In this document: positions 1 to 64,000 of the stretch, in pieces
Layout of the letters: the number at the start of each line of letters is the position of its first letter
How positions within the stretch are numbered: position 1 is the stretch's first letter
Assembly: GCA_051874955.1 (NCBI GenBank)
Contig: JBJEGJ010000055.1
Coordinates: 127,094-191,093 of the forward strand
Source: Candidatus Gastranaerophilaceae bacterium
Lineage (GTDB): Bacteria; Cyanobacteriota; Vampirovibrionia; Gastranaerophilales; Gastranaerophilaceae
Reading direction: 5' to 3'
DNA: 64,000 nucleotides
Notes under the pieces: generated by a model
What the model was told of the DNA's origin: nothing
Seen by the model: the letters and a program-made list of their open reading frames with translations, nothing else
Database searches by the model: none
Translations under genes and position numbers: made by a program

Positions 1-619
1 TTGAAATGTTTTGCCCCACAAGCATTACGCCTATACATTTATTCACCGAAATCATAGGCACAATTACAGAACTCGTTTTTACAAGATACGGTATGTTTAG
101 ATAATTAATGTTGTCTTTATTAATAATATTTTTTGTTGTGAAACTTTCTATTATAGGATTTTTTTCATCTGACAGAAATACTTTTGAGGAATAAGTATTT
201 TTTGTTTTGCTGTAAAGTTTTAGGTTGATACATTTGGATTTTTCGTGGTACAGACCAAACGCTACAAAGCTCCATTTTAACTTGGTTACAAATATGTCAT
301 TTAACCGCGCAAACAAATCAACCATATTTTTGTTTTCTCTGAAAGCCTCAGAAAGGTTTTCCATAATTTCAAAATAATTGATGTTGTTGTTTGTTTGTGT
401 GTCGTTTTCGGTTATTGTATTTGTGTAGGTTTTCGGTTTGGTTTTTATGCTGTTGAAACTGTTAATTGTTTCAACAATGCTTGTCAGGCTTGCTTCTTCC
501 GCAATGGAAATAGGTTTGATAAGGTTATCAAGTTTGTTTTTCGTTTGTTTTAGTTTCGTTTGTTCGGCAGAAAGCTCCTGTATCTTTTCGGATTCAGGAG
601 TGACAGGTACGGAAATCAT
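1..619 (-). CDS. Hypothetical protein, truncated by the window edge. The N-terminal half is K/T/N-rich and the distal part looks like the start of a GAF-like sensor fold.
   Basis: My own reverse-strand translation is uninterrupted from ATG 619 to position 2 (MISVPVTPESEKIQELSAEQTKLKQ...SSVIVPMISVNKCIGVMLVGQNIS). An in-frame TTG at 718 is an alternative start, and there is a stop at 725-727. It is absent from the track because it has no stop inside the window. Track ORF 438..698 (+) is its low-complexity antisense shadow. Confidence 0.45.
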   Translation of the reverse strand, partial: MISVPVTPESEKIQELSAEQTKLKQTKNKLDNLIKPISIAEEASLTSIVETINSFNSIKTKPKTYTNTITENDTQTNNNINYFEIMENLSEAFRENKNMVDLFARLNDIFVTKLKWSFVAFGLYHEKSKCINLKLYSKTKNTYSSKVFLSDEKNPIIESFTTKNIINKDNINYLNIPYLVKTSSVIVPMISVNKCIGVMLVGQNIS

Positions 620-981
620 TTTTGTTCCCTTTATCGGACTACTCACCGTTTTAGGAACTGTTGATTTTTTCCCTTTTTGTTTTATTTTTTCTTTTTGACT
701 ATTTTTTGTGTTTTCCAAACGAATCTACCTATATCTTTTCCTATAAGTTCTGTAAAAAAGAAATTTTAATATAAAATCAAAATTTTTTTACATTACTCAA
801 CAATTCTACCTGATACTATATTAAAATCAATCCTGCAAACAGACGGCAAATTCGTGCATAACAATTTGCCAACCTCTGAATCCTATATCTTACTACATAT
901 ATAGTATAACTTATTTTGTCATATTTTACCAGTGTTTTGGTGGTGTTTTGTTAATATATGTAACAATTGTAATTAAATTTC

Positions 982-1009
982 TAAAGATTTTGTCAACTCA
1001 AACCGATAA
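982..1009 (+). promoter_or_regulatory. Weaker sigma-28-like promoter candidate (TAAAGATT ... CCGATAA)
   Basis: TAAA lies at 982-985 and CCGATAA at 1003-1009. The gap is 17 nt versus 16 in the consensus, and A replaces the G of GCCGATAA. It sits 38 nt upstream of the ATG at 1047. Confidence 0.3.
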
Positions 1010-1046
1010 AGATAATGTAAGCAGAAAACTTTAAGGAGTGTATAAA

Positions 1047-1256
1047 ATGACAGAGAAAAAGATTATGGATGTAGAAGATTTAATGATTGATTATGCTGAG
1101 ATGACCAGTTTTGATTTTGGTTCATTGTCAGATGAAGAAATGAATACATTGAATAAAATTACCAACAGTGAATATTCAAAAAAGCCTTATCCGTTTAAAT
1201 ACGGGAATTTCAAATTGGTTGATTTTTTTCATTCCCTACTAACTGAACAAGGCTAA
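1047..1256 (+). CDS. Small hypothetical protein (69 aa from the ATG)
   Basis: AAGGAG at 1033-1038 lies 8 nt before ATG 1047. The track start at 1038 is a GTG inside the RBS. I recognise no motif. Confidence 0.45.
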   Translation: MTEKKIMDVEDLMIDYAEMTSFDFGSLSDEEMNTLNKITNSEYSKKPYPFKYGNFKLVDFFHSLLTEQG

Positions 1257-1283
1257 TAGCTGTTGATTTTGGAGATATGTGTA

Positions 1284-1514
1284 ATGAACGAAAAAGAATT
1301 ATTTGAAAAAGGATGTTTTCTGCCTTGCTGGGCTGAGGATACTATAGAAAATTCGACAAATGTATCTGAGCTATATCCAAGGCAGAACAAGGATTTACAA
1401 ACTTTGCTGAATGAATTGTCCGAGATTGAAGAAAGAATTCAGGATATTCAGGCAAGACAATGGAATTTGGCAAAGTTAATCCATTTTCATGAAAATAACT
1501 TTACTACCAAATAA
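1284..1514 (+). CDS. Small hypothetical protein (76 aa from the ATG), helical C-terminus
   Basis: GGAG at 1271-1274 lies 9 nt before ATG 1284. A terminator follows. Confidence 0.45.
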   Translation: MNEKELFEKGCFLPCWAEDTIENSTNVSELYPRQNKDLQTLLNELSEIEERIQDIQARQWNLAKLIHFHENNFTTK

Positions 1515-1545
1515 ATAACGACTACCAGACAGATTTCAAATGAAA

Positions 1546-1577
1546 AGCCATAATCGGAATTATGGCTATTTTTTTTT
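1546..1577 (+). terminator. Rho-independent terminator
   Basis: The stem is AGCCATAAT/ATTATGGCT with loop CGGA, followed by a run of 9 T. It lies between convergent genes. Confidence 0.75.
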
Positions 1578-1600
1578 GAAGTTCAATTTTCGGGATTACA

Positions 1601-1831
1601 TTATGCCGTTTTTCTTGGTTGTTCCGGTTCTCCCACAGTTTTTATAAGCGTGTCGATTACTTTTGGCATTTGGCAAATAAAAGAATAATGACCGTTTCTG
1701 AGTGAACATTTTTTGCAGTCACAATTTATGTAGTAACATTCAAGCGCTTGTTCCGTCCAATTTTGAGTAATTGATTCGGACATTTCGTCGTTGCCGGGTG
1801 TATAGAAACCCTCATCAAATAACATTTCCAT
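1601..1831 (-). CDS. Small five-Cys protein, paralogue of 13829..14050
   Basis: Shared motif W-T-x2-ALECY-x3-C-x-C-x2-C ... CQM ... V-G-x-P. A putative metal-binding knuckle. Confidence 0.6.
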   Translation of the reverse strand: MEMLFDEGFYTPGNDEMSESITQNWTEQALECYYINCDCKKCSLRNGHYSFICQMPKVIDTLIKTVGEPEQPRKTA

Positions 1832-1934
1832 ACAAATCTCCTAAAATTCTTAATACCTGCCCACTTCTATTCTAAATAATCAAGGTGTGATTTTAATCCT
1901 CTATTTAAATGATTTGTGTTAGAATAATTATTAT

Positions 1935-2372
1935 ATGGAATTTCAGATTAGAAAAATGGAAAAATTAGACAGGGCGGAAATTCTTTCAATGATGAAAGAC
2001 TTTTATTCATCTGATGCGGTTTCTACTAACGGATCTGACGAAATATTTACTGCGGATTTTGAACAATGTGTTAATGACAGTCCATATTTGGACGGTTATG
2101 TTTTTTATAACGAAACTGATATCTTAGGTTATGCCATGTTAGCAAAAAGTTTCTCAACCGAGTTTGGAAAACCGTGTATTTGGTTTGAGGATTTGTATTT
2201 AAAACCGCAATACAGAGGTTTTGGTATTATCAGTTGTTTTATTGATTATGCGGAAAAACTCTATACTGACTCAATTTTTCGCTTAGAGGTCGCAAGTGAA
2301 AATACTCAAGCTCTCCATGTTTATAAAAAACTCGGTTATAAAGAGTTATCTTATATAGAAATGAAAAAATAA
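1935..2372 (+). CDS. GNAT family N-acetyltransferase
   Basis: 145 aa with an acetyl-CoA binding-like segment (QYRGFGIIS) and typical GNAT length and topology. Confidence 0.75.
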   Translation: MEFQIRKMEKLDRAEILSMMKDFYSSDAVSTNGSDEIFTADFEQCVNDSPYLDGYVFYNETDILGYAMLAKSFSTEFGKPCIWFEDLYLKPQYRGFGIISCFIDYAEKLYTDSIFRLEVASENTQALHVYKKLGYKELSYIEMKK

Positions 2373-2447
2373 AGTAATCTTTTAAGTTTTGTTTTTGTGT
2401 ATAGTATTTATAATAAAAAGGAAATTTAAAGCTGTATTGTTACTTTC

Positions 2448-2476
2448 TTGACAATATTCGATAAATTTAATATTCT
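2448..2476 (+). promoter_or_regulatory. Sigma-70-type promoter for rubrerythrin
   Basis: TTGACA (2448-2453), a 17-nt spacer, then TATTCT (2471-2476). Confidence 0.5.
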
Positions 2477-2550
2477 CAAAATAAGTAGTAAATAGGAAGT
2501 TTCGGAGCAGATTGGATATAAAAAACGCTCCGTAAATAAAGGAGAAAATT

Positions 2551-3090
2551 ATGGAATTGAAAGGGTCAAAGACTGAAAAGAATTTAATGACAGCGTTTGC
2601 CGGTGAATCAGAAGCGAGAAATAAATATACTTATTATGCTTCTCAAGCTAAAAAGGACGGTTATGTTCAGATAAGTAAAATATTTGAAGAAACTGCAAAC
2701 AATGAAAAAGAACATGCAAAATTGTGGTTCAAATACTTACATGGCGGGAAAATACCTTCAACAACAGAAAATCTTGAAGATGCCGCAAACGGTGAAAATT
2801 ATGAATGGACAGAAATGTATGCAACTTTTGCAAAAGAAGCAAAGGAAGAAGGATTTGAAGATTTGGCATTTTTGTTTGATGCGGTTGCAAAAATTGAAAA
2901 ACATCACGAAGAAAGATATAGAAAATTGTTAAACGCTATTAATGAAAAAACTGTGTTTGAAAAAGACAAAGATATTATTTGGGAATGTGCAAATTGCGGG
3001 CATGTATATATCGGACCGAAAGCGTTAGAATTATGTCCTGTTTGTAAGCACCCTCAAGCATATTTTGCAGAAAAAGCTAATAATTACTAA
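2551..3090 (+). CDS. rbr: Rubrerythrin
   Basis: N-terminal ferritin-like di-iron domain (ExxH pairs: [17 protein letters not shown]) plus a C-terminal rubredoxin-like CANCG...CPVC. A strong RBS (AAGGAG) is present. Confidence 0.92.
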
Positions 3091-3112
3091 AAACGAAATA
3101 ATTAAATTATAT

Positions 3113-3161
3113 AAAAATCCTAAAAATAAAACTTGGCTAAAAAGTTGTTTTTAGGATTTTT
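3113..3161 (+). terminator. AT-rich hairpin terminator after rbr
   Basis: AAAAATCCTAAAAA ... TTTTTAGGATTTTT followed by T residues. Confidence 0.45.
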
Positions 3162-3286
3162 TATTGCAAATTTGAACCGAGTTATAATGAAAATTCTTGC
3201 AAAAATTGTGCTTATAAAGATTTTTGTAATATGAACGGATTTTAATAAAGTATATTTTAGGCAGAAATTTGTGCTATACTTGAATT

Positions 3287-3766
3287 ATGAGAGAAAAAGA
3301 AGTAAATAAGTATTATGCTTCATATACGGAATCTTTGGAATTTGCTGCGGAAACATTTTCAAAGCTTTGCAAACTTGTAATGCGTAATATACATAAGGAA
3401 ATGAATTTCCCAATCAGCCATGAAGAATATATTATTCTTGAAATTATACATTTAAATCCCGGAATTATCCAACTTGATATTGCAAAAAAACTTTATATCC
3501 AAAGGTCTTATGTCGGTAAATTGATTTTGAAACTCGAAAAAATGGGCTTAATCCGTAGAGAACAATCCATAAAAGGTAAAGGTAAAATTATTATGCGAAC
3601 TCATATTACCAAAGACGGATTTGCAATTTATAAAAAAATAAGAAAACGAATTGTGACAGAGTTAAGCAAACATAGCGATATAGAATTAGCGGAGGCACAG
3701 AAAATGACAAAGGATTTGTTTGATGTAGTTTCATCACTTTCTGTTGCGTACAATGTAAAATTATAA
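3287..3766 (+). CDS. MarR family transcriptional regulator
   Basis: 159 aa winged-HTH (LDIAKKLYIQRSYVGKLILKLEKMGLIRRE). It sits directly upstream of an MFS efflux gene. Confidence 0.85.
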   Translation: MREKEVNKYYASYTESLEFAAETFSKLCKLVMRNIHKEMNFPISHEEYIILEIIHLNPGIIQLDIAKKLYIQRSYVGKLILKLEKMGLIRREQSIKGKGKIIMRTHITKDGFAIYKKIRKRIVTELSKHSDIELAEAQKMTKDLFDVVSSLSVAYNVKL

Positions 3767-3768
3767 TA

Positions 3769-3796
3769 TTGACAACTCAAAATTTTTTTGTATCAT
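3769..3796 (+). promoter_or_regulatory. Sigma-70-type promoter of the MFS efflux gene
   Basis: TTGACA (3769-3774), a 16-nt spacer, then TATCAT (3791-3796). Confidence 0.55.
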
Positions 3797-3797
3797 G

Positions 3798-3817
3798 AAT
3801 GTGGAATATTCCACATT
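3798..3817. promoter_or_regulatory. Perfect 10+10 inverted repeat, candidate MarR operator
   Basis: AATGTGGAAT|ATTCCACATT starts 2 nt after the -10 hexamer and lies before the RBS of the efflux gene. Confidence 0.6.
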
Positions 3818-3835
3818 ATAAATTTGAGGTGAATA

Positions 3836-5374
3836 ATGTCAGAACAAGCAAAACAAATAAATCCGTGGATTTTATTGATACCGACGATGTTGGCAGCATT
3901 TATGTTTGCGTTGGATGAAACTATTGCAAATATTGCATTACCACACATTGCAGGTTCTTTTTCGGTAAGTTCTCAAGAATCTATTTGGGTTTTGACAAGT
4001 TATCTTATTGCCAGTTGCTTAACTATACCGATGATTGACTGGATGAGCCGTTTAATGGGGCGAAAAAATGCTTTTATGGCGTGTGTTTTATTATTTACGG
4101 TAGCTTCTTTTTTATGCGGAATTTCATCTTCTATGGGGATGATGGTAATATCTCGTTTCTTACAAGGTCTTGGGGGAGGTGTTTTAATCCCAATTGCACA
4201 GGCCATTGTTATGGAAAATTTTGAGGGTGATGAACTATCTTATGCCAGTACTATTTTTGGATTAGTCGTAATTATTGCACCAATTATAGGGCCGGTGTTG
4301 GGTGGTTGGATAACCGAAAATTTTTCGTGGCACTGGGTATTTTTTATTAATGTGCCAATTGGGATTTTAATTTTAATTATGTCGGTTACGATGATAGTTG
4401 ATCCGCCTTATGCGCAAAAACAGGCAAATGTAAAAACCGATTATTGGGGAATATTATTTTTGTGTCTTTTTGCCGTTGCGTTTGAAGTAATGATGGATAA
4501 GGGGAATGATTTAGATTGGTTTGCATCCCCGTTTATATGTAAATTGACCGTAATATGGGTAATTGCGTTGATACTTTTAATTATTTCTCAAATAAAACAA
4601 AAAGATTCTCTTGTGAAATTTGATGCTTTTAAGGATTACAATTTTGTAATGGGTACGATTTGTCTGACGATAATGAATGCTATTTTACTTGCGTCAATGG
4701 CAATGTTGCCACAGTTTATGCAAATAATGATGGGTTATGATTCATTTACAAGCGGCTGTACGATGATGCCAAGAGGAATAGGGTGTCTGATTGGTTGTTT
4801 ATTAAGCGGACTTTTACAACCGAAGGTGGATGGGCGTATATTATCTGCGATTGGTGTTGCGATTTTGTGTTTTGGCAGTTGGTCATTAGGGTTTATAAAC
4901 TTGGAAATTTCTCCGATGTCTGTTGCCATTCCAAATGTTATGTATGGCATTGGTATGAGCTTGGGTATGGTTCCAATTATTACAATTTCATGTAAAACAA
5001 TTGCGGCGGAAAGAATGTCTAATGCAAGCGGATTACAGAATTTTATTAAAACTGTTGGCGGAGCTGTAGGTACTTCTCTTGTTGCAACATTTGTTTCAAG
5101 ATTTTCTCAAACTCATCAGTTTATGCTTGTAAAAAATTTATCGGAAACAAATCCGCTATTTCAAGAAAGAGTTCAAGCTTATACATCTTCATTTATACAG
5201 TCGACAGATGCTAATACGGCGCTGTATATGAGTAAACAGCTTTTGTATAATCAAATGTTAGTCCAAGCAAAACTTTGGGCTTATATTGATTCGTTTAGAG
5301 TTTTTGCACTTGCGGGTGTTGTAATACTTGTTCTTATTTTTGCACTAAAAAATGATAAAAAACAAAGTACATAA
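3836..5374 (+). CDS. MFS transporter, DHA2 (EmrB/QacA-like, 14-TMS) drug efflux family
   Basis: 512 aa and multi-TM. It has the N-terminal motif LDETIANIALPHIAGSF, typical of EmrB-type exporters. Confidence 0.85.
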   Translation: MSEQAKQINPWILLIPTMLAAFMFALDETIANIALPHIAGSFSVSSQESIWVLTSYLIASCLTIPMIDWMSRLMGRKNAFMACVLLFTVASFLCGISSSMGMMVISRFLQGLGGGVLIPIAQAIVMENFEGDELSYASTIFGLVVIIAPIIGPVLGGWITENFSWHWVFFINVPIGILILIMSVTMIVDPPYAQKQANVKTDYWGILFLCLFAVAFEVMMDKGNDLDWFASPFICKLTVIWVIALILLIISQIKQKDSLVKFDAFKDYNFVMGTICLTIMNAILLASMAMLPQFMQIMMGYDSFTSGCTMMPRGIGCLIGCLLSGLLQPKVDGRILSAIGVAILCFGSWSLGFINLEISPMSVAIPNVMYGIGMSLGMVPIITISCKTIAAERMSNASGLQNFIKTVGGAVGTSLVATFVSRFSQTHQFMLVKNLSETNPLFQERVQAYTSSFIQSTDANTALYMSKQLLYNQMLVQAKLWAYIDSFRVFALAGVVILVLIFALKNDKKQST

Positions 5375-5385
5375 CGGAGGTAATT

Positions 5386-6411
5386 ATGTTTTCAAATCTT
5401 TTTCAAAAATATATTACGGTAAAAAATATTATATTTTTCGTAGTTGCAATCATATTTATTGTGTTTATGATTAAAATTCAGGATATTGCGTTGATGTTTT
5501 TTGCATCATACGTAGTAGCGTGTTCTTTAAATCCGCTTGTTGATAAAATTCCTGAAAAAATAAATAGGAATGTCGCTTCAGCTTTAGTATTGTGCGGTGC
5601 AATAGTTTTTGTTGCATTATTTTTTGTTCCGATGTTTGTAATTGCAGGTCATGAAATTGCGGGACTTGCAAATTCATTTCCTCAATATGTAGAAAATTTA
5701 AAAACTTATATAGACCATGTTCCTTTCATAAACACTTCTGCAACAGCTCAACTTGATATAGGAAGTGTTTTGAGTTCTGCAACCGGTGCTACAACGCAGG
5801 TTTTTGGGGATGTGATAAATGTAGGAAAAAATATCGGTTCCGGTGTTGTTTATTTAATCACTTCGGTTATGTTGATATATTATTTTATGGTTGATAACAA
5901 AAAGTTGAAACAAAGCTGGTTAAAACTTTTCCCGTCTGATATGAGAAATAAGGCTAATTCGGTTATGGATACAATAGCGGAAAAAGTCGGAGGGTATGTA
6001 ATTGCTCAAGTTGCGACTATGGCAAGTGTAGGTTTAATTATGACGTTCGGTTTGTTGTTGCTAAAAGTTGATTATGCTCTTTTGTTAGGTTTAATAACGG
6101 CAGTGCTTGATATTATTCCTGTTGTTGGACCGGCACTCGCTTTAATTATAGCTTTGGTTGTTTGTTATAAATCAGGACCGTTGATATTAGGAATGGTGGT
6201 TTTGGTATTCTCAATTGCGCAACTCTCGGAAAATACCTTTGTCAGACCATTTGTATTTGGTAAATTTCTTGATTTGCATCCGGTTGTAATATATTTATTC
6301 TTATTTATTGCGGCTAAATATATGGGTGTTGTCGGTGTAATCTTTGCGCCTGCAATTGCTGCAACGGTTACTGTTTTGGTAGATGAATTGTATGTGAAAA
6401 ATCTGGATTAG
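5386..6411 (+). CDS. AI-2E family transporter (PerM/YhhT-like permease)
   Basis: 341 aa with about 8 TM segments. Characteristic segments include GYVIAQVATMASVG and ITAVLDIIPVVGP. Confidence 0.8.
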   Translation: MFSNLFQKYITVKNIIFFVVAIIFIVFMIKIQDIALMFFASYVVACSLNPLVDKIPEKINRNVASALVLCGAIVFVALFFVPMFVIAGHEIAGLANSFPQYVENLKTYIDHVPFINTSATAQLDIGSVLSSATGATTQVFGDVINVGKNIGSGVVYLITSVMLIYYFMVDNKKLKQSWLKLFPSDMRNKANSVMDTIAEKVGGYVIAQVATMASVGLIMTFGLLLLKVDYALLLGLITAVLDIIPVVGPALALIIALVVCYKSGPLILGMVVLVFSIAQLSENTFVRPFVFGKFLDLHPVVIYLFLFIAAKYMGVVGVIFAPAIAATVTVLVDELYVKNLD

Positions 6412-6422
6412 GGTAAGTTTTA

Positions 6423-6599
6423 ATGTGTGCTGATGATTTTGTTTTAATATTAAGTGAAATTTGCAAAACGGATGAATTTTTGAATAAATTTCCTGACATA
6501 AAAAATAAAAATCCAAGATTATTATCTGAGGAAGATAATGAAAGGTTGAGAATTTTGTTAATAAAGTGTCAGGAAATTTTGAAAAATTATATTGAATAG
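6423..6599 (+). CDS. Possible small ORF (58 aa), not in the track
   Basis: My own translation gives MCADDFVLILSEICKTDEFLNKFPDIKNKNPRLLSEEDNERLRILLIKCQEILKNYIE. It fills an otherwise empty 190-nt gap. I see no clear RBS. Confidence 0.3.
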   Translation: MCADDFVLILSEICKTDEFLNKFPDIKNKNPRLLSEEDNERLRILLIKCQEILKNYIE

Positions 6600-6605
6600 A
6601 AATTC

Positions 6606-8972
6606 TTAGTGCATGCCTTTGTCTGAGAAAATATCAAAATAATAATCATTTTTGCTTGATAAAAGTCTGTCATCTTTGCCCATAATTTTTAATTCCATGC
6701 GATATTTGGCAGCTTTATTGTTGCGTCCGGTATTTTTGATACCTGCGCAGCCCTTATCTCCGGCAAATGTTGAAAGTGCATTTTCAAATAAGTTAAAGTA
6801 CTCTAAACATTGCGGATATTTGTATTTGTTATATATAGCTTGTTTTGCTTTGGCGGCAATTGTTGTTTTAATCGGCTTGTCGTTTTCATTGATTTTGATA
6901 AAAGACGATGTGTCAGAATTTATGTAATCATTTTCGATAATGTGTTTTAAAATAGTTTTATCAGTATCTTTTTTCGGGTCAAAAATTTCTGTTATTTTAA
7001 GTATAGATTTTTGCTGTTCAGGTGCCAAATCTTTGTAATCATCATATTTACACAGGTATTCTATAGCATGAGCTTTATCTTTTGTTATTATTTGAGAAAT
7101 AATTTCGGCATTGTTGATTACTTCACAGCATTCAGGATAACTGTCTACAATTTCCGAATTTATTAAATATTTTCCTGCTTTATCAATATCTATACTGCCA
7201 TCGGCATTGGTTGCGTATTGCAAAGCTTTTTTGAAAACTTCATTTTGTAAAGATGATTTTTGATATGTCATATACTTATCCCATCTTCTCAATGAGGTTT
7301 CTAATTTGTATTTATCTACTGATTTGCTGTCAGATGAGGTATATTGTTGAATAATTTTAACCAAATCCTTTGCGTTATTTATTTCTTGTTCATTAATATT
7401 TTTTGGTTCATATTTTGAACAGGTCAGAGCAATATTATTAAGGTTATTGGCATATAATATATTTATTGCATCGTTAAATTCTTTTTGTGCCGTGCTTAAT
7501 TTAAGTGCCATTTTTTGTTTTTGTTTTGCAAGTTGTTCGGCTTTTTGAATTTCCAGTTCGTTCAGTTTATCTGTACCTCTTGGTCGGAGGTCTTTTTCGA
7601 GGATATTACTAAGCAGTTCTTCGGTTGTTATTTTTCCGTCATAAGCGTCATCAAGTTCTCTGAGAAATTTTATTAACACGTTGATATCTTCGTCTGTAAA
7701 TTTACAAGTACCAAAGTTGATAATGTGGTTTAATACTTGTTCATTTTGCCCTATTTCTGTAGTGAAAAATGATTCCAAACGGGTTTGGAATTCTTCGACA
7801 TCATAACCTTCATAATATCGTTGATACTGTAATAAGTTATTTCCGTCTTTATTAATTGTCTTCACTTTTTCCGGTATTTTCCCAAATTTGTATTCGGTAT
7901 CCCTAAGGGAACTTAACTTTATTTCTTTATCGCCGTCTGTATAGACAATCTCGTTAATTTTCTTGCCTTCAAGATAGTGTTTTTTTATAGAAGATAAAAC
8001 AAAATCATCAAAATCGGTTGTGAGTAATTTGATATCAATATCGGAGATTAGGTTATTTTTTGCTTTATAGTTTGTCGGGACAGAAAGAATTGAACCTTTT
8101 TCTTTTAATTTTTGATAGGAGTCAAAAACCGAATTTGTAAAGCTGGTGACGATTTTCCTTGCAAACATTTCACGGTCTATCGGATACTTTTTAGCCACAT
8201 TATCTGCGACTTCGTATATTTTTTTCTCAATTAATGCTACAAGAGCTTGTTGGTTGTTACTTTCCGAGAGTTTGTCAAATTCTATGTAAAAATCTCTTGT
8301 CAAAGTTGATACTATTTTTGAAGATATAACATCTTCAGGGCATTTTGGGGTTCTGATTTTAGGGAAAAGTTTATGTAGTTCTTCAATGCTTTTGATATCT
8401 TTAAGTGCGTCATAATGCTCCAGCCATACTTTTTGCAGGTTAAAATTCCCTTCTTGTAAGGCGGTTTTGAACTTGTTTAGCAAAACGTAATCAACACGTT
8501 CATCTTCTTTTTGTTTTGGTTGTTCTTTTGGTTTGGATGTTTTTTGTTTTTCCAAAATATTAAATTCTTTTTTTAAAGCTCTTGCTCTGTCGTATTTTTG
8601 TTTGTTTGACAGTGTAGAATCTTTCATCAATTCTTCTATTTCTTCGACGAGTTTTTGCATCTTTTCACGTCTTCTTTGCATAGCTTTTATCATGTTGTCA
8701 ACCATGCCGAAAATACGGTCAAAAATTTCAATATCTTCGCATTGCGTAGATAAAAGAGTATTGATTTGATGAAGTAAATTATTTTTTTTTGTTAGCAAGT
8801 CAATTTTTTTATGTTTGATATTATAAATTGCGCAAAACGGAATTTGTGAATAGTCGGTTTTAATTTCCGGACTTTCAATATTTTCTGCAGATGTTACATT
8901 ATCTGCTGTTTTTTTAGCAGGTTTTTGTATCAAATTTGTATTATACTGGTAATAATTATTATTTATATGCAT
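6606..8972 (-). CDS. Large hypothetical protein, K/E/N/D-rich with coiled-coil stretches and no signal peptide
   Basis: 788-aa uninterrupted ORF. I recognise no catalytic motif. The N-terminus MHINNNYYQYNTNLIQKP is unusual. Confidence 0.7.
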   Translation of the reverse strand: MHINNNYYQYNTNLIQKPAKKTADNVTSAENIESPEIKTDYSQIPFCAIYNIKHKKIDLLTKKNNLLHQINTLLSTQCEDIEIFDRIFGMVDNMIKAMQRRREKMQKLVEEIEELMKDSTLSNKQKYDRARALKKEFNILEKQKTSKPKEQPKQKEDERVDYVLLNKFKTALQEGNFNLQKVWLEHYDALKDIKSIEELHKLFPKIRTPKCPEDVISSKIVSTLTRDFYIEFDKLSESNNQQALVALIEKKIYEVADNVAKKYPIDREMFARKIVTSFTNSVFDSYQKLKEKGSILSVPTNYKAKNNLISDIDIKLLTTDFDDFVLSSIKKHYLEGKKINEIVYTDGDKEIKLSSLRDTEYKFGKIPEKVKTINKDGNNLLQYQRYYEGYDVEEFQTRLESFFTTEIGQNEQVLNHIINFGTCKFTDEDINVLIKFLRELDDAYDGKITTEELLSNILEKDLRPRGTDKLNELEIQKAEQLAKQKQKMALKLSTAQKEFNDAINILYANNLNNIALTCSKYEPKNINEQEINNAKDLVKIIQQYTSSDSKSVDKYKLETSLRRWDKYMTYQKSSLQNEVFKKALQYATNADGSIDIDKAGKYLINSEIVDSYPECCEVINNAEIISQIITKDKAHAIEYLCKYDDYKDLAPEQQKSILKITEIFDPKKDTDKTILKHIIENDYINSDTSSFIKINENDKPIKTTIAAKAKQAIYNKYKYPQCLEYFNLFENALSTFAGDKGCAGIKNTGRNNKAAKYRMELKIMGKDDRLLSSKNDYYFDIFSDKGMH

Positions 8973-9045
8973 ACTACACCTTTATTACTATTAATGTTTT
9001 TTTTATGCTTTTTTTGATTAATTTACTATTTATATTAATAAAGAT

Positions 9046-9597
9046 TTACAAAACGGCTTTAATTGCAAGTAAAATTAGAATTAATCCTCCGGAGATTTCC
9101 AAATATTTTGATGGGAGATTTTTAATAAAATTCCCAAGCCAAAATCCGCCAATTGCCATTAAGAATGAGCTAATCCCGATTATGGCGCAGGCAAAAGAAA
9201 TATTTGTTTGAGTTAAACGTATGGTCGCACCGGAAACCAAAGCATCAATACTTGTTGCTACACCAAGTCCGATGAGGCATTTCCAGCCAATGCAGTATAT
9301 TTCTTCTTCTTTTGGTTGGAATGCTTCAAATATAAACTTCATTCCCAAAGCTAAAAAGATTGTAAAAACTATCCATTTGCTGTATGGAACAAGCAATTTA
9401 TAAAGATAATCTGCACCAATATATCCTATTATTGGCATTAGTCCTTGGAATAAACCCATTGTAATTGCTAAGTTTAAGGAATTTTTTAGCCTGTTATGTT
9501 TGAATATCAATCCTTGCGAGAATGATACAATAAAACAATCAATACCGAGTGCAACCGCAAGCATTATTAAATCAATTAATTCCAATTTCCACCTCAA
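9046..9597 (-). CDS. mntP: Manganese efflux pump MntP family
   Basis: Duplicated halves each carry an xxDxF/xxDA motif (ALGIDCFIVSFS and ATSIDALVSGA), with about 6 TM segments. An alternative start lies at 9564. Confidence 0.8.
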   Translation of the reverse strand: MRWKLELIDLIMLAVALGIDCFIVSFSQGLIFKHNRLKNSLNLAITMGLFQGLMPIIGYIGADYLYKLLVPYSKWIVFTIFLALGMKFIFEAFQPKEEEIYCIGWKCLIGLGVATSIDALVSGATIRLTQTNISFACAIIGISSFLMAIGGFWLGNFIKNLPSKYLEISGGLILILLAIKAVL

Positions 9598-10915
9598 ATA
9601 ATCTGTTCCAAGGATAACTGTAATTTGCGTTTATTTTGGTTTTTAAAATATTATCTGTTTGCTTTTTGAAATATTCCATTTCTTCGGATAATATTTTTAT
9701 ATCAGGGGTTTTTAGTTTTTGGCGTATATTTGCTTGATATGCCCAATCATCTAAAAACCGTACGGCTTCTAAATTTTTGAAAGCCTTTTCATTATAGTTT
9801 TCGGCGAAAAATTTAACTTTTGCTGCACAAATAAGACTTCCGAGAGTATTTGCTGTGGTATTCCAACCCGAATACCCGAAGAAATTTTTATCTTGAATTT
9901 CGTTTTCAAACAACTTTGAAACAAAGTCGTTATCCGCCCCGTTTGCAAATCTTACATCCGCAATCATATATGGTTTATCGGGAGTTACAAATTTTCCGTT
10001 AAAATTTTCTGTCATTATATTCATAACAATTTCTCCCTGATGTTTCTTGAAATTGTTTATATAAAGTAGAATATCTGCATTTTCAGCTTCGCAAACAGTA
10101 CAATTTGCCAGTTCAATTTGATTTTTTACGGAATTTTCAACAGATATATCTTCGTAATTTGATATTAAATTTTTGTAATCAGGTTCTAAAAATATCGCAC
10201 AAATTTTCACATTTCCATTTATAGCGCGAGCAAAAAGTGTCAGCGGAATTTCATCCGCACCTGTTTTTGTAGTTGCTCCGAGTTTTTCAAGCGCTTGTGC
10301 TTCTTGCACATTGAAACCGTATTGTGCACAATCATCTTTGGAAAAAATTAACGTATCGAACAAACCTTCTTTTTGCCATTGTAGATATATTTTGTTTATT
10401 TCAAAATTTCTTTTTCTGGTTATTAAATAATCGTCTAAAATTTCTGACGGGATGATGTTTGCAATACAGCTTTCGCATCCTGTTTTGTGTGATTGGTATG
10501 AGTAATCAAAAATTTTCTTTCCCCATTTTGACCAGTATTCTTTTTCTTCTTCATTGTAATTGTTGTTTGAAATTCTCATTATGCTTGAAAACGCAAAAAT
10601 CTTACTGTTTTTTTCAATGAGAATTTTTTTGAGTTTTTCAATTTTTTCTTTTATTTGTTCAAAAGTTTCGGGGCATCTTCGAGAAGGTATTAAGCCGCCG
10701 TAAGCTAATGTATCAAGCGATAAAATGAGTGCATCCTGCGTCGGCAGTGCTTCCAGCCATTTGAACAGATTGTTTGTATCAGCAGGTTTTGTCAAATCTC
10801 CGAGATATTCACGCGGAGGAATTGAAAATTCAATATTTGTATCTATATTTGCAATCATTTGGGCAAGTGAATAGCAAACAGGTCTGTTATCAATAGGTAT
10901 AAAAGCAATTCTCAT
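9572..10915 (-). CDS. DUF4127-family protein
   Basis: 447 aa. The N-terminus MRIAFIPIDNRPVC is characteristic of that family as I recall it. Function unknown. Confidence 0.6.
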   Translation of the reverse strand: MRIAFIPIDNRPVCYSLAQMIANIDTNIEFSIPPREYLGDLTKPADTNNLFKWLEALPTQDALILSLDTLAYGGLIPSRRCPETFEQIKEKIEKLKKILIEKNSKIFAFSSIMRISNNNYNEEEKEYWSKWGKKIFDYSYQSHKTGCESCIANIIPSEILDDYLITRKRNFEINKIYLQWQKEGLFDTLIFSKDDCAQYGFNVQEAQALEKLGATTKTGADEIPLTLFARAINGNVKICAIFLEPDYKNLISNYEDISVENSVKNQIELANCTVCEAENADILLYINNFKKHQGEIVMNIMTENFNGKFVTPDKPYMIADVRFANGADNDFVSKLFENEIQDKNFFGYSGWNTTANTLGSLICAAKVKFFAENYNEKAFKNLEAVRFLDDWAYQANIRQKLKTPDIKILSEEMEYFKKQTDNILKTKINANYSYPWNRLFEVEIGIN

Positions 10916-10926
10916 ATTTTTATTGT

Positions 10927-11631
10927 ATGCTAAAATTGTGTTTGGGCAAAAGGTTTACAATTATGAAATGTGACAAAAATCCTAAAAAAATTCAAAGTAT
11001 GTTTGATGAAATCTCATCCGGTTATGATTTTATGAATAATTTTATTTCATTGGGAACTCATTTTGTCATAAAATTCATTACGGTTTTGGACTTGAAAATA
11101 AAACACAATGCAAATATTCTTGACCTGTGTTGCGGAACGGGTGATTTTACAAAAATTATTTCCAAAATTAGACCTGATGCAAAGGTTATTGGTTTAGATT
11201 TTTCTAAAAATATGATAAAACTTGCAAAAACAAAAAATCCGAACGGCGTATTTATACAGGGTGATTGTACGGATATGCCTTTCAAAAATGATGAATTTGA
11301 TTATATTACAATGGGTTTTGGCTTGCGAAATATCGAAAACAGAGAGGTTGCAATCGAGCAAATTTATCGTGTTTTAAAACAAGGCGGGTATTTTTTACAT
11401 TTGGATTTCGGTAGACAGGCATGTTTAAGTAAATTTTTTGATTTTATTGTTTTATTTTGGGCAAAAATTTTCAAAAAAAAACTTGAGCATTATAAATATT
11501 TACTCGCTTCAAAAAATACTTTCCCTGAGCCCAAAGTGTTAATTTGGGAATTTAGCAGCGTCGGATTTAAATTGAGCAGCAGGCATGATTTTTTGTTTGG
11601 TATAATTTCAGCTCAGATTTTAAAAAAATAA
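10927..11631 (+). CDS. Class I SAM-dependent methyltransferase, UbiE/MenG-like
   Basis: FDEISSGYDFMNN and the SAM motif ILDLCCGTGD. The likely true start is the ATG at 10963. Confidence 0.8.
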   Translation: MLKLCLGKRFTIMKCDKNPKKIQSMFDEISSGYDFMNNFISLGTHFVIKFITVLDLKIKHNANILDLCCGTGDFTKIISKIRPDAKVIGLDFSKNMIKLAKTKNPNGVFIQGDCTDMPFKNDEFDYITMGFGLRNIENREVAIEQIYRVLKQGGYFLHLDFGRQACLSKFFDFIVLFWAKIFKKKLEHYKYLLASKNTFPEPKVLIWEFSSVGFKLSSRHDFLFGIISAQILKK

Positions 11632-11637
11632 TAAAAT

Positions 11638-12660
11638 TTAAACAACCCGATAGCTTTTCCCTCCGGTTAAGAAATCGCCAAGTCCTTTAAATGTTGTCTC
11701 AAGTATAAAATCGACAGCTTCCTGTGTATCATAAGCAATGTGCGGGGTCAGGATTACGTTTGGTAATTTCGCAAGTTCTTTGACAGCAGGCGAGGTTTCC
11801 AGACAACTTACCGAAGATTTATCGTATTCATCGTTTGGGCATTCTTCGTTTTTGCAGGCAACAACATCAAGCGCAATTCCTTTAAATTTTCCTGCTTTTG
11901 CAAATTCTAAAAGTGCATCTGTATTAATAAGCTCCCCTCTTGATACGTTGATAAAATATGAGCCGTTTTTCATCATTTTGAATTGTTCATATCCAATCAT
12001 TTGATAATTTTCTTTTGTGTAAGGGGCGTGCAAACTCACGATATCCGAATTTTTTAACAGAGTATCCAAATCCGTATATTCTACGTTGCAAGATGAGATT
12101 AAATCTTGATTATGCCGTATATCGCAGGCTAATACCCTCATCCCAAAACAGTTCGCGGCACGGCAAACTCCGCTGCCTATCACTCCCGTACCTATTACCC
12201 CAAGTGTCATTGTGTTAATATTTCTTCCCGTAAAATCAGCTCCTTCATAATCTGTCGGAGTTTGTGCATTTATAATGATGTTAATTTTTCTGACAAGCAT
12301 TAAAAGAAGCATAAATGTAAATTGCGCGACAGCGCTGTCACCGTAAGAATCAACATTGATTAATGCAACATTTTTGTTGATACAGGAATTTATGTCAATG
12401 TGGTCGTAACCGCTTGAACGCGTTGTTATTACCCGCAGATTTTTAAACTTGTTGATGATGTTTTCGTTTATTACTGATGTTATAAAAATGCTTATAATTA
12501 TGGTGTTTTCAATATCTTCCTCCGAAAGGTTGTTAAATGTTTCTTCGTTTAAACTTTCTTTGAAAAATTTGATATTATAGTTTGAAAAATCGTGTTTGTT
12601 AAAAAAATCTTTTTCGGATTCCCGATAGTCAAAAAATAGCATCTTACAAGACATATACAA
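11638..12660 (-). CDS. D-isomer-specific 2-hydroxyacid dehydrogenase family protein
   Basis: NAD-binding GVIGTGVIGSG and the catalytic region VSRGELI ... TPHIAY. Confidence 0.85.
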   Translation of the reverse strand: MYMSCKMLFFDYRESEKDFFNKHDFSNYNIKFFKESLNEETFNNLSEEDIENTIIISIFITSVINENIINKFKNLRVITTRSSGYDHIDINSCINKNVALINVDSYGDSAVAQFTFMLLLMLVRKINIIINAQTPTDYEGADFTGRNINTMTLGVIGTGVIGSGVCRAANCFGMRVLACDIRHNQDLISSCNVEYTDLDTLLKNSDIVSLHAPYTKENYQMIGYEQFKMMKNGSYFINVSRGELINTDALLEFAKAGKFKGIALDVVACKNEECPNDEYDKSSVSCLETSPAVKELAKLPNVILTPHIAYDTQEAVDFILETTFKGLGDFLTGGKSYRVV

Positions 12661-12804
12661 CTCCTTTTTTTTGATTATTTATTCTTAACGATAAAAAACT
12701 ATTGTCTTAAAGTCTAAATTATTGAAATTTAAAAAATTACCTAAAAATCTAATGTGAACGGGTAAAAAAACATGTAAACTCGATTATGAAAGGAGTAAAA
12801 AATT

Positions 12805-13290
12805 ATGAGTCGTGAATTGATTGTACGAGAACCGGAATTGTATTTTGACAGTATCCATCAGGAACTGGATAATTTTCTGCGGGATACCTTTTTCTCACAC
12901 ACTTTCGGGCATCCTCTTAACATAATAAAGAATGTTACATTAAGACCGGCAATTGAGGTTATACAAAACAAGGAAAACTACAAGGTAAAAGTCCAATTGC
13001 CGGGTATTAAGAAAGATAATATAGATGTGGAAATTGATAACGATTTTATGACAATAACCGCAGAAACTCATGAAGAAAAAGAAGAAAAACAAGAAACGGA
13101 GCATAATGCGCGTTATCACACGTCAGAATTCAGATATGGTAAATATCAAAGGACAATATCGTTTGACCAGCCAATAAAAGCCGAAGAAGCCGATGCCAAG
13201 TATAAAGACGGTATTTTAACCGTAACTATACCTAAACAAAAGGTTGAAGACTCAAAACCTAAAAAATTAGCAATAAAAACTCAAGAATAA
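12805..13290 (+). CDS. Hsp20/alpha-crystallin small heat-shock protein
   Basis: Alpha-crystallin domain (YKVKVQLPGIKKDNIDVEIDNDFMTITAE ... GILTVTIPK). Confidence 0.9.
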   Translation: MSRELIVREPELYFDSIHQELDNFLRDTFFSHTFGHPLNIIKNVTLRPAIEVIQNKENYKVKVQLPGIKKDNIDVEIDNDFMTITAETHEEKEEKQETEHNARYHTSEFRYGKYQRTISFDQPIKAEEADAKYKDGILTVTIPKQKVEDSKPKKLAIKTQE

Positions 13291-13299
13291 TTTTGTATT

Positions 13300-13505
13300 C
13301 CCTGCCAAGTTAACCCCGGAGATTACGGGGCATGCAACACAAGCGGAAAGTGAATACAAAACGGCTGCAAGTCGGTCAGCATGACCCGACAACCTTGTGT
13401 CAAGGAAAAGCAGCTTGCAACAAAGGGGCGGAAAGTGTATATACTCTGCCTCTTTGTCTTGTTAATTATACCTGTTCGGGCATGCCCGACTGTCGGATTT
13501 TTAAA
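13300..13505 (+). ncRNA. Candidate structured RNA of unknown class (strand tentative)
   Basis: Locally G+C-rich in an AT-rich genome. Nested helices include CCCCG/CGGGG, GCTGC...GCAGC enclosing GTCGG/CCGAC and CCTT/AAGG, and a 12-bp ACAAAGGGGCGG/CTGCCTCTTTGT stem. GCGGAAAGTG occurs twice. The region ends in a short hairpin plus ATTTTT. Confidence 0.35.
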
Positions 13506-13689
13506 ATATTTTACAAAACTTAATGTCGGATAAATCCATGTATAACCATGATATACCATGCTTTTGCACCGAGTAAAAAATCTAAAACCATGATATATCA
13601 TGGTTTTGCCCTGATAAGAAAATGAAAATCCGCAATACAGCACGGGTAGCGGGTTACGTTACAAAACTTCATAAGAACATGTTTTGACC

Positions 13690-13717
13690 TTGAAAAAAAA
13701 AACTTATTTTCTATAAT
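13690..13717 (+). promoter_or_regulatory. Sigma-70-type promoter upstream of the small Cys-protein gene
   Basis: TTGAAA (13690-13695), a 16-nt spacer, then TATAAT (13712-13717). Confidence 0.5.
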
Positions 13718-13828
13718 GAGTATATGAAGTCGGAAGACATTGATATGAACGGCTTTAGGGGAGATAAGAGCGGATATCTTTCGGATATCGTTCGTGATAG
13801 TTTGACAGAATAAGTGGAGATTATATAA

Positions 13829-14050
13829 TTGTTTAGAAGTAGGGATATGGGTAGAGCAGTAGCAGTCAGACGTTGGACTACAACTGCACTTGAATGTTAT
13901 AAAAGAGGATGCAATTGTGAAGGATGTTTCTATAGAGACTTTTTTAGCGGCTCCTCTCAAAAATGCCAAATGAAAGCATCTGTTTTAGAATTGGTGAGAG
14001 TTATCGGAACTCCTGATGTTGAATTGCCTCAATTTTTAGCTGATGAATAA
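13829..14050 (+). CDS. Small five-Cys protein, paralogue of 1601..1831
   Basis: Contains RWTTTALECYKRGCNCEGC...CQM...VIGTP. The start is TTG 13829 (GGAG 11 nt upstream) or ATG 13847. Confidence 0.6.
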   Translation: MFRSRDMGRAVAVRRWTTTALECYKRGCNCEGCFYRDFFSGSSQKCQMKASVLELVRVIGTPDVELPQFLADE

Positions 14051-14122
14051 TAAAAAGACACTTTAAAAATTCATCAAAGTGTGTTATACTGACAAAGCAG
14101 TATTTAGAAATTGGAGGTTTAA

Positions 14123-14503
14123 ATGCACATACACGTAAACGGACGCAACATTGAGATTACAGAAGCAATTAAGGCTTATGTTAAGGAAAAAATCGGTAAA
14201 GTAGCAACAAAATACGACCAAATTCAAGGTATTGATGTTGTATTATCGGTAATTAAAAATCCGGCTGCAGAAGGAAAACACATCGCGGAAGTTATTTGTA
14301 AGACAAATTCCGGTTCAATTCGTTGTGAAGAAGCGGCTGAATCTATGTATGCAAGTATTGATTTGTTGGCTGACAAATTGTCAAGACAAATTACTAAGTT
14401 GAAAGACAAAAATATTTCTTCTGATAAGGCTTCAATCCGTACGGATATCAAAGAAGAAGTTGAAGATGAAGAAGTAGTTGAAGTTAAAGCTATTGAAGAC
14501 TAA
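14123..14503 (+). CDS. hpf: Ribosome hibernation promoting factor / RaiA family (short form with acidic tail)
   Basis: MHIHVNGRNIEITEAIKAYVKEKIGK... is typical of the sigma-54 modulation/S30EA family. A GGAGG RBS is present. Confidence 0.88.
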   Translation: MHIHVNGRNIEITEAIKAYVKEKIGKVATKYDQIQGIDVVLSVIKNPAAEGKHIAEVICKTNSGSIRCEEAAESMYASIDLLADKLSRQITKLKDKNISSDKASIRTDIKEEVEDEEVVEVKAIED

Positions 14504-14533
14504 TATAGTATTTTTAAATTAAATCGATAATTT

Positions 14534-14563
14534 AGCCGCTTACTTAATTGTAAGCGGCTTTTT
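14534..14563. terminator. Bidirectional rho-independent terminator
   Basis: AGCCGCTTAC/GTAAGCGGCT 10-bp stem with loop TTAATT, then TTTT. It lies between convergent hpf and the SDR gene. Confidence 0.8.
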
Positions 14564-14582
14564 CATTATCTCATGATTTACT

Positions 14583-15290
14583 CTAAATTCCTACAGATAA
14601 TCCGGCACAAAGATTTACGGATTGCCCTGTTATGCCTTTGGCGTCTTCGGATATTAAGTATTTAACCAATCCCGCAACCTCGTTTGGTGATACAAATCTT
14701 TTTTGAGGGATACATTCAAGAATTTCATCTTGGGTAAATTCGCTGTCTTCTATGGAATTTTTACCTAATTCCGTATCAACCCAGCCCGGATTGATTGTGT
14801 TAACGGTAATTCCGTATTGCGCAAGTTCCAAAGCTGTAGCCTTTGTAAAACCTATAAGTCCTGCTTTTGAGGCCGAATAAAGACTGGCATAAGCCTCTCC
14901 CATGACGCCTGAAATTGAGCCAATGTTTATTATGCGTCCAAAATTTTGATTTTTCATATACGGTACGGCACGATTAGCTAAATAAATTGGTGCTTTTAAG
15001 TCTACCGACAGAATATGATTTAACTCGGGTAATTTTACCTCATCAATTCCGCAGTATATATATTCTCCGGCATTGTTCACCAATACGTCAATTTGTTTTT
15101 CTTCAATAAAGTCACCGAGTTTTTGCAGTTCTTTTTCATTTGCCAAATCGCACAAAAAATATCCTGCACAATTTATTTCTTTGAGAGCTTTTTCATTTCT
15201 TGCCGTAATATAAATATTGCCATAATTGTCCAGACTTTGTGCAATTGCTTTGCCGATACCTTTTGACGCGCCTGTTACCAATATATTCAT
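14583..15290 (-). CDS. Short-chain dehydrogenase/reductase (FabG-like)
   Basis: TGASKGIG cofactor motif, NNAG, and the catalytic YSASK. Confidence 0.88.
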   Translation of the reverse strand: MNILVTGASKGIGKAIAQSLDNYGNIYITARNEKALKEINCAGYFLCDLANEKELQKLGDFIEEKQIDVLVNNAGEYIYCGIDEVKLPELNHILSVDLKAPIYLANRAVPYMKNQNFGRIINIGSISGVMGEAYASLYSASKAGLIGFTKATALELAQYGITVNTINPGWVDTELGKNSIEDSEFTQDEILECIPQKRFVSPNEVAGLVKYLISEDAKGITGQSVNLCAGLSVGI

Positions 15291-15338
15291 AAAAATTCCC
15301 GTTTTAAAAACCCCGCTTTGGCTGCGAGGTTTTTTTAA

Positions 15339-15563
15339 TTATTTTACTATACCGAAACCGATTAAGAACGCGCATATTATAAATACTGCGCAAACAATAC
15401 CGGTCAGTTTGTTCAATCCTTTTTCTGCCGATTTTTGGGAGGCAAATACATGTGATGCTCCGCCTATTCCCGCGATGCCGTCCCCTTTTGGGGAATGTAA
15501 AAGTATAAGAATAATTAGCAAAATTGCCGAAAGGGTTTCTACACCCCATAATATACTTACCAT
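15339..15563 (-). CDS. secG: Preprotein translocase subunit SecG
   Basis: 74 aa with two TM segments and the hallmark LLHSPKGDGIAGIGG loop. Confidence 0.85.
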   Translation of the reverse strand: MVSILWGVETLSAILLIILILLHSPKGDGIAGIGGASHVFASQKSAEKGLNKLTGIVCAVFIICAFLIGFGIVK

Positions 15564-16243
15564 TATTTAGTTTTCTCCTTTTTGATAAAATGTGCTCGTT
15601 TTGAATTTAACTCAATATTTTCAAAAGTATATAGCCTTGCCGGACGTTTTGAGGATGATTTTGTATATTCTTCAAGTTCAATAAGTCCGCTTGTCGCAAG
15701 GGCTTTTTTTCTAAAATTACGCTTATCCAATTTCTTTTCCATAATAAGTTCATAGGATTTTTGCATTTCTGTTAATGTGAATTTTTCAGGCAGAAGTTGG
15801 TATGCTACAGGGCACAACTCAAGCCTTTCACGTGTTCTTTTAAGTGAATATTGGATAATTTCCTTGTGGTCGAACGCTAATGCCGGTAAATCATTAACCT
15901 TATGCCACCCAAGTTCCGGAGTTGAAACGATTTTAATATCTTCCGAACGCACAAGCGCAAAGTATGCACAGGTAATGACACGCGCGTTAGGGTGACGAAG
16001 CGGGTCACCAAATGTATATAGTTGTTCAAGGTAGATGTTATCAACGTCAGTTTTTTCTTTTAGTACCCTCAAAGCTGCTTCATCAAGGTTTTCCGACAAT
16101 TTTACATAACCGCCGGGTATTGCCCATTTGCCTTTGAACGGCTCAGTTGTACGTTTTACAAGCAATACATGAATATTATTATTTTTTATTGTCAAAATTA
16201 CTACGTCGACTGTGATTTCATGTGTTTTTGTTACGCTGAACAT
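15563..16243 (-). CDS. NrtR-like regulator: Nudix domain fused to a C-terminal winged-helix domain
   Basis: Nudix-like core (GKWAIPGGYV...EAALRVLKEKT) plus a C-terminal wHTH segment (FTLTEMQKSYELIMEKKLDKRNFRKK). The track start at 16306 is a TTG, so I use the ATG at 16243. Confidence 0.65.
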   Translation of the reverse strand: MFSVTKTHEITVDVVILTIKNNNIHVLLVKRTTEPFKGKWAIPGGYVKLSENLDEAALRVLKEKTDVDNIYLEQLYTFGDPLRHPNARVITCAYFALVRSEDIKIVSTPELGWHKVNDLPALAFDHKEIIQYSLKRTRERLELCPVAYQLLPEKFTLTEMQKSYELIMEKKLDKRNFRKKALATSGLIELEEYTKSSSKRPARLYTFENIELNSKRAHFIKKEKTK

Positions 16244-16405
16244 TCTTATAACCCTATATCCTACTACTATATTTATATAATAAACATAATCGATACCATT
16301 AATCAAACTGTTAAAATATTTAATATTTGTTTACAATTCGGAGGAAATTATGCAATTTTTATATACATTTTACCTTTATATTAATACAGGGGATATAAGA
16401 GAAAA

Positions 16406-17164
16406 ATGACAGCAACACAAAACTACGCAAATTATTCTATACCGACATTTTTTGGGGCTTATACAACATATAGCTCGTTAGATTCTGCAGCTTTTGCAAC
16501 TCGGGTAAATGCGGCAAATTATTCTATGCCATTACCAATTTGTATGCCTTCGGCAGGCTATTCTGTTTCTGCAGGAACAAGTTATGTTGATTATTGTTAT
16601 AATTTTTTATGCAGTATATCTTCTCAATTTCAATATAATTTTACGCCGCCTGTTGTATCGAGTAGTGCTAAAAGCAAATCATATTCAAATCCGTTTTCGA
16701 ACGGACCGTTATCAACAACCGAATATCAAGGTTTAAATAATTATGATCCTGCAAATTCTAAAATTAAACCGGGATTACTCAAAGGTAATTTAGTCGGAAA
16801 AGAAGCTGTAATCACTCAACTTTGTCAAAAATACAATGTTGATGTTGCTCTTGTTGTTACAATAATCGGACAAGAATCAGGATTTGGTACAAGTAATCTG
16901 GCTCAACACAATAATTTTATGGGATATCGTAAAGAAGGAGATTTAGGCAAAAGTGCAAAAGGATTCGGTTATTTTTCTACTCCGGAAAAAGGTCTGGAAG
17001 CGGCTATAAGAAACCTTTCAAAATACCCTGAAAGATATGCTTCTGTCAAAAAAGCCGATATGAATAATATTGATGCTATTGCTAAAATTTATTGCGAAGG
17101 CGACGCATATGCTTCTGCCATAAAAAAATTATATAATACAACAGTCAGCAGTTACTTAGCTTAG
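16406..17164 (+). CDS. FlgJ/LytD-type N-acetylglucosaminidase domain protein with a Y/S/N-rich N-terminal region
   Basis: The C-terminal half (IIGQESGFGTSNLAQHNNFMGYR) matches the mannosyl-glycoprotein endo-beta-N-acetylglucosaminidase fold motif. No signal peptide is evident. Confidence 0.7.
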   Translation: MTATQNYANYSIPTFFGAYTTYSSLDSAAFATRVNAANYSMPLPICMPSAGYSVSAGTSYVDYCYNFLCSISSQFQYNFTPPVVSSSAKSKSYSNPFSNGPLSTTEYQGLNNYDPANSKIKPGLLKGNLVGKEAVITQLCQKYNVDVALVVTIIGQESGFGTSNLAQHNNFMGYRKEGDLGKSAKGFGYFSTPEKGLEAAIRNLSKYPERYASVKKADMNNIDAIAKIYCEGDAYASAIKKLYNTTVSSYLA

Positions 17165-17261
17165 CCAAATTAATATTTAATTACAAAAAGTACATAATTT
17201 CTTGAAGTCTGTAATTGTTTCGTGTACCTTATCTATGTAAGGAATTTTTGGAAAGGGAAAA

Positions 17262-18155
17262 ATGGATAAGGGATATATAGAGAATGGTTTTATCATTGAT
17301 TTAACCAATACAAAGAAGACATCTGAAATTATCTATGAACTTTCAAGAGTTTTAGAAATGCCGGAAGCAAAAGGCAAACATATTTGTTTAAAACTGGGTT
17401 CTGTTGCGCTGTCACAGGCTGAACTTACCAGTATAAAGGCTTTGGTTGAACTTATGGAATCTACTTTGGCATTTATCAGTACAAGTTCGACGGATACGCT
17501 AGAATCGGCAACGGCTCTTGATATTAAGATTTCAGAATTTACAAATGAAGTAGAAGCACCGAGTTTTGATGCGGTTGAACCGACACCGGAAGTTTCAAGT
17601 GCTTTGGATAATATATTTGGTGAAGAAACAACTGCAGAAAATTCAGAAGATGTAATTTCTACTGAGGTTGTTGAGCCTTCGGAAAATACCGATAAACCGG
17701 AAGTGCATGAGATTATTCAACATAATGACAGTGCTATACAGGTTTCAGTAAATCAAGATGACAGTGAAGATGTTGTTTTGAAAAAATCTGAGGCGGAAAA
17801 ACTTCCGACATTGTATTTAAGAAAAACTGTTCGTTCAGGACAGAGTATATCATCAGATGGTAATATTATCGTTATAGGTGATGTAAATCCGGGTGCGGAA
17901 ATTATTGCAAAAGGTGATATTACTGTATGGGGCATTTTAGGCGGTATTGCGCATGCAGGTTCAAACGGTAATGAATATGCAAGGATTAGAGCCTTAAAAT
18001 TAAATCCTGTTCAAATAAGAATTGCGGATGTTTTTGCAAGAAGACCTGATACGATTAACTTGCCATACATTCAAAAATCAAGTGAATACATTCCTGAAGA
18101 AGCCTATGCTTATAAAGGAAGTATTGTAATAAGAAAATTTCATGAAGATAATTAA
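17262..18155 (+). CDS. minC: Septum site-determining protein MinC (extended acidic linker)
   Basis: C-terminal beta-helix motif (RSGQSISSDGNIIVIGDVNPGAEIIAKGDITVWG). It lies upstream of minD-minE. Confidence 0.85.
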   Translation: MDKGYIENGFIIDLTNTKKTSEIIYELSRVLEMPEAKGKHICLKLGSVALSQAELTSIKALVELMESTLAFISTSSTDTLESATALDIKISEFTNEVEAPSFDAVEPTPEVSSALDNIFGEETTAENSEDVISTEVVEPSENTDKPEVHEIIQHNDSAIQVSVNQDDSEDVVLKKSEAEKLPTLYLRKTVRSGQSISSDGNIIVIGDVNPGAEIIAKGDITVWGILGGIAHAGSNGNEYARIRALKLNPVQIRIADVFARRPDTINLPYIQKSSEYIPEEAYAYKGSIVIRKFHEDN

Positions 18156-18165
18156 GGAGATATAA

Positions 18166-18981
18166 ATGACTGGTAGAGTAATAGTTATTACATCCGGAAA
18201 AGGCGGAGTCGGTAAGACAACTACTAACGCAAATATCGGTACTGCACTCGCTAGAGCGGGAAATAAAGTTGTTATGGTTGATACTGATTTGGGTCTGAGA
18301 AATCTGGATTTGCTGTTGGGTTTGGAAAACAGAATTGTTTATACAATTGTTGATGTTGTGGAAGAACGCTGTAAATTAAAACAAGCCCTTGTTAAAGATA
18401 AGAAAAATCCTAATTTGTGCTTGTTGGCTGCGGCACAGACAAGAGATAAAACTTCTGTTACGGAAGAACAGTTGAAAGATATTTGTAACAAGCTGAAAAA
18501 AGATTTTGATTTTATTTTGGTAGATTGTCCGGCGGGTATTGAACAAGGATTTCAAAATGCTGTTGCAGGTGCATCTGAAGCAATTGTTGTTACAACCCCT
18601 GAGATGTCTGCTGTTCGTGATGCGGATAGAATTATCGGATTGTTGGAAGCAAGAGAGGAAATTAAATCTTACAAATTGCTTTTGAACAGAGTAAGACCTA
18701 ATTTAATCAAATCAAATGATATGATGAGTGTAGAAGATGTTGTTGAAATTTTGTCAGCTGACTTGATTGGTATTATTCCTGAAGATACAGGCATTATTAC
18801 CTCAACAAACAAAGGTGAACCTATTGTCAATGATGAAAAATCACTTGCGGGTAAAGCGTATAACAATGTCGCAAAACGTATAATGGGCGAAGAAGTTCCG
18901 TTTTTAGATTTGGAGGAAGACTCCGGTGTTCTTTCAAAGGTTAAAAAATTCTTCTCGAACCTGATAGGTAAGGAGAAGTAA
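18166..18981 (+). CDS. minD: Septum site-determining ATPase MinD
   Basis: Deviant Walker A SGKGGVGKTT, and a C-terminal amphipathic helix KVKKFFSNLIGK. Confidence 0.95.
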   Translation: MTGRVIVITSGKGGVGKTTTNANIGTALARAGNKVVMVDTDLGLRNLDLLLGLENRIVYTIVDVVEERCKLKQALVKDKKNPNLCLLAAAQTRDKTSVTEEQLKDICNKLKKDFDFILVDCPAGIEQGFQNAVAGASEAIVVTTPEMSAVRDADRIIGLLEAREEIKSYKLLLNRVRPNLIKSNDMMSVEDVVEILSADLIGIIPEDTGIITSTNKGEPIVNDEKSLAGKAYNNVAKRIMGEEVPFLDLEEDSGVLSKVKKFFSNLIGKEK

Positions 18982-18982
18982 A

Positions 18983-19474
18983 ATGGCGGAAAATATTTTA
19001 AAAGAATTATGTAACAGACTTTTGAGCTTGTTTAGACAGACGGAAGCAAAGGAAGAAAACGCTAAAGAAGTGGCTTGCAACAGATTACGTGTTGTATTGA
19101 TGCAGGATAGGACTAATTTAACTCCTGAATTGTTGCAGCGTATGCGCCGTGAGTTGGTTGAACTTCTTTCAAAGTATGTTGAAATGGATAAGGAAGCATT
19201 GGAATTAAATTTTGACCAAGATGGTGATCAAATGGCTTTGATGCTTTCAATTCCGGTAATCAGAGCAAAAGATGAGGCTGAAATTGAAGATGCACTAAAA
19301 TCTGAGGAAGATGATGATGAATTAGAAGATGATGTAGAAGATGATGAGGAGGATTCTGATAATTCTGATGAAAATGCTCAAGAAGATGAAGCCGAAGAAG
19401 AAGAAATTTCAGAAGATGAAATAGAAAAGGAAGATGAAAATTTGAGTGAAGATGAAAACTCTGATAAAGAGTAA
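18983..19474 (+). CDS. minE: Cell division topological specificity factor MinE with a long poly-acidic C-terminal extension
   Basis: Its position after minD and a MinE-like core (NRLRVVLMQDR...LSIPV). The last ~65 aa are almost entirely D/E/S. Confidence 0.8.
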   Translation: MAENILKELCNRLLSLFRQTEAKEENAKEVACNRLRVVLMQDRTNLTPELLQRMRRELVELLSKYVEMDKEALELNFDQDGDQMALMLSIPVIRAKDEAEIEDALKSEEDDDELEDDVEDDEEDSDNSDENAQEDEAEEEEISEDEIEKEDENLSEDENSDKE

Positions 19475-19500
19475 TTTTTATCTGTTCAACAATATTATTA

Positions 19501-19530
19501 ATGCGGAATTTGTATTTACAAATTCCGCAT
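19501..19530. terminator. Hairpin between convergent minE and aroC
   Basis: ATGCGGAATTTGTA/TACAAATTCCGCAT inverted repeat. The flanking T/A runs are weak. Confidence 0.5.
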
Positions 19531-19552
19531 AATTTGTTTATGAATAGGATTT

Positions 19553-20608
19553 TTATATTTTATAATTGTGTTTTAATTCTTCAATTGTGTCAGAACCGTA
19601 CTTTAACAAAATTTCGTCGGCTAAAATCCAAGCAATTCTTGCTTCTGCGACAATAGAACACGCTTCGACCGCGCAAACATCCGAACGCTCAAAGTGGGCT
19701 TCGGTTTCTTCAAGTGTTTTGCTGTCAACAGTTTTTAACGGTGTTCTCATTGTTGGTATCGGTTTCATAACGGCAGATACCAAAAGTTCTTCACCGTTAG
19801 ACATTCCGCCCTCAATTCCGCCGGCATGGTTTGTTTTATGTTTAATTTCCCCATTTTGATTATAAATCTCATCATGGTATAAGCTGCCTTGATATCCGAG
19901 TGGGTTTGTACCGATTTCTACGACTTTGACTGCAGGAATACTCATTACCGCTTGCGCCAAACGCCCGTCTAAACCCCTATCCCAATGAACGAATGAACCA
20001 AGTCCGACAGGAAGGTTTTTGTAAGACACTACAAATTTTCCGCCTAGCGTATCACCTTTTTCTCGCGTTGCGTCAATTTCTTCTTTGAAATTTTCTTCAC
20101 AACATGCCGAACCTATTTGGGTAACTTTTGAAAAACATGTAATATTAAGTTCTTTCAAAAGTAATTTTGCGACTGCGCCGACGGCAACTTCAATTGCGGT
20201 TTTTCTGGCACTTGAGCGCTCAAGGATGTTTCTCAAATCTTTTTGGCGGTATTTAATACTTCCCGCAAAATCAGCATGTCCGGGACGGAATGTTGAAAAA
20301 GATTTTTCATCGCTTATGTCTTGGGGAGAAATACTCATAATTTTTTTCCAAGTTTCAAAATCACGGTTTTGAATAACAAGTGTAATCGGTGAACCGAGAG
20401 TTTTTCCAAATCTGACACCTGAGGTTATTTCTACGGTATCATTTTCTATTTTCATTCTCTCTCCGCGTCCGTAACCTTGTTGACGGCGTTTGAGTTCATT
20501 GTTTATAAATTCGGTATCAATTGTTATTCCCGCAGGTACTCCTTCAATTATTGCTGTTAGGCACTTTCCGTGACTTTCGCCTGCTGTTAAAAATCTGAAT
20601 TTTTTCAT
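19553..20608 (-). CDS. aroC: Chorismate synthase
   Basis: MKKFRFLTAGESHGKCLTAIIEGVPAG plus GRGERMKIE and RSSARKTA motifs. Confidence 0.95.
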   Translation of the reverse strand: MKKFRFLTAGESHGKCLTAIIEGVPAGITIDTEFINNELKRRQQGYGRGERMKIENDTVEITSGVRFGKTLGSPITLVIQNRDFETWKKIMSISPQDISDEKSFSTFRPGHADFAGSIKYRQKDLRNILERSSARKTAIEVAVGAVAKLLLKELNITCFSKVTQIGSACCEENFKEEIDATREKGDTLGGKFVVSYKNLPVGLGSFVHWDRGLDGRLAQAVMSIPAVKVVEIGTNPLGYQGSLYHDEIYNQNGEIKHKTNHAGGIEGGMSNGEELLVSAVMKPIPTMRTPLKTVDSKTLEETEAHFERSDVCAVEACSIVAEARIAWILADEILLKYGSDTIEELKHNYKI

Positions 20609-21087
20609 TCTGCTTCCTTATCTTTGTGATTTAAAAATGCTTGGACTTTTGTCTGCATCATTTCTTCTCTAATTTTTAATCCTGAATCGGTTTCTTGTAC
20701 AATTTGGTACATTTTCAGCCAATACGTTTCTTTTGACGGTTGGCGTTCTGCGCTAATTTTTATACCGTTTGGTATTTTTTCTGCTGTAATGTTTCGATAT
20801 TTGTTTTTGTACTTTCTAAGTTTAGCAGTTTTTTGTCCGATTTTCAATTCTTTAAAATATCTTTTGGCAGGAACTACAATTCTTTCTTTTTCGCCTGTAG
20901 GTTTTACAACTTCTCGGATAATTTTGGCATCCGGTGCGTATAATTGAAGCAGGTTTTCATTGTATGTGTTGGCATAAGTTGTGTATTTGTTAAAAAAATC
21001 CAGTCCTTCTTGGGATGTTTTTGCATACACATCCGAAAATGTTATTATTATACCGATTATTGGAATTATTATTGATAATTTTTTCAT
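20605..21087 (-). CDS. Secreted hypothetical protein (signal peptide, possibly NTF2/SnoaL-like)
   Basis: Hydrophobic N-terminal leader MKKLSIIIPIIGIIITFSDVYA. It has a 4-nt overlap with the aroC start. Confidence 0.6.
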   Translation of the reverse strand: MKKLSIIIPIIGIIITFSDVYAKTSQEGLDFFNKYTTYANTYNENLLQLYAPDAKIIREVVKPTGEKERIVVPAKRYFKELKIGQKTAKLRKYKNKYRNITAEKIPNGIKISAERQPSKETYWLKMYQIVQETDSGLKIREEMMQTKVQAFLNHKDKEAE

Positions 21088-21183
21088 AATTTCCTCCCGA
21101 ATATAATTTACGGAAACAGAATGTATTTTTCACTATTCAATCGGGTAGATTTATTTAACGGTTTTTTGTAAAATAAAGTTATT

Positions 21184-21570
21184 ATGAAAAGAGTTTTAAT
21201 AGTTGATGATGTTCCCGGTTGGGTAATATTTCACAAAAATAACATTGAGTATCTAAATATTGAAGGGATTGAGATAGATACTGCAAATAGTGCACGAGAG
21301 GCTTTGAATAAAATTGAGGCTGCAATTGATGCTCCTTATGATGTTATTTTTACGGATATGCAAATGGAAAGTGATTTTTTGCCGATGCTTGCGGGTGAAT
21401 GGTTAATAAGACAGATAAAAACTTATGATAAGTATTATAAAAATTCAAAAATAGTTATTGTTTCCGCCTCTCCGTTGATTAAACAAATTGTACAGCGCAA
21501 CGGAGTTCTCTGTTTGCCGAAAGCGGTTGTCAGAAATTCTGATTCCGAAATTTATCGCGATTTTTTATAA
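21184..21570 (+). CDS. Stand-alone response-regulator receiver (CheY-like) protein
   Basis: VLIVDD at the N-terminus, the phospho-acceptor context VIFTDMQM, and a conserved K (LPKAV). There is no output domain. Confidence 0.75.
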   Translation: MKRVLIVDDVPGWVIFHKNNIEYLNIEGIEIDTANSAREALNKIEAAIDAPYDVIFTDMQMESDFLPMLAGEWLIRQIKTYDKYYKNSKIVIVSASPLIKQIVQRNGVLCLPKAVVRNSDSEIYRDFL

Positions 21571-22275
21571 TGTTGTGTTAAAAAACTCTTTAGCACTCAA
21601 GTTTCCGCCGTTTCGCCCTATGCCGTTTTGGGTTACGTCAATTGAATATGCCCCAAGATTTAGTGCTTTGAGGGTATTATTTAGTGCCATTTGCATGTTA
21701 TTGTGTCCGTGAAAACTTATTTTTTCAAAACCGAGTATTTTAAATTTATTATAATAATTTTCAACTTCGTTTGGAGTAATTTTCCCGTAAGTATCCGCAA
21801 AATACAAACTTTCCAAAATATCTTTATTTTGCCATTCAAAAAGTGCCAAATAACCTTCTGTATCAATATTTGTGACATCCATCAATTGTATAAAAATGTG
21901 ATATCCCAGAGATTTTAAGTATTCTGCCGTTGCTAATGTTTTTTTTATGTCTTCGGGGTGACAGGCAATACGTATAAAATCCAAACAGTCATTTTCAGCC
22001 CCCGCAAAATCATTTTCAGAGTACCTTTTTATATCTGTCATAATTCCAATTTGCAGGTTGCCTTTTACTTTATAAAATTTTTCAAGAATTTGCGGCGTAC
22101 AATTATAAAATTTACCTTTTTCGGCTGTTTCATAATGGTTTCGGTAGCCGATTTCGCAGTAGGTAATTTTTGAATTGTTTAATGTTTTTATTAAATCAAT
22201 TACGTATTCGTCTTCAAAATTCCAGTTTGTAATATGACCGCCGTCGCGAATTGTGCAATCTAAAATCTTAACCAT
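21565..22275 (-). CDS. HMGL-like (pyruvate carboxyltransferase/aldolase TIM-barrel) protein
   Basis: ILDCTIRDGG at the N-terminus and the metal ligand context SFHGHNN. Confidence 0.7.
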   Translation of the reverse strand: MVKILDCTIRDGGHITNWNFEDEYVIDLIKTLNNSKITYCEIGYRNHYETAEKGKFYNCTPQILEKFYKVKGNLQIGIMTDIKRYSENDFAGAENDCLDFIRIACHPEDIKKTLATAEYLKSLGYHIFIQLMDVTNIDTEGYLALFEWQNKDILESLYFADTYGKITPNEVENYYNKFKILGFEKISFHGHNNMQMALNNTLKALNLGAYSIDVTQNGIGRNGGNLSAKEFFNTTL

Positions 22276-22391
22276 ATATGAATAATATCATAAGAATAGT
22301 TATTTTGTTTTTATTATTTGCCGTAGTGGATAATTTATTTAAAATTTTTATCGGTCAAACATGTTTTTGTCAGAAGATAGGAGTTTAAATC

Positions 22392-23246
22392 ATGAAAAGT
22401 ATTTACAAATCAGAAATTGCAAATATGAAAAGTTTTAATAATTTATTTATCGAAATGAGTGCAAAAAATTGTAATCAGCGCTGTAAACATTGTTTTATAG
22501 ATTTTCCAAAATATAAAAAAGAAGCGGATTTTATCAGTATAGATATTATTAAGCAAGCACTTAATGATACAACATGTGAGCCGTTAGAGTGTATTTACCT
22601 AACAGGTGCCGAACCGATGACACATCCTGATTTTAATTCTGTTTTGAGATTGTGTCTAAAACGTACAAATGTTTGTATTTGTACAAACGGTTCTTTTATC
22701 AATGAGAAAAAAGCTCGTTTTTTGAAAAAAGTTGAAGATGAATCTTCAAATGAAATAATATTTAAAATCAGTATGGATCATTTTGATGAAGTAAAAAATG
22801 ATGATATTCGCTATCGGGGAGCATACAGGCATGCTCTTTTTGCAATTAAGCATCTTGTAAAGTATAGTTTTAATCCGATAATTGTTTTTACAAATTATTA
22901 TAATTTGCCTATTGAAGAAATTTATGACGGATTTAAGCAAGTTTTTTCAAGAAATTCTCTTGATTTAGATTGTTCTAATATTCAAATTAATCCTTATCAT
23001 GACGTAAATTCAAAACATGAAGGTGAAGTCTGCGGGAAATGGGAAAAATTGGATTGTGAATATGGGCGGATTTTAACTGCAACAGGAGTTTATACTTGTC
23101 CGTTTTTAGCTAATGATTATCGCGGGCGATGCGGGAGTTCCTTTGAGGACTATAATACAAAAAGCTCGCTTGAAACGAGCTTTTGTAATACTTGTATAAA
23201 GGCTAAAAAACAAATTTTTGCAATTGATTTTTCACAATTTGAATAA
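22392..23246 (+). CDS. Radical SAM protein with a C-terminal Cys-rich (SPASM-like) region
   Basis: CNQRCKHC (CxxxCxxC) plus C-terminal CPF...C...CNTC. Confidence 0.8.
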   Translation: MKSIYKSEIANMKSFNNLFIEMSAKNCNQRCKHCFIDFPKYKKEADFISIDIIKQALNDTTCEPLECIYLTGAEPMTHPDFNSVLRLCLKRTNVCICTNGSFINEKKARFLKKVEDESSNEIIFKISMDHFDEVKNDDIRYRGAYRHALFAIKHLVKYSFNPIIVFTNYYNLPIEEIYDGFKQVFSRNSLDLDCSNIQINPYHDVNSKHEGEVCGKWEKLDCEYGRILTATGVYTCPFLANDYRGRCGSSFEDYNTKSSLETSFCNTCIKAKKQIFAIDFSQFE

Positions 23247-23834
23247 TTACTTTTTAGCGTATAATTTAACTTTGAAGTTAATTAATAATATTCTCTTATT
23301 CTTTTTATAAGGGACAATTTCAACTGACTGCAGGTCAATGAAGTGTTCATGTTTGTACATTTCTTTCAGGAAATTGTCGTAATTTGAATAATTACCAACC
23401 ATTTCCATATTGAGTCTTGCAACATTGTACTTACTTCCGTCACCTTGTACAAACGCGTCATCAGGCGGATCATAATCATATTTGATTGACCTGACTTTAA
23501 TTTGATTTGCTCTAATCAGTTGCAAAATTTCTGCAAATTCTCCGGCAATAACAGCTTCCGTATCTAAACCTTGATCAATAGGTTTGTAGAAAGGTTTGCC
23601 TGCTTGAGCAGATTCTTTTTCTTTCTTTGCATTTTCTGCTTCTTGTCTTTTATATTCTTCCAGTGTATTTTGTTTTTGTTGTAACAGTTGAGTTTTTTGT
23701 TCAATCTCAGCCTTAAGTGATGTTGCACTTTGATTATTCTCGATGATTTTGGGTGCAGTATAGGCTACTCCCGCAACAGTAAGAACTACTAAAGCTATCG
23801 GTACTATAAATTGTTTTAATTTTTCACTATCCAT
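23247..23834 (-). CDS. PilO-like type IV pilus assembly protein
   Basis: N-terminal TM segment, coiled coil, then a C-terminal alpha/beta domain. It lies immediately downstream of the PilM-PilN fusion. Confidence 0.6.
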   Translation of the reverse strand: MDSEKLKQFIVPIALVVLTVAGVAYTAPKIIENNQSATSLKAEIEQKTQLLQQKQNTLEEYKRQEAENAKKEKESAQAGKPFYKPIDQGLDTEAVIAGEFAEILQLIRANQIKVRSIKYDYDPPDDAFVQGDGSKYNVARLNMEMVGNYSNYDNFLKEMYKHEHFIDLQSVEIVPYKKNKRILLINFKVKLYAKK

Positions 23835-23864
23835 ATATTTTATCCTTTAATAGAGGTTTGGTTA

Positions 23865-25571
23865 CTATTCTGAATCAGACTGATTATCGGACTCTTCTGA
23901 AGATTTTTTGTTTTTTGATGATTTGCTACTGTCTGATTCTTTTTCATCAGAGTTGTTATCAGAGGCTTTTCCTGCCAGTTTGTTCATAAACGCTTTGAGT
24001 TGATCATCACTCATATTAGTAATTTCAAAGATATATGGCGCAGTATCAACTGTTGAAATAGTACTGTTTACGACTTTATCCAAAGAACCGGCTTTCAAAT
24101 CAAGTTTGCTAAGACGTAATTGTGATTCTGTTAAAGAATCTTTTAGGTTTTTGAAAAATACATATACATCTTCAACCGAATCGGCGCAACCTTTAACATT
24201 AATTCTTCCGTCATCTCCGGTTAAAAAGTAGGTTAAATAAAGGTTTTCAGGAATTGACTCTCCCAAAGCTGCGTATGCTTGAATTTTTGTTCTGTTGTTT
24301 TTCAAAACTTTTTCTATTTCTGCAACAGGATCAAATACTTTTTCTTCAGGTTTGTTTTGATAAGCCTTCAATTCCGCTTCAACTTGCTCAATTTGGGTAC
24401 TTAACTCCGTAACTTTTGCCTGATTTTGGGTAACCTGATTTGATGTGAAATAATATAATCCACCAACCGGAGCCATAACAATTACCAGCAAAATAAGCGC
24501 AAGAACGATTGCTTTTGCAGGTGTAAGTTCGTATACCTGTCCGCCGCCCATTTGAATTTCAAAACTTGCAACCTGAGTTTGTGCTTTTCCTCCGGTAGAT
24601 AAGAAATTCACATCAACAGGTATCATGCCGGCAGGTGTCATTGCACCAATAGCGTGTAATGAAACTTTAATTTGATCTTCTTGAAGAATGTTCAAGCTCA
24701 TTTCCATTAAAGGTTCTTTGCGGAATTGGTTATCATCTACATATAATTTTTGTCCGCCAAACTGTAAACGGCTTGCCAAAATCTCAGCAGAAACCAAGTC
24801 AGTTTCGGAAAGAATGATTAATGAACTTGACGGGGTACTCATCAAGGCTATTTGAGCAGCATTTTCAATTGCAGAATAAACTTCTTCGCCTTCATACGAT
24901 TTCAACGGTAAAGCTTCTTCATAGTATTCAAGTATTCTTTTGCCTTGCATACCAAGCATTTGGAAACCGTTGTTGTTAATTATCATAAAGCTCCAAGAAT
25001 GCCCGTCCATCATTTGTTCTGCGGCAATTCCAGTTGTGCATAAACCTTTTAAATCCGCGAATAAAGAACATTCTACGCTGACTAAATTTGCTCCCATTGA
25101 GGTGAGAACTTCTGTTATTTGGTCAATAGCTTCTTTTTGTACGGCTGAGTAAAATACGTTTCTTGAATCAGAATTTGTGGAAGCTAAAGCGTCAAACCAA
25201 AAAGGCATTGGCTCTTTACGCTTGAATACAAATGTTTGCTCTAATTCACCAATAACAACGTTTGTAATTGCATTGTCATCTAAAAGTAACGGCAAACCCT
25301 CTTTTGAGCCAAACCAAACAGTTGGAACACTTAAGTGTATATTTGCCTTAGCAGGATTAATATTTCTCATTTGAAACAGAGTTGTTAACCCGTCTTTAAA
25401 ATCCTGATAGTTTGCAATTTCTCTTTGTGCTTCATTATAATCTAACGCCATCTGAGCATAGGACTTAACGTTTCCGTGCTTGTCCGTTGTAATCATTTCA
25501 AGACCACAAGCAGGCGAAACCGTAACGTATACGTCTATTCCTCCACCCATTCCAAATATACTGTCTAACAT
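23865..25571 (-). CDS. PilM-PilN fusion protein (actin-like ATPase fold + TM + PilN domain) with an acidic Ser-rich tail
   Basis: About 360-aa cytoplasmic PilM-like part, a single TM (IVLALILLVIVMAPVGGLYYF), coiled coil, then a PilN-like IPENLYLTYFLTGDDGRINVKG. The tail is SDNNSDEKESDSSKS... Confidence 0.65.
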   Translation of the reverse strand: MLDSIFGMGGGIDVYVTVSPACGLEMITTDKHGNVKSYAQMALDYNEAQREIANYQDFKDGLTTLFQMRNINPAKANIHLSVPTVWFGSKEGLPLLLDDNAITNVVIGELEQTFVFKRKEPMPFWFDALASTNSDSRNVFYSAVQKEAIDQITEVLTSMGANLVSVECSLFADLKGLCTTGIAAEQMMDGHSWSFMIINNNGFQMLGMQGKRILEYYEEALPLKSYEGEEVYSAIENAAQIALMSTPSSSLIILSETDLVSAEILASRLQFGGQKLYVDDNQFRKEPLMEMSLNILQEDQIKVSLHAIGAMTPAGMIPVDVNFLSTGGKAQTQVASFEIQMGGGQVYELTPAKAIVLALILLVIVMAPVGGLYYFTSNQVTQNQAKVTELSTQIEQVEAELKAYQNKPEEKVFDPVAEIEKVLKNNRTKIQAYAALGESIPENLYLTYFLTGDDGRINVKGCADSVEDVYVFFKNLKDSLTESQLRLSKLDLKAGSLDKVVNSTISTVDTAPYIFEITNMSDDQLKAFMNKLAGKASDNNSDEKESDSSKSSKNKKSSEESDNQSDSE

Positions 25572-25681
25572 ATTTTCCTTTTACTCGTCTTACTATTATC
25601 TTATTTTTATTATACAATATATTTTATAAATGAAAAAATCTTAACATAAATTTACACCGAACGGAGGATTAAAAGTATAAG

Positions 25682-26590
25682 ATGGACGCTATTGTCGAAA
25701 GAATAAATAAGTTAAAGAGAGAAAAAAATGCTGTTATTTTGGCACATTGTTATCAACCGGTAGAGATTGATTTAGTTGCCGATTATGTAGGAGATTCTTT
25801 GTATTTGAGTCAGGTTGCAGCAAAAACTGATGCGCAGATTATAGTTTTTGCCGGAGTTTTCTTTATGGCACAAACCGCCAAAATTCTTTCTCCCGATAAA
25901 AAGGTATTATTGCCTCAAATCAATGCAGGGTGCAGAATGGCTGATATGATTGATTATAAACAATTACTTGAATTTAAATCAAAACATGCGGGTATTCCTG
26001 TAGTGTGTTATGTAAATTCAACGGCAGAAGTGAAATCCGAGTGTGATATGTGTTGTACGAGTTCAAATGTGGTTAAAATAGTTAAGAGTTTAAATGCGCC
26101 AAAAATATTATTTCTTCCTGATACCTATCTTGGGAAATGGGTCGAAAAGCAACTTGGAAATGTTGAAGTTATTACTTATCCCGGATTTTGCCCGACGCAT
26201 TTGCATATAAGACCCGAAGATATTACTAATGCACGGAAACAACATCCGCAAGCATTGGTTTTGGCTCATCCTGAGTGTCACAATTCCGTTTCTCAAATGG
26301 CGGATTATGTCGGAAGCACTACAGGAATTATGAAATTTGCCAAAGAAAGTTCTCATAAATCCTTTATAATTGCGACAGAACAAGGGGTTGTGGATAGATT
26401 AAAACGTGATTATCCGGAAAAAGAATTTATCCCTGTTAAAGATAATATAATTTGTCCGAATATGAAAATGACTTCTTTGGAAGATATTTTACAAGTTTTG
26501 GAAAACGAAAATAACGAAATTAATGTCGATGTTGAAATTGCTAAAAAAGCCGTGAAATGTATAGACAGAATGTTGGAGGCTTCAAAATAA
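25682..26590 (+). CDS. nadA: Quinolinate synthase NadA
   Basis: ILAHCYQ, FMAQTAKIL, VCYVNS and HPEC motifs. Confidence 0.95.
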   Translation: MDAIVERINKLKREKNAVILAHCYQPVEIDLVADYVGDSLYLSQVAAKTDAQIIVFAGVFFMAQTAKILSPDKKVLLPQINAGCRMADMIDYKQLLEFKSKHAGIPVVCYVNSTAEVKSECDMCCTSSNVVKIVKSLNAPKILFLPDTYLGKWVEKQLGNVEVITYPGFCPTHLHIRPEDITNARKQHPQALVLAHPECHNSVSQMADYVGSTTGIMKFAKESSHKSFIIATEQGVVDRLKRDYPEKEFIPVKDNIICPNMKMTSLEDILQVLENENNEINVDVEIAKKAVKCIDRMLEASK

Positions 26591-26592
26591 TT

Positions 26593-27345
26593 ATGGAAAA
26601 TAATGATGTAATATTTGGGAAAAATGCCGTAACGGAGGCTTTAATATCAGGTAACCGAGAAATTAATAAAATTCTCATTTCAAAAAATATTCATACCGAT
26701 AATAAAATTGCCCGAATAAAAGAACTTGCATCAGAAAGGGGTATTGTTTTTCAATTTGTCGGCAGGGAGAAATTTCAGCCTTATGATGAGTTCAATCATC
26801 AGGGAGTAATTGCTCAAATTTCACCGATAAAATATATGGATTTAGATGAGTTTTTGCAGTCAAAAAGTCATACAAATTCTTCATTAGTGATTTTAGACGG
26901 CGTGGAGGATGTTCATAATCTTGGCGCAATAGTAAGAACTTGTGTTTGTGCGGGTGTTGACGGTATCATAATACCTTCGCGCAGAAATGTTCAGGTTAAT
27001 TCAACGGTTGAAAAAACAAGTGCCGGTGCGATTAATCATATCCCGATAATAAAAGTAAACAGTTTGGTTAATGCTGTTCAAACTTTAAAGGATAACAACT
27101 GGTGGGTAATTGCAACGGATGCATCTGCAAAAGATAATTATTACGATGTTAAATATAATGATATGAATTTTGCAATAATTATGGGTGCTGAGCATGCCGG
27201 AGTTTCAAAATCTTTACTCAAACAGTCGGATTTTGTTATCAAAATACCTATGCAAAACAGTTTTAATTCTTTAAATGTTTCTAATGCGCTTAGTGCGATA
27301 ATTTTTGAAGCTCTCAGACAAAAGTTGACTAAAAAATGTAAATAA
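26593..27345 (+). CDS. rlmB: TrmH/SpoU family 23S rRNA 2'-O-ribose methyltransferase (RlmB-like)
   Basis: GKNAVTEAL N-terminal domain plus SpoU motifs (LDGVEDVHNLGAIVRT, IIMGAEHAGVS, SLNVSNA). ATG 26593 follows the nadA stop. Confidence 0.88.
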   Translation: MENNDVIFGKNAVTEALISGNREINKILISKNIHTDNKIARIKELASERGIVFQFVGREKFQPYDEFNHQGVIAQISPIKYMDLDEFLQSKSHTNSSLVILDGVEDVHNLGAIVRTCVCAGVDGIIIPSRRNVQVNSTVEKTSAGAINHIPIIKVNSLVNAVQTLKDNNWWVIATDASAKDNYYDVKYNDMNFAIIMGAEHAGVSKSLLKQSDFVIKIPMQNSFNSLNVSNALSAIIFEALRQKLTKKCK

Positions 27346-27410
27346 TATAATCAGATGACCCCAAAAAAGTTTGCATATTGTATCATAATCTAATAGAATA
27401 GGAGCAAACC

Positions 27411-28427
27411 GTGAAAAAAGAATTTGAGCAATTTGGCATATTGACGGATGATATTTCTGATGAAAATGTTGATTTTAACAAGTTACAGGAGGCAGGGTCT
27501 GTCGAAGATGAAGATGGCGAGGATGTTTTAAAATCCGTTGCGGATCCTAAGGTTCAGGAAAGTTTGTTGTCAGTAAATTCGGATGACAGCGTTAAAATTT
27601 ATTTAAGACAAATCGGCAAAATCCCGTTATTGTCTGCGGAAGAAGAACTTGAGTTAGCAAAACGTATTCAAGATAATCGTGATGAATTTGCAAAAGATGT
27701 TTTGGTGAATGCTAATTTGCGTTTGGTTGTGAGTATTGCAAAAAAATACATTGGCAGAGGTTTATCGTTTTTGGATCTTATTCAAGAAGGCAATGTAGGG
27801 TTAATTAAAGCTGCGGGCAGATTTGATTACAAAAAAGGTTACAAGTTTTCGACTTATGCAACATGGTGGATTCAACAGTCGATAACTCGTGCAATTGCCG
27901 ATAAAGCAAGAATTATACGATTACCTATTCACATGATAGATTCTATCGGAAAAATCAGAAGGGCAACCATTGATTTAACAACAGAACTCGGTCATCCGCC
28001 GACAAAACAAGAAATAGCGTATCGTTTAGGATTTCCTGTATCTAAGCTGACGGCTATTATAAAATCTGCACAGTCGACGGTTAGTATGGATACTCCGGCA
28101 TCAGCAGATGAAGATGCTTCTAAAATTGCCGATTTTATTGTTGATAATTCGACAATAACTCCTGACGGCAAGGTTACTCACGATAATCTTTTAGAAGATA
28201 TAAGACAAATTCTTAACCAATTAAGCCAAAAAGAAAGAGATGTTTTAATTTTGCGTTATGGATTGGATAATAACGGAATGAAAAAAACTTTGGATGAAAT
28301 TGGTTCTCAATATGGTGTTTCGCGTGAAAGAATACGACAAATTGAAAACCGTGCGATTTCTAAGTTGAAAAAACTCTGTAAGGATGAAAAATTACACGAA
28401 GGTTTGATTAATTATTTTGGCGGATAG
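27411..28427 (+). CDS. rpoD: Primary-type sigma-70 factor (RpoD/SigA family)
   Basis: Region 1.2 (VKIYLRQIG), region 2 ([12 protein letters not shown]...[16 protein letters not shown]), region 3, and region 4 ([20 protein letters not shown]). GTG start. Confidence 0.93.
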
Positions 28428-28455
28428 GGAGTGATATCAACTCCCTATATTTTTT
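28424..28455 (+). terminator. Rho-independent terminator after rpoD
   Basis: ATAGGGAGT/ACTCCCTAT stem followed by ATTTTTT. Confidence 0.8.
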
Positions 28456-28478
28456 GTAAAATAATTTTTATTATTAAT

Positions 28479-28505
28479 TAAAGTTTTTTAATTTTATGCC
28501 GTATA
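28479..28505 (+). promoter_or_regulatory. Sigma-28 (FliA)-type promoter
   Basis: TAAAGTTT (28479-28486), an 11-nt spacer, then GCCGTATA (28498-28505). Established consensus: TAAAGTTT-N11-GCCGATAA. The architecture is the same as at 51798. Confidence 0.6.
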
Positions 28506-36816: not shown

Positions 36817-38184
36817 ATGAAATTTTCGTCATCTTTTAAAGTTGGGTTATTGACATTAGTAGCATTGGTTCTATTAGTCGGAACTGTGTTAAAGGTTAAG
36901 GGCAGAGCTTTTTCATCAGCGGAAAGAGTTGAAATCCAATTTAAGGATGTTAACGGATTAAGACCCGGAGCAGGTGTTCAAATTATGGGTTTGAAGGTTG
37001 GTCAGGTTGAAGAAATTACTCCTGTTGCCAACGGAGAAGACAGTTATGTCAATGTAAAATTTGTAATTACCGATCCGTCGGTTAAAATTCCGAGAGCTTC
37101 GTCGTTCTCAATTCAGCAATCGGGTATAATCGGGGAATTGTTTTTGGAAATAACTCCGCCGCGTACAAGAACTATATATATTCCAATGGAGAACAGACAT
37201 TTGTTATACAAAAATGACCCTGTTCAAATGAAATTGAGCGAAAAGTATTATGACGTTGGTGTGATTAAGTCTGTGGATGTCATTTCTCGGGATTCCGTAC
37301 CGTTTAATTACAAAAATAATATAAAAACCCCTTATGCTTACAGGGTAGATTTTTTCATCAATTTACCGGGCTTGATATTGCCGGAATTTATAAGAGGTGC
37401 AGCGGTTACTTATGAAAACGAACATAAGTTAAGATTGACTCCGCTTGACGATATGCCTATTGCATATCCAAAGCAGGAATCTCCTTATACAATAATTGAA
37501 CCGATGAGATTGTCTGACTTTTTGGATTGGCAATATAAGGCTGCAGAAACTTTAACCGAAACAAACCGCAAAGTTAACGAGATTTTGACGGATGAAACAA
37601 TTGCGGATTTGAAAAAGACGGTTGCTAATCTTGATATGTTGACGGCTAAATCAAATGTGACACTTACAAAAGTTGATGCGTTGTTAGATTCATCTCAAGC
37701 CGATATTGAGCAATTATTGGCAATGACTCAGCAGGCGACTGATGATTTCTCAAGACTTTCTGCAAATATTAATAACATAATCGGAGATGCTCACTTTAAA
37801 ACAAAACTTATGTCTACAGCAGAATCGGTTGATCAGTTGTCAAGAAATTTAAATAAAGTTATGGATGCTGCCGATGCTGAGGCTACCGGTAAAAACTTGA
37901 AAATTATTGCAGAAAACTTGTCACAAATTAGCGAAAGTGTTAATTCGATTACAAAAGATGATAAGTTGAAAAACCAAATAACAACAGCAATTACAAATGT
38001 AAACAATGCAATGGTTGAAGTGTCTACAGCTTTAGATACCGTAAACTCAGTCAGCCCGACAAGTCCAAATCAAGCATCTGATTTGAAACGTATAGTTGAG
38101 GATACTGTTGTTACTACCGCAAACTTAAGAAAATTCTCCGATAAATTGAATAAGAGATTTTTACTGTTCAGATTGTTGTTCTAA
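36817..38184 (+). CDS. MlaD/MCE-domain protein with a long C-terminal coiled coil
   Basis: N-terminal TM plus MCE domain (VEIQFKDVNGLRPGAGVQIMGLKVGQVEEI). Confidence 0.8.
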   Translation: MKFSSSFKVGLLTLVALVLLVGTVLKVKGRAFSSAERVEIQFKDVNGLRPGAGVQIMGLKVGQVEEITPVANGEDSYVNVKFVITDPSVKIPRASSFSIQQSGIIGELFLEITPPRTRTIYIPMENRHLLYKNDPVQMKLSEKYYDVGVIKSVDVISRDSVPFNYKNNIKTPYAYRVDFFINLPGLILPEFIRGAAVTYENEHKLRLTPLDDMPIAYPKQESPYTIIEPMRLSDFLDWQYKAAETLTETNRKVNEILTDETIADLKKTVANLDMLTAKSNVTLTKVDALLDSSQADIEQLLAMTQQATDDFSRLSANINNIIGDAHFKTKLMSTAESVDQLSRNLNKVMDAADAEATGKNLKIIAENLSQISESVNSITKDDKLKNQITTAITNVNNAMVEVSTALDTVNSVSPTSPNQASDLKRIVEDTVVTTANLRKFSDKLNKRFLLFRLLF

Positions 38185-38185
38185 T

Positions 38186-39205
38186 ATGAAAAATATAAAA
38201 ACCGAAATTACAAAAATACATTATACAAGAAATCCTGAGGGAATTTTGTTTGATTTCCTTAAGTTCTGTTCGTATTTTTACGGTTTTGGAAGCAGGGTTA
38301 AAAACTATTTGTACGATAAGAAAATATTAAAACCTAAAAAGGTAAATGCTTATGTAATTTCTGTCGGAAATATGACAACCGGCGGCGTTGGGAAAACTCC
38401 TGTTGTTTCCGAAATTGCAAAATATGTTATCGCGCAGGGTAAAAAAACAGCTATAGTGTCAAGAGGTTACGGCGGCAGACTTGCTAATAAGAATGTAAAC
38501 CTTATATCTGACGGGAAAACAATATATTTCGATGCGCTTTTATCAGGAGATGAACCGTATTGGTTGGCTGAAAATACTCCGGAATGTTACGTGTTTACTT
38601 GCAAAAACAGGTATTTGGCGGCAAAACAAGCTGTGGAAAAATATGGGGTTGAAGTTATTATTTTGGATGACGGATTTCAGCACAGAAAACTTTATCGGGA
38701 TATGGATATTGTATTAATGGATAGCGTTAAAGGTTTCGGGAACGAAAATTTATTGCCTGCGGGTCCGTTAAGAGAGGGTAATGAAGCGCTTGAACGTATT
38801 GATAAATTTGTTGTCGTCAGTAAAAGTTTCAAGCATGATATTGCAGAAAAAGTCGCAAAAATAATGCAAAAGCGTTTAAAAATACCTACGAGTATTTGTT
38901 ATACCGAACCGGATTATGTTTATAATATTAAGACAGGTCAAAGATTGATGGAAGGACTTGCGGTGACTGCGATGTGCGCAATTGGTCAACCTCAGCAATT
39001 TTATGATTTTCTGTCGGGATATCAAATTGCGAAAACAGTTACGTTTGATGATCATCATCAGTATGCGCCGATTGACCTTGTCGATATTACCGGAAGTATT
39101 ATTACAACCGAAAAAGATGCGGTTAAACTTGCAAGGTTTGATAGAGATAATATTTATGCCCTGCGTCTTAAAACGACAATTGATGTTGAAAATCTTTTAA
39201 TGTAA
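38186..39205 (+). CDS. lpxK: Tetraacyldisaccharide 4'-kinase
   Basis: P-loop VISVGNMTTGGVGKTP and the ILDDGFQH motif. Confidence 0.92.
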   Translation: MKNIKTEITKIHYTRNPEGILFDFLKFCSYFYGFGSRVKNYLYDKKILKPKKVNAYVISVGNMTTGGVGKTPVVSEIAKYVIAQGKKTAIVSRGYGGRLANKNVNLISDGKTIYFDALLSGDEPYWLAENTPECYVFTCKNRYLAAKQAVEKYGVEVIILDDGFQHRKLYRDMDIVLMDSVKGFGNENLLPAGPLREGNEALERIDKFVVVSKSFKHDIAEKVAKIMQKRLKIPTSICYTEPDYVYNIKTGQRLMEGLAVTAMCAIGQPQQFYDFLSGYQIAKTVTFDDHHQYAPIDLVDITGSIITTEKDAVKLARFDRDNIYALRLKTTIDVENLLM

Positions 39206-39217
39206 GGGTTTGTAAAA

Positions 39218-39850
39218 ATGGAAGTGAATATTGAAAAAGTAGTTAAAACTTTAGAGTCTGCAAAACAGCCGCAGAGTGATTTTGTAAAATTGATGGATAG
39301 TTTTAAAAATCCTTATCTTGTTTTGATTGCCTGTATTTTGAGTTTACGAACTAATGACAGAACAACATATCCTGCGACATTGAGAATGCTTGAACTTGCT
39401 AAAACTCCGCAGGATATGCTATGTGTGGATGAACAGGATTTGGTGAAAGCTATTTATCCTGTCGGGTTTTATAAAAACAAAGCGGGACAAATTATTGAAC
39501 TTTCTAAAAGGATTGTTGAAGAATACAATGGAGAAGTTCCTGATAGTATAGATGAACTTTGCAAATTTCGCGGAGTCGGAAGAAAGACCGCAAATTTGGT
39601 GATGTCTTTAGGGTTTGGAAAACCTGCAATTTGTGTTGATGTTCATGTCCATAGGATTTTTAACCGCTTGGGGTATATAAAAACAAAAAATCCTGAGGAA
39701 ACAGAATTTGCGCTCAGGGAAAAGTTACCTGTTGAATACTGGATACCAATTAACACATTATTGGTAACGCATGGTCAAAATGTTTGTAAACCGATTAAAC
39801 CGATGTGTGATGTTTGCCCTGTTGCATCTTGTTGCAATAAGTTAATATAG
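39218..39850 (+). CDS. nth: Endonuclease III
   Basis: HhH-GPD (FRGVGRKTANLV), a catalytic-type K/D context, and a C-terminal 4Fe-4S cluster CKPIKPMCDVCPVASCC. Confidence 0.92.
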   Translation: MEVNIEKVVKTLESAKQPQSDFVKLMDSFKNPYLVLIACILSLRTNDRTTYPATLRMLELAKTPQDMLCVDEQDLVKAIYPVGFYKNKAGQIIELSKRIVEEYNGEVPDSIDELCKFRGVGRKTANLVMSLGFGKPAICVDVHVHRIFNRLGYIKTKNPEETEFALREKLPVEYWIPINTLLVTHGQNVCKPIKPMCDVCPVASCCNKLI

Positions 39851-39984
39851 TTGTTTTTTATGTTTTTGATTAAATTACTTGATTTTTACCACTAAAATAT
39901 GCTAATATTATTGTATTAATTGCCTTATTCTTTTAGTGTACGGGCAGTTGTGGGTTAATACAATTGAATAAATAGGAGATTGAA

Positions 39985-40479
39985 ATGAGTGTTGCAAATC
40001 CTCATAAAATCGATACTGCTAAGTTAGATGAGATAATGCAGTCTTATGATTGGAAAAAATCTAACTTAATAGCGATTTTACAAAAAGTGCAGGAAGAATA
40101 TAAGTATCTTCCTGAAAATGCGTTGATTTATATCGGAACAAAAATGGAAGGGCTGTCACCTGCAACGGTATACGGTGTTGCAACATTTTATGCACAGTTT
40201 TCACTTGATCCGAAAGGTAAGTATGAAATCAAAGTTTGTGATGGCACGGCGTGCCACGTTAGAGGTTCAATGCCTGTATTGAACGCGATTAAAGCCCGTT
40301 TGGATTTAAAAGACGGGCAAATGACGACAGAAGACGGACTTTTCTCGTTAGAAACCGTTAGTTGTCTTGGTGCTTGCGGACTTGCTCCTGTATGTGTTAT
40401 AAACGGTAAAGTTTATCCGCAAATGACATCAGATGCAATAAAAGTAATTTTAGATACTCTGTTAGATGGAGAACATTAA
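39985..40479 (+). CDS. hydC: NuoE-like 2Fe-2S subunit of the bifurcating [FeFe] hydrogenase (HydC/HndA)
   Basis: Thioredoxin-like 2Fe-2S motif CDGTAC ... SCLGACGLAP. Confidence 0.88.
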   Translation: MSVANPHKIDTAKLDEIMQSYDWKKSNLIAILQKVQEEYKYLPENALIYIGTKMEGLSPATVYGVATFYAQFSLDPKGKYEIKVCDGTACHVRGSMPVLNAIKARLDLKDGQMTTEDGLFSLETVSCLGACGLAPVCVINGKVYPQMTSDAIKVILDTLLDGEH

Positions 40480-42343
40480 TATGGAAGATACTATGGTGAA
40501 TATTGATATAAAACAAGAACAGCTTAAAGCACAGGAAGAAATCAAATCTCAAGGTTTGAGAGTTCTTGTATGTGCGGGAACAGGATGTGTTGCAAACGGT
40601 TCTATGCAGATTATTGAAAAATTTAAAGAGTTAGGTGCCGATGTTTCGGTCTTGACTGATTATGACAAAATGACCATTGTTCCGACCGGATGTCACGGTT
40701 TTTGTGAACAGGGGGTATTGGTCAGTATTCCTGATAAGCATGTAACTTATGTAAAAGTACATGTAGAAGATGTTGAGGAAATTTATGAAAGTCATATCAA
40801 AAACAATCAACCTGTAGAAAGACTTTTGTATACTGATCCTAAAACTCATGAAAAAATTTATAAGGACGAAGATATTAACTTTTACGCGAAGCAAACTCGT
40901 ACGGCGTTGGCAAATTGCGGTCATATAAATGCAGAATGTATTGATGAGGCAATTGCCGTTAGAGGTTATGAGGCATTGTCAAATGTTATTGCCCAAAATA
41001 ATCCGGATGCTGTTATTGATGAAATTGAAAAATCAGGACTTCGCGGCAGAGGTGGCGGAGGTTTTCCGACCGGCAGAAAATGGAGATTTACTGCTGCAAA
41101 CAGAGGCGGAAAATCTTATGTTGTTTGTAACGGAGATGAGGGTGATCCGGGTGCGTTTATGGATAGATCCGTTATGGAAGGCGATCCGCATAAACTTTTG
41201 GAAGGTATTGCGATTGCAGCATTTGCAATAGGTGCCGATGAAGCATATATTTATGTCAGAGCCGAATATCCTCTTGCTATCACACGATTGAGAAAAGCTA
41301 TAAAAGATGCCGAAGAACGTCATTTCTTAGGAAAAAATATTATGGGATCGGATTTTAATCTTGATATCCATATTAAAGAGGGTGCAGGAGCGTTTGTTTG
41401 CGGTGAAGAAACCGCACTTATTGCTTCAATTGAAGGTGAACGCGGTATGCCAAGACCAAAACCGCCATTCCCTGCAAATAAAGGTTTGTTTGGCAGACCG
41501 ACTCTTATTAATAACGTCGAAACATTGGCTAATGTTCCGGTAATTTTGTTAAAAGGTGCTGATTGGTTTGCATCAATGGGCACTGAAACTTCAAAAGGTA
41601 CAAAAACATTTGCGTTGACCGGTGAAGTTAATAATACCGGCTTAATTGAAGTTCCAATGGGTACAACATTGCGGGATATTGTTTTTGATATCGGCGGAGG
41701 TATCAGAAACGGTAAAAAATTCAAAGCCGTGCAAATTGGCGGGCCGTCAGGCGGTTGTTTGACAGAAGAACATCTTGATATCCCAATGGATTACGACAAC
41801 CTTATTAAAGCGGGTGCGATGGTCGGTTCAGGCGGATTGGTTGTTATGGCGGAAGATACCTGTATTGTTGAAGTTGCAAGATTTTTCATGAACTTTACCC
41901 AGCACGAAAGCTGCGGAAAATGTGTTCCGTGTCGTGAGGGTACAAAAAATATGTTGAAAATCTTGGAAAAAATAGTTGCCGGAAAAGGCGAAATGAGCGA
42001 TATAGAATTACTGGAAGATTTGGCAAAAGCGGTTAAAGACGGTTCTTTATGCGGCTTAGGTAAGACTGCGCCAAACCCTGTATTGTCTACTTTGAAATAC
42101 TTTAAAGATGAATATATTGCTCACATAAAAGATAAGAAATGCCCTGCAGGTGTTTGTACCGCTATGAAAAAGATTGTTATTCAAGAATCTATTTGTAAGG
42201 GTTGTACAAAATGTGCAAGGACTTGTCCTGTTGGTGCAATTTCAGGAACTGTTAAACAGCCTCATCACATTGATCAATCTAAATGTATTAAATGTGAAGC
42301 ATGTTTAACTAACTGTCCGTTCAGAGCGATTGTACTAGAGTAA
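40466..42343 (+). CDS. hydB: NuoF-like FMN/NAD(P)H-binding subunit (HydB/HndC)
   Basis: GLRGRGGGGFPTG, the 4Fe-4S motif ESCGKCVPCREG, and a C-terminal 2x[4Fe-4S] ferredoxin domain. Confidence 0.92.
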   Translation: MENINMEDTMVNIDIKQEQLKAQEEIKSQGLRVLVCAGTGCVANGSMQIIEKFKELGADVSVLTDYDKMTIVPTGCHGFCEQGVLVSIPDKHVTYVKVHVEDVEEIYESHIKNNQPVERLLYTDPKTHEKIYKDEDINFYAKQTRTALANCGHINAECIDEAIAVRGYEALSNVIAQNNPDAVIDEIEKSGLRGRGGGGFPTGRKWRFTAANRGGKSYVVCNGDEGDPGAFMDRSVMEGDPHKLLEGIAIAAFAIGADEAYIYVRAEYPLAITRLRKAIKDAEERHFLGKNIMGSDFNLDIHIKEGAGAFVCGEETALIASIEGERGMPRPKPPFPANKGLFGRPTLINNVETLANVPVILLKGADWFASMGTETSKGTKTFALTGEVNNTGLIEVPMGTTLRDIVFDIGGGIRNGKKFKAVQIGGPSGGCLTEEHLDIPMDYDNLIKAGAMVGSGGLVVMAEDTCIVEVARFFMNFTQHESCGKCVPCREGTKNMLKILEKIVAGKGEMSDIELLEDLAKAVKDGSLCGLGKTAPNPVLSTLKYFKDEYIAHIKDKKCPAGVCTAMKKIVIQESICKGCTKCARTCPVGAISGTVKQPHHIDQSKCIKCEACLTNCPFRAIVLE

Positions 42344-42360
42344 TATAAGGAATAAAAATT

Positions 42361-44112
42361 ATGACAGATAAAAAAACATTATTTATAGACGGCAAAGAGG
42401 TTGAATTTACCGATGAACCTAATTTGCTTGAAGTAATCCGCAAAGCAGGCATGAATGTTCCGACATTCTGTTACAGACCTGATTTGACATCATTTGGTGC
42501 ATGCAGAATGTGTGTTGTTGAAGTTGAGGGACGTGGTATTCAATCTTCTTGTACTATGCCTCCCGAAAACGGATTAAAAATTCATTTGAATACCGAAAGA
42601 ACTCGCAGAATACGTAAGACGGTGTTGGAATTGTTGCTCGCAAATCACGATAAAAAGTGTTTGACTTGTAACCGTAACGGTAATTGTGAGTTGCAGCAAT
42701 ATGCGCAAGAATACGGTATAAAAGATATCAGATTTCCTGATAAAGCCTTAGAAGATTACCTTCCGGTTGATGATTCAAGCCCTTCTTTGGTTAGAGATCC
42801 GAATAAATGTATTTTATGCGGAGCTTGTGTAAGGGCTTGTGCGGAATTTCAAGGTCATGCAGTTTTAGGCTTTGCAAATCGCGGGTCAAAAACGGTAGTT
42901 CAACCAACGGCAGGCAGACCAATGGGACAGGTTGATTGTGTAAATTGCGGTCAGTGTGCTGCGGTTTGCCCGACAGGAGCTTTATCAATAAAAGATGAAA
43001 CAGATAAAGTATGGAATGAAATTACAAATCCTGCAAAAACGGTTGTTGTTCAAATGGCACCTGCAACTCGTGTTGCTTTGGGTGAAATGTTCGGGTTGCC
43101 TGCGGGTGAAAATACTATTGGTTTAATGAATGCAGCCCTCAGAAAAATCGGATTTAATCTTGTATTTGATACGAATTTTTCGGCTGATTTAACAATTATG
43201 GAAGAAGCAACGGAATTTCTGGAAAGGTTAAAATCAGGAGAAAATCTTCCGCTGTTTACATCCTGCTGTCCTGCGTGGGTAAAATATTTAGAAGATCAAC
43301 ACCCTGAAATGCTGCATCATTTGTCGAGCTGTAAATCTCCAATGGGGATGCTTTCTCCTGTTTTGGTTGATTTAGTTCCGAAATATTTTAACGTAGTAAG
43401 AGAAAATTTGGTTGTTGTTGCCGTAATGCCTTGTACCGCTAAAAAGTATGAGTGCAAACGCCCTGAAATGTATCGTAACGGCAGACCTGATACGGATTAT
43501 GTTATAACAACTCAAGAACTGGGTCGCATGATAAAAGCTGCAGGTATTGATTTTAAAGCATTGACACCTGAACCAAATGATTCTCCGTTTGGTGAATATT
43601 CCGGTGCCGGTACAATATTTGGAACATCAGGCGGTGTTGCTGAAGCTGCAGCAAGAACAGCTTACGAGTTTGCAACGGGTGAACCTCTTAATGATGTTGA
43701 TATAAAACCTATGCGTGGTACAACAAATCGTTCTAAAAGTATTGAACTTGATATAAAAGGTCAAAAACTTGTAGTGAGAGTTGTTTCTACGTTGAAAGAG
43801 GCTGAAAAGGCTATCCGAGAAATAAAAGAGGGTAAGGCGAATTTCCAATTACTTGAGGTAATGGCTTGTCCGGGCGGTTGCGTAAACGGTGGCGGTCAGC
43901 CGAGAAGTTGTGATAATTCCAAGTTAAAACAAGAACGTGCAGATGGTTTATACAAAGAGGATACGGAATTACCTGTTCGTAAATCTCACATGAACCCGTC
44001 TATTCAGAAACTTTATCAGGAATATTTGGAATATCCTAATTCACATAAAGCTCATGAGCTTCTACATACGGCATACCAAAATAAGTTTGTCGGTTCGTAT
44101 AAAGACGTTTAA
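42361..44112 (+). CDS. hydA: [FeFe] hydrogenase catalytic subunit (group A, HydA)
   Basis: H-cluster motifs TSCCPAW, MPCTAKKYE and EVMACPGGCVNGGG, plus N-terminal 2Fe-2S and ferredoxin-like clusters. Confidence 0.95.
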   Translation: MTDKKTLFIDGKEVEFTDEPNLLEVIRKAGMNVPTFCYRPDLTSFGACRMCVVEVEGRGIQSSCTMPPENGLKIHLNTERTRRIRKTVLELLLANHDKKCLTCNRNGNCELQQYAQEYGIKDIRFPDKALEDYLPVDDSSPSLVRDPNKCILCGACVRACAEFQGHAVLGFANRGSKTVVQPTAGRPMGQVDCVNCGQCAAVCPTGALSIKDETDKVWNEITNPAKTVVVQMAPATRVALGEMFGLPAGENTIGLMNAALRKIGFNLVFDTNFSADLTIMEEATEFLERLKSGENLPLFTSCCPAWVKYLEDQHPEMLHHLSSCKSPMGMLSPVLVDLVPKYFNVVRENLVVVAVMPCTAKKYECKRPEMYRNGRPDTDYVITTQELGRMIKAAGIDFKALTPEPNDSPFGEYSGAGTIFGTSGGVAEAAARTAYEFATGEPLNDVDIKPMRGTTNRSKSIELDIKGQKLVVRVVSTLKEAEKAIREIKEGKANFQLLEVMACPGGCVNGGGQPRSCDNSKLKQERADGLYKEDTELPVRKSHMNPSIQKLYQEYLEYPNSHKAHELLHTAYQNKFVGSYKDV

Positions 44113-44120
44113 TCATACAA

Positions 44121-44152
44121 AAAAGCCTCCTTATCAAAGGAGGCTTTTTTTA
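44121..44152. terminator. Bidirectional rho-independent terminator
   Basis: GCCTCCTT/AAGGAGGC stem with loop ATCA, flanked by an A-run and a T-run. It lies between convergent hydA and skp. Confidence 0.85.
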
Positions 44153-44165
44153 TTAAATAAATAAA

Positions 44166-44615
44166 TTACTTAACTATTTTAATAATTTTAGCTGTGATAT
44201 CTTCACCGCCGTATAATACGATACCTTTACTCAAAACCATGCTATAACCGTCAAGTTTTGCTTGTGTTGCAATTTGTTGAGAAATTGATGTGTCAATAGC
44301 TTTTAGTTTTTCAGCATAATCTTTGTCCATTACTTCTTTCTTTGCTTGAAGTTCTTTTGAGTATTTTTCTTCAGCAGCTTTTTTCTTGGTTGCGTCTGTG
44401 ATGCTTGCAACATCTTTTCTTGCATTTTCAATAAATTTTATAATTTCGTTAGATTTAGCTTGCTGTTCCTTTTTAAGAGCTTGAACTTTCGCTGATGCGT
44501 TCACAACTTGCGGAACATCAACAACTGCAACTTTAAAATCCTGAGCTTGAGCGGCAACATTGAATGATAAACCGCAAATTACAGCGATTGCTGCGAATAG
44601 ACCTAGTTTTTTCAT
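44166..44615 (-). CDS. skp: OmpH/Skp periplasmic chaperone
   Basis: Signal peptide, the VAVVDVPQV start, and a K/E/A-rich helical body. 149 aa. Confidence 0.8.
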   Translation of the reverse strand: MKKLGLFAAIAVICGLSFNVAAQAQDFKVAVVDVPQVVNASAKVQALKKEQQAKSNEIIKFIENARKDVASITDATKKKAAEEKYSKELQAKKEVMDKDYAEKLKAIDTSISQQIATQAKLDGYSMVLSKGIVLYGGEDITAKIIKIVK

Positions 44616-44887
44616 AATGCTTCTCCTTTGTTTATGAGTTCATGTTATCACAAAAAATAATTTATTGTATAGTCATTCATTTGGTTTATTTTCTTCGTTA
44701 CATCTTTACATGATTTGAGTAATTTAGTATAATGTCACCGTAGGTTTATAATAATCTTTTTAAGGCAAATTGTAACTAATTCTTAACAAAAGTTTAAAAA
44801 GGGTTTTTATTTAACCGTTATCGTAACACAATACAAGTAAAGATATAATTTAAGATATACAACTGGATATAAAATAAAACATAGAAG

Positions 44888-46927
44888 GTGAATAAAACAA
44901 TGAAGAAGGTTAAGAAAAGTAATAAGTTATCAGCGGCACTCCTGATGATTTGTGCATTATCCGTATCATCTGCTACAGGCGCTTATGCTGTGGGTGAGGG
45001 TATGGTCGGAACTGCAGGAAATGTGAATGCAGGTTTCGGTTATACGCACGGTATGATTCCTGTAATGAATGAAGTTGGTGGTACGACCATTCACGATAGA
45101 GATATGATGCGTTACGATAAAAATCGCCGTCAGAGTGCAGATGATTATTATCAATATGAACAAAAACGCTATGGTACAGGTGGTTCACCTGTTACAAATT
45201 ATGCCCCGCCGTCAATGTATCCTGATGTTATGAAGGCAACTGTTGATGAAGTTGGTTCAAAGGGCGTTTATGTAAATTCGATTGAGGTTTCGCCGTCTGA
45301 AATTCTTACAAGGGACGAAATCAATATGATTATCGGTCAATATGTCGGTCGTAACGTGTTTATGTCCGATATTCAACAGGCAATAAACGCGATTAACAAT
45401 TTATATGCAGAAAAAGGTTTTGTTACCGCAAGAGCATATCTTCCGGAACAGACCGTATCTAACGGAAATATAAGAATTGAACTTATTGAAAGTAAAATAG
45501 GTTCAATTACTGTTCTTAATAACAGATATACGACAGACAGATATATTTTAGATCGTATGCCTCAAGAACCGGGTGATTTGTTTGATATTGTTCACTTAGA
45601 GCAGGATGTTCTTGATTTTAACAGATATCATGACGGTGTAAACTTATCTGCAAACCTCAGAGCAGGTCAAATTCCCGGAACAACTGATATTGAATTGACT
45701 GCGGCAGAAACATTCCCGTTCCACTTAATCGGTATGATGGATAATGCGGGTCGTAGAAGTACAGGACAATTGAGAGGCGGTCCTGCTTTGGTTGCTGACA
45801 GTTTATTCCACCACAGAGATCAATTATCAATGGGTGCGTATATGTCAAAAGGTGCAACAAGCCCGTTCTTTGATTACAGTTACCCTATAAACAGAAAAGA
45901 CGGCAGAATCGGATTTACCTATTCTTCGACTTTTGCAAAAATTAAACACTTAGACAATCCTGTAGCACAACAGATTTTCGGTAACAGATTAAAGAGTTAC
46001 TCATATTTATACAGCTTGTACTATGATCAACCAATTGTAAGAAAAAGAGGCTTTGAATTAAAGACATTAGCTTCCTTGAATTACAAACGCTCAAGAACTT
46101 GGTCAACTACGGGAACTTTAATAGATGATTATATGAAAGACACCGATCAAGTTACAAGTATTGATTTGGGACTTAATATGAGAAAAGATACCAAGTATGG
46201 TATTTGGTATTTAAGTCAGGCAGCATCTATGGCTATTCCTATATTTGACAGCGAATCAAGTTATTTCAAATTAAGTGGTGGCTTATTGAGATTGCATGAC
46301 TTTTCTCACGGTATAATCGGTCAATTACGCGGTAGTTATCAGGTAATACCTAACAGCAAACATATTCCTTATTTGGATCAATTCCAATCAGGTGGTTTGG
46401 CTACTGTTAGAGGTTATTCCGAAGGTGTTATGCTTGGTAAGAGCGGATACTTCTTCAGCGGTGAATTGATGTTCCCTCTCGGACCGAGAACATATACAAA
46501 TAAAGACGGATATACTCGTAATTTTATCGGTAACTACTTGAAAGGTGCAATATTTGCTGATACAGCGGGTGTATTCCCTTATGTCGGAGAAGATGTTTAT
46601 AACGGAAGTTATTTCTTGGCATCTGTCGGTATGGGTGTAAGGGTTCAATTACCGGGTGACTTAAGTGCTCGTTTATATTGGGGCTATCCGCTGATTAACA
46701 ATGCTTATGAAAATCACAGACACATGGGCAGATTCCACTTTGATTTGACACTTGAACCTGATTTTGGTGCATTGTTGGCAAAACGCTCAACAAAAGCTGA
46801 ACCTGCTCCGCAGCAGCCGGCTCCGCAACCACAGCCGAAGTTAGCTCCTGTAGAACCTGTGCCGAATAACTATGATGATATCAGACACTATGACTACTTG
46901 TTAGACGGTTCTGCAACATCATTATAA
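44888..46927 (+). CDS. ShlB/FhaC/HecB-type (TpsB) outer-membrane transporter with POTRA domains
   Basis: Signal peptide, POTRA segments (IELIESKIGSITVLNN, LEQDVLDFNR) and a beta-barrel ending ...FHFDLTLEPDF. A 53-aa P/Q-rich tail follows the barrel. Confidence 0.8.
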   Translation: MNKTMKKVKKSNKLSAALLMICALSVSSATGAYAVGEGMVGTAGNVNAGFGYTHGMIPVMNEVGGTTIHDRDMMRYDKNRRQSADDYYQYEQKRYGTGGSPVTNYAPPSMYPDVMKATVDEVGSKGVYVNSIEVSPSEILTRDEINMIIGQYVGRNVFMSDIQQAINAINNLYAEKGFVTARAYLPEQTVSNGNIRIELIESKIGSITVLNNRYTTDRYILDRMPQEPGDLFDIVHLEQDVLDFNRYHDGVNLSANLRAGQIPGTTDIELTAAETFPFHLIGMMDNAGRRSTGQLRGGPALVADSLFHHRDQLSMGAYMSKGATSPFFDYSYPINRKDGRIGFTYSSTFAKIKHLDNPVAQQIFGNRLKSYSYLYSLYYDQPIVRKRGFELKTLASLNYKRSRTWSTTGTLIDDYMKDTDQVTSIDLGLNMRKDTKYGIWYLSQAASMAIPIFDSESSYFKLSGGLLRLHDFSHGIIGQLRGSYQVIPNSKHIPYLDQFQSGGLATVRGYSEGVMLGKSGYFFSGELMFPLGPRTYTNKDGYTRNFIGNYLKGAIFADTAGVFPYVGEDVYNGSYFLASVGMGVRVQLPGDLSARLYWGYPLINNAYENHRHMGRFHFDLTLEPDFGALLAKRSTKAEPAPQQPAPQPQPKLAPVEPVPNNYDDIRHYDYLLDGSATSL

Positions 46928-46953
46928 TTGACAAAATCTTTTTGAGATATAAT

Positions 46954-46982
46954 ATAAGCGGTAACATTATGTTACCGCTTAT
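46954..46982 (+). terminator. Strong hairpin after the TpsB gene / before bioD
   Basis: ATAAGCGGTAACA/TGTTACCGCTTAT 13-bp stem with loop TTA, followed by the T-rich tract TTATTT. Confidence 0.65.
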
Positions 46983-47003
46983 TTATTTGAAAGGTATGTA
47001 TTT

Positions 47004-47690
47004 ATGGGATGTAAATCAGTTTTTATAACTGCAACGGGTACAGATGTAGGAAAGACTTACTTGTCTGCATTGTTGGTAAAAAAGATGCGTGACTTGGGGT
47101 ATAATTGCGGTTATTATAAACCGGCTTTGAGTGGAGCTATACGACAACAAGACGGAACACTTTTACCGGGTGATTGTGATTATGTTATTTCGACTTCCGG
47201 TTTGGGGGTTGAACCGTTATCTTGTGTCAGTTATTGTTTTGAGGAAGCGGTATCTCCTCACCTTGCGGCACATCGTCAGGGGGTGCAAATTGACAAGGAA
47301 ATCATAAAAAAAGATTATTCGGCTAAAGCTGAAATGTTCAATTATTTGGTTGTAGAGGGTGCGGGCGGAATTACTTGTCCATTTAATTTGGATAATGAGA
47401 AAATCTTGCTCCCTGATATTATTAAATCTTTGAATTTAGATATTTTGATTGTTGCAGATGCGGGATTAGGAACGATTAATTCCGTTATTTTGACTGTTGA
47501 ATATGCAAAATCAAATAATTTGGCGGTTAAGGGAATAGTGTTAAACAATTATGATGAAAACAATTTTATGCACGTTGATAATAAAATTCAAATTGAGCGT
47601 TTGACGGGTATAAAAGTTGTTGCAGAAGTTGGAAATGGTGATAAAGAATTGAATATTTCAACAACTGATTTGTTGGAAATATTTGGTTAG
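47004..47690 (+). CDS. bioD: Dethiobiotin synthetase
   Basis: FITATGTDVGKT P-loop and the VVEGAGG motif. Confidence 0.9.
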   Translation: MGCKSVFITATGTDVGKTYLSALLVKKMRDLGYNCGYYKPALSGAIRQQDGTLLPGDCDYVISTSGLGVEPLSCVSYCFEEAVSPHLAAHRQGVQIDKEIIKKDYSAKAEMFNYLVVEGAGGITCPFNLDNEKILLPDIIKSLNLDILIVADAGLGTINSVILTVEYAKSNNLAVKGIVLNNYDENNFMHVDNKIQIERLTGIKVVAEVGNGDKELNISTTDLLEIFG

Positions 47691-47713
47691 TTTCAGAGAA
47701 AGAAGGTATAATA

Positions 47714-49063
47714 ATGAATTGGCAGGAAGAAGATTTGAAATATATTTGGCATCCTTGTTCTCAGATGAAGGATTACGAAACTTTGCCGCCGATTGTGGTT
47801 GATTATGCGCAGGGCATAAATCTGTATGATATTGACGGAAATTGTTACAAAGATGTTGTATCTTCTTGGTGGTGTAATTTATTGGGGCATTGTAATCCGA
47901 GAATTAATGCGGCAATAAAAAAACAGTTGGATACGTTGGAACACGTTATTTTTGCTAATTTCACCCACAAAACTGCCATTACTCTTTGTCAAAAATTGAT
48001 AAAAGTTTTGCCAAAAGGTTTGTGTAAGTTTAATTTTGCAGATAACGGTTCGGCTGCGATTGAAATGTCTATGAAGATGAGTTTTCAATATCATCAGCAA
48101 ACCGGTAATACTCAAAAGAAAAGGTTTATGGCATTGACAGATGCTTATCATGGCGAAACGATAGGAGCTTTGTCTGTTGGTGCTTGTGATTTATATTCGC
48201 AGATTTATAAGCCGATTTTGATGGATGTTGTTCGGGTAGAGGGACCGGATTGTTTTAGATGTCCTTATGGCAAATGTCGTGATAATTGCGCTTGTGAGTG
48301 TTTTGAAAAAGCGGAAAAAACTTTTGCCCAATATGGTCAGGAAACGTGTGCGATGCTTGTTGAACCTTTGTTGCAAGGTTCTGCGGGTATGAAAATATAT
48401 CCGCCATTGTATTTAACGAAATTACGTGAGCTTTGTGACAAGTATAATGTGCATTTGATAGCGGATGAAATTGCTACAGGATACGGAAGGACGGGGAAAA
48501 TGTTTGCGTTTGACCATGCCGGAGTTTCACCCGATATTATGTGCCTTTCAAAAGGTTTGACAGGCGGTTATATGCCAATGTCTATTTGTGTTACAACTCA
48601 AGAAATTTATGACGCTTTTTATGATGATTATGGCAAAGGTAAGGCTTTTATGCACAGCCATACTTATGCGGGAAATCCGCTTGCTTGTTCTGCGGCAATA
48701 GAGGTTTTGAACATTTTGGAAGATGAACAAATTATTCCGAAAGCGGTAGAAAATGCCAAGTATTTTAATAAAATTATTAATGAAAAATTTGCAGATTTGC
48801 CTAATGTTGGGGAAATCCGCCATATCGGCTTGGTTAATGCTATTGAACTTGTTAAGGATAAAAATACGAAAGAGCCGTTTTCGTCGTCTTTGCGTTTAGG
48901 GTATCAAATTTATAAGCGCGCCTTAAAAAAAGGTGTACTGTTGCGCCCATTAGGAGATGTTATATATTTTAACCCGCCGTTGATTATTCAGCCTGACGAT
49001 ATGGATTTTGTAATGGATGTTGCAAAATCTTGTATGATTGAGGAATTAAATTCTATGTTGTAA
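47714..49063 (+). CDS. bioA: Adenosylmethionine-8-amino-7-oxononanoate aminotransferase
   Basis: HIWHPCSQM N-terminus, class III aminotransferase with DEIATGYGRTG and the PLP lysine context LSKGLTGGY. Confidence 0.93.
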   Translation: MNWQEEDLKYIWHPCSQMKDYETLPPIVVDYAQGINLYDIDGNCYKDVVSSWWCNLLGHCNPRINAAIKKQLDTLEHVIFANFTHKTAITLCQKLIKVLPKGLCKFNFADNGSAAIEMSMKMSFQYHQQTGNTQKKRFMALTDAYHGETIGALSVGACDLYSQIYKPILMDVVRVEGPDCFRCPYGKCRDNCACECFEKAEKTFAQYGQETCAMLVEPLLQGSAGMKIYPPLYLTKLRELCDKYNVHLIADEIATGYGRTGKMFAFDHAGVSPDIMCLSKGLTGGYMPMSICVTTQEIYDAFYDDYGKGKAFMHSHTYAGNPLACSAAIEVLNILEDEQIIPKAVENAKYFNKIINEKFADLPNVGEIRHIGLVNAIELVKDKNTKEPFSSSLRLGYQIYKRALKKGVLLRPLGDVIYFNPPLIIQPDDMDFVMDVAKSCMIEELNSML

Positions 49064-49109
49064 TTCTGAATAATCTGTGGAATGACTGGCGCGCTAATTT
49101 TTTTTGAAC

Positions 49110-49795
49110 ACTTCTGTCACACTAAACAAGCCGAGCAGAGGATGAAAGCGTAGGCGTATCCGTTTAATGCGAGGCGCGTTTCAGGGTCTCCAAACACATG
49201 TGTCATCCTGAACTTGTTTCAGGATCTTACCGTTGGTGTATTTTGCTATGTTTTTAAAGATCCTGAACAAAACAAAATCTACGCAGTCAAGTACGGTGGG
49301 CAGAAATGAAATAATGCCCACCTATTTATGCAAATAATTTAAATTTGTTGGCACTATTGGTGTATTTTGCTAGGTTTAAAGATCCTGAAATAAATTCAGG
49401 ATGACAAACGCGTTTTATATTTGAGTATTCCATACCATGTCACCCTGAACAAGCCGAGCAGAGTACAAAAAGTCAAACACATGTGTCACCCTGAACTTGT
49501 TTCAGGGTCTAGTCTATTGGTAAAATCTTGCTAAGTTTAAAGATCCTGAAATAAATTCAGGATGACAAACGCGTTATATATTTGTGTATTTCATACCATG
49601 ATACCCTGAATAAGTCGAGCAGAGTACAAAAAGTTAAACACATGTGTCACCCTGAACTAGTTTCAGGGTCTAGCCTATTGGTAAAATCTTGCTAAGTTTA
49701 AAGATCCTGAAATAAATTCAGGATGACATACGCGTTTTACCATAGTACACCCTTTTTTCATGTCATGCTGAACTTGTTTCAGCACCCCTAACAAG
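49110..49795. repeat. Mosaic array of hairpin-containing repeat modules (about 161-bp unit and variants)
   Basis: Unit starts (GATCCTGAAATAAATTCAGGATGAC) lie at 49381, 49542 and 49703. Hairpins GTCA(C/T)CCTGAACTTGTTTCAGG(G/A)TC lie near 49202, 49485 and 49646, with GTCATGCTGAAC..TTCAGCAC at 49762. Confidence 0.9.
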
Positions 49796-49846
49796 TAAGT
49801 CGTCCCGACCTCAAAGCTAAACATTTACAATAACTTATATAGCTAT

Positions 49847-50635
49847 TTATGGGGCATAATTTCCTGTACAATATTTTTTGTTGCCTTTTACGCAACGTAA
49901 ATAATTTAAATTTTTATGTTTAATTACGTATCCTGCACAGGTTGTTCCGCTCCACCAACCGGCACTTCCTTCGTATTCGGGGTTACATCCTTTTTGTTTC
50001 TGCCAGCCAACATCTCCGTATGGAACAATTCCTCTATCAAGGATAGCGAATACAAATAAGTCTTCTCCCCAACGTGGTCTGTTTGTTTTTCCTGTTACAT
50101 TGACCATTATTGTGTGTGGTGTTGCCATTTCTGTGCCGTTGATATAACAACCTCCGTCCCCATTACAATCTCTTGTTTCTGATAAATATGTAGAAAAGCC
50201 ACCGGTGTTGTCAATGTTAATGCGGGTAGTATTTCCGATAATAATATTATATGGAACACTAACATTAGTATTTTTACCTTGTAAATCAAGATGCATTATA
50301 GATTTTTCACATTTGACCTTATCCCCATCGCATACTAAATAGCTTTTTATGTATGGCAGAAACTTCTCCATTATCATTTCTCTTGAAGTATTCTTATCTG
50401 TTGGTAAATTCCAACAGCTTATAGGTCCGTTATCTTCAATAGACATTTTGTATCCTTGACTTAGTATTGAATAAACTTCCAGTAATTTATTAACTATAAC
50501 TTTCTCTTTGTAAGTGTTGAGTAATGTAGGTATTGTTAGTGCTGCAACGATTCCAATTATTCCAATGGTAATAAGAACTTCTGCAAGCGTAAATCCCGTA
50601 TGATTTATTTTGCACTTGTTAAATATATTTATCAT
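49847..50635 (-). CDS. Prepilin-type N-terminal cleavage/methylation domain protein (type IV pilin/pseudopilin-like)
   Basis: Class III signal HTG|FTLAEVLITIGIIGIVAALTIPTL. The C-terminal domain is Cys-rich, with the motif VNVTGKTNRPRWGEDLFVFAI. Confidence 0.8.
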   Translation of the reverse strand: MINIFNKCKINHTGFTLAEVLITIGIIGIVAALTIPTLLNTYKEKVIVNKLLEVYSILSQGYKMSIEDNGPISCWNLPTDKNTSREMIMEKFLPYIKSYLVCDGDKVKCEKSIMHLDLQGKNTNVSVPYNIIIGNTTRINIDNTGGFSTYLSETRDCNGDGGCYINGTEMATPHTIMVNVTGKTNRPRWGEDLFVFAILDRGIVPYGDVGWQKQKGCNPEYEGSAGWWSGTTCAGYVIKHKNLNYLRCVKGNKKYCTGNYAP

Positions 50636-50687
50636 ATATTAAGTTTATTTTATAGTTAAATCATTGTCAAGTTTATAAAATATTGAT

Positions 50688-50900
50688 ATGGATAAGAGAT
50701 TGAAAATATTAGGTTTGAATATAAAATTTGCCAGAATAAAAAAGGGGTTGTCTCAGGAACAGCTTGCTGAGAAGGTAGATTTATCCAGAACGGCAATAAG
50801 TTTTATAGAAACAGCTCGACAAAATCCAACTATTCTTAAAGTAATTGATATTGCTAAAGTTTTAAATGTTGATATAAATGATTTAGTAAGGGATGTTTAG
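50688..50900 (+). CDS. XRE-family helix-turn-helix transcriptional regulator (70 aa)
   Basis: The HTH_3 signature is LSQEQLAEKVDLSRTAISFIETARQNP. Confidence 0.85.
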   Translation: MDKRLKILGLNIKFARIKKGLSQEQLAEKVDLSRTAISFIETARQNPTILKVIDIAKVLNVDINDLVRDV

Positions 50901-51029
50901 TTTTTAGAGTCTGATTTACAAAGCTGACATTTAACATTTTTGTAAGGATAATAACAGCAAGCTGTGTAAGTTCGCTTTACAAAGTTGAGAAAATTTTATA
51001 CCTAGTAAATTAGGAAAACCCTGATCAGA

Positions 51030-51725
51030 CCTCACCCTAACCCTCTCCTATCTTAGGAGAGGGAAGAATAATAGTTAAGTAGTGTAGACTTTAGTCTACC
51101 GATACTAAACCAAAAGATCCTGAAACGAGTTCAGGATGACAAACGCGTTATATATTTGAGTATTTTATACCATGATACCCTGAATAAGTCGAGCAGAGGA
51201 TGAAAGCGTTAGCGTATCCGTTTAATGCGAGGCGCGTTTCAACATCTCCAAACACATGTGTCACCCTGAACTTGTTTCAGGGTCTAGCCTATTGGTAAAA
51301 TCTTGCTAGGTTTAAAGATCCTGAAATAAATTCAGGATGACAAACGCGTTATATATTTGTGTATTTCATACCATGATACCCTGAATAAGTCGAGCAGAGT
51401 ACAAAAAGTTAAACACATGTGTCACCCTGAACTTGTTTCAGGGTCTAGCCGTTGATGTTTTTTGCCATGTTTTTCAAGATCCTGAACAAAACAAAATCTA
51501 CGCAGTCAAGTACGGTGGGCAGAAATGAAATAATGCCCACCTATTTATGCAAATAATTTAAATTTGTTGGCACTATTGGTGTATTTTGCTAGGTTTAAAG
51601 ATCCTGAAATAAATTCAGGATGACAAACGCGTTTTATATTTGTTATAGCCGAGCAAAGCAGGGTAGGCTTTAGTCTACCGCAACAAAACCAAAAGCTTCG
51701 GAAACAAGTTCAGGATGACATGTGG
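51030..51725. repeat. Second mosaic array of the same repeat modules plus other small hairpin repeats
   Basis: Module starts lie at 51116, 51317, 51478 and 51600. Also present are CCTCTCC..GGAGAGG (51044-51063) and GGTAGACTTTAGTCTACC-type hairpins (51084-51101, 51663-51680). Confidence 0.9.
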
Positions 51726-51797
51726 GCAAAACTACTTTGTCTTCTCTCATATCTCAAAAAAAATGTAACGAAATGTTACAATATATGCTTGTTTTTC

Positions 51798-51824
51798 TAA
51801 AGTTTTACCGAAAAATGCCGTAAT
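51798..51824 (+). promoter_or_regulatory. Sigma-28 (FliA)-type promoter
   Basis: TAAAGTTT (51798-51805), an 11-nt spacer, then GCCGTAAT (51817-51824), 48 nt upstream of ATG 51872. Confidence 0.65.
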
Positions 51825-51871
51825 CATGACTAAGCAAAGAATGACTATATGTCGAAAGGATTACGAAAAAA

Positions 51872-53920
51872 ATGGGATTGGCAGCTTCACAAGCTAGATT
51901 TTTATGTATAACGGCAAGAAAAGCTGATTGTGAATACAAATCAACTGAACTGGCTCAGCAAAAGCTTGAGATTACAAATCAGTTGTCAACAATTTCTAAT
52001 GAATACGCCAATGCCATGAATGCAACAAAATTGGTTTGGTCAAATGATGCTGTTGATAGGGATTATGGCTTGACATACAGTCTTATGATGACACCTTCTG
52101 CAATAAATGATTACAATCCTTATATGTTGACATCATCATCAGGCGCAATTATTTTAAATAGTGAATATGCAAACGCTGCGCGTGCTGCCGGTATCTCAAA
52201 AGCAGGCGGTGCAGGTTCGCAAGCTTCACGTGATAAGTTTATTCAAGCATTAGTTCCGGGCGGTATCGTTACGCAAGAAACTGCGGATAATATTACCTCT
52301 AATGATTATCGTGTATCTATTAAAAACAACGAGATAAATATTGTAGAGGGAACTGAAGCTAATGGCGCTATTATGTGGAATCCTGCAGCAGGTATGGGGG
52401 CAGATCCGCTTAATAAATCCATTGTTGATGCAATGAATTTAGTAGACTTGGCTACCAGCGAAAATATCGGTCAACAATTAGTTGACTGGGGACAATTATT
52501 TGTCGGTGAAGGTCAGATTACAACCATTGAGTACGATAGAAATCTTGAGAATTTACAAGATTTGTATAAAGATTCAATTAATAAAAAAATATCAAATGAA
52601 ATAATTTCACAATTGCAAAATGATAAAGCAAGTTTTGAATCAACGCTGGCAAATCCTGAAAAACCTACTACTGAGGAGCAGAAAAAGCTCGATGAGTTTG
52701 ATAAATTGATTTCTAATGCAAAAACTATTTTAGCAGGCAAGGTTTCTGATGACGGATACTTGCTTGATTCTTCAGGAAATAAGACCTCAACTACCTTAGA
52801 TGCTGCCTACACAGCTATATCTGATCAGTTAAAAAATGACTATGAATCCTATAAAACGAAATATACGGATGAGAATGGTAAGCCAAATAATAAGCAAGTC
52901 GGTCTTACAGATAAATTTAATACTAAAGATAATTCTTTAAAAACAGCTACATATTCAATGGTGCAAAATGGCAGTATTAACCATTATTCGTCTGAAATTG
53001 AAGAATTAACAATTGGTGATATTTTAACATCAAATATTGTTTTAATGGCGAACAGTAATATTAGTATGACTGATTTCCAAGAAGATGTTAAAAAATTATT
53101 TGATTCTATTGTAGAGGTTTTAGGGTATTCAACAACCAAAAATTTAAGCGGTACAGGTTTGAATATTGATGATGCCTCAAGACAGGCTTTAGAGTTTGCT
53201 TATAAGATGACATTGCCGTTGTTGAAAAATGATAAATGTCAAACAGGTTCAAGAAAATCCGACAAATCCATGACAGAAAACAGCGCATATATGAATGCTG
53301 AAAAATATAACGGTATTGTTTCTGATGAAGATGAGGGCAAGGGTTATAAAGGTGTCAGCTTGACCAACTTGCTTGCTACATTTTTAACTTATTATGATAA
53401 CGGTTTGAATGGTATAAATTCTAATTACGTTATTGGTGCAACAATTGATACGTCAGATTATGTAACAGACGACTACGGTTATTATTATATGGCACAAAAT
53501 GATTCTGATGCGGTTGTTTCAATGGCAGCAAGAAGTGCCGATTTCTTTGACCAGTTATACAACAATATCTGTGAACACGGTTGGAGAGAAGATGCACAGG
53601 TTGATGATTATGAATATCTTGAAAGCGCGATAAAAGACGGTCGTTACTCAATGAGTTCATTAAATCAAGACGGATATTTTTATCAAACAAGATACAATGA
53701 AACAGGCTATATTATAGAAGAATCAGATACCGATGCAATTGCCCGAGCTGAAGCAGAATTTACTTCTAAAAAGGCAGAGCTGACTTATAAAGAAGATTCA
53801 ATTGATATTAAAACAAAACAACTTGATGCTGAAATATCTTCATTATCAACGGAATATGATACAGTAAAACAGTTGATTTCAAACAGTATTTCAAAAACCT
53901 TCGCATTATTCCAAAACTAA
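51872..53920 (+). CDS. Conserved-termini / variable-core protein (682 aa), MGLAASQAR family; putative filament subunit
   Basis: The first 9 aa are identical to the 36571 product and the C-terminal 32 aa are about 45% identical. The ~570-aa core is N/S/T/D/Y-rich. There is no signal peptide or TM segment. Confidence 0.75.
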   Translation: MGLAASQARFLCITARKADCEYKSTELAQQKLEITNQLSTISNEYANAMNATKLVWSNDAVDRDYGLTYSLMMTPSAINDYNPYMLTSSSGAIILNSEYANAARAAGISKAGGAGSQASRDKFIQALVPGGIVTQETADNITSNDYRVSIKNNEINIVEGTEANGAIMWNPAAGMGADPLNKSIVDAMNLVDLATSENIGQQLVDWGQLFVGEGQITTIEYDRNLENLQDLYKDSINKKISNEIISQLQNDKASFESTLANPEKPTTEEQKKLDEFDKLISNAKTILAGKVSDDGYLLDSSGNKTSTTLDAAYTAISDQLKNDYESYKTKYTDENGKPNNKQVGLTDKFNTKDNSLKTATYSMVQNGSINHYSSEIEELTIGDILTSNIVLMANSNISMTDFQEDVKKLFDSIVEVLGYSTTKNLSGTGLNIDDASRQALEFAYKMTLPLLKNDKCQTGSRKSDKSMTENSAYMNAEKYNGIVSDEDEGKGYKGVSLTNLLATFLTYYDNGLNGINSNYVIGATIDTSDYVTDDYGYYYMAQNDSDAVVSMAARSADFFDQLYNNICEHGWREDAQVDDYEYLESAIKDGRYSMSSLNQDGYFYQTRYNETGYIIEESDTDAIARAEAEFTSKKAELTYKEDSIDIKTKQLDAEISSLSTEYDTVKQLISNSISKTFALFQN

Positions 53921-53924
53921 TTGA

Positions 53925-54446
53925 TTAGTTATTTTGCAGGTATTTGTCGGTAATATTCAATATTGCGGTTTTTAAGGTGTCATAATCTGAATTGTTTTCG
54001 ACTATGTAATCCCAGTCTGTAATGTTATCAAGTCCGGTTTCTGTTATGTCGTCTTCTCCGACAAGTTGTCCTCGTTGCATACGGGTTTGTCTTGTTGCTT
54101 CAATTCTTATTGTTGTTGCGTTGGCTTTTTTAAAGATTTCATATTCATGCGGAACTCGGACATCTGTTATTATGATATTTCCCTCTTGTTCAAGAATTTT
54201 ATTTAACCAGTAATCCGCATCCTGAGCTCGTCCCCAATTGCCAAGTTCAATCAAACCTGCACGATATTTTGCCTTGTTTTGTTCAATTACCTCGTAGGTT
54301 AAATTGTGTTGTTTTCCGTATGTTAATTTTATAATATCGCCAATCGCGCAACGCCTGAAATTTGTTAGTTTTTCAAGCATAATCTTTGCTGCTGTATCCT
54401 TGCCGGAATACTGTTTTCCCGAGAATATAATAATTTTATCAACCAT
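53925..54446 (-). CDS. P-loop kinase, dNMP-kinase / animal-type phosphomevalonate-kinase-like fold
   Basis: The Walker A IIFSGKQYSGKDT resembles the FSGKRKSGKD-type P-loop. 173 aa. Confidence 0.5.
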   Translation of the reverse strand: MVDKIIIFSGKQYSGKDTAAKIMLEKLTNFRRCAIGDIIKLTYGKQHNLTYEVIEQNKAKYRAGLIELGNWGRAQDADYWLNKILEQEGNIIITDVRVPHEYEIFKKANATTIRIEATRQTRMQRGQLVGEDDITETGLDNITDWDYIVENNSDYDTLKTAILNITDKYLQNN

Positions 54447-54471
54447 TTATGTCCCTTTTATTTTTTGCAGG

Positions 54472-55080
54472 TTAATCATATTTTTGTCGGAACATGGATT
54501 TGAGCATATCTTTTAAATTCTTTTTCATATCATCAACTGTTTCCGGCGCATTTTCATCATCTTCTTGCTGTTCGGAATAGTCGTGATTGATTTCTTCATC
54601 AATGGAAATGAGTTCTTCACCTTCCGGTAGCTCTACGTTTTCTAACATTTCACCTTCTAAAGGAAGAACCATATCTAAAAGGTTGCGTTTTGGTTTTTTA
54701 CGAGGTGCGTCCATTTTAGCTTCATCAGCTTCACCTTCCATTGCGATTGCTTTGTTTTCGTCTTCTGCTCTTATCAAATCACTCATTGCAATATAAATTT
54801 CTTTTAAGTCCGCAATAACAGTACTTGAATTAAGCCATTTTCTTACATATTTTTCATCAGGACCTAATGAACCGTCTACTTTTGTTCCGTCAACAAAGTT
54901 ATATGCAACTTCGGAAATACCGATTGTAATTATGACATTGGGGTAATGTCTTTTTGTTTCCATTCGCAATTTCAAGTTGTTGTATTTAGTAATGTTCATA
55001 TTTGTTGAGTTATGAGCATCTTGTTGACATTTAATGATGTAATCTTGTAGTTTAATAGCTAATTCATGTAATGTTTTCAT
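54472..55080 (-). CDS. Hypothetical protein: ~115-aa globular N-domain plus an acidic disordered tail
   Basis: 202-aa ORF. I recognise no motif. The tail is rich in E/D. Confidence 0.55.
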   Translation of the reverse strand: MKTLHELAIKLQDYIIKCQQDAHNSTNMNITKYNNLKLRMETKRHYPNVIITIGISEVAYNFVDGTKVDGSLGPDEKYVRKWLNSSTVIADLKEIYIAMSDLIRAEDENKAIAMEGEADEAKMDAPRKKPKRNLLDMVLPLEGEMLENVELPEGEELISIDEEINHDYSEQQEDDENAPETVDDMKKNLKDMLKSMFRQKYD

Positions 55081-55115
55081 AGATGTATTTCCTTGTTGTT
55101 AATTTGTTTATACCA

Positions 55116-56477
55116 TTAATTATTCAAACTGTGAATAGGTGCGGGTACTCTGCCGCCTCGTTGTACAAAGTTTGAAGATGAAAGTTTGTTTACCGGCATG
55201 ATAGGAGCTTCTCCTAATAACCCTCCGTACGAGATTTTATCTCCGACAGTTTTTCCGTATGCCGGTATTATTCTTACTGCCGTTGTTTTTTTGTTAATCA
55301 TTCCTATTGCCATTTCATCCGCAATAATTCCCGCAATTGTATCTGTCGGAGTATCACCAGGAATTGCAATCATATCCAAGCCGACAGAACAAACTGAGGT
55401 CATAGCTTCAAGTTTATCAAACGTCAGGCAGCCTTTTGTTGCGGCATCAATCATTCCGGCATCTTCAGAAACAGGAATAAAAGCTCCTGACAGCCCGCCA
55501 ACGTGTGAACTTGCCATTATTCCGCCTTTTTTGACCGCATCATTTAGCATTGCAAGAGCTGCGGTTGTTCCGTGTGCGCCGGCATGTTCAAGACCCATTG
55601 CCTGAAATATTCCCGCAACACTATCCCCTTCAGCAGGAGTCGGAGCAAGAGATAAGTCTATAACGCCGAATGGAATATCAAGTTTTTTGGCGAGTTTTCT
55701 TCCTACGAGTTCTCCGGTTGAAGTTATTTTATAAGCAATTTCTTTAATTTTGTTTGCAAGTTCACTCATATCGGCATTTTTATCCATAGCTTCAACTGCC
55801 GCTCTCACGGCACCCGGACCCGAAACACCGACATTTAAAGCACATTCCGGCTCTCCAATGCCGCAAAATGCACCTGCCATAAACGGATTATCTCCCGGAA
55901 CATTGCAAAATACAACAAGTTTCGCAGCCCCAATCCCGTCTTTGTCTGCTGTTAATTCGGCTGCTTTTTTAATGATTTCGGACATTTTTAAAACGGCGTC
56001 CATATTGATTCCTGCCTTTGAAGATGCAAGATTAATTGATGAACATACTCGTTCTGTTGTCGCAAGAGCCTCAGGAATACTCTCTATTAAAAGTTTATCT
56101 CCTTTTGTGCAACCCTTTTCGACAAGTGCGGAAAATCCTCCGACAAAATTTACACCAACTTCTTTTGCTGCTTTGTCTAATGTTTGTGCAATTTTTACAT
56201 AATCGGGATTTTTGCATGCTTCGCCAATCAATGAAATAGGGGTGACTGCAATTCTTTTATTTATTATTGGAATTGAGTATTCGTCTGCTAATTCGTCTGC
56301 GTATTCTACCAAATTTTTGGCATATTTTTTAATTTTGTTATAAATTTTTTCGCAAACAGTATCTACATCTTCAGCAATACAATCTCTAAGGCTCAATGCC
56401 AATGTAACTGTTCTTATATCAAGATTGTACAGTTTAATCATGTTTATTGTTTCAATTATATTATTTTCATCTATCAT
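55116..56477 (-). CDS. UPF0210 (DUF711) family protein
   Basis: About 450 aa. N-terminus [19 protein letters not shown]... and a Gly/Ala-rich conserved body typical of UPF0210. ATG 56477 overlaps the upstream stop (ATGA). Confidence 0.8.
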
Positions 56478-57169
56478 CTTTTTAATCCCAATGCGGTTGA
56501 TACATTCCAATCTTTGACTTTAAGTTTTAATTCAACTCTGCGGCTTTTGTCGTAATCTTCAATTCCTTTTTCGTTAAGAACAGGCTCATTGTAGCTTTTA
56601 CCTTCTACTACAACAATTTTTCTGAATTGATCGGCATAAGCCTTGTTGTAATTTGTTTTGAAGATATATTCAGCTACAGCATTAGCTCTTTTTAAACTCA
56701 AGTCCATATTCTTTAAAAACTGTTCATCTTTAGAAGTGACACCTGCAAACATTTGTGAATCCGTGTGTCCTTGTATATAAATATATTGAATTTGTTCTGC
56801 CAGTTCTTTATCGGCAAAAATGGAATTTATATATATAGGTGCAAGTTTGTCTAAAAGTTTTTTCCCTTTAGGTGACAGTTCCCAGCTTGATAATTCAAAA
56901 AGTTCCACATCGGAAATTTTCAAATCACCTGTCATTTTATCAATATCAACATCAATATTTTCTTTTTTTAATTCGTTACTGATTTTTTCGGAAACTTCCA
57001 TTTGAACTTTTTGCTGTTGGATATTTTCCTGAGTGAAACCTGTCATAGCAAGTACAAACAGAGTTATAAATATTATGGCAAGACCGAGTAAAAGGTCTGC
57101 CATTGTAACCCAGAAAATATTTCCGTTGTCTTCGTCGTTATTATGTTTTCCTCTGAATTTTATTGCCAT
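56474..57169 (-). CDS. MotB-like stator subunit (TM with conserved Asp + OmpA-like peptidoglycan-binding domain)
   Basis: [16 protein letters not shown] matches the MotB W.VTYAD.MT.L plug/TM motif. The C-terminal OmpA-like domain has GHTDS ... SLKRANAV ... SRRVEL. Confidence 0.75.
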
Positions 57170-57179
57170 TTAAGTCCTT

Positions 57180-58088
57180 TTAGAATAATTCATCCACAAC
57201 ATCCGTTGCTTTTCTGTCTTTTAGTGATTCTTTTAATTGTTTGTTCATTTGGTTAAGTCCGAAAATTAAATTTTCCAAATACGGCACGAGGTTTGTTGCC
57301 ATTGCTGCATTGAATTGTGCTTTAAATTGGTTTGGAATTTCTGTTATCATGTTAGCCGAAGAATTGTTTTGGAGTTTTGATTCTCTGAGCAATTCATACA
57401 GGAATTTTTCGGCTGAAATTGTTGCAAATAAATTTCCCATAATCTCTTGAATTTGAACAAGCGGAGCTTTGCACATTCTGTTATAAAGAGATCTTTCTAT
57501 TAGCAGGTATATTAGAGATGAACCTACTGCAACAACCGAAACCAATGCCGCTGTTTGCATACTTGTCATAAAATTTGAAACAGATGCGATGGTTTTTTCT
57601 TGAGTTGAAAAATCAATTTTACCAAATGCAATTGCAATGTTCAAAAACGTAAATAACGGACCAAAACCTGTCAAAACCGTCGGGATTGTTTGTATCATCT
57701 TAAAGTTGAATTTTGAGGTAACCAAAGATTCTTCATTAAAATAATACAGCGGATCTGACGTTGTTTGAACATTTTGTACGGTTGAAGAAATATCTTGATA
57801 TTTGTAATCTTTTCCTTCGGTTTTAAGCGCTACAGATTCTGAAAACACAAGGGTATTTTTAAATTCTGTCCACATTGCAGAAACATAAGGGTTTTGATTC
57901 ATCCAACTGTCAATTTCCTTAAACCGAAAATTTAAGTCATTACGTTTAAAATGCTGCATAAATCCAATAAGGGTTTGCAGGTTTTTGCCGGTTTGATAGT
58001 ATTTTGTATAACAGTATATTGTTGATAATATGAAAACGCAAATTACGATTAAAATCGGTAAGTCAGCCAAATATTTTAAAAAATCCAT
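57180..58088 (-). CDS. MotA/TolQ/ExbB-family proton-channel protein
   Basis: TolQ/ExbB-like topology (TM1, a ~110-aa loop, then TM2-TM3) with LTGFGPLFTFLNIAIAF and AALVSVVAVGSSLIYLLIE. It lies 10 nt upstream of the MotB-like gene. Confidence 0.65.
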   Translation of the reverse strand: MDFLKYLADLPILIVICVFILSTIYCYTKYYQTGKNLQTLIGFMQHFKRNDLNFRFKEIDSWMNQNPYVSAMWTEFKNTLVFSESVALKTEGKDYKYQDISSTVQNVQTTSDPLYYFNEESLVTSKFNFKMIQTIPTVLTGFGPLFTFLNIAIAFGKIDFSTQEKTIASVSNFMTSMQTAALVSVVAVGSSLIYLLIERSLYNRMCKAPLVQIQEIMGNLFATISAEKFLYELLRESKLQNNSSANMITEIPNQFKAQFNAAMATNLVPYLENLIFGLNQMNKQLKESLKDRKATDVVDELF

Positions 58089-58204
58089 TTTTTACTCTCC
58101 ATTATATGCAAAACATTGTATCATATATAGCCGCTTGTTGCAAATAATTATGCGGTTTTCTGCGAAAATATACTTGTACTAAAAAAAACTATTTTACTAT
58201 AATG

Positions 58205-58870
58205 CTAGTCTAATATAAATTTCAAGCAAAAATGCAAATATTTACCAATTAATATCAGTACAAAACTTGCAATAATATCGTAAATAATTTTAAGACCGCT
58301 TTGGGCGCAAATCCAGCCTGATATAAAGTCAGTGCCGGCATGTTTTAGAAGTGCAATAATAGCCATATAAATAATTCCGAGAATATGAATTGTTAAAACT
58401 CCGGCTACAGTTGCTTTTATCATAGCAGGAAAATCATATTTTCGACCCAAAAGGTTTCCTGCAATAACTGTTGCGGGAATATATGCAAGAATGTACCCAA
58501 ATCCGTATTCAAAAACGTATTTTATTCCTCCGCCCAATGCGAAAACGGGAACAAAAAATAATCCGGCTATAATGTATAACAATATTGAAGTTAATGCCAT
58601 TCTTTTACCTAAAACCGAACATATAAACATAATTATCGGGATTTGCGGAATTAAACAGAAAGAAAAAATAAAATCTTCCGCCGAAAAATTCTTTCCTGCA
58701 AACAAGTCATTCGGTAAAATGTAATGTCTAATATTTAAGTTTATAAATGTAGACATAAATATTAACAATACGCCAAAAATTATTACGACAAAATTTGCCC
58801 AAGGAATTATAATTTTTTTCTTGGTTTTGTCCGGTCTGGTCATTTTAGGTATTAAAACTTCCTGACTCAT
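58205..58870 (-). CDS. Probable BioY-family biotin transporter S-component
   Basis: About 6 TM segments, with GFGYILAYIPATVIAGNLLG resembling the BioY TGGYL.GF motif. It overlaps the rimI stop by 4 nt. Confidence 0.5.
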   Translation of the reverse strand: MSQEVLIPKMTRPDKTKKKIIIPWANFVVIIFGVLLIFMSTFINLNIRHYILPNDLFAGKNFSAEDFIFSFCLIPQIPIIMFICSVLGKRMALTSILLYIIAGLFFVPVFALGGGIKYVFEYGFGYILAYIPATVIAGNLLGRKYDFPAMIKATVAGVLTIHILGIIYMAIIALLKHAGTDFISGWICAQSGLKIIYDIIASFVLILIGKYLHFCLKFILD

Positions 58871-59400
58871 TTAACTTTTATTTTCCCCTCAAGTTCTTTT
58901 ACTATCTGTTCATATTTGTTTTTAAATTCATCAAAAAATATATTTTTTGTCCACATTATCAGAGCGTCTTCGTTATTGTTTTGGTAATAACCTTTTCGAG
59001 TTCCAAAAGACGTAAATCCGTATTTTGAATACAGATTTATCGCAGGTTCATTGCTGACGCGGACTTCAAGAGTTATATATTTAATTTTTTCTTTGTAGCA
59101 ATCGTTTATTACTTGTTGTAACAGAGCTTCCGCGTATTTTCTTCTCCTGTAATCAGGTGAAATCGCGATTGTTGTGATATGTGCTTCTTCTAAAATATGC
59201 CAGCAACCTGCGTATCCCGCTAAAACCCCGTCGGTATTAAATAGCGCATAATATCTTGCGAGTTCGTTATTTATTTCGTTCAAAAAGGACTCTCTTGACC
59301 AATGATGAGCTCCGTATGACGCTTCTTCGATTTTTATAATGCCGTCTATATCTTCCGGCGTTATTTGTCTGATTGTAACTGTTTCAATATCTGTTTGCAT
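58867..59400 (-). CDS. rimI: Ribosomal-protein-alanine N-acetyltransferase (RimI-type GNAT)
   Basis: IRQITPEDIDGIIKIEEASYGAHHWSRESF and the acetyl-CoA motif RRRKYAEALL. Confidence 0.8.
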   Translation of the reverse strand: MQTDIETVTIRQITPEDIDGIIKIEEASYGAHHWSRESFLNEINNELARYYALFNTDGVLAGYAGCWHILEEAHITTIAISPDYRRRKYAEALLQQVINDCYKEKIKYITLEVRVSNEPAINLYSKYGFTSFGTRKGYYQNNNEDALIMWTKNIFFDEFKNKYEQIVKELEGKIKVK

Positions 59401-59524
59401 ATTCCCATGTTAGCATAAGAAAAATAATAATCATAATATTTAGTTAATTGTAACATTTAGGCAATTTTTTTATTCAAAAAAACTTTATATAAATATAAGG
59501 TAACAAAATTTAAGGAATGGTAGT

Positions 59525-61294
59525 ATGGTCGTGAACGGTGTATATGGTGTCGGTAAAGCAGTTGCTCCTGTTGTGAGAAAAACTTCAGGAATAGTTGATG
59601 ATCTTTTAAAAATGGATGATAAGCTCCTTGATGAGATGGTTGCGGCTGCTCAAAAGGCTAAAACAGGTGCATTCAGACCAACGGCAGTTTGGAACTGTGA
59701 TGCACGAACATTACAAGAAATCGGGACTAAACTTGCATATAATGATTTGCGTGCTCAAAAAATGCAAAGTTTGTATGAAAAATATCCGATTGAAATGAAG
59801 CGTATAAATTTAGACGGAACAGAACGAGAATTTACCATATTCAAAGGCTCACAAGGCGGATATAATGAAGGCTACTGGGCAAGACTTAATGGGACGGATG
59901 AACTTTACTATATTAAATATGGTAATGAAGCTCAAATTCGTTCTGAACAATTGGCTGGCGATTTGTACGAATTGGGCGGAGTTCCTTCTACCAAAAAGTC
60001 TATAGTTTCTTACAAAGAACCGGCAGCTTTTAAAAGTAAAGTGGGTGTTGCAAGCAAATATATGCCGATTAACTGTTTGCCGGAAAAAGAGGAAGCTGTA
60101 ATCGTAAGAGAAGGTTTCGGGCTTGATTGCTGGCTTGCAAATTGGGATGCTTTGAAAAACGGTAATGTCGTAATGTCAGCAGGTGATGCCGCAAGATTGG
60201 ATGTCGGAGGTTCTCTTTGTTATAGAGCCAGAGGCGGAAGAAAAGGCGCGGTATTCGGTGAAAATGTTAATGAATTAACATCATTTTTTGAAAGTTTTTC
60301 TCACTCAAAACCTTACATAAAAGATATGACAAGGGATGAATTGATTGCATCTTTGGATAGAGTAAGTTCAATCCCCGATAGCAAAATTATAGAAACGATT
60401 GACAAAACAAGGGTTAAAAATCAAACGTACTTAAAGGAAACTTTGATTGCCCGAAAAGATTATATCACGCGCTTTAGGGAACAATGTCTGTTAACTCCTC
60501 AAAATCCTTACGAAATAATTGAAGAATACATAAGACGTATTGATAACCTCGTAGCAAAAAAAGAATATAAGATTCCTTTTGAAAAAATTCAAATGTCCCC
60601 TGTGGTTACGGGTTATGTAAACGGTATTTCTATGGCGGAAAGACTTTCTCCAAGTCAGAAAAAATTATATGAAGATTCTCTTGCGGCATTTAAAAGCAGT
60701 GCAAAAAATGTAATTGTAGGAGCGGATTCGGGAAATGTTTTAAATTCTGATATGATGCTTCATTCGTCAAGTCCAAGTCATTTTCAAAGTATTATGGAAA
60801 GAGGAATAACCTCAGGTGATTTTCGCGGAGCAATCGGTTCGGGGACGGGTTGCGCAACTCAAACTCCGCTTTGTGCCGATTTTTGGGATATAAACGGAAC
60901 TTATAGTATCGGAGAATATTTTTCTCGTGTTCGTTTTAATCCCGGAGAGGCAAACTTTTTGCCGAGAACTACTCCCGGAGGTTTGTCAAACACACGTAAT
61001 GCAATGGTTTTTGTTGTAAATAAAAAGAAAGTTGCTCCGACTCTTATGCAAAATTCATTCCGAGTAAGTGATGGGAAAAACGGCAGTATTCTTTACCAAG
61101 ACGGAAATATGGCAGGTCACAGTCATTATGTTACTCATAGAGCCGTTCCGATAGGTGTTCCGATAAATGCCGTTGAAAAAATTATTATCAGAAAAGAAGC
61201 CTATACTCCGGAAGCGATTGCGCAGATAAAAGATTTTATTTCCGCAAAAGGTTTGCATATAAAATTGTACGATCTGAATGGTAATCTTTTGTAA
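59525..61294 (+). CDS. Large hypothetical protein with an N-terminal atypical kinase-like region
   Basis: It has a Gly-rich loop (GSQGGYNEGYW), a following YYIKY lysine, the helix SEQLAGDLY, a catalytic-loop-like LDCWLANWDALKNGN and LDVGGS. There is no signal peptide. Confidence 0.6.
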   Translation: MVVNGVYGVGKAVAPVVRKTSGIVDDLLKMDDKLLDEMVAAAQKAKTGAFRPTAVWNCDARTLQEIGTKLAYNDLRAQKMQSLYEKYPIEMKRINLDGTEREFTIFKGSQGGYNEGYWARLNGTDELYYIKYGNEAQIRSEQLAGDLYELGGVPSTKKSIVSYKEPAAFKSKVGVASKYMPINCLPEKEEAVIVREGFGLDCWLANWDALKNGNVVMSAGDAARLDVGGSLCYRARGGRKGAVFGENVNELTSFFESFSHSKPYIKDMTRDELIASLDRVSSIPDSKIIETIDKTRVKNQTYLKETLIARKDYITRFREQCLLTPQNPYEIIEEYIRRIDNLVAKKEYKIPFEKIQMSPVVTGYVNGISMAERLSPSQKKLYEDSLAAFKSSAKNVIVGADSGNVLNSDMMLHSSSPSHFQSIMERGITSGDFRGAIGSGTGCATQTPLCADFWDINGTYSIGEYFSRVRFNPGEANFLPRTTPGGLSNTRNAMVFVVNKKKVAPTLMQNSFRVSDGKNGSILYQDGNMAGHSHYVTHRAVPIGVPINAVEKIIIRKEAYTPEAIAQIKDFISAKGLHIKLYDLNGNLL

Positions 61295-61554
61295 AAATTT
61301 TTAATTAAAAATACACACAATAAAAATCTTAATAAAAATTTACAAAATTGATAGAAGATAGAATTACTATGACTTTTTGGCTGTAACGGTGAATATTGGT
61401 TGTTTTGTAATGTTATAAAAACAATCTATGTAAAAACATGTTACAAGTGTTTAAAATGCCCGTTAAATATACTTGCAAACAAATATTTAGCAAGTACGAT
61501 ATAAAATGACCGCATGTGCTTGCGGTAGTTTACCAAGCCGAAAATGAGGACAAT

Positions 61555-61770
61555 ATGGCAAAAGATGTAATAGAACTAGAAGGTACGATAATTGAGTCCA
61601 TGCCAAATGCTATGTTCCGAGTCAAGTTGGAAAATGACCACGAGATATTGGCACATATTTCAGGCAAAATAAGGAAAAATTTTATAAGAATTTTACCGGG
61701 TGATAAAGTTAAGGTCGAAATGACGCCTTACGACTTATCAAGAGGACGTATCACCTTTAGGCTTAAATAG
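61555..61770 (+). CDS. infA: Translation initiation factor IF-1
   Basis: [78 protein letters not shown] is present. Confidence 0.97.
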
Positions 61771-61807
61771 AAATCTCACGTACAAAAACATAAAAAAGGA
61801 AAAAACA

Positions 61808-61921
61808 ATGAAAGTAAGATCATCAGTAAAAAAAATGTGTGACAAATGCAAATGTATTAAAAGAAAAGGCAGAATTGCCGTAATTTGCGAAAACCCTAAA
61901 CACAAACAAAGACAGGGTTAG
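61808..61921 (+). CDS. rpmJ: 50S ribosomal protein L36
   Basis: My own translation gives [37 protein letters not shown]. At 37 aa it is below the track cutoff. Confidence 0.95.
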
Positions 61922-62162
61922 ATTTTGCGTAGAGTGATGCGAGCGTAAGCGAGCAAACTCGAAGATACGCGGAGCTAATGAACGAAATTTTATGTAATAA
62001 AATGGAGTGAATGACTGCGTAGCGTAAAGCAATAATCTAATACGAACAATGTAAAGAAACAAAAACGGAACCTGCGCGTTAATCAGTAGGTGGTGAGGAA
62101 GTATTTAAGCCTCATACCAAAAAAAATCTAACAACAAAAGCCAAGAAAAGGAGAAAAGAAAA

Positions 62163-62528
62163 ATGGCAAGATTAGTAGGGGTAGACCTACCTCGTAACAA
62201 AAGAATGGAAGTTGCATTAACTTACATTTTCGGCATAGGACCGACAAGAGCTAAGAAAATCTTAGCAGCTACAGGTATTTCACCTGATTTAAGAACAGAC
62301 AACTTAACAGATGAAGATATTAAATTATTACGTAATGAATTATCTAACTATCATATCGAAGGTGATTTAAGACGTGAAATTACAATGAATATCAAACGTC
62401 TTCAAGAAATCGGTTCATACAGAGGATTGCGTCACAAGCGTAAACTTCCTTGTCGCGGACAGAGAACAAAAACAAATGCAAGAACTCAACGCGGTAAGAA
62501 AACCGGACCGGTTGCAAAGAAAAAGTAG
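62163..62528 (+). CDS. rpsM: 30S ribosomal protein S13
   Basis: The product starts [26 protein letters not shown]. Confidence 0.97.
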
Positions 62529-62592
62529 TTTAAACGTAAGTTGCCAATACGGCAATATTTAATTTAAAAGTAACAACATAAAGGAAATAGAA

Positions 62593-62979
62593 ATGGCAAG
62601 ACCACAGAAAACAAAGAAAAAAGAAAAGAAAAATGTATTGCAGGGGGTTGTACATATTCAGTCAACTTTCAACAATACAATAGTAACTTCTACCGATACT
62701 CAGGGTAATGCTATTGCTTGGGCAACAGCAGGAGCTTCAGGGTTCAAAGGTGCAAGAAAAGGAACTCCGTTTGCAGCTCAATCAGCAGCTGAAATGGTAG
62801 CAAAAAAATCAATAGATCAAGGTATGAAAAAAGTTGAAGTTCATATCAAAGGACCTGGTTCGGGCAGAGAAACTGCAATCAGAGCAATCCAAGCTGCAGG
62901 TTTGGAAATTACTCTTATTAAAGACGTAACTCCAATCCCTCACAACGGATGCCGTCCGCCTAAAAAACGCAGAGTATAG
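62593..62979 (+). CDS. rpsK: 30S ribosomal protein S11
   Basis: Contains [18 protein letters not shown]...[14 protein letters not shown]...[18 protein letters not shown]. Confidence 0.97.
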
Positions 62980-63193
62980 TATGCGTAAATCGGTGTGGAG
63001 TCCGCTGCAGACCTGCGTTGAATGGGGACTGTCAGGACGAAACATTATGTGACCGCCGTTGTGACTTAAGCGGTAGCGAAAGGAACAAAAGAACAGGCGG
63101 GAAATACACAAGATGTACAAATAGCGGGGGCTTGCGGTATAGTCCAATCGCAAACCATAGATGCCCCGCACAAGATAAAGGAGAAAATCAAAA
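62980..63193 (+). promoter_or_regulatory. G+C-rich structured spacer upstream of rpsD (candidate S4 autoregulatory leader)
   Basis: 214 nt with nested helices (CGGGGC...GCCCCG enclosing TTGCG/CGCAA, ACCGC/GCGGT, AGTCC/GGACT). It is unusually long for an rpsK-rpsD junction. Confidence 0.45.
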
Positions 63194-63796
63194 ATGTCAA
63201 GATATACAGGACCAAACAACAAATTATTCAGAAATAAAAGAGTTAAAGACTTATCTAACAGAAAGTTGACAACTTCAATGAGACAAACAGCTTCAGGACA
63301 ACACGGTGCTGTTAGAAAAAAACTTTCTGAATACGCTATTCACTTAGCTGAAAAACAAAAAATCAGATTCACTTATTTGGTAAGTGAAAAACAATTCGTA
63401 AGATACTACAACGAAGCTGCAAGAAGAAAAGGCGTTACCGGTACAATTCTTTTACAGTTATTAGAATCAAGACTTGATAACGTATTATTCAGAGCAGGTT
63501 TCGGTATTACCCGTAAACAAACAAGACAAATTGTTAATCACGGTCACGTTTTAGTTAACGGTAAAAAGGTTGATATTCCTTCTTACTTAGTAAAAGCGGG
63601 TGATGTAGTAACAGTTAAATCAAGAAGCTCAAAATACTTAAATGATGTAATCGGAATGATTGACATGGCTTGTGCTCCGGCATGGATGACAATCGACAAA
63701 GAAGCATTGAAGATTACATTTGACAGAATTCCTGAAAGAGAAGAATTAGATCCGGAAATCAAGGAACAACTTGTAATCGAATATTATTCTAAATAG
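63194..63796 (+). CDS. rpsD: 30S ribosomal protein S4
   Basis: MSRYTGP... plus the S4 RNA-binding domain (LESRLDNVLFRAGF...TRKQTRQIVNHGHVLVNG). Confidence 0.97.
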   Translation: MSRYTGPNNKLFRNKRVKDLSNRKLTTSMRQTASGQHGAVRKKLSEYAIHLAEKQKIRFTYLVSEKQFVRYYNEAARRKGVTGTILLQLLESRLDNVLFRAGFGITRKQTRQIVNHGHVLVNGKKVDIPSYLVKAGDVVTVKSRSSKYLNDVIGMIDMACAPAWMTIDKEALKITFDRIPEREELDPEIKEQLVIEYYSK

Positions 63797-63870
63797 GAAT
63801 TGTAAGTAGTAAGCATTAGCTTATATAACTAGCAATTAGGTAGATTTTAACTAACTAGGAGAATAAAAGA

Positions 63871-64000
63871 ATGGAATTAAAAATTAAATGTGTTAATACA
63901 GCAACAAGTTCTGACGGTTCACAATACGGTAAATTTGTAATTGAGCCGTTAGAAAGAGGATTCGGAACAACAATCGGAAACTCTTTAAGACGCGTATTGT
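63871..64000 (+). CDS. rpoA: DNA-directed RNA polymerase alpha subunit, N-terminal fragment (runs off the window)
   Basis: [51 protein letters not shown] is present. Confidence 0.93.

Follow-up and report, generated by a model that had tools for sequence, protein, structure and literature searches.

A divergent XRE/pilin-like gene pair between mosaic arrays of a candidate Ssn-related hairpin in a gut Melainabacterium

In a 64,000-nt stretch of DNA from a gut Melainabacterium (the window, throughout this text), two divergent genes encoding an XRE-family regulator and a prepilin-like protein lie between mosaic arrays of short hairpin repeats. An earlier note on this DNA had described the arrays and the cassette, and its observation is real in every detail, with all of its sequence claims confirmed. 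The account that we favor, and consider likely, is that an XRE/pilin module sits inside mosaics of a variant of the Ssn-related hairpins, and that recombination rather than a transposase of its own brought about this arrangement. The locus is plainly a further case of a known phenomenon and no new kind of element.

Architecture of the locus

The interval between bioA, the final gene of a skp-tpsB-bioD-bioA block, and a gene for a 682-aa protein spans ~2.7 kb and consists of a two-gene core of ~1.2 kb with a mosaic array on either side (Table 1). Transcription of bioA and of the pilin-like gene is directed from both sides into the left array, while the right array lies in the path of the XRE gene and directly ahead of an independent promoter. 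As the earlier note had it, both arrays draw on one set of modules, placed in different orders, which is borne out by our module maps and by Tandem Repeats Finder (period 161 nt, 2.3 copies, 94% matches, at 49367-49736). The left array runs from an extended-loop ("insert") hairpin through a plain hairpin, a 122-nt module and two 161-nt units to a partial unit, and the orientations of its hairpins alternate (- + - + - + -). The right array begins with a second hairpin family, continues through a 201-nt unit that carries the extended-loop hairpin, a 161-nt unit and a 122-nt module, and ends in a partial unit with a degenerate hairpin; its repeated DNA reaches slightly further right than the note had placed it.

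Table 1. Features of the bioA to 682-aa gene interval, in window coordinates
Feature	Position	Strand	Basis or remark
bioA, class-III aminotransferase	47714..49063	+	PF00202, 349.7 bits; conserved left anchor
Spacer after bioA stop codon	49064..49109	+	single-copy, depth 1 (genome-wide blastn)
Left mosaic array	49110..49790	.	every 20-nt bin multi-copy in genome
Extended-loop ("insert") hairpin	49116..49191		left array
Plain hairpin	49202..49226		left array
167-nt direct repeat, left copy	49257..49423	+	perfect identity to 51476-51642
122-nt module	49259..49380		left array; holds REP-like hairpin GGTGGGCA..TGCCCACC
161-nt unit	49381..49541		left array
161-nt unit	49542..49702		left array
Partial unit	49703..49790		left array
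Prepilin-type protein, 262 aa	49847..50635	-	PF07963, 24.5 bits (cut-off 21.2)
Control region, 52 nt, divergent promoter-like sites	50636..50687	.	promoter scan
XRE-family HTH regulator, 70 aa	50688..50900	+	PF01381 (HTH_3), 62 bits
Cassette tail after XRE stop codon	50901..51009	+	single-copy, depth 1
Right mosaic array	51010..51735	.	module map and genome-wide blastn copy depth
Hairpin module CCCTCTCC..GGAGAGGG	51020..51066		right array; second hairpin family
GTAGAC hairpin	51085..51100		right array
201-nt unit with extended-loop hairpin	51116..51316		right array
161-nt unit	51317..51477		right array
167-nt direct repeat, right copy	51476..51642	+	perfect identity to 49257-49423
122-nt module	51478..51599		right array
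Partial unit with degenerate hairpin	51600..51735		right array
Conserved promoter and leader of 682-aa gene	51761..51871	+	alignment with G014 empty site
682-aa gene, conserved right anchor	51872..53920	+	71% identical to G014 orthologue adjoining bioA

Genome-wide, neither array has a closer match than the other one: 232 nt are shared at 96.6% identity and 134 nt at 99.3%, whereas all other genomic copies reach at most 91%; the figure of 99.3% over 134 nt also describes the units starting at 49542 and 51317, which had been noted as near-identical. Within the shared sequence lies a perfect direct repeat of 167 nt, whose identity stops at both sides, and directly to the left of this core the arrays differ at 8 positions. 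Such an identical repeat is a real recombination substrate and could support deletion.

The earlier reading of the enclosed genes as a prepilin-like and XRE pair agrees with profile matches to both proteins (Table 1). The pilin-like protein carries a G↓FTLAE N-terminal methylation motif and a Cys-rich DUF6613-type domain; its N-terminus, HTG↓FTLAEVLITIGIIGIVAALTIP, contains the prepilin motif (G↓F-x-x-x-E plus a hydrophobic helix), and PF20318 is precomputed on it and its relatives. Among 40 relatives no close orthologue was found (38% identity at best); orthologues at 56-70% identity occur in other metagenomes. The two genes diverge from a common 52-nt control region, in which a promoter-like TTGACA-17-TAAACT (10/12 matches in the promoter scan) faces the pilin-like gene. 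This region is strongly conserved in an orthologous cassette (L216), whose 70-aa partner is 84% identical to the XRE regulator. A search of this genome for the prepilin peptidase (Peptidase_A24) gave no match at E <= 0.001. Among 12 relatives of the genus, 7 match, 6 of them below the cut-off at 20-25 bits and only one (G012) above it at 28.8 bits, and matches are clear in other families of the order; the peptidase is probably divergent, not absent.

Nine divergent XRE/pilin-like pairs are present in this genome, five of them embedded in hairpin arrays, and the module that adjoins the gene ends differs among these five. Near-identical pilin-like paralogues on contigs C2, C17 and C41 each adjoin arrays as well. 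A hairpin lies within 400 nt of 9/34 pilin-like genes, as against 89/1681 other genes (odds ratio 6.4, p 7e-5). The association is a tendency and no rule, because arrays also bracket argS and lpxA. Orthologous cassettes are found between dapB and asd in another lineage (XRE 84%, pilin-like 69%) and between etfA and purA; both contexts are free of hairpins, with spacers of 74-102 nt. As for a tie between hairpins and variable loci, the hairpins are clustered and pilin-like genes enriched near them, but housekeeping genes are bracketed too and orthologous cassettes can do without hairpins.

A clustered hairpin and its link to a GIY-YIG nuclease

The main repeat is an oriented 25-nt hairpin, GTCAY-CCTGAA-N5-TTCAGG-RTC. 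In the window its core is matched 12 times, each time within this locus (0.66 expected by chance). A whole-genome copy count, which the earlier note had set as a check, gave ~220-260 copies in ~78 intergenic regions: the 1.97-Mb genome holds 221 exact oriented copies, or 260 with a relaxed stem, and 227/235 copies are intergenic. The hairpins are not uniformly scattered single copies, as 226 of them fall in 78/1443 intergenic regions where 186 +/- 5 regions would be expected. They form ~70 clusters, with both orientations present at every array, and many contigs of this metagenome-assembled genome (MAG) start or stop inside arrays. The organization had been called unusual, a judgement that does not stand given this number of clusters and the known Neisseria NTS/dRS3 and Ssn pattern (PMC11893778).

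The stem of the hairpin is kept by compensatory changes. Its variable pair is T-A in 188 copies and C-G in 68, with a mismatch in only 4/260, and the stem CC/GG is swapped for GC/GC in 26 copies. Folding z-scores are -3.6 to -4.1 for a single hairpin and -4.3 to -4.8 for inverted doublets, which fold as one long hairpin. Besides this repeat, the arrays contain a 50-nt extended-loop form, two other small palindromes, and tandem units of 161 nt and 52/53 nt. The 52/53-nt periodic arrays elsewhere in the genome were considered as CRISPR arrays and rejected, as their 27-28-nt "spacers" are near-identical between units rather than unique. In the window, no Rfam family was found at gathering score; a loose E-value returned generic long-hairpin microRNA models only, far under threshold.

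The identical hairpin is found letter for letter in many bacterial phyla. Across 41 related genomes its copy number ranges from 0 to 221, with an enormous spread between sister species. A literature search with the letters of the hairpin returned no paper, and one on Melainabacteria and pilin returned nothing on these repeats.

Two inverted copies of the hairpin bracket a gene for a 95-aa GIY-YIG protein elsewhere in this genome (G000:C39:282-569(-), where G000 denotes this genome; PF01541, 56.5 bits), one directly at its 3′ end (0 nt) and the other 30 nt off its 5′ end. Solved structures yielded no significant match to this protein, and NCBIfam no specific model. In the Ssn system, small single-domain GIY-YIG nucleases recognize an ssDNA hairpin, the Ssn-related motif (SRM; PMC11893778; Chenal et al., Nat Commun 2025), and the nuclease (SsnA kind, cd10448) cuts ssDNA specifically, in one orientation, adjacent to the hairpin (PMC11893778). 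The published SRM search pattern, HGTCWYN(0-2)YYVSBRHN(0-5)WNVSBRGN(0-2)RNCYNB (PMC11893778), matches no CCTGAA hairpin and gives 2 hits in the genome versus 1-2 in Markov-1 random genomes. Because the pattern misses the hairpin, we tested membership in the Ssn group through relatives of the nuclease and their flanks.

We compared 80 nuclease relatives from many phyla (53-90% identity). A CTGAA-type hairpin lies within 600 nt of the gene in 44/80. The arrangement with the GTCAY form upstream of the gene (median distance 30 nt) and an inverted copy on its downstream side (median 16 nt) is likewise seen in 44/80. Hairpins that fit the published SRM pattern accompany a further 18/80, the literal NTS core GTCATTCCCGCGCAGGCGGGAATCCA among them, and relatives at 53-65% identity are flanked by this canonical core. 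Since nuclease relatives are bracketed either by the same hairpin or by the literal Neisseria NTS, we infer that the repeats are a variant of the Ssn-related hairpins. Presence of hairpin and nuclease is associated across the 41 related genomes (2 × 2 counts 22, 9 and 2, 8; odds ratio 9.8, p 0.008), which are not independent samples, and the nuclease gene is present in 6/7 genomes with at least 20 hairpin copies. Cutting of the CCTGAA hairpin by the nuclease is proposed from these sequence relationships, with the hairpin-bearing sequence GTCATCCTGAACTTGTTTCAGGATC as its predicted target.

Empty site and alternative explanations

In the nearest sampled relative, G014, a different species whose bioA is 91% identical, the order is tpsB-bioD-bioA, 12 nt, the conserved promoter and the 682-aa gene, and the genome contains no hairpins anywhere. 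The stretch beginning at 51761 starts 12 nt past the bioA stop codon in G014, so this position marks the right edge of the extra block. Since bioA there abuts the promoter of the next gene, a block of ~2.7 kb was either gained here or lost in G014. Synteny in sister lineages generally breaks at the 3′ junction of bioA, which makes gain here and loss in the relative inseparable. This is the one informative empty site, and it comes from a different species: we found no conspecific strains, the next-closest bioA is 91% identical, and the exact bioA and pilin-like proteins recur on one other contig set only. For a second cassette locus, C2, the five relatives compared have the flanks on separate contigs. 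The earlier proposal of recombination-mediated gain or loss is partly borne out by the missing block and the 167-nt direct repeat, though not by any target-site duplication or conserved ends.

That the cassette and its arrays form one mobile element, be it a transposon (composite or MITE-bounded) or a circle that can excise, with the 167-nt repeats or the hairpins as ends, would account for the absence of the whole block from G014, for the direct repeats around the cassette and for the near-identical paralogues beside arrays. The short-read assembly graph fits a deleted chromosome plus a 2219-bp circle equally well. We nevertheless consider such an element very unlikely, as the G014-defined boundaries show no target-site duplication, the block contains no transposase or integrase gene (window ORFs and profile search), the end modules of the five array-embedded cassettes differ and include no fixed terminal inverted repeats, and orthologous cassettes sit between housekeeping genes in hairpin-free surroundings. 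The placement itself could be an assembly artefact in which a cassette from elsewhere was joined through identical repeats. An independent short-read (Logan) assembly of one sample breaks inside both arrays (49183/49708 and 51055; its contigs correspond to window positions 45560-49183 and 49708-51055), so that linkage across the arrays comes from the MAG contig alone; a perfect repeat of 167 nt also exceeds usual k-mer sizes, and the many MAG contigs with ends in arrays point the same way. Against this, a 204-kb contig runs through both arrays, the 8 differing positions and the different module orders mean that the arrays were not collapsed, and their modules are best mutual matches, unlike other genomic copies, as neighbors should be. 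An artefact is, in our estimation, highly improbable.

Selection on the arrays might instead have acted mainly on an RNA or transcriptional role, as terminators, mRNA stabilizers or insulators that keep bioA, the divergent cassette and the sigma-28-driven gene apart, with any link to recombination incidental. The convergence of transcription on the left array and the position of the right array ahead of a promoter fit such a role, as do the stable, covarying stems and the location of arrays near pilin-like genes mostly at gene 3′ ends. One hairpin followed by a T-run does score as terminator-like, yet a single such site compares with 1.6 expected by chance, and a T-run is missing from most hairpins. 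Every array has hairpins in both orientations, arrays of 7-18 hairpins far exceed what a terminator needs, and in G014 a hairpin-free 12 nt suffice at this junction. Exact conservation across phyla, together with the flanked nuclease gene, points to a protein-DNA system, and we regard a primary RNA role as unlikely.

Under the recombination account that we prefer, the hairpins of this lineage would owe their spread to an ssDNA process that is directed by the hairpin and linked to the nuclease, with local duplication of the 161-nt unit adding to their number. The cassette would have arrived, or been lost in the relative, by ordinary recombination without a transposase of its own, and recombination between the flanking arrays would now allow deletion or gene conversion. 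The parallel with Neisseria suggests two further possible roles for the arrays, one as targets at which the integration of incoming ssDNA is modulated and one in bounding transcripts. A bolder reading for gut Melainabacteria, to which we give little credence, is that arrays and GIY-YIG nuclease together control gene exchange across the sizeable family of XRE-regulated pilin-like surface genes, via cutting or reversible deletion. The arrays could then mark an incoming ssDNA cassette for cutting by the nuclease, so as to protect or to bias replacement; alternatively, the long identical repeats could drive reversible deletion and re-insertion of the cassette. If so, each strain would receive a shuffled repertoire of surface proteins.

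Relation to known repeat systems

The closest counterpart is the Ssn/NTS-SRM system (SsnA) of Neisseria meningitidis. Both have a small single-domain GIY-YIG gene bracketed by inverted, oriented hairpins with the shared frame GTCAY-stem-loop-stem-RTC, and in both the hairpin exists in hundreds of copies, nearly all intergenic and clustered around genes, at a copy number that varies widely among sister species and tracks the presence of the nuclease. The hairpin described here differs in its CCTGAA/TTCAGG stem with a 5-nt loop, and its host is a gut Melainabacterium, a group unmentioned in PMC11893778. Cleavage and an effect on transformation are predicted here by analogy only.

The arrays also resemble the NIMEs of Neisseria, in which RS segments are bounded by dRS3 repeats (ATTCCCN8GGGAAT; Parkhill et al. 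2000, as cited in PMC11893778). NIMEs are likewise intergenic arrays in which short palindromic repeats delimit segments of ~30-110 nt and the modules recur in varying order. They lie preferentially beside surface-protein genes and have been proposed as recombination substrates; here, pilin-like genes are enriched beside the arrays, but argS, lpxA and many unrelated genes are bracketed too. The bounding repeat here is CCTGAA-N5-TTCAGG and not dRS3, the phylum is different, and the arrays additionally hold tandem 161-nt and 52/53-nt units and the 50-nt extended-loop hairpin. BOX elements of Streptococcus pneumoniae (boxA-boxB(n)-boxC) are similar as modular, mix-and-match intergenic repeats with a variable number of internal units; they have no sequence relation to the present arrays, which are without fixed start and end modules.

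REP/BIME and REPIN/RAYT systems of enterobacteria and pseudomonads share the clustering of extragenic palindromes in mosaics and the folding together of inverted doublets, and this genome likewise encodes a RAYT flanked by its own REP. By analogy, the arrays may be seen as a Melainabacteria counterpart of the Neisseria NTS/dRS3 mosaics (NIMEs) and of REP/BIME clusters. The main hairpin, however, is not the REP that flanks the RAYT, and the gene associated with it encodes a GIY-YIG nuclease rather than a Y1 transposase. We rejected the RAYT as driver of the main hairpin on these grounds: the RAYT gene (NF047646, 125.7 bits; C5:141-686) is flanked by GTAGGGTGCAATTTTTTGCACC (~12 copies) and not by the CCTGAA hairpin, which is without a GTAG head. 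A loosely REP-similar hairpin, GTACGGTGGGCA..TGCCCACC, occurs in the 122-nt module only. As a separate observation, the RAYT with its own REP could contribute to repeat dynamics in this genome.

If the proposed relationship holds, non-photosynthetic relatives of cyanobacteria join the bacteria in which an Ssn nuclease is paired with a hairpin, through a CCTGAA-stem variant that escapes the published search pattern and yet exists in exact copies across many phyla. At this locus a filled site can be compared cleanly with an empty one, beside a hugely expanded gene family of these gut bacteria. Should the arrays indeed steer the gain, loss or exchange of surface cassettes, they would help to explain strain diversity in an uncultured gut lineage. 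On the practical side, such arrays fragment short-read assemblies and yield spurious small ORFs.

Layout of the cassette locus and its arrays

The window occupies positions 127094-191093 of contig C55 in G000, an assembly of 1.97 Mb in 58 contigs with 34% G+C. Using a repeat finder together with direct reading of the sequence, we mapped the modules of the two arrays that flank the pilin-like/XRE cassette, recovering the module content that an earlier note had described for both flanks, in an order that is indeed permuted between left and right. Tandem Repeats Finder reports a 161-nt period at 49367-49736 (2.3 copies, 94% matches). As previously noted, the 161-nt units beginning at 49542 and 51317 are nearly identical (99.3% over 134 nt). 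An exact 167-nt identity joins 49257-49423 to 51476-51642. A genome-wide copy count by blastn, also suggested in that note, shows that both arrays are multi-copy DNA (49110-49790 and 51010-51735), with single-copy stretches at 49064-49109, 49790-51010, and 51740-51871.

Features of the cassette locus (window coordinates) and of related arrays elsewhere in the genome
Feature	Position	Strand	Remark
Left array, extended-loop hairpin	49116-49191		
Left array, plain hairpin	49202-49226		
Left array, 122-nt module	49259-49380		holds GGTGGGCA..TGCCCACC
Left array, two 161-nt units	49381-49541, 49542-49702		
Left array, partial unit	ends 49790		
Prepilin-type protein, 262 aa	between arrays	minus	PF07963 above cut-off
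XRE HTH protein, 70 aa	between arrays	plus	
Right array, hairpin module	51020-51066		CCCTCTCC..GGAGAGGG
Right array, 201-nt unit	51116-51316		with 40-nt insert
Right array, 161-nt unit	51317-51477		
Right array, 122-nt module	51478-51599		
Right array, partial unit	ends 51735		
Minisatellite-like arrays, near-identical linkers	G000:C2:49479-50114, G000:C58:9374-10401		each adjoins a pilin-like gene

The core of all long modules is one oriented 25-nt hairpin, GTCAY-CCTGAA-N5-TTCAGG-RTC (GAY-CCTGAA-N5-TTCAGG-RTGAC on the opposite strand). It has 12 matches in the window, compared with 0.66 expected, and all 12 fall at the cassette locus. The 'insert variant' is a family of its own with ~24 copies, in which a fixed 50-nt segment sits inside the hairpin loop. 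At 49116-49191 and 51175-51250, GTCACCCTGAAC and GTTTCAGGGTC flank this segment, AAGCCGAGCAGAGGATGAAAGCG..GCGAGGCGC, and the 161-nt unit carries a truncated version of the same extended-loop form as its connector. A second hairpin family, CTCACCCTAACCCTCTCC-N7-GGAGAGGG, numbers ~120 hairpins in the genome and often lies at array edges, as at 51020-51066.

A structured hairpin family tied to a GIY-YIG nuclease gene

The repeats constitute a structure-constrained, oriented hairpin family that is tied to a hairpin-flanked GIY-YIG nuclease gene and has expanded in the G000 lineage. The genome holds 221 exact oriented copies (260 with a relaxed stem), and 227 of 235 lie outside predicted genes. These copies are strongly clustered, with 226 of them occupying 78 of 1443 intergenic regions, versus 186 +/- 5 expected under a length-weighted null; the uniform scatter of single hairpins that would have counted against the earlier note's reading is not seen. 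Because many contigs begin or finish within a hairpin cluster, the arrays evidently fragment the assembly. Compensatory change maintains the stem: its variable pair is T-A in 188 copies, C-G in 68, and mismatched in 4 of 260, and CC/GG is swapped for GC/GC in 26 copies. Folded as single-stranded DNA, a single hairpin reaches -6 to -7 kcal/mol (z -3.6 to -4.1), and a common doublet of two inverted hairpins 32 nt apart folds into one long hairpin (z -4.3 to -4.8).

Elsewhere in G000, hairpins with a 52/53-nt period form minisatellite-like arrays of 12 and 18 units. We rejected a CRISPR reading of these arrays because their 'spacers' are near-identical. The array on C58 holds a run of N, and the assembly is therefore not closed there.

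A search of Rfam returned no family resembling the 25-nt hairpin. Exact copies of the 25-mer are spread over very distant phyla, in >120 stretches of public genomes (Patescibacteria, Sphingomonadaceae, Bacteroidota, Treponema, and others). Ssn proteins are small single-domain GIY-YIG nucleases that cut single-stranded DNA beside an oriented hairpin repeat (NTS in Neisseria, SRM as the general term), which is present in hundreds of copies, clustered around genes and bracketing the nuclease gene itself (Chenal et al. 2025, PMC11893778). G000 carries a 95-aa GIY-YIG ORF (C39:282-569; PF01541, 56.5 bits) with inverted hairpin copies directly abutting the stop codon (0 nt) and 30 nt from the start codon. 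We collected 80 relatives of this nuclease from many phyla (53-90% identity) and checked their flanks to 600 nt on each side. A CTGAA-type hairpin flanks 44 of the 80. Hairpins that fit the published SRM pattern accompany another 18, and several of these are the literal Neisseria NTS core GTCATTCCCGCGCAGGCGGGAATCCA. The arrangement with the GTCAY form upstream and an inverted copy downstream is seen in 44/80 (median distances 30 and 16 nt), close to the corresponding published figure of 42% (PMC11893778). In G000 and 40 relatives taken together, the hairpin copy number spans 0 to 221, and hairpin presence is associated with the nuclease gene (22/9 versus 2/8; odds ratio 9.8, p 0.008) in what are related, non-independent genomes.

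Because the published degenerate SRM pattern fails on the main hairpin (2 matches in G000, not above chance), we class it as a probable variant of the SRM class and not as a match to the published motif. The closest known systems are the pairing of Ssn with NTS/SRM repeats and the intergenic mosaics of Neisseria; REP/BIME/REPIN and BOX elements resemble the arrays in form. G000 presents a structure of this known kind in a new host, with a hairpin variant overlooked by the published pattern.

The single RAYT transposase of G000 (NF047646, 125.7 bits; C5:141-686, locus L065) lies outside the window, bracketed by its own REP, GTAGGGTGCAATTTTTTGCACC, with ~12 copies genome-wide. Since this REP differs from the main hairpin, we rejected the RAYT as its partner. 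The RAYT directly adjoins another divergent XRE/pilin-like pair.

The empty site and the history of the arrays

The arrays wrap a block that is absent from a relative's orthologous site. Following the earlier note's suggestion, we compared the interval from bioA to 51872 across related genomes. Orthologues of the 682-aa gene are found throughout the genus, and among 20 related loci fetched, bioA is kept beside it only in G014, the closest relative, whose bioA is 91% identical. There, the bioA stop is followed by 12 nt, a conserved promoter element (AATTGTAACGAAATATTACAA), and the 682-aa gene. As the same element starts at 51761 in G000, ~2.7 kb (49064-51760) is extra in this genome. No target-site duplication marks the G000/G014 junction, and both the main hairpin and the Ssn-like gene are absent from the whole G014 genome.

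This difference is compatible with gain in G000 as well as with loss in G014. We also compared 13-kb loci from four further metagenomic sister lineages (bioA 88-90% identical), none of which contains the hairpin. The skp-tpsB-bioD-bioA block is kept in three of these four and in G014. Because the gene 3′ of bioA (window 49063/49064) differs in each of the five sister lineages, this junction is a general rearrangement point and recurrent synteny breakpoint. The exact bioA and pilin-like proteins occur in one other sample only, whose assembly breaks within the arrays; we found no conspecific strain, the next closest bioA being 91% identical.

For each left-array module, the best match in the genome lies in the right array (232 nt at 96.6%, 202 nt at 99%, 109 nt at 90%), all other genomic copies being <=91% identical. 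These mutual best matches indicate that the arrays are related locally, rather than built independently from the genome-wide pool. Two routes could explain this: duplication of one array across the cassette, as might follow from a single crossover that joined a chromosomal array to an incoming molecule with the cassette and part of an array, or homogenisation of the neighbouring arrays by ongoing gene conversion. Subsequent change is shown by the permuted module order and by eight differences grouped immediately to the left of the identical core. At 167 nt, the identical direct repeats suffice as a substrate for RecA-type deletion; such an event would join bioA and the 682-aa gene through a single hybrid array.

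If the parallel with Neisseria (PMC11893778) holds, the nuclease would recognise the hairpin in single-stranded DNA, and the arrays could sway recombination of the enclosed genes by offering homology tracts and places to cut incoming single strands. The arrays may also serve as transcript boundaries, a weakly supported role. Nothing we found points to a mobility mechanism dedicated to the block.

The pilin-like/XRE pair with and without hairpins

None of 40 related genomes encodes a close relative of the pilin-like protein (best match 38% identical). Its paralogous family is very large (33 matches in G000, >60 in some relatives). Wider metagenome data contain orthologues at 56-70% identity. 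One (69%) lies between dapB and asd with a 70-aa XRE partner 84% identical to that of G000; DNA similarity spans both genes and the 52-nt control region, including a TTGACA-17-TAAACT site oriented toward the pilin-like gene, and ends no more than a few tens of bases from the stop codons. Others (60-63%) lie between etfA and purA, paired with a different, 101-aa XRE whose best G000 match is the XRE of another pilin-like pair (L217-L220 versus G000:C2:51079-51537). In this other lineage the orthologues thus have an XRE of a different type, and the regulator and pilin-like genes have been re-paired in evolution. Both orthologous contexts lack the hairpin, and the two-gene unit is thus older than the arrays and independent of them.

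Five of the nine divergent XRE/pilin-like pairs in G000 are embedded in hairpin arrays, and the modules adjoining their gene ends vary from pair to pair. A hairpin lies within 400 nt of 9/34 pilin-like genes, compared with 89/1681 other genes (odds ratio 6.4, p 7e-5), and it is usually the 3′ end of the pilin-like gene that adjoins the array. Bracketing by arrays is also seen at argS, lpxA, and several genes of unknown function. Three pilin-like genes (G000:C2:50254-51009, C17:834-1628, C41:42459-43220), each beside hairpin arrays, share identical N-terminal 35 residues and look like recent duplicates.

Despite 34 prepilin-type ORFs, G000 has no Peptidase_A24 match at E <= 0.001. Matches occur in 7/12 genus relatives, six at 20-25 bits, below the cut-off, and only that in G012 above it (28.8 bits); other families of the order have clear matches. 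This genus probably has a highly divergent prepilin peptidase.

Small open frames at 49181-49321 (-) and 49675-49824 (-) run through hairpins and encode peptides such as ..ILKQVQDD.. and ..VLKQVQHD... Nuclease ORFs in Novosphingobium and Sphingomonas likewise extend into hairpin-encoded peptides (MLNLFQH.., ..DAETSSA). Hairpin-traversing frames of this kind probably give rise to spurious 'hypothetical proteins' in databases.

Follow-up and report, generated by a model that had tools for sequence, protein, structure and literature searches.

Gastranaerophilales form an order of uncultured gut bacteria related to the cyanobacteria; for the majority of their genomes, only a partial set of flagellar genes has been reported, with the flagellar export machinery retained and flagellin mostly absent. 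According to published analyses, full flagellar gene sets occur in only some members of the order, about a quarter of the genomes, while the rest keep a subset; genomes of the Zag type lack annotated FliC, FliD, FlgE, FlgK, FlgL, FlgH, FlgI, and MotAB. MEL.B1, MEL.B2, and their relatives are among the reportedly flagellated members, and Zag_111 and MEL.A1 among the reduced ones. The locus considered here raises the question of whether a sequence resembling the promoters of the flagellar sigma factor sigma-28 (FliA in enterobacteria, SigD in B. subtilis), situated in front of a gene for a 682-aa protein, is a working promoter, and, if so, which sigma factor reads it and which other genes belong to it. 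Such a promoter would provide a sequence handle on what the flagellar remnant controls. The analyzed stretch of DNA, referred to below as the window, belongs to a Gastranaerophilales (Melainabacteria) genome and has a length of 64,000 nucleotides and a G+C content of 31–40%.

The original prediction placed a near-consensus FliA promoter at positions 51798–51824, and the plus strand there reads exactly TAAAGTTT-N11-GCCGTAAT, within the stretch ...tttttcTAAAGTTTtaccgaaaaatGCCGTAATcatgactaagc.... The −35 element occupies positions 51796–51805 (TCTAAAGTTT), with the core octamer TAAAGTTT at 51798–51805; the two bases 5′ of the octamer give TCTAAAG. The 11-nt spacer (taccgaaaaat, 51806–51816) consists of a variable 5′ part (51806–51811) and a conserved 3′ AAAAT (51812–51816). 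The −10 element at positions 51817–51824, GCCGTAAT, has the majority form of the lineage, GCCGTAA(N), the canonical form being GCCGATAA. The 16 specified bases of the site have one exact occurrence in the window. Between the end of the −10 element and the ATG at position 51872 there are 47 intervening bases; hence, the predicted distance of 48 nt is right as to position and differs from this count by no more than one base.

When the site is placed in register with the fliC promoter of P. aeruginosa, whose GCCGATAA spans −15 to −8, transcription on the plus strand is predicted to start at position 51832 (± about 2 nt), within a conserved CATGAYTAAGC block, and the predicted 5′ UTR is approximately 40 nt long. 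It would contain the ribosome-binding site AAAGGA (51855–51860, plus strand), which lies inside the conserved block GTCGAAAGGATTAC (51851–51864; majority fraction 0.82). The target gene (51872–53920, plus strand) is monocistronic, because the next gene (53925–54446, minus strand) converges on it. Two candidate features of the leader were discarded. A GACATG/CATGTC hairpin is unlikely to exist in the RNA, as its 5′ arm precedes the predicted start. Translational control of the CsrA/FliW type, as in the B. subtilis hag leader, was rejected since only about one ortholog in two retains the first GGA of the 5′ UTR; csrA was found neither in the window nor in about 1 Mb of related loci.

To assess conservation, loci of the 682-aa gene were collected by a scan taking one genome per species, which yielded 58 loci, of which 55 had usable upstream sequence and were analyzed. 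The titled ones come from Candidatus Gastranaerophilales, Melainabacteria, or “Cyanobacteria bacterium” MAGs of guts and rumen, with a few obviously mis-binned labels; the closest ortholog (L002) has 93% protein identity. All 55 loci, whose proteins are 37–93% identical, retain the pattern TAAAG(T/A)TT-N11/12-GCCG(T/A), and in each of them the bipartite element lies 33–48 nt 5′ of the ATG. Positions 1, 3, 4, and 5 of the −35 element (T, A, A, and G) are invariant, the counts over the octamer being T55, A51, A55, A55, G55, T41/A14, T52, and T53. The −10 element shows G51, C54, C55, G55, T40/A15, A42, A33, and A40, and an A is present at its position 5 or 6 in every one of the 55 sites. As parsed by script, the spacer is 11 nt long in 30 sites and 12 nt in 22, with a false value of 13 nt in three; four mis-parsed sites were read by eye, and three of these four have a 12-nt spacer.

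In the MAFFT alignment, the mean majority fraction is 0.98 for GCCG, 0.90 for the −35 element, and 0.88 for the AAAAT of the spacer, while the 5′ part of the spacer reaches only 0.43 and the flanks 0.46–0.54. Since the proteins are merely 37–93% identical and both blocks are nevertheless kept, the pattern is the classical footprint of a functional promoter. Phylogenetic footprinting, with the blocks and their spacing retained and the 5′ spacer and flanks drifting, thus lends strong support to a predicted promoter function. Some orthologs have the canonical −10 element GCCGATAA (L023 and L024) or GCCGATAT (L028); four others (L046, L049, L051, and L053) carry a TCAAG variant of the −35 element, a variant that is also seen in FliA promoters of Pseudomonas and Vibrio.

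Late (class 3/IV) flagellar promoters recognized by FliA of E. coli, Salmonella, and Pseudomonas have the consensus TAAAGTTT-N11-GCCGATAA. The fliC promoter of P. aeruginosa, solved in an open complex with sigma-28, has TCTAAAG at −36 to −30 and GCCGATAA at −15 to −8; GC forms the extended −10 element, and the A at −11 is flipped out on melting (PMC12784957). The flipping of this A is common to the sigma-28 and sigma-70 open complexes. The TCTAAAG of the window is identical to the −35 element of P. aeruginosa fliC, and the gap between TAAAG and GCCG is 14 nt in both, corresponding to 11 nt between the octamers. The extended −10 feature GCCG is present at positions 51817–51820, and its bases are kept in 51–55 of the 55 orthologs. 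An A directly after GCCG, followed by TAA, is absent from the window: the position of the −11 A is taken by T, with an A one base later, and three of the last four bases of the −10 element differ from GCCGATAA. The same position is T in 40 and A in 15 of the 55 orthologs. The description “near-consensus” therefore fits the −35 element, GCCG, and the spacing, and does not fit the melting nucleotide or the end of the −10 element.

Thus, the site shares with FliA promoters TCTAAAG(TTT), both the GC and the CG of the extended −10 element, the 14-nt gap, a location a few tens of nucleotides 5′ of the start codon, the TCAAG variant of the −35 element in some orthologs, and, for several of its genes, a tie to the flagellar type III apparatus. 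Unlike FliA promoters, it has GCCGTAA(N) as the majority −10 form of the lineage, a conserved AAAAT before GCCG, and a fixed GTWAC-N5-GTWAC element 17 nt upstream; moreover, none of the targets found here is a recognized gene for flagellin, a hook-associated protein, the motor, or chemotaxis.

The upstream element, TGTAACGAAATGTTACA, occupies positions 51764–51780 and ends 17 nt 5′ of the −35 element; it is an inverted repeat of two GTWAC pentamers 10 bp apart. TGTAAC-N5-GTTACA is common to all orthologs of the 682-aa gene, with a mean majority fraction of 0.84 against 0.46–0.54 in the flanks. Within the window, the exact form is found at 51764–51780 only, and GTWAC-N5-GTWAC occurs twice against 0.14 expected. 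GTAAC-N5-GTTAC is probably the binding site of a regulator, one candidate being a 70-aa HTH protein encoded nearby (50688–50900). Degenerate versions of the GTWAC type are seen upstream of other sites of this promoter type, and this recurrence suggests that the sites may have an additional regulator in common.

Other sites were sought with a weight matrix built from the 55 ortholog sites, so that only sites outside the training set count as independent. One such site in the window, TAAAGTTT-N11-GCCGTATA at positions 28479–28505 (plus strand), scores 25.8 bits. It lies directly after the terminator of a gene for an RpoD-like sigma factor (27411–28427), 121 nt before a 90-aa ORF, and its −10 element overlaps a perfect TATAAT at 28502–28507. 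The operon following it (28627–29238, plus strand) comprises the 90-aa gene (28627–28899) and a gene for a 110-aa coiled-coil protein (28906–29238). The site is conserved upstream of the 90-aa orthologs at loci L067–L071 (Zag_111 and four other genomes), with scores of 18.1–25.8 bits; the neighboring gene on the upstream side differs although the promoter is kept. The 90-aa protein is real and strongly conserved: its 120 listed best matches are 78–99% identical to it, and nearly all are exactly 90 aa long. A helical hairpin is predicted for it, and the model matches no fold; nothing significant was obtained from Pfam, NCBIfam, a PDB sequence search, or AlphaFold combined with Foldseek. For the 120-nt leader of the gene, RNAalifold gives an energy of −2.9 kcal/mol with essentially no covariation, and no Rfam family was detected in the window.

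A candidate third promoter, TCTAAAGATT-N12-ACCGATAA, is located at positions 982–1009 (plus strand); the ATG of a 69-aa ORF (1047–1256) follows after 37 nt, with TGTAAC/TGTAAT repeats just upstream. It scores 17 bits, and approximately 0.24 sites with such a score are expected per window; hence, its assignment to this promoter type is suggestive only. Another match, at positions 38667–38694 on the minus strand (17.3 bits), is antisense within lpxK and was taken as chance. In related genomes, further independent sites precede conserved 51-aa and 57-aa ORFs (L027, L040, and L045). A further 1.0 Mb of related DNA contained only two matches of at least 19 bits, one of which precedes the gene for a 251-aa protein of the 682-aa family (MGLSASQARLL), about 5 kb from the flhB–sigma gene pair described below. 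The targets found, namely the 682-aa family, the 90/110-aa operon, and the 51-, 57-, and 69-aa ORFs, are all uncharacterized, and no recognized motility, filament, or chemotaxis gene is among them. The inference of a late-flagellar-type regulon is supported in a modified form: the same promoter type stands at other lineage-specific genes, which in relatives lie beside flagellar type III genes.

In agreement with the original prediction, which had noted no fliA/sigD homolog here, the 64-kb window encodes no sigma factor besides the RpoD-like one (27411–28427). In two related loci (L023 and L024), however, a 226-aa protein of the sigma-70 family starts 18 nt after flhB; the two proteins are 91% identical. 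Its best NCBIfam match is TIGR02479 (FliA_WhiG), with E = 3e-22 over the full length and 79 bits, which falls short of the curated threshold (189.6); Pfam detects region 4 only. The generic sigma-70/ECF superfamily model gives 66 bits, above its cut-off of 42.9, and the SigB/F/G models match more weakly. The protein and E. coli FliA can be aligned from end to end, with 22% identity. We found 117 relatives in a metagenome collection and kept 80 of them, 65–98% identical; flhB is directly upstream of the sigma gene in 74 of the 80 kept loci. This divergent factor was detected solely through Pfam/NCBIfam annotation of the flhB neighborhood (L024), and was missed by tblastn both with E. coli FliA and with the RpoD-like sigma factor of the window. 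The Melainabacteria literature and its supplements make no mention of fliA or of sigma factors. The original prediction had been made dependent on a sigma-28-family factor in the genome; at the level of the lineage, a candidate for such a factor exists in relatives as the flhB-linked protein with FliA/WhiG as its best family, the species of the window being represented by 64 kb only.

How far these observations identify the site can be judged against three other readings. One holds that the resemblance arose by chance in intergenic sequence rich in A and T. The two parts of the site are indeed common taken singly: TAAAGTTT occurs 18 times in the window; GCCG, claimed to be rare in AT-rich spacers, is so only to a moderate degree, with 18 occurrences on the plus strand of approximately 9.4 kb of non-coding sequence; and patterns with up to three mismatches have a near-chance frequency. 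Hence, the strength of the case lies in the combination and in its conservation. Sites of at least 25 bits are expected 0.005 times per 64 kb on both strands under a first-order Markov null, and the window has two; together with conservation at all 55 loci and recurrence at other genes, this leaves chance with a negligible probability, and the conservation data have effectively refuted it already. Another reading takes the conserved blocks as transcription-factor sites, with the RpoD-like holoenzyme transcribing from a weak nearby promoter. The clear factor-type palindrome at 51764–51780 and the TATAAT overlapped by the −10 element of the second site are in its favor. No sigma-70-like pair (TTGACA-N16–18-TATAAT, with A2 and T6 in the −10 hexamer) is present, however, in positions 51400–51871, that is, in approximately 470 nt upstream of the gene, and the bases after GCCG do not form a conserved TAnnnT hexamer across orthologs. 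Moreover, two short blocks with a fixed spacing of 11–12 nt that match a known sigma consensus exactly are not expected of factor sites, and we regard this reading as very unlikely.

More weight, although still little, is due to a functional promoter read by some other alternative sigma factor, either of the ECF type (with AAG-N16-CGT in place of AAC-N16-CGT) or similar to the cyanobacterial group-3 factor SigF. Promoters of ECF factors have an AAC core in the −35 element and CGT in the −10 element, about 16 nt apart, and CGT, in place of the CGA typical of sigma-28, is found in 73% of the orthologs here (40 of the 55 sites); in addition, the flhB-linked factor scores under the FliA/WhiG cut-off while passing the generic sigma-70/ECF model, with SigB/F/G weaker. 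The −35 element, in contrast, contains AAG and never AAC in 55 of 55 sites, and is an exact TCTAAAG/TAAAGTTT. The essentially invariant GC before CG corresponds to the extended −10 element of sigma-28, and canonical GCCGATAA is present in some orthologs. FliA/WhiG is the top-scoring full-length family for the sigma factor, whose gene partner is flhB, and the SigF promoter of Synechocystis is not known to be related in sequence. Altogether, recognition by a different alternative sigma factor seems improbable.

The assignment to sigma-28, made at the sequence level, is supported by TCTAAAG with its spacing, by the canonical −10 element in some orthologs, by the TCAAG variants, and by a sigma factor in the lineage for which FliA/WhiG is the best family. 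Conservation at 55 of 55 loci and the register with the solved complex agree with the reading as originally made, and we consider the site likely to function as a promoter of the sigma-28 (FliA/SigD/WhiG) type, belonging to a small regulon linked to flagellar type III export. It is a lineage-specific variant, distinguished by the GCCGTAA −10 element, the fixed upstream element, the divergent sigma factor, and non-flagellin cargo. In the mechanism that we propose, RNA polymerase with the divergent FliA/WhiG-like factor of about 226 aa, which would be co-transcribed with flhB as in related genomes, binds TCTAAAGTTT through region 4 and GCCGTAAT through regions 2–3, the two elements being separated exactly as in the solved sigma-28 complexes. 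From a start near position 51832, the gene for the 682-aa protein would be transcribed into a monocistronic mRNA whose 5′ UTR measures about 40 nt, while a regulator bound at GTAAC-N5-GTTAC, 17 nt upstream, would probably modulate the promoter. Promoters of the same type would drive the 90/110-aa operon and, in relatives, small lineage-specific genes. The resulting small regulon would be tied genomically to the retained flagellar type III export genes and would parallel the “late” flagellar class, its cargo not being flagellin.

The location of the sigma gene has a counterpart in B. subtilis, where the gene for SigD follows flhB, flhA, and flhF in the terminal part of the long fla/che operon. 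In both cases the sigma gene accompanies early flagellar export genes (here, 18 nt after flhB), an arrangement that couples the activity of late promoters to expression of the export apparatus. Unlike in B. subtilis, the operon here apparently consists of flhB and the sigma gene only, followed in L024 by a histidine kinase gene, and no flgM-like anti-sigma factor was identified. Retention of a sigma-28-type factor and promoter for non-flagellin targets is also seen in bacteria without flagella: sigma-28 of Chlamydia drives hctB, and WhiG of Streptomyces drives sporulation genes. Chlamydia likewise keeps a few paralogs of the flagellar-type export proteins; the flagellar core kept by Gastranaerophilales is larger (rod proteins, FliE, FliF, FliH, FliI, FliN–R, FlhA, and FlhB).

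The protein regulated here belongs to a large family without a name. We found approximately 700 homologs of the 682-aa protein, all unnamed or “hypothetical”, from metagenomes and MAGs, and 2564 family representatives at 50% identity; many of the matches cover only the first ~150 or the last ~200 residues. The statement that it is no recognizable flagellin holds: the Flagellin_N/C, Flg_bb_rod, and FlgK models have no match among 22 family members at E-values up to 5, and the 682-aa protein itself matches no Pfam, NCBIfam, or PDB sequence. Its AlphaFold model, of only moderate confidence (pLDDT 68), has an N-terminal helix of about 50 residues, a C-terminal helix of about 60 residues (2–52 and 619–681, respectively), and a mixed middle, whose length varies between relatives; the predicted fold has no significant Foldseek match, the best E-value being 2.

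A 350-aa paralog is encoded in the window at positions 35519–36571 (minus strand) and has only its two termini in common with the 682-aa protein; the N-terminal one has the sequence MGLAASQAR..., and hhalign aligns the C-terminal one with a probability of 94%. The 110-aa product of the second operon aligns with the C termini of this family in the same register, with an hhalign probability of only 6–7%. The region upstream of the 350-aa paralog has no matrix match and is thus devoid of this promoter type; instead, it has a TTGATTTTT motif and a TATAAT-like hexamer, in common with the fliE operon in relatives. Conserved long terminal helices, a middle of variable length, and paralogs sharing only their termini are also features of flagellins and other axial proteins, and, as for flagellins, expression is predicted to be from a sigma-28-type promoter. 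Unlike flagellins and axial proteins, the 682-aa family lacks matching sequence models, PDB sequences, and folds. The likeness to the flagellar axial proteins is one of predicted architecture.

The genomic surroundings connect these genes to the flagellar apparatus. In relatives, the 682-aa gene is found less than 10 kb from fliO-P-Q-R and also less than 10 kb from flhB; in Zag_111, a fliN-O-P-Q-R cluster is on the same contig as the 682-aa ortholog. The 350-aa paralog, a 272-aa partner, and the 90/110-aa operon adjoin fliE-fliF-(340 aa)-fliH-flhA, again in relatives. Complete flagellar sets are reported for approximately a quarter of the genomes, and in these the regulon may have remained a flagellar one.

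We tentatively suggest, as one possibility that we hold to be rather doubtful, that proteins of the MGLAASQAR type (~250, 350, and 600–800 aa, and possibly the 110-aa protein) are exported cargo of the reduced flagellar type III apparatus retained by “non-flagellated” gut Gastranaerophilales, either axial/filament subunits or secreted effectors. The promoter would then be the surviving “late” switch of a flagellar hierarchy, while the 350-aa paralog and the fliE operon, served by another promoter type, would belong to an earlier class. If so, a sigma-28-type promoter now drives a new surface filament or secretion function, and a widespread lineage of human and animal guts has a previously unrecognized organelle derived from the flagellum. 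What the reduced flagellar apparatus of Melainabacteria exports or builds thereby becomes a directly testable question, as the sites described above define, by sequence, a compact conserved candidate regulon (the 682-aa family, the 90/110-aa operon, and several small ORFs) linked to a divergent FliA/WhiG-like sigma factor.

The GCCGTAA form is also of interest as a natural variant of the sigma-28-type −10 element that departs from the canonical −11 A position, and it bears on promoter melting by group-3 sigma factors. Among the 55 sites, the TA-type forms of the −10 element show a weak trend toward the shorter spacer (Fisher p = 0.07).

The GTAAC-N5-GTTAC core of the element upstream of the 682-aa gene promoter (51764-51780) is shared by a perfect 17-bp palindrome, GGTAACATTATGTTACC, at 46960-46976, between a ShlB-like gene and bioD/bioA (47004-49063). 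The latter palindrome may serve as an operator of the biotin operon, or it may be bound by a regulator of the kind that probably acts at the upstream element. A candidate for binding the palindrome upstream of the 682-aa gene promoter is the product of a 70-aa XRE-type HTH gene (50688-50900), which diverges from a gene (49847-50635, minus strand) for a type IV pilin-like protein bearing a methylation motif at its N terminus; the same gene pair is found in Zag_111 (L061), close to hydrogenase genes.

Nested short repeats with hairpins (51077-51733), e.g., GATCCTGAA...TTCAGGATGACAAACGCGTT and CACCCTGAACTTGTTTCAGGGT, each in two to three copies, take up most of the 970 nt that separate the promoter from the HTH gene. 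Their appearance suggests REP-like or miniature mobile elements. Similarity between the window and its closest relative, L002, starts only from the GTAAC palindrome onward. In L059 and L060 (one species; positions 1-9900), a prophage-like block encoding capsid, portal, terminase, holin, and amidase stops approximately 100 nt 5' of the 682-aa orthologue, and the promoter module is retained beside it as TAAAGTTT-N12-TCCGTAAA.

Promoters of the same type, TAAAGATT-N12-GCCGATAT and TAAAGTTT-N12-ACCGTAAA, precede conserved 51-aa and 57-aa ORFs (L027 15693-15913, L040 15694-15913, and L045 4447-4664; L027 4357-4588 and L040 3773-4004), and GTTAAT/TGTAAC repeats are seen upstream of each of these promoters. 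The approximately 120-nt leader of the 90-aa gene (28506-28626 in the window, and its equivalents in L067-L071) contains strongly conserved blocks TTAAGAAATGTTAC, ATCAATTT, and ATGTTTTTAAATATATGTAGGTCTAAAGTGTAAGGA, one of which is similar to one half of the GTAAC palindrome; a conserved RNA structure was not convincingly detected in these leaders.

The motif (G)TTGATTTTT(G) lies ahead of the 350-aa paralogue and also of the fliE-fliF-fliH-flhA operon; 25-45 nt after it comes a hexamer similar to TATAAT (GTATAAT, TATAGA, or TATAAG). The motif is located at L069 3752, L071 7743, and L072 5481, upstream of fliE in L069-L071, and at approximately 36690 (minus strand) in the window. This combination may mark an "early" promoter class, separate from the sigma-28-type class. 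The gene order in L069-L072 is MlaD, 350 aa, 272 aa, 90 aa, 110 aa, approximately 200 aa (opposite strand), purH-like, deaminase, (amylase, acyltransferase), and then fliE-F-H-flhA. In the window (29244-36571), by comparison, the 350/271-aa pair has the reverse orientation and no longer adjoins the 90/110-aa pair, and the fliE operon is absent after these genes, which points to a local rearrangement.

Since no FlgM-like gene was seen, the flhB-linked sigma factor could be regulated by a 574-aa histidine kinase, encoded in L024 (2976-4700) directly after the flhB-sigma pair. Separately, a gene pair at 56474-58088 (minus strand) resembles a stator of the MotA/MotB type: one product, a 302-aa membrane protein, matches ZorA below threshold, and the other, a 231-aa OmpA-domain protein, matches ZorB and MotB, likewise below threshold. 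The neighbourhood of this pair holds no further genes of Zorya systems or flagellar motors.

Five contigs carrying the Gastranaerophilales-specific 682-aa-family gene (L021, L030, L034, L054, and L057) bear other MAG names in their record titles, i.e., Muribaculaceae, Bacteroidaceae, Clostridium, Methanomethylophilaceae, and Acutalibacteraceae; mis-binning is the probable cause.

Follow-up and report, generated by a model that had tools for sequence, protein, structure and literature searches.

A Gastranaerophilales protein family with conserved terminal helices, and a long member with a sigma-28-type promoter as a possible substrate of the flagellar export apparatus

Introduction

The flagellar axial proteins FliC, FlgK, FlgL and FliD share a common layout, in which conserved N- and C-terminal helices enclose a variable or insert-tolerant middle. 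Enzymatic or insert-bearing flagellins exist, for example those of the flagellinolysin type, and FlaC of Campylobacter jejuni is a secreted flagellin-like protein which is not part of the filament and is homologous to flagellin termini. The basal bodies of Buchnera aphidicola, which lack flagellin, are reduced flagellar export systems kept as protein transporters; we know of no dedicated, conserved and sigma-28-driven substrate family with axial-like termini described for them. The sigma-28 regulons of model bacteria also include cytoplasmic proteins.

Flagellated Melainabacteria possess canonical flagellins (PMC3787301), while two genome studies and a 2026 preprint indicate that most gut Melainabacteria retain only the genes for the flagellar export gate, the ATPase and the rod. 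The genomes Zag_111 and Zag_221 retain FlgB/C/F/G, FlhA/B and FliE/I/J/P/R and have no annotated FlgD/E/K/L, FliC/D, FliF/G/M/N or MotAB (PMC4040986 Table S5), and the flagellar genes retained in Gastranaerophilales have been postulated to serve secretion (bioRxiv 10.64898/2026.04.24.720558). The window analysed here, a stretch of 64,000 nucleotides from a Candidatus Gastranaerophilaceae bacterium, contains a gene (51872..53920, forward strand) whose product, here termed the long paralogue, combines a layout of this kind with a predicted sigma-28-type promoter.

Results

The long and short paralogues

The ORF at 51872..53920 (+) is real, intact and uninterrupted from its ATG, and encodes 682 aa (stop included in the coordinates). 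All its parts lie on the forward strand. In the AF2 model (mean pLDDT 80) a long N-terminal helix (aa 2-49; 51875..52018), predicted in both paralogues of the window and opening with the signature MGLAASQAR-x5-ARK-x3-EY, forms the start of a conserved N-terminal module (aa 1-140; 51872..52291). Further on follow a hypervariable, indel-rich and mostly helical segment (aa 221-360; 52532..52951; predicted helices within 218-331), a conserved alpha/beta C-terminal core (aa 361-619; 52952..53728), in which the orthologue alignment reveals numerous invariant D, N, Y, W and G residues (e.g. HGWRED, DGRYSMSSLN and DGYYYQTRYNETGY), and a long C-terminal helix (aa 620-681; 53729..53914), the final ~49 residues of which are also found in the short paralogue. 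The protein is acidic (101 D+E vs 60 K+R) and Cys-poor, its terminal helices are long and amphipathic, and neither a signal peptide nor a TM segment was found in it. By composition count, residues 50-620 consist to 41% of N+S+T+D+Y, compared to a mean of 27.6 +/- 4.5% and a maximum of 38% among the other window ORFs of at least 200 aa, which bears out the N/S/T/D/Y-rich core described in an earlier, sequence-only reading of this DNA. It does not resemble a type IV pilin, as the N_methyl domain (PF07963) has no match in the 682-aa protein, while it does in the neighbouring ORF 49847..50635, and its maximum hydropathy is 1.05 against 2.45 in that pilin. No operon partner is kept across relatives around either paralogue gene.

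The sole relative of the long protein inside the window is the 350-aa product of 35519..36571 (-), the short paralogue, with matching terminal helices (predicted at H3-46 and H274-348) and a beta-rich core. BLASTP aligned the two only at their termini, in agreement with HMM searches, with 19/44 identical residues over positions 1-44 (E 3e-9) and 16/49 between residues 632-680 of the long and 300-348 of the short protein (E 3e-6); the claim that both products have the same termini was thereby confirmed. A 110-aa ORF at 28906..29238, considered as a third, minimal member, was dropped (HMM E-value 0.2).

At 50% identity the wider family falls into 3,387 clusters, which match from first to last residue and measure 309-1074 aa, and the long protein, taken in the earlier reading for the longest member, is so in the window only. 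The N-terminal helix (MGLAASQAR...ARK...EY) is invariant in every member and the C-terminal one is conserved, while the core differs between subfamilies, and in the data examined the family is restricted almost entirely to the Gastranaerophilales (gut Melainabacteria). Some cores contain tandem repeat modules, Thr/Ser/Gly-rich stretches and foreign-looking inserts. Foreign domains or repeats between the fixed termini were seen in three members (P0259, P0340 and P0376), and Gly/Asp-rich repeats in one family member; a calpain-like insert stays below the Pfam threshold (16.3 bits vs a cut-off of 23.8). The insert-bearing members belong to the short-type subfamily and not to the long gene. Scans of both paralogues against Pfam (E<=1), NCBIfam and PHROG gave no match, a sequence-profile search of the PDB returned coiled-coil noise only, and a literature search on the N-terminal motif found no papers. 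As judged from these searches, the family is large, undescribed and unannotated.

Conservation and selection

The long protein is conserved over its whole length, with 50-93% identity, in hundreds of Gastranaerophilales genomes. Across 31 orthologues, the share of residues identical to the window protein is 73-93% in aa 1-140, 27% in aa 141-160, about 50% in aa 161-220, 16-31% with indels in aa 221-360, 36-68% in aa 361-560 and 69-92% in aa 561-680. Strong variation is thus confined to aa 141-160 and 221-360, so that the 570-aa variable insert proposed from the sequence describes, for the core of ~590 aa, the difference between the paralogues and not that among the orthologues. Nor did the suggestion of a beta-rich core resembling flagellin D2/D3 hold, the most variable segment being predicted as helical. 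Compared to the closest relative, dN/dS is 0.16 overall, 0.49 in the most variable segment (aa 221-360) and below 1 everywhere, with zero nonsynonymous changes in aa 1-140. The gene is under purifying selection. This relative keeps the gene with its promoter in a syntenic position and with 92% DNA identity, despite a differing neighbour cassette. No frameshifted or interrupted copy, of the kind expected were the paralogue a pseudogene in close relatives, was noticed among the related loci retrieved, the truncated copies being those at contig ends. Neither did profile and fold searches find an enzymatic fold.

The cassette in question belongs to a plastic intergenic region (49100..51760), where two hairpin-repeat arrays surround a pilin gene (49847..50635 (-)) and an XRE gene (50688..50900 (+)). 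The repeat CCTGAA-N5-TTCAGG occurs 11 times in the window vs 0.01 times expected, and all 11 copies lie at 49207-49722 and 51119-51619, either side of the two genes, just as the sequence-only reading had described; a search with Rfam gave only sub-threshold, miRNA-like hairpin noise. The plasticity of the locus was likewise correctly recognized, as a relative (L081) with 92% identical DNA elsewhere in the region is devoid of both the cassette (49818-51016) and one array (51071-51760). The region stands outside the conserved unit of the long gene.

Promoter and leader

A predicted promoter of the sigma-28 (FliA/SigD) type, identified by motif match and conserved in orthologues, is located at 51798..51824 (+) and consists of a -35 element TAAAGTTT (51798-51805), an 11-nt spacer and a -10 element GCCGTAAT (51817-51824). 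The element TAAAGTTT-N11-GCCGTAAT is close to the consensus TAAAGTTT-N11-GCCGATAA and starts 74 nt upstream of the ATG, a plausible distance to a start codon; the sigma-28 promoters of E. coli fliC, flgK and fliD, used as positive controls, share this form. Among the long orthologues almost all are preceded by such an element, and those without the strict pattern have one- or two-base variants at the equivalent position. A scan of 2.96 Mb, covering the window and all loci on both strands, gave 76 matches to the pattern TAAAG-N13-15-GCCG[AT] vs 9 in shuffled sequence, and by our count 61 of the 76 immediately precede family genes. A palindrome, TGTAAC-GAAAT-GTTACA (51764..51780 (+)), lies shortly before the -35 element; it recurs at the equivalent place upstream of most orthologues and is a candidate operator. 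The conserved 5' leader (51830..51871 (+)) ends in CGAAAGGATTACG and includes a Shine-Dalgarno GGA (51858-51860), and a second upstream (A)AGGAA motif is present in the leaders of many orthologues. A generic promoter and terminator scan performed no better than on shuffles. The promoter of the short paralogue in this window is sigma-70-like, not sigma-28-like.

Flagellar genes and fold comparisons

Within 10 kb of the orthologue, 20 of 80 related loci carry fliNOPQR, or flhB with a fliA-like gene; these 20 represent five arrangements and are not phylogenetically independent. The Pfam-confirmed fliN-O-P-Q-R genes account for 19 of them, in four arrangements, and in L063 and L065 the orthologue and the fli genes are divergently transcribed across 199 nt. 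In L021, flhB and a 226-aa sigma factor are situated 7 kb upstream of the orthologue; this factor, found via flhB, has FliA/WhiG as its best NCBIfam match (E 3e-22, below the curated cut-off), and is the one FliA-like sigma factor seen among the related loci, with none in the window. A similarity search of the loci using the sigma-70 of the window as query returned no sigma factors. There are no fli or flh genes in the 64-kb window, none within 10 kb in 60 of the 80 loci, and a scan of the loci for canonical flagellin and rod motifs gave no match. Both Zag_111 (L001) and Zag_221 (L062) carry the long gene with a sigma-28-type promoter.

Membership in the canonical axial families was rejected at the sequence level. 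For flagellin (PF00669 / PF00700) there was no Pfam match at E<=1 and none in NCBIfam, and hhalign against E. coli FliC gave a probability of 0.2%; for FlgK, FlgL and FliD, Pfam and NCBIfam were equally negative and the hhalign probabilities against the E. coli proteins were 0.5%, 0.6% and 0.2%, respectively. Foldseek searches of the long model against PDB and BFVD returned nothing at E<=0.001 (best E 1.9). The short model also gave no significant match, but its top list is composed mostly of flagellar filament, cap, rod and junction proteins with TM-scores of 0.07-0.18, headed by the flagellar filament 9n59_A (E 0.012, prob 0.35, TM 0.17; not significant). What is flagellin-like is the layout of the family, with conserved terminal helices around a hypervariable, insert-tolerant centre.

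Discussion

The sigma-28-type promoter, the linkage to fli/flh genes and the weak fold matches of the short paralogue together point to the flagellar regulon. We consider it possible, with a probability of roughly 45%, that the flagellar type III export apparatus exports the long protein as a late substrate, either structural or secreted. The gene would then belong to the late, sigma-28-dependent flagellar regulon, and its product, devoid of a Sec signal, would leave the cell through the flagellar apparatus; the terminal helices would take part in export, in binding a chaperone and/or in forming coiled coils, as those of FlgK, FlgL, FliD and FliC do. The conserved core, then located outside the cell, may be secreted cargo or belong to a structure, as a subunit of a junction, a cap or a fibre. 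The absence of a signal peptide and TM segment, the acidity, the extracellular-type composition and the sigma-28 promoter make a role at the surface or outside the cell plausible. Of the surface structure suggested earlier, the flagellin-like build with terminal helices and a divergent core stands; antigenic variation of the gene is not supported, dN/dS being 0.16 overall. Several observations count against export: there is no sequence homology to flagellar families and the fold matches are non-significant; fli/flh genes are absent from the window and from the vicinity of the orthologue in 60 of 80 loci; the short paralogue is without a sigma-28-type promoter here; a FliA-like sigma factor was seen in one locus only; and, as flagellated Melainabacteria have canonical flagellins (PMC3787301), the MGLAASQAR family is not needed to explain their filaments.

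The same promoter could drive a member of the sigma-28 regulon which is never exported, namely a coiled-coil protein located in the cytoplasm or associated with the membrane, such as a scaffold of the motor, the chemotaxis system or the export gate, or a cytoskeletal element. The missing signal peptide, the long amphipathic helices, the helical variable region and the lack of significant fold matches to axial proteins all agree with this, as does the established presence of cytoplasmic proteins in sigma-28 regulons elsewhere. We nevertheless regard it as unlikely, as an N/S/T/D/Y-rich, Cys-poor and acidic composition is unusual among the other ORFs of the window, the tandem repeats of the family cores, their stretches rich in Thr, Ser and Gly and what may be a calpain-like insert with Gly/Asp-rich repeats are typical of extracellular proteins, and extreme diversity of length and core between fixed termini is usual in exposed and not in intracellular proteins. 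Rather improbable is an extracellular adhesin or enzyme leaving the cell by a non-flagellar route, e.g. type I secretion with the C-terminal helix as signal, the promoter then reflecting co-regulation only. Such a route would suit the conserved C-terminus of an acidic protein without a Sec signal, the Gly/Asp-rich repeats of one family member and the 60 of 80 loci lacking a fli/flh gene within 10 kb. However, no genes for an ABC transporter, a membrane fusion protein or a TolC-type protein were noticed in the neighbourhoods examined, an N-terminus invariant from residue 1 has no role in type I secretion, and type I signals are known to be normally less conserved.

The idea that paralogues with exchangeable cores at separate loci generate antigenic or functional variation of a surface structure, by recombination or alternative expression, draws on the fact that the two paralogues have only their termini in common, on the large core diversity in the family, on the fast evolution of aa 221-360 and on the plastic region upstream. 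It is largely contradicted, and we give it little credence: on sequence comparison the long and short genes are separate, old orthologous groups, each full-length across the order and in hundreds of species, in the sequences that we aligned or read we noticed no core of chimeric build, dN/dS is below 1 throughout, and in the closest relative the gene and promoter remain syntenic with 92% identical DNA although the cassette differs. No swapping between the paralogues of the kind envisaged in the sequence-only reading was seen. Least credible by far is an origin in a prophage or phage-derived element, with the protein as a structural component such as a fibre or tape-measure-like protein. A conserved cluster with small and large terminase and portal genes is found 2-10 kb upstream in about 20 related loci, tail proteins are among the weak BFVD matches of the long protein, and the window has a phage-type dNMP kinase gene immediately downstream of the long gene; yet relatives are encoded on only 2 of 2.9 million viral contigs, PHROG gave no match, neither in the window nor in L081 is the gene flanked by phage genes, loci with the phage-like cluster have a CNNM transporter gene between this cluster and the long gene, and the long gene has its own conserved sigma-28-type promoter.

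Should export by the flagellar apparatus apply, a bolder and in our view doubtful extension is that gut Melainabacteria possess a remodelled organelle of flagellar origin and that the MGLAASQAR family makes up its otherwise missing distal parts, as a sequence-unrelated replacement of the hook-junction, cap and filament proteins, exported via the retained gate and rod under sigma-28 control. Gastranaerophilales scored as non-flagellated would in that case build a new surface fibre or secretion conduit, whose junction or cap would be formed by the long protein and whose exposed subunit would come from the hyperdiverse short members. The family, which is retained under purifying selection even in ‘non-flagellated’ lineages, offers a concrete, testable candidate for the cargo of the leftover flagellar export machinery. 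If the flagellar link holds, a new protein family would be added to the flagellar type III substrates, and the genome-based inference of motility and host interaction in these widespread gut bacteria would change, the MGLAASQAR proteins being without the flagellin regions recognised by TLR5. At a minimum, several thousand ‘hypothetical proteins’ could be given a common annotation, as members of a family whose promoter is defined.

Like FliC, FlgK, FlgL and FliD, the family combines conserved helices at both ends with a middle that varies or tolerates inserts, and the long protein shares with those proteins its acidity, the lack of a Sec signal, a sigma-28-type promoter, a leader with two GGA motifs in many orthologues and linkage to fliNOPQR/flhB in a quarter of the related loci; it is also mostly such proteins that the short paralogue weakly resembles in fold. 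The family differs from them in that sequence homology was undetected by Pfam, NCBIfam and hhalign, in the helical variable segment of the long protein and in the persistence of the family in genomes without annotated hook, rings or motor. Its N-terminal signature MGLAASQAR...ARK...EY is unlike flagellin or rod/hook motifs, and each end has a single long predicted helix, unlike the D0/D1 four-helix arrangement of flagellin. The foreign domains and repeats between fixed termini recall flagellinolysin-type flagellins, except that they sit in the short-type subfamily and that the calpain-like match is sub-threshold. FlaC offers a parallel in its axial-type termini and as a protein which, as proposed here for the family, uses the flagellar apparatus for export but is not the principal subunit of the filament, and a role of this kind would fit the co-existence with canonical flagellins in flagellated Melainabacteria; unlike FlaC, the MGLAASQAR family is not recognisably homologous to flagellin termini. 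The situation in koala- and human-gut Gastranaerophilales, which retain the export gate, ATPase and rod with no annotated hook, filament or motor (PMC4040986 Table S5), is similar to that of Buchnera, from which they differ in offering a candidate sigma-28-driven substrate family with axial-like termini.

Conserved termini and individually conserved cores

LONG, the 682-aa product of an uninterrupted ATG-initiated ORF of 682 codons (51872..53920(+)), shares its MGLAASQAR start with only one other product of the window, the 350-aa paralogue SHORT (35519..36571(-)). As the sequence-only reading had proposed, the two proteins have the same termini. BLASTP alignment is confined to the protein ends, at residues 1-44 (43% identity, E 3e-9) and at LONG 632-680 with SHORT 300-348 (33% identity, E 3e-6), and local HMM searches of the window confirmed this termini-only similarity and found no family member beyond the pair. 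The N/S/T/D/Y-rich nature ascribed to the LONG core is also borne out, these residues making up 41% of the core compared to a mean of 27.6 +/- 4.5% in the other window ORFs of at least 200 aa. LONG is acidic, and its sequence shows neither a hydrophobic N-terminus nor a TM segment. A 271-aa Gly/Ser/Thr-rich ORF (34685-35500(-)) directly downstream of SHORT, on the same strand, gave no match in Pfam, NCBIfam and PHROG searches; it is kept in the 98%-identical relative L082, and none like it was seen beside SHORT-type genes in the more distant loci inspected.

At least 696 relatives of LONG are present in the databases, and the best 120 align over ~100% of the query at 45-93% identity. When one genome was searched for each GTDB species, 531 LONG-encoding loci came up, the record titles being mostly Gastranaerophilales, Melainabacteria or unclassified gut MAGs. 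In an alignment of 31 sequences, identity to the window protein is 73-93% over aa 1-140, 27% over aa 141-160, about 50% over aa 161-220, 16-31% (with indels) over aa 221-360, 36-68% over aa 361-560 and 69-92% over aa 561-680. Compared to its closest relative, the orthologue at locus L081 (93% aa identity), the overall dN/dS is 0.16, with zero nonsynonymous changes in aa 1-140 and 561-682 and a ratio of 0.49 in aa 221-360. SHORT has 3,671 matches, the best 120 at 58-98% identity and nearly all full-length, and is, like LONG, an old orthologous group. As each is conserved full-length, the two are ancient paralogues with different, individually conserved cores, rather than products of swapped cassettes. 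The description of a 'variable insert' thus holds in that the LONG core differs from that of SHORT, but over-reads a protein most of which is conserved among its orthologues, and the proposed core swapping and antigenic variation find no support for LONG. Nor was any frameshifted or interrupted orthologue noticed among the retrieved loci, where a pseudogene in close relatives had been considered. In the 803-aa orthologue P0018, three segments are duplicated exactly within the protein (roughly residues 24-70, one following residue 110 and one around 410); this has the look of an error in assembly or gene calling, not of biology.

A profile search with both paralogues, among 1.84 billion representatives, recovered 3,387 clusters at 50% identity (E<=1e-3), 528 of them at E<=1e-30. 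Lengths range from 309 to 1074 aa, matches almost always span residue 1 to the last, and between the constant termini the middles are very different from one another, with tandem repeat modules in members P0259 and P0340 and Thr/Ser/Gly-rich stretches in P0252. Some genomes carry three members, and in about ten loci a LONG-type and a SHORT-type gene are separated by 1-7 kb. LONG and SHORT match no model in Pfam, NCBIfam or PHROG, and source records annotate their relatives as hypothetical.

A plastic region that ends upstream of LONG

The placing of LONG directly downstream of hairpin-repeat arrays around the pilin and XRE genes was correct. The window has 11 copies of CCTGAA-N5-TTCAGG where 0.01 would be expected, all of them at 49207-49722 and 51119-51619, on either side of a type IV pilin-like gene (49847..50635(-)) and an XRE regulator gene (50688..50900(+)). 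The hairpin repeats (GTCACCCTGAACTTGTTTCAGGGTC and GATCCTGAAATAAATTCAGGATGAC types) are arranged in a tandem unit of 161 bp, present in 2.3 copies with a 94% match, and Rfam returned only sub-threshold miRNA-like noise on them. L081, with 92-96% DNA identity on both sides of the region, precisely lacks 49818-51016, which holds the pilin and XRE genes, and also 51071-51760, one repeat array; it is contiguous over both junctions, although a scaffold gap of 17 N interrupts its first array. In L001, a scaffold of genome Zag_111, a bioA-like gene is followed after about 120 nt by the LONG orthologue and the extra segments are again absent. The region of repeats and cassette adjoining LONG is thus an insertion specific to this lineage. 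The pilin/XRE segment resembles a small cassette, mobile or recombined, set within REP-like arrays, and no obvious target-site duplication was seen at its junction. Conservation resumes at 51761, with the palindrome and promoter described below included, and the plasticity, as judged from these alignments, stops short of the LONG gene and its control region.

On the other side, a 173-aa phage-type dNMP kinase-like gene (53925-54446(-)) is convergent with LONG; in the 92%-identical L081 (10104-10639) it is called as two fragments of 109 and 53 aa, and may be decaying there. Locus L002 carries a phage-like cluster (300-7535) with small terminase, portal-like and large terminase genes and several unknown ORFs. 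In 20-23 species-level genomes this conserved cluster precedes the orthologue in the same place, with a CNNM transporter gene standing in between, and it may be what remains of a prophage that was domesticated or became fixed long ago.

A conserved sigma-28-type promoter

In E. coli the sigma-28 consensus reads TAAAGTTT-N11-GCCGATAA, and that of B. subtilis SigD reads TAAA-N15-GCCGATAT. LONG is preceded by TAAAGTTT-N11-GCCGTAAT (51798-51824), beginning 74 nt upstream of its ATG and of the same form as the promoters of E. coli fliC, flgK and fliD, which served as controls. TAAA-N14-16-GCCG is found 61-117 nt upstream of 56/82 family genes, and orthologues without the strict pattern have close variants at the same position, e.g. 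TCAAGTTT...GCCGTAAA or TAAAGATT...ACCGTATA. The stricter TAAAG-N13-15-GCCG[AT] occurs 76 times in 2.96 Mb versus 9 times in shuffles, and by our own count 61 of the 76 matches are directly upstream of family genes. Immediately upstream of the -35 box is a palindrome, TGTAAC-GAAAT-GTTACA (51764-51780), a candidate operator for a regulator; TGTAAC-N5-GTTACA stands in the corresponding place upstream of most orthologues. In the leader (51830-51871), CGAAAGGATTACG is conserved at the ribosome-binding site, and a second motif, (A)AGGAA, lies further upstream in the leaders of many LONG orthologues. Two GGA motifs in a flagellin-type leader are reminiscent of CsrA/FliW control of flagellin translation. 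SHORT in the window has no sigma-28-type motif upstream and instead a sigma-70-like TTGACT-N16-TATAAC, while the sigma-28-type motif is present at SHORT-type genes in some other genomes.

The sole other strict motif in the window, TAAAGTTT-N11-GCCGT (28479-28502), lies between a sigma-70 gene (27411..28427), on its upstream side, and two ORFs (28627..28899(+) and 28906..29238(+)) downstream of it, which are called as genes in L082 too. The products of these ORFs (90 and 110 aa), small and helical and with no family match, could be small late-regulon proteins, but a lone motif in 128 kb (both strands) would be expected by chance.

Linkage to flagellar export genes

The 64-kb window contains no fli/flh genes. 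In 19/80 related loci, which are not phylogenetically independent, fliN-fliO-fliP-fliQ-fliR (Pfam and NCBIfam confirmed) lies <=10 kb from the orthologue: downstream and convergent in 11 loci, downstream on the same strand in 5, 2.7 kb upstream in 1, and divergent across 199 nt in L063 and L065. The persistence of this linkage through several rearrangements suggests a functional tie. At locus L021 (1149-2927), 7 kb upstream of the orthologue, flhB (TIGR00328, E 2.5e-104) is directly followed by the gene for a sigma factor of 226 aa. Of the NCBIfam models this sigma factor matches FliA/WhiG best, at E 3e-22 and with 79 bits where the cut-off is 189.6 bits, and it is a candidate for a divergent sigma-28 of Gastranaerophilales.

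Complete flagellar gene sets are found in only 3/9 Gastranaerophilales genomes (Soo et al. 2014, PMC4040986) or about 25% of them (2026 preprint, bioRxiv 10.64898/2026.04.24.720558), and flagellated Melainabacteria have canonical flagellins (PMC3787301). Zag_221, Zag_1, Zag_111 and MH_37 keep FlgB/C/F/G, FlhA/B and FliE/I/J/P/R, with no annotated FlgD/E/H/I/K/L, FliC/D/F/G/M/N or MotAB (PMC4040986 Table S5), and the genes kept by genomes with incomplete sets (e.g. flhB, fliI, flgG) are 'postulated' to serve extracellular secretion (bioRxiv 10.64898/2026.04.24.720558). The LONG gene with its sigma-28-type promoter is present both in L001 (Zag_111) and in L062, a Zag_221 contig.

Predicted structure

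In the AlphaFold2 model of LONG (mean pLDDT 80), helices at 2-49 and 620-681 enclose two alpha/beta modules, N- and C-terminal, with the helical variable region (218-331) between them; that of SHORT (pLDDT 88.6) has helices at 3-46 and 274-348 with a beta-rich core between. Foldseek against PDB and BFVD gave no significant match for LONG and revealed no enzymatic fold, whereas a clear enzymatic fold was what the sequence-only reading had named as speaking against its proposal. For SHORT nothing was obtained at E<=0.001; its top list consists mostly of flagellar axial proteins (filament 9n59_A, E 0.012; P. aeruginosa FliC, FliD cap, FlgG rod, Campylobacter junction proteins), a weak hint only as the TM-scores are 0.07-0.18.

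Function of LONG

Promoter and linkage make it likely that LONG belongs to a late flagellar regulon. The most economical reading, to which we assign a probability of roughly 45%, is that LONG is such a gene and that its product is non-Sec, exported by the flagellar type III system and of axial-protein-like design. The strictly conserved termini would then act in export, chaperone binding and/or coiled-coil assembly, and the conserved core would have its function outside the cell. The many invariant D/N/Y/W residues suggest that the core has a surface for binding or catalysis, but the fold searches gave no match pointing to a specific activity. That LONG polymerises into a fibre is less likely and must be viewed as doubtful.

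A cytoplasmic coiled-coil protein of the same regulon would share the promoter and could use the long terminal helices, and is unlikely. Export by another route would suit a protein linked to fli genes in 19 of 80 loci only, and is given somewhat less credence still. Exchange of cores or antigenic variation, for which the divergent middles of the wider family might speak, is improbable given the full-length conservation of both paralogues. A phage structural protein is the most remote of these alternatives, as a LONG relative occurs on only 2 of 2.9 million viral contigs and the PHROG search was without match.

LONG belongs to an undescribed, very large Melainabacteria family that combines a flagellin-like architecture with a conserved sigma-28-type promoter. 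One 1074-aa member, P0376, has Gly/Asp-rich repeats (GNNNYIDTGDNDDII..., GGGNYIDAGGGNDTIGY) inserted between the family termini, at residues ~450-800, together with a GHAYSV segment that resembles calpain (Peptidase_C2) below the threshold (16.3 bits, cut-off 23.8); it may carry an enzyme, as enzymatic flagellins do. Sequence-level tests did not place LONG in the flagellin, FlgK, FlgL or FliD families, and the claim is therefore that LONG works like these proteins, not that it is one of them: the family is a testable candidate for a cargo or distal component of the reduced flagellar apparatus in gut Melainabacteria.
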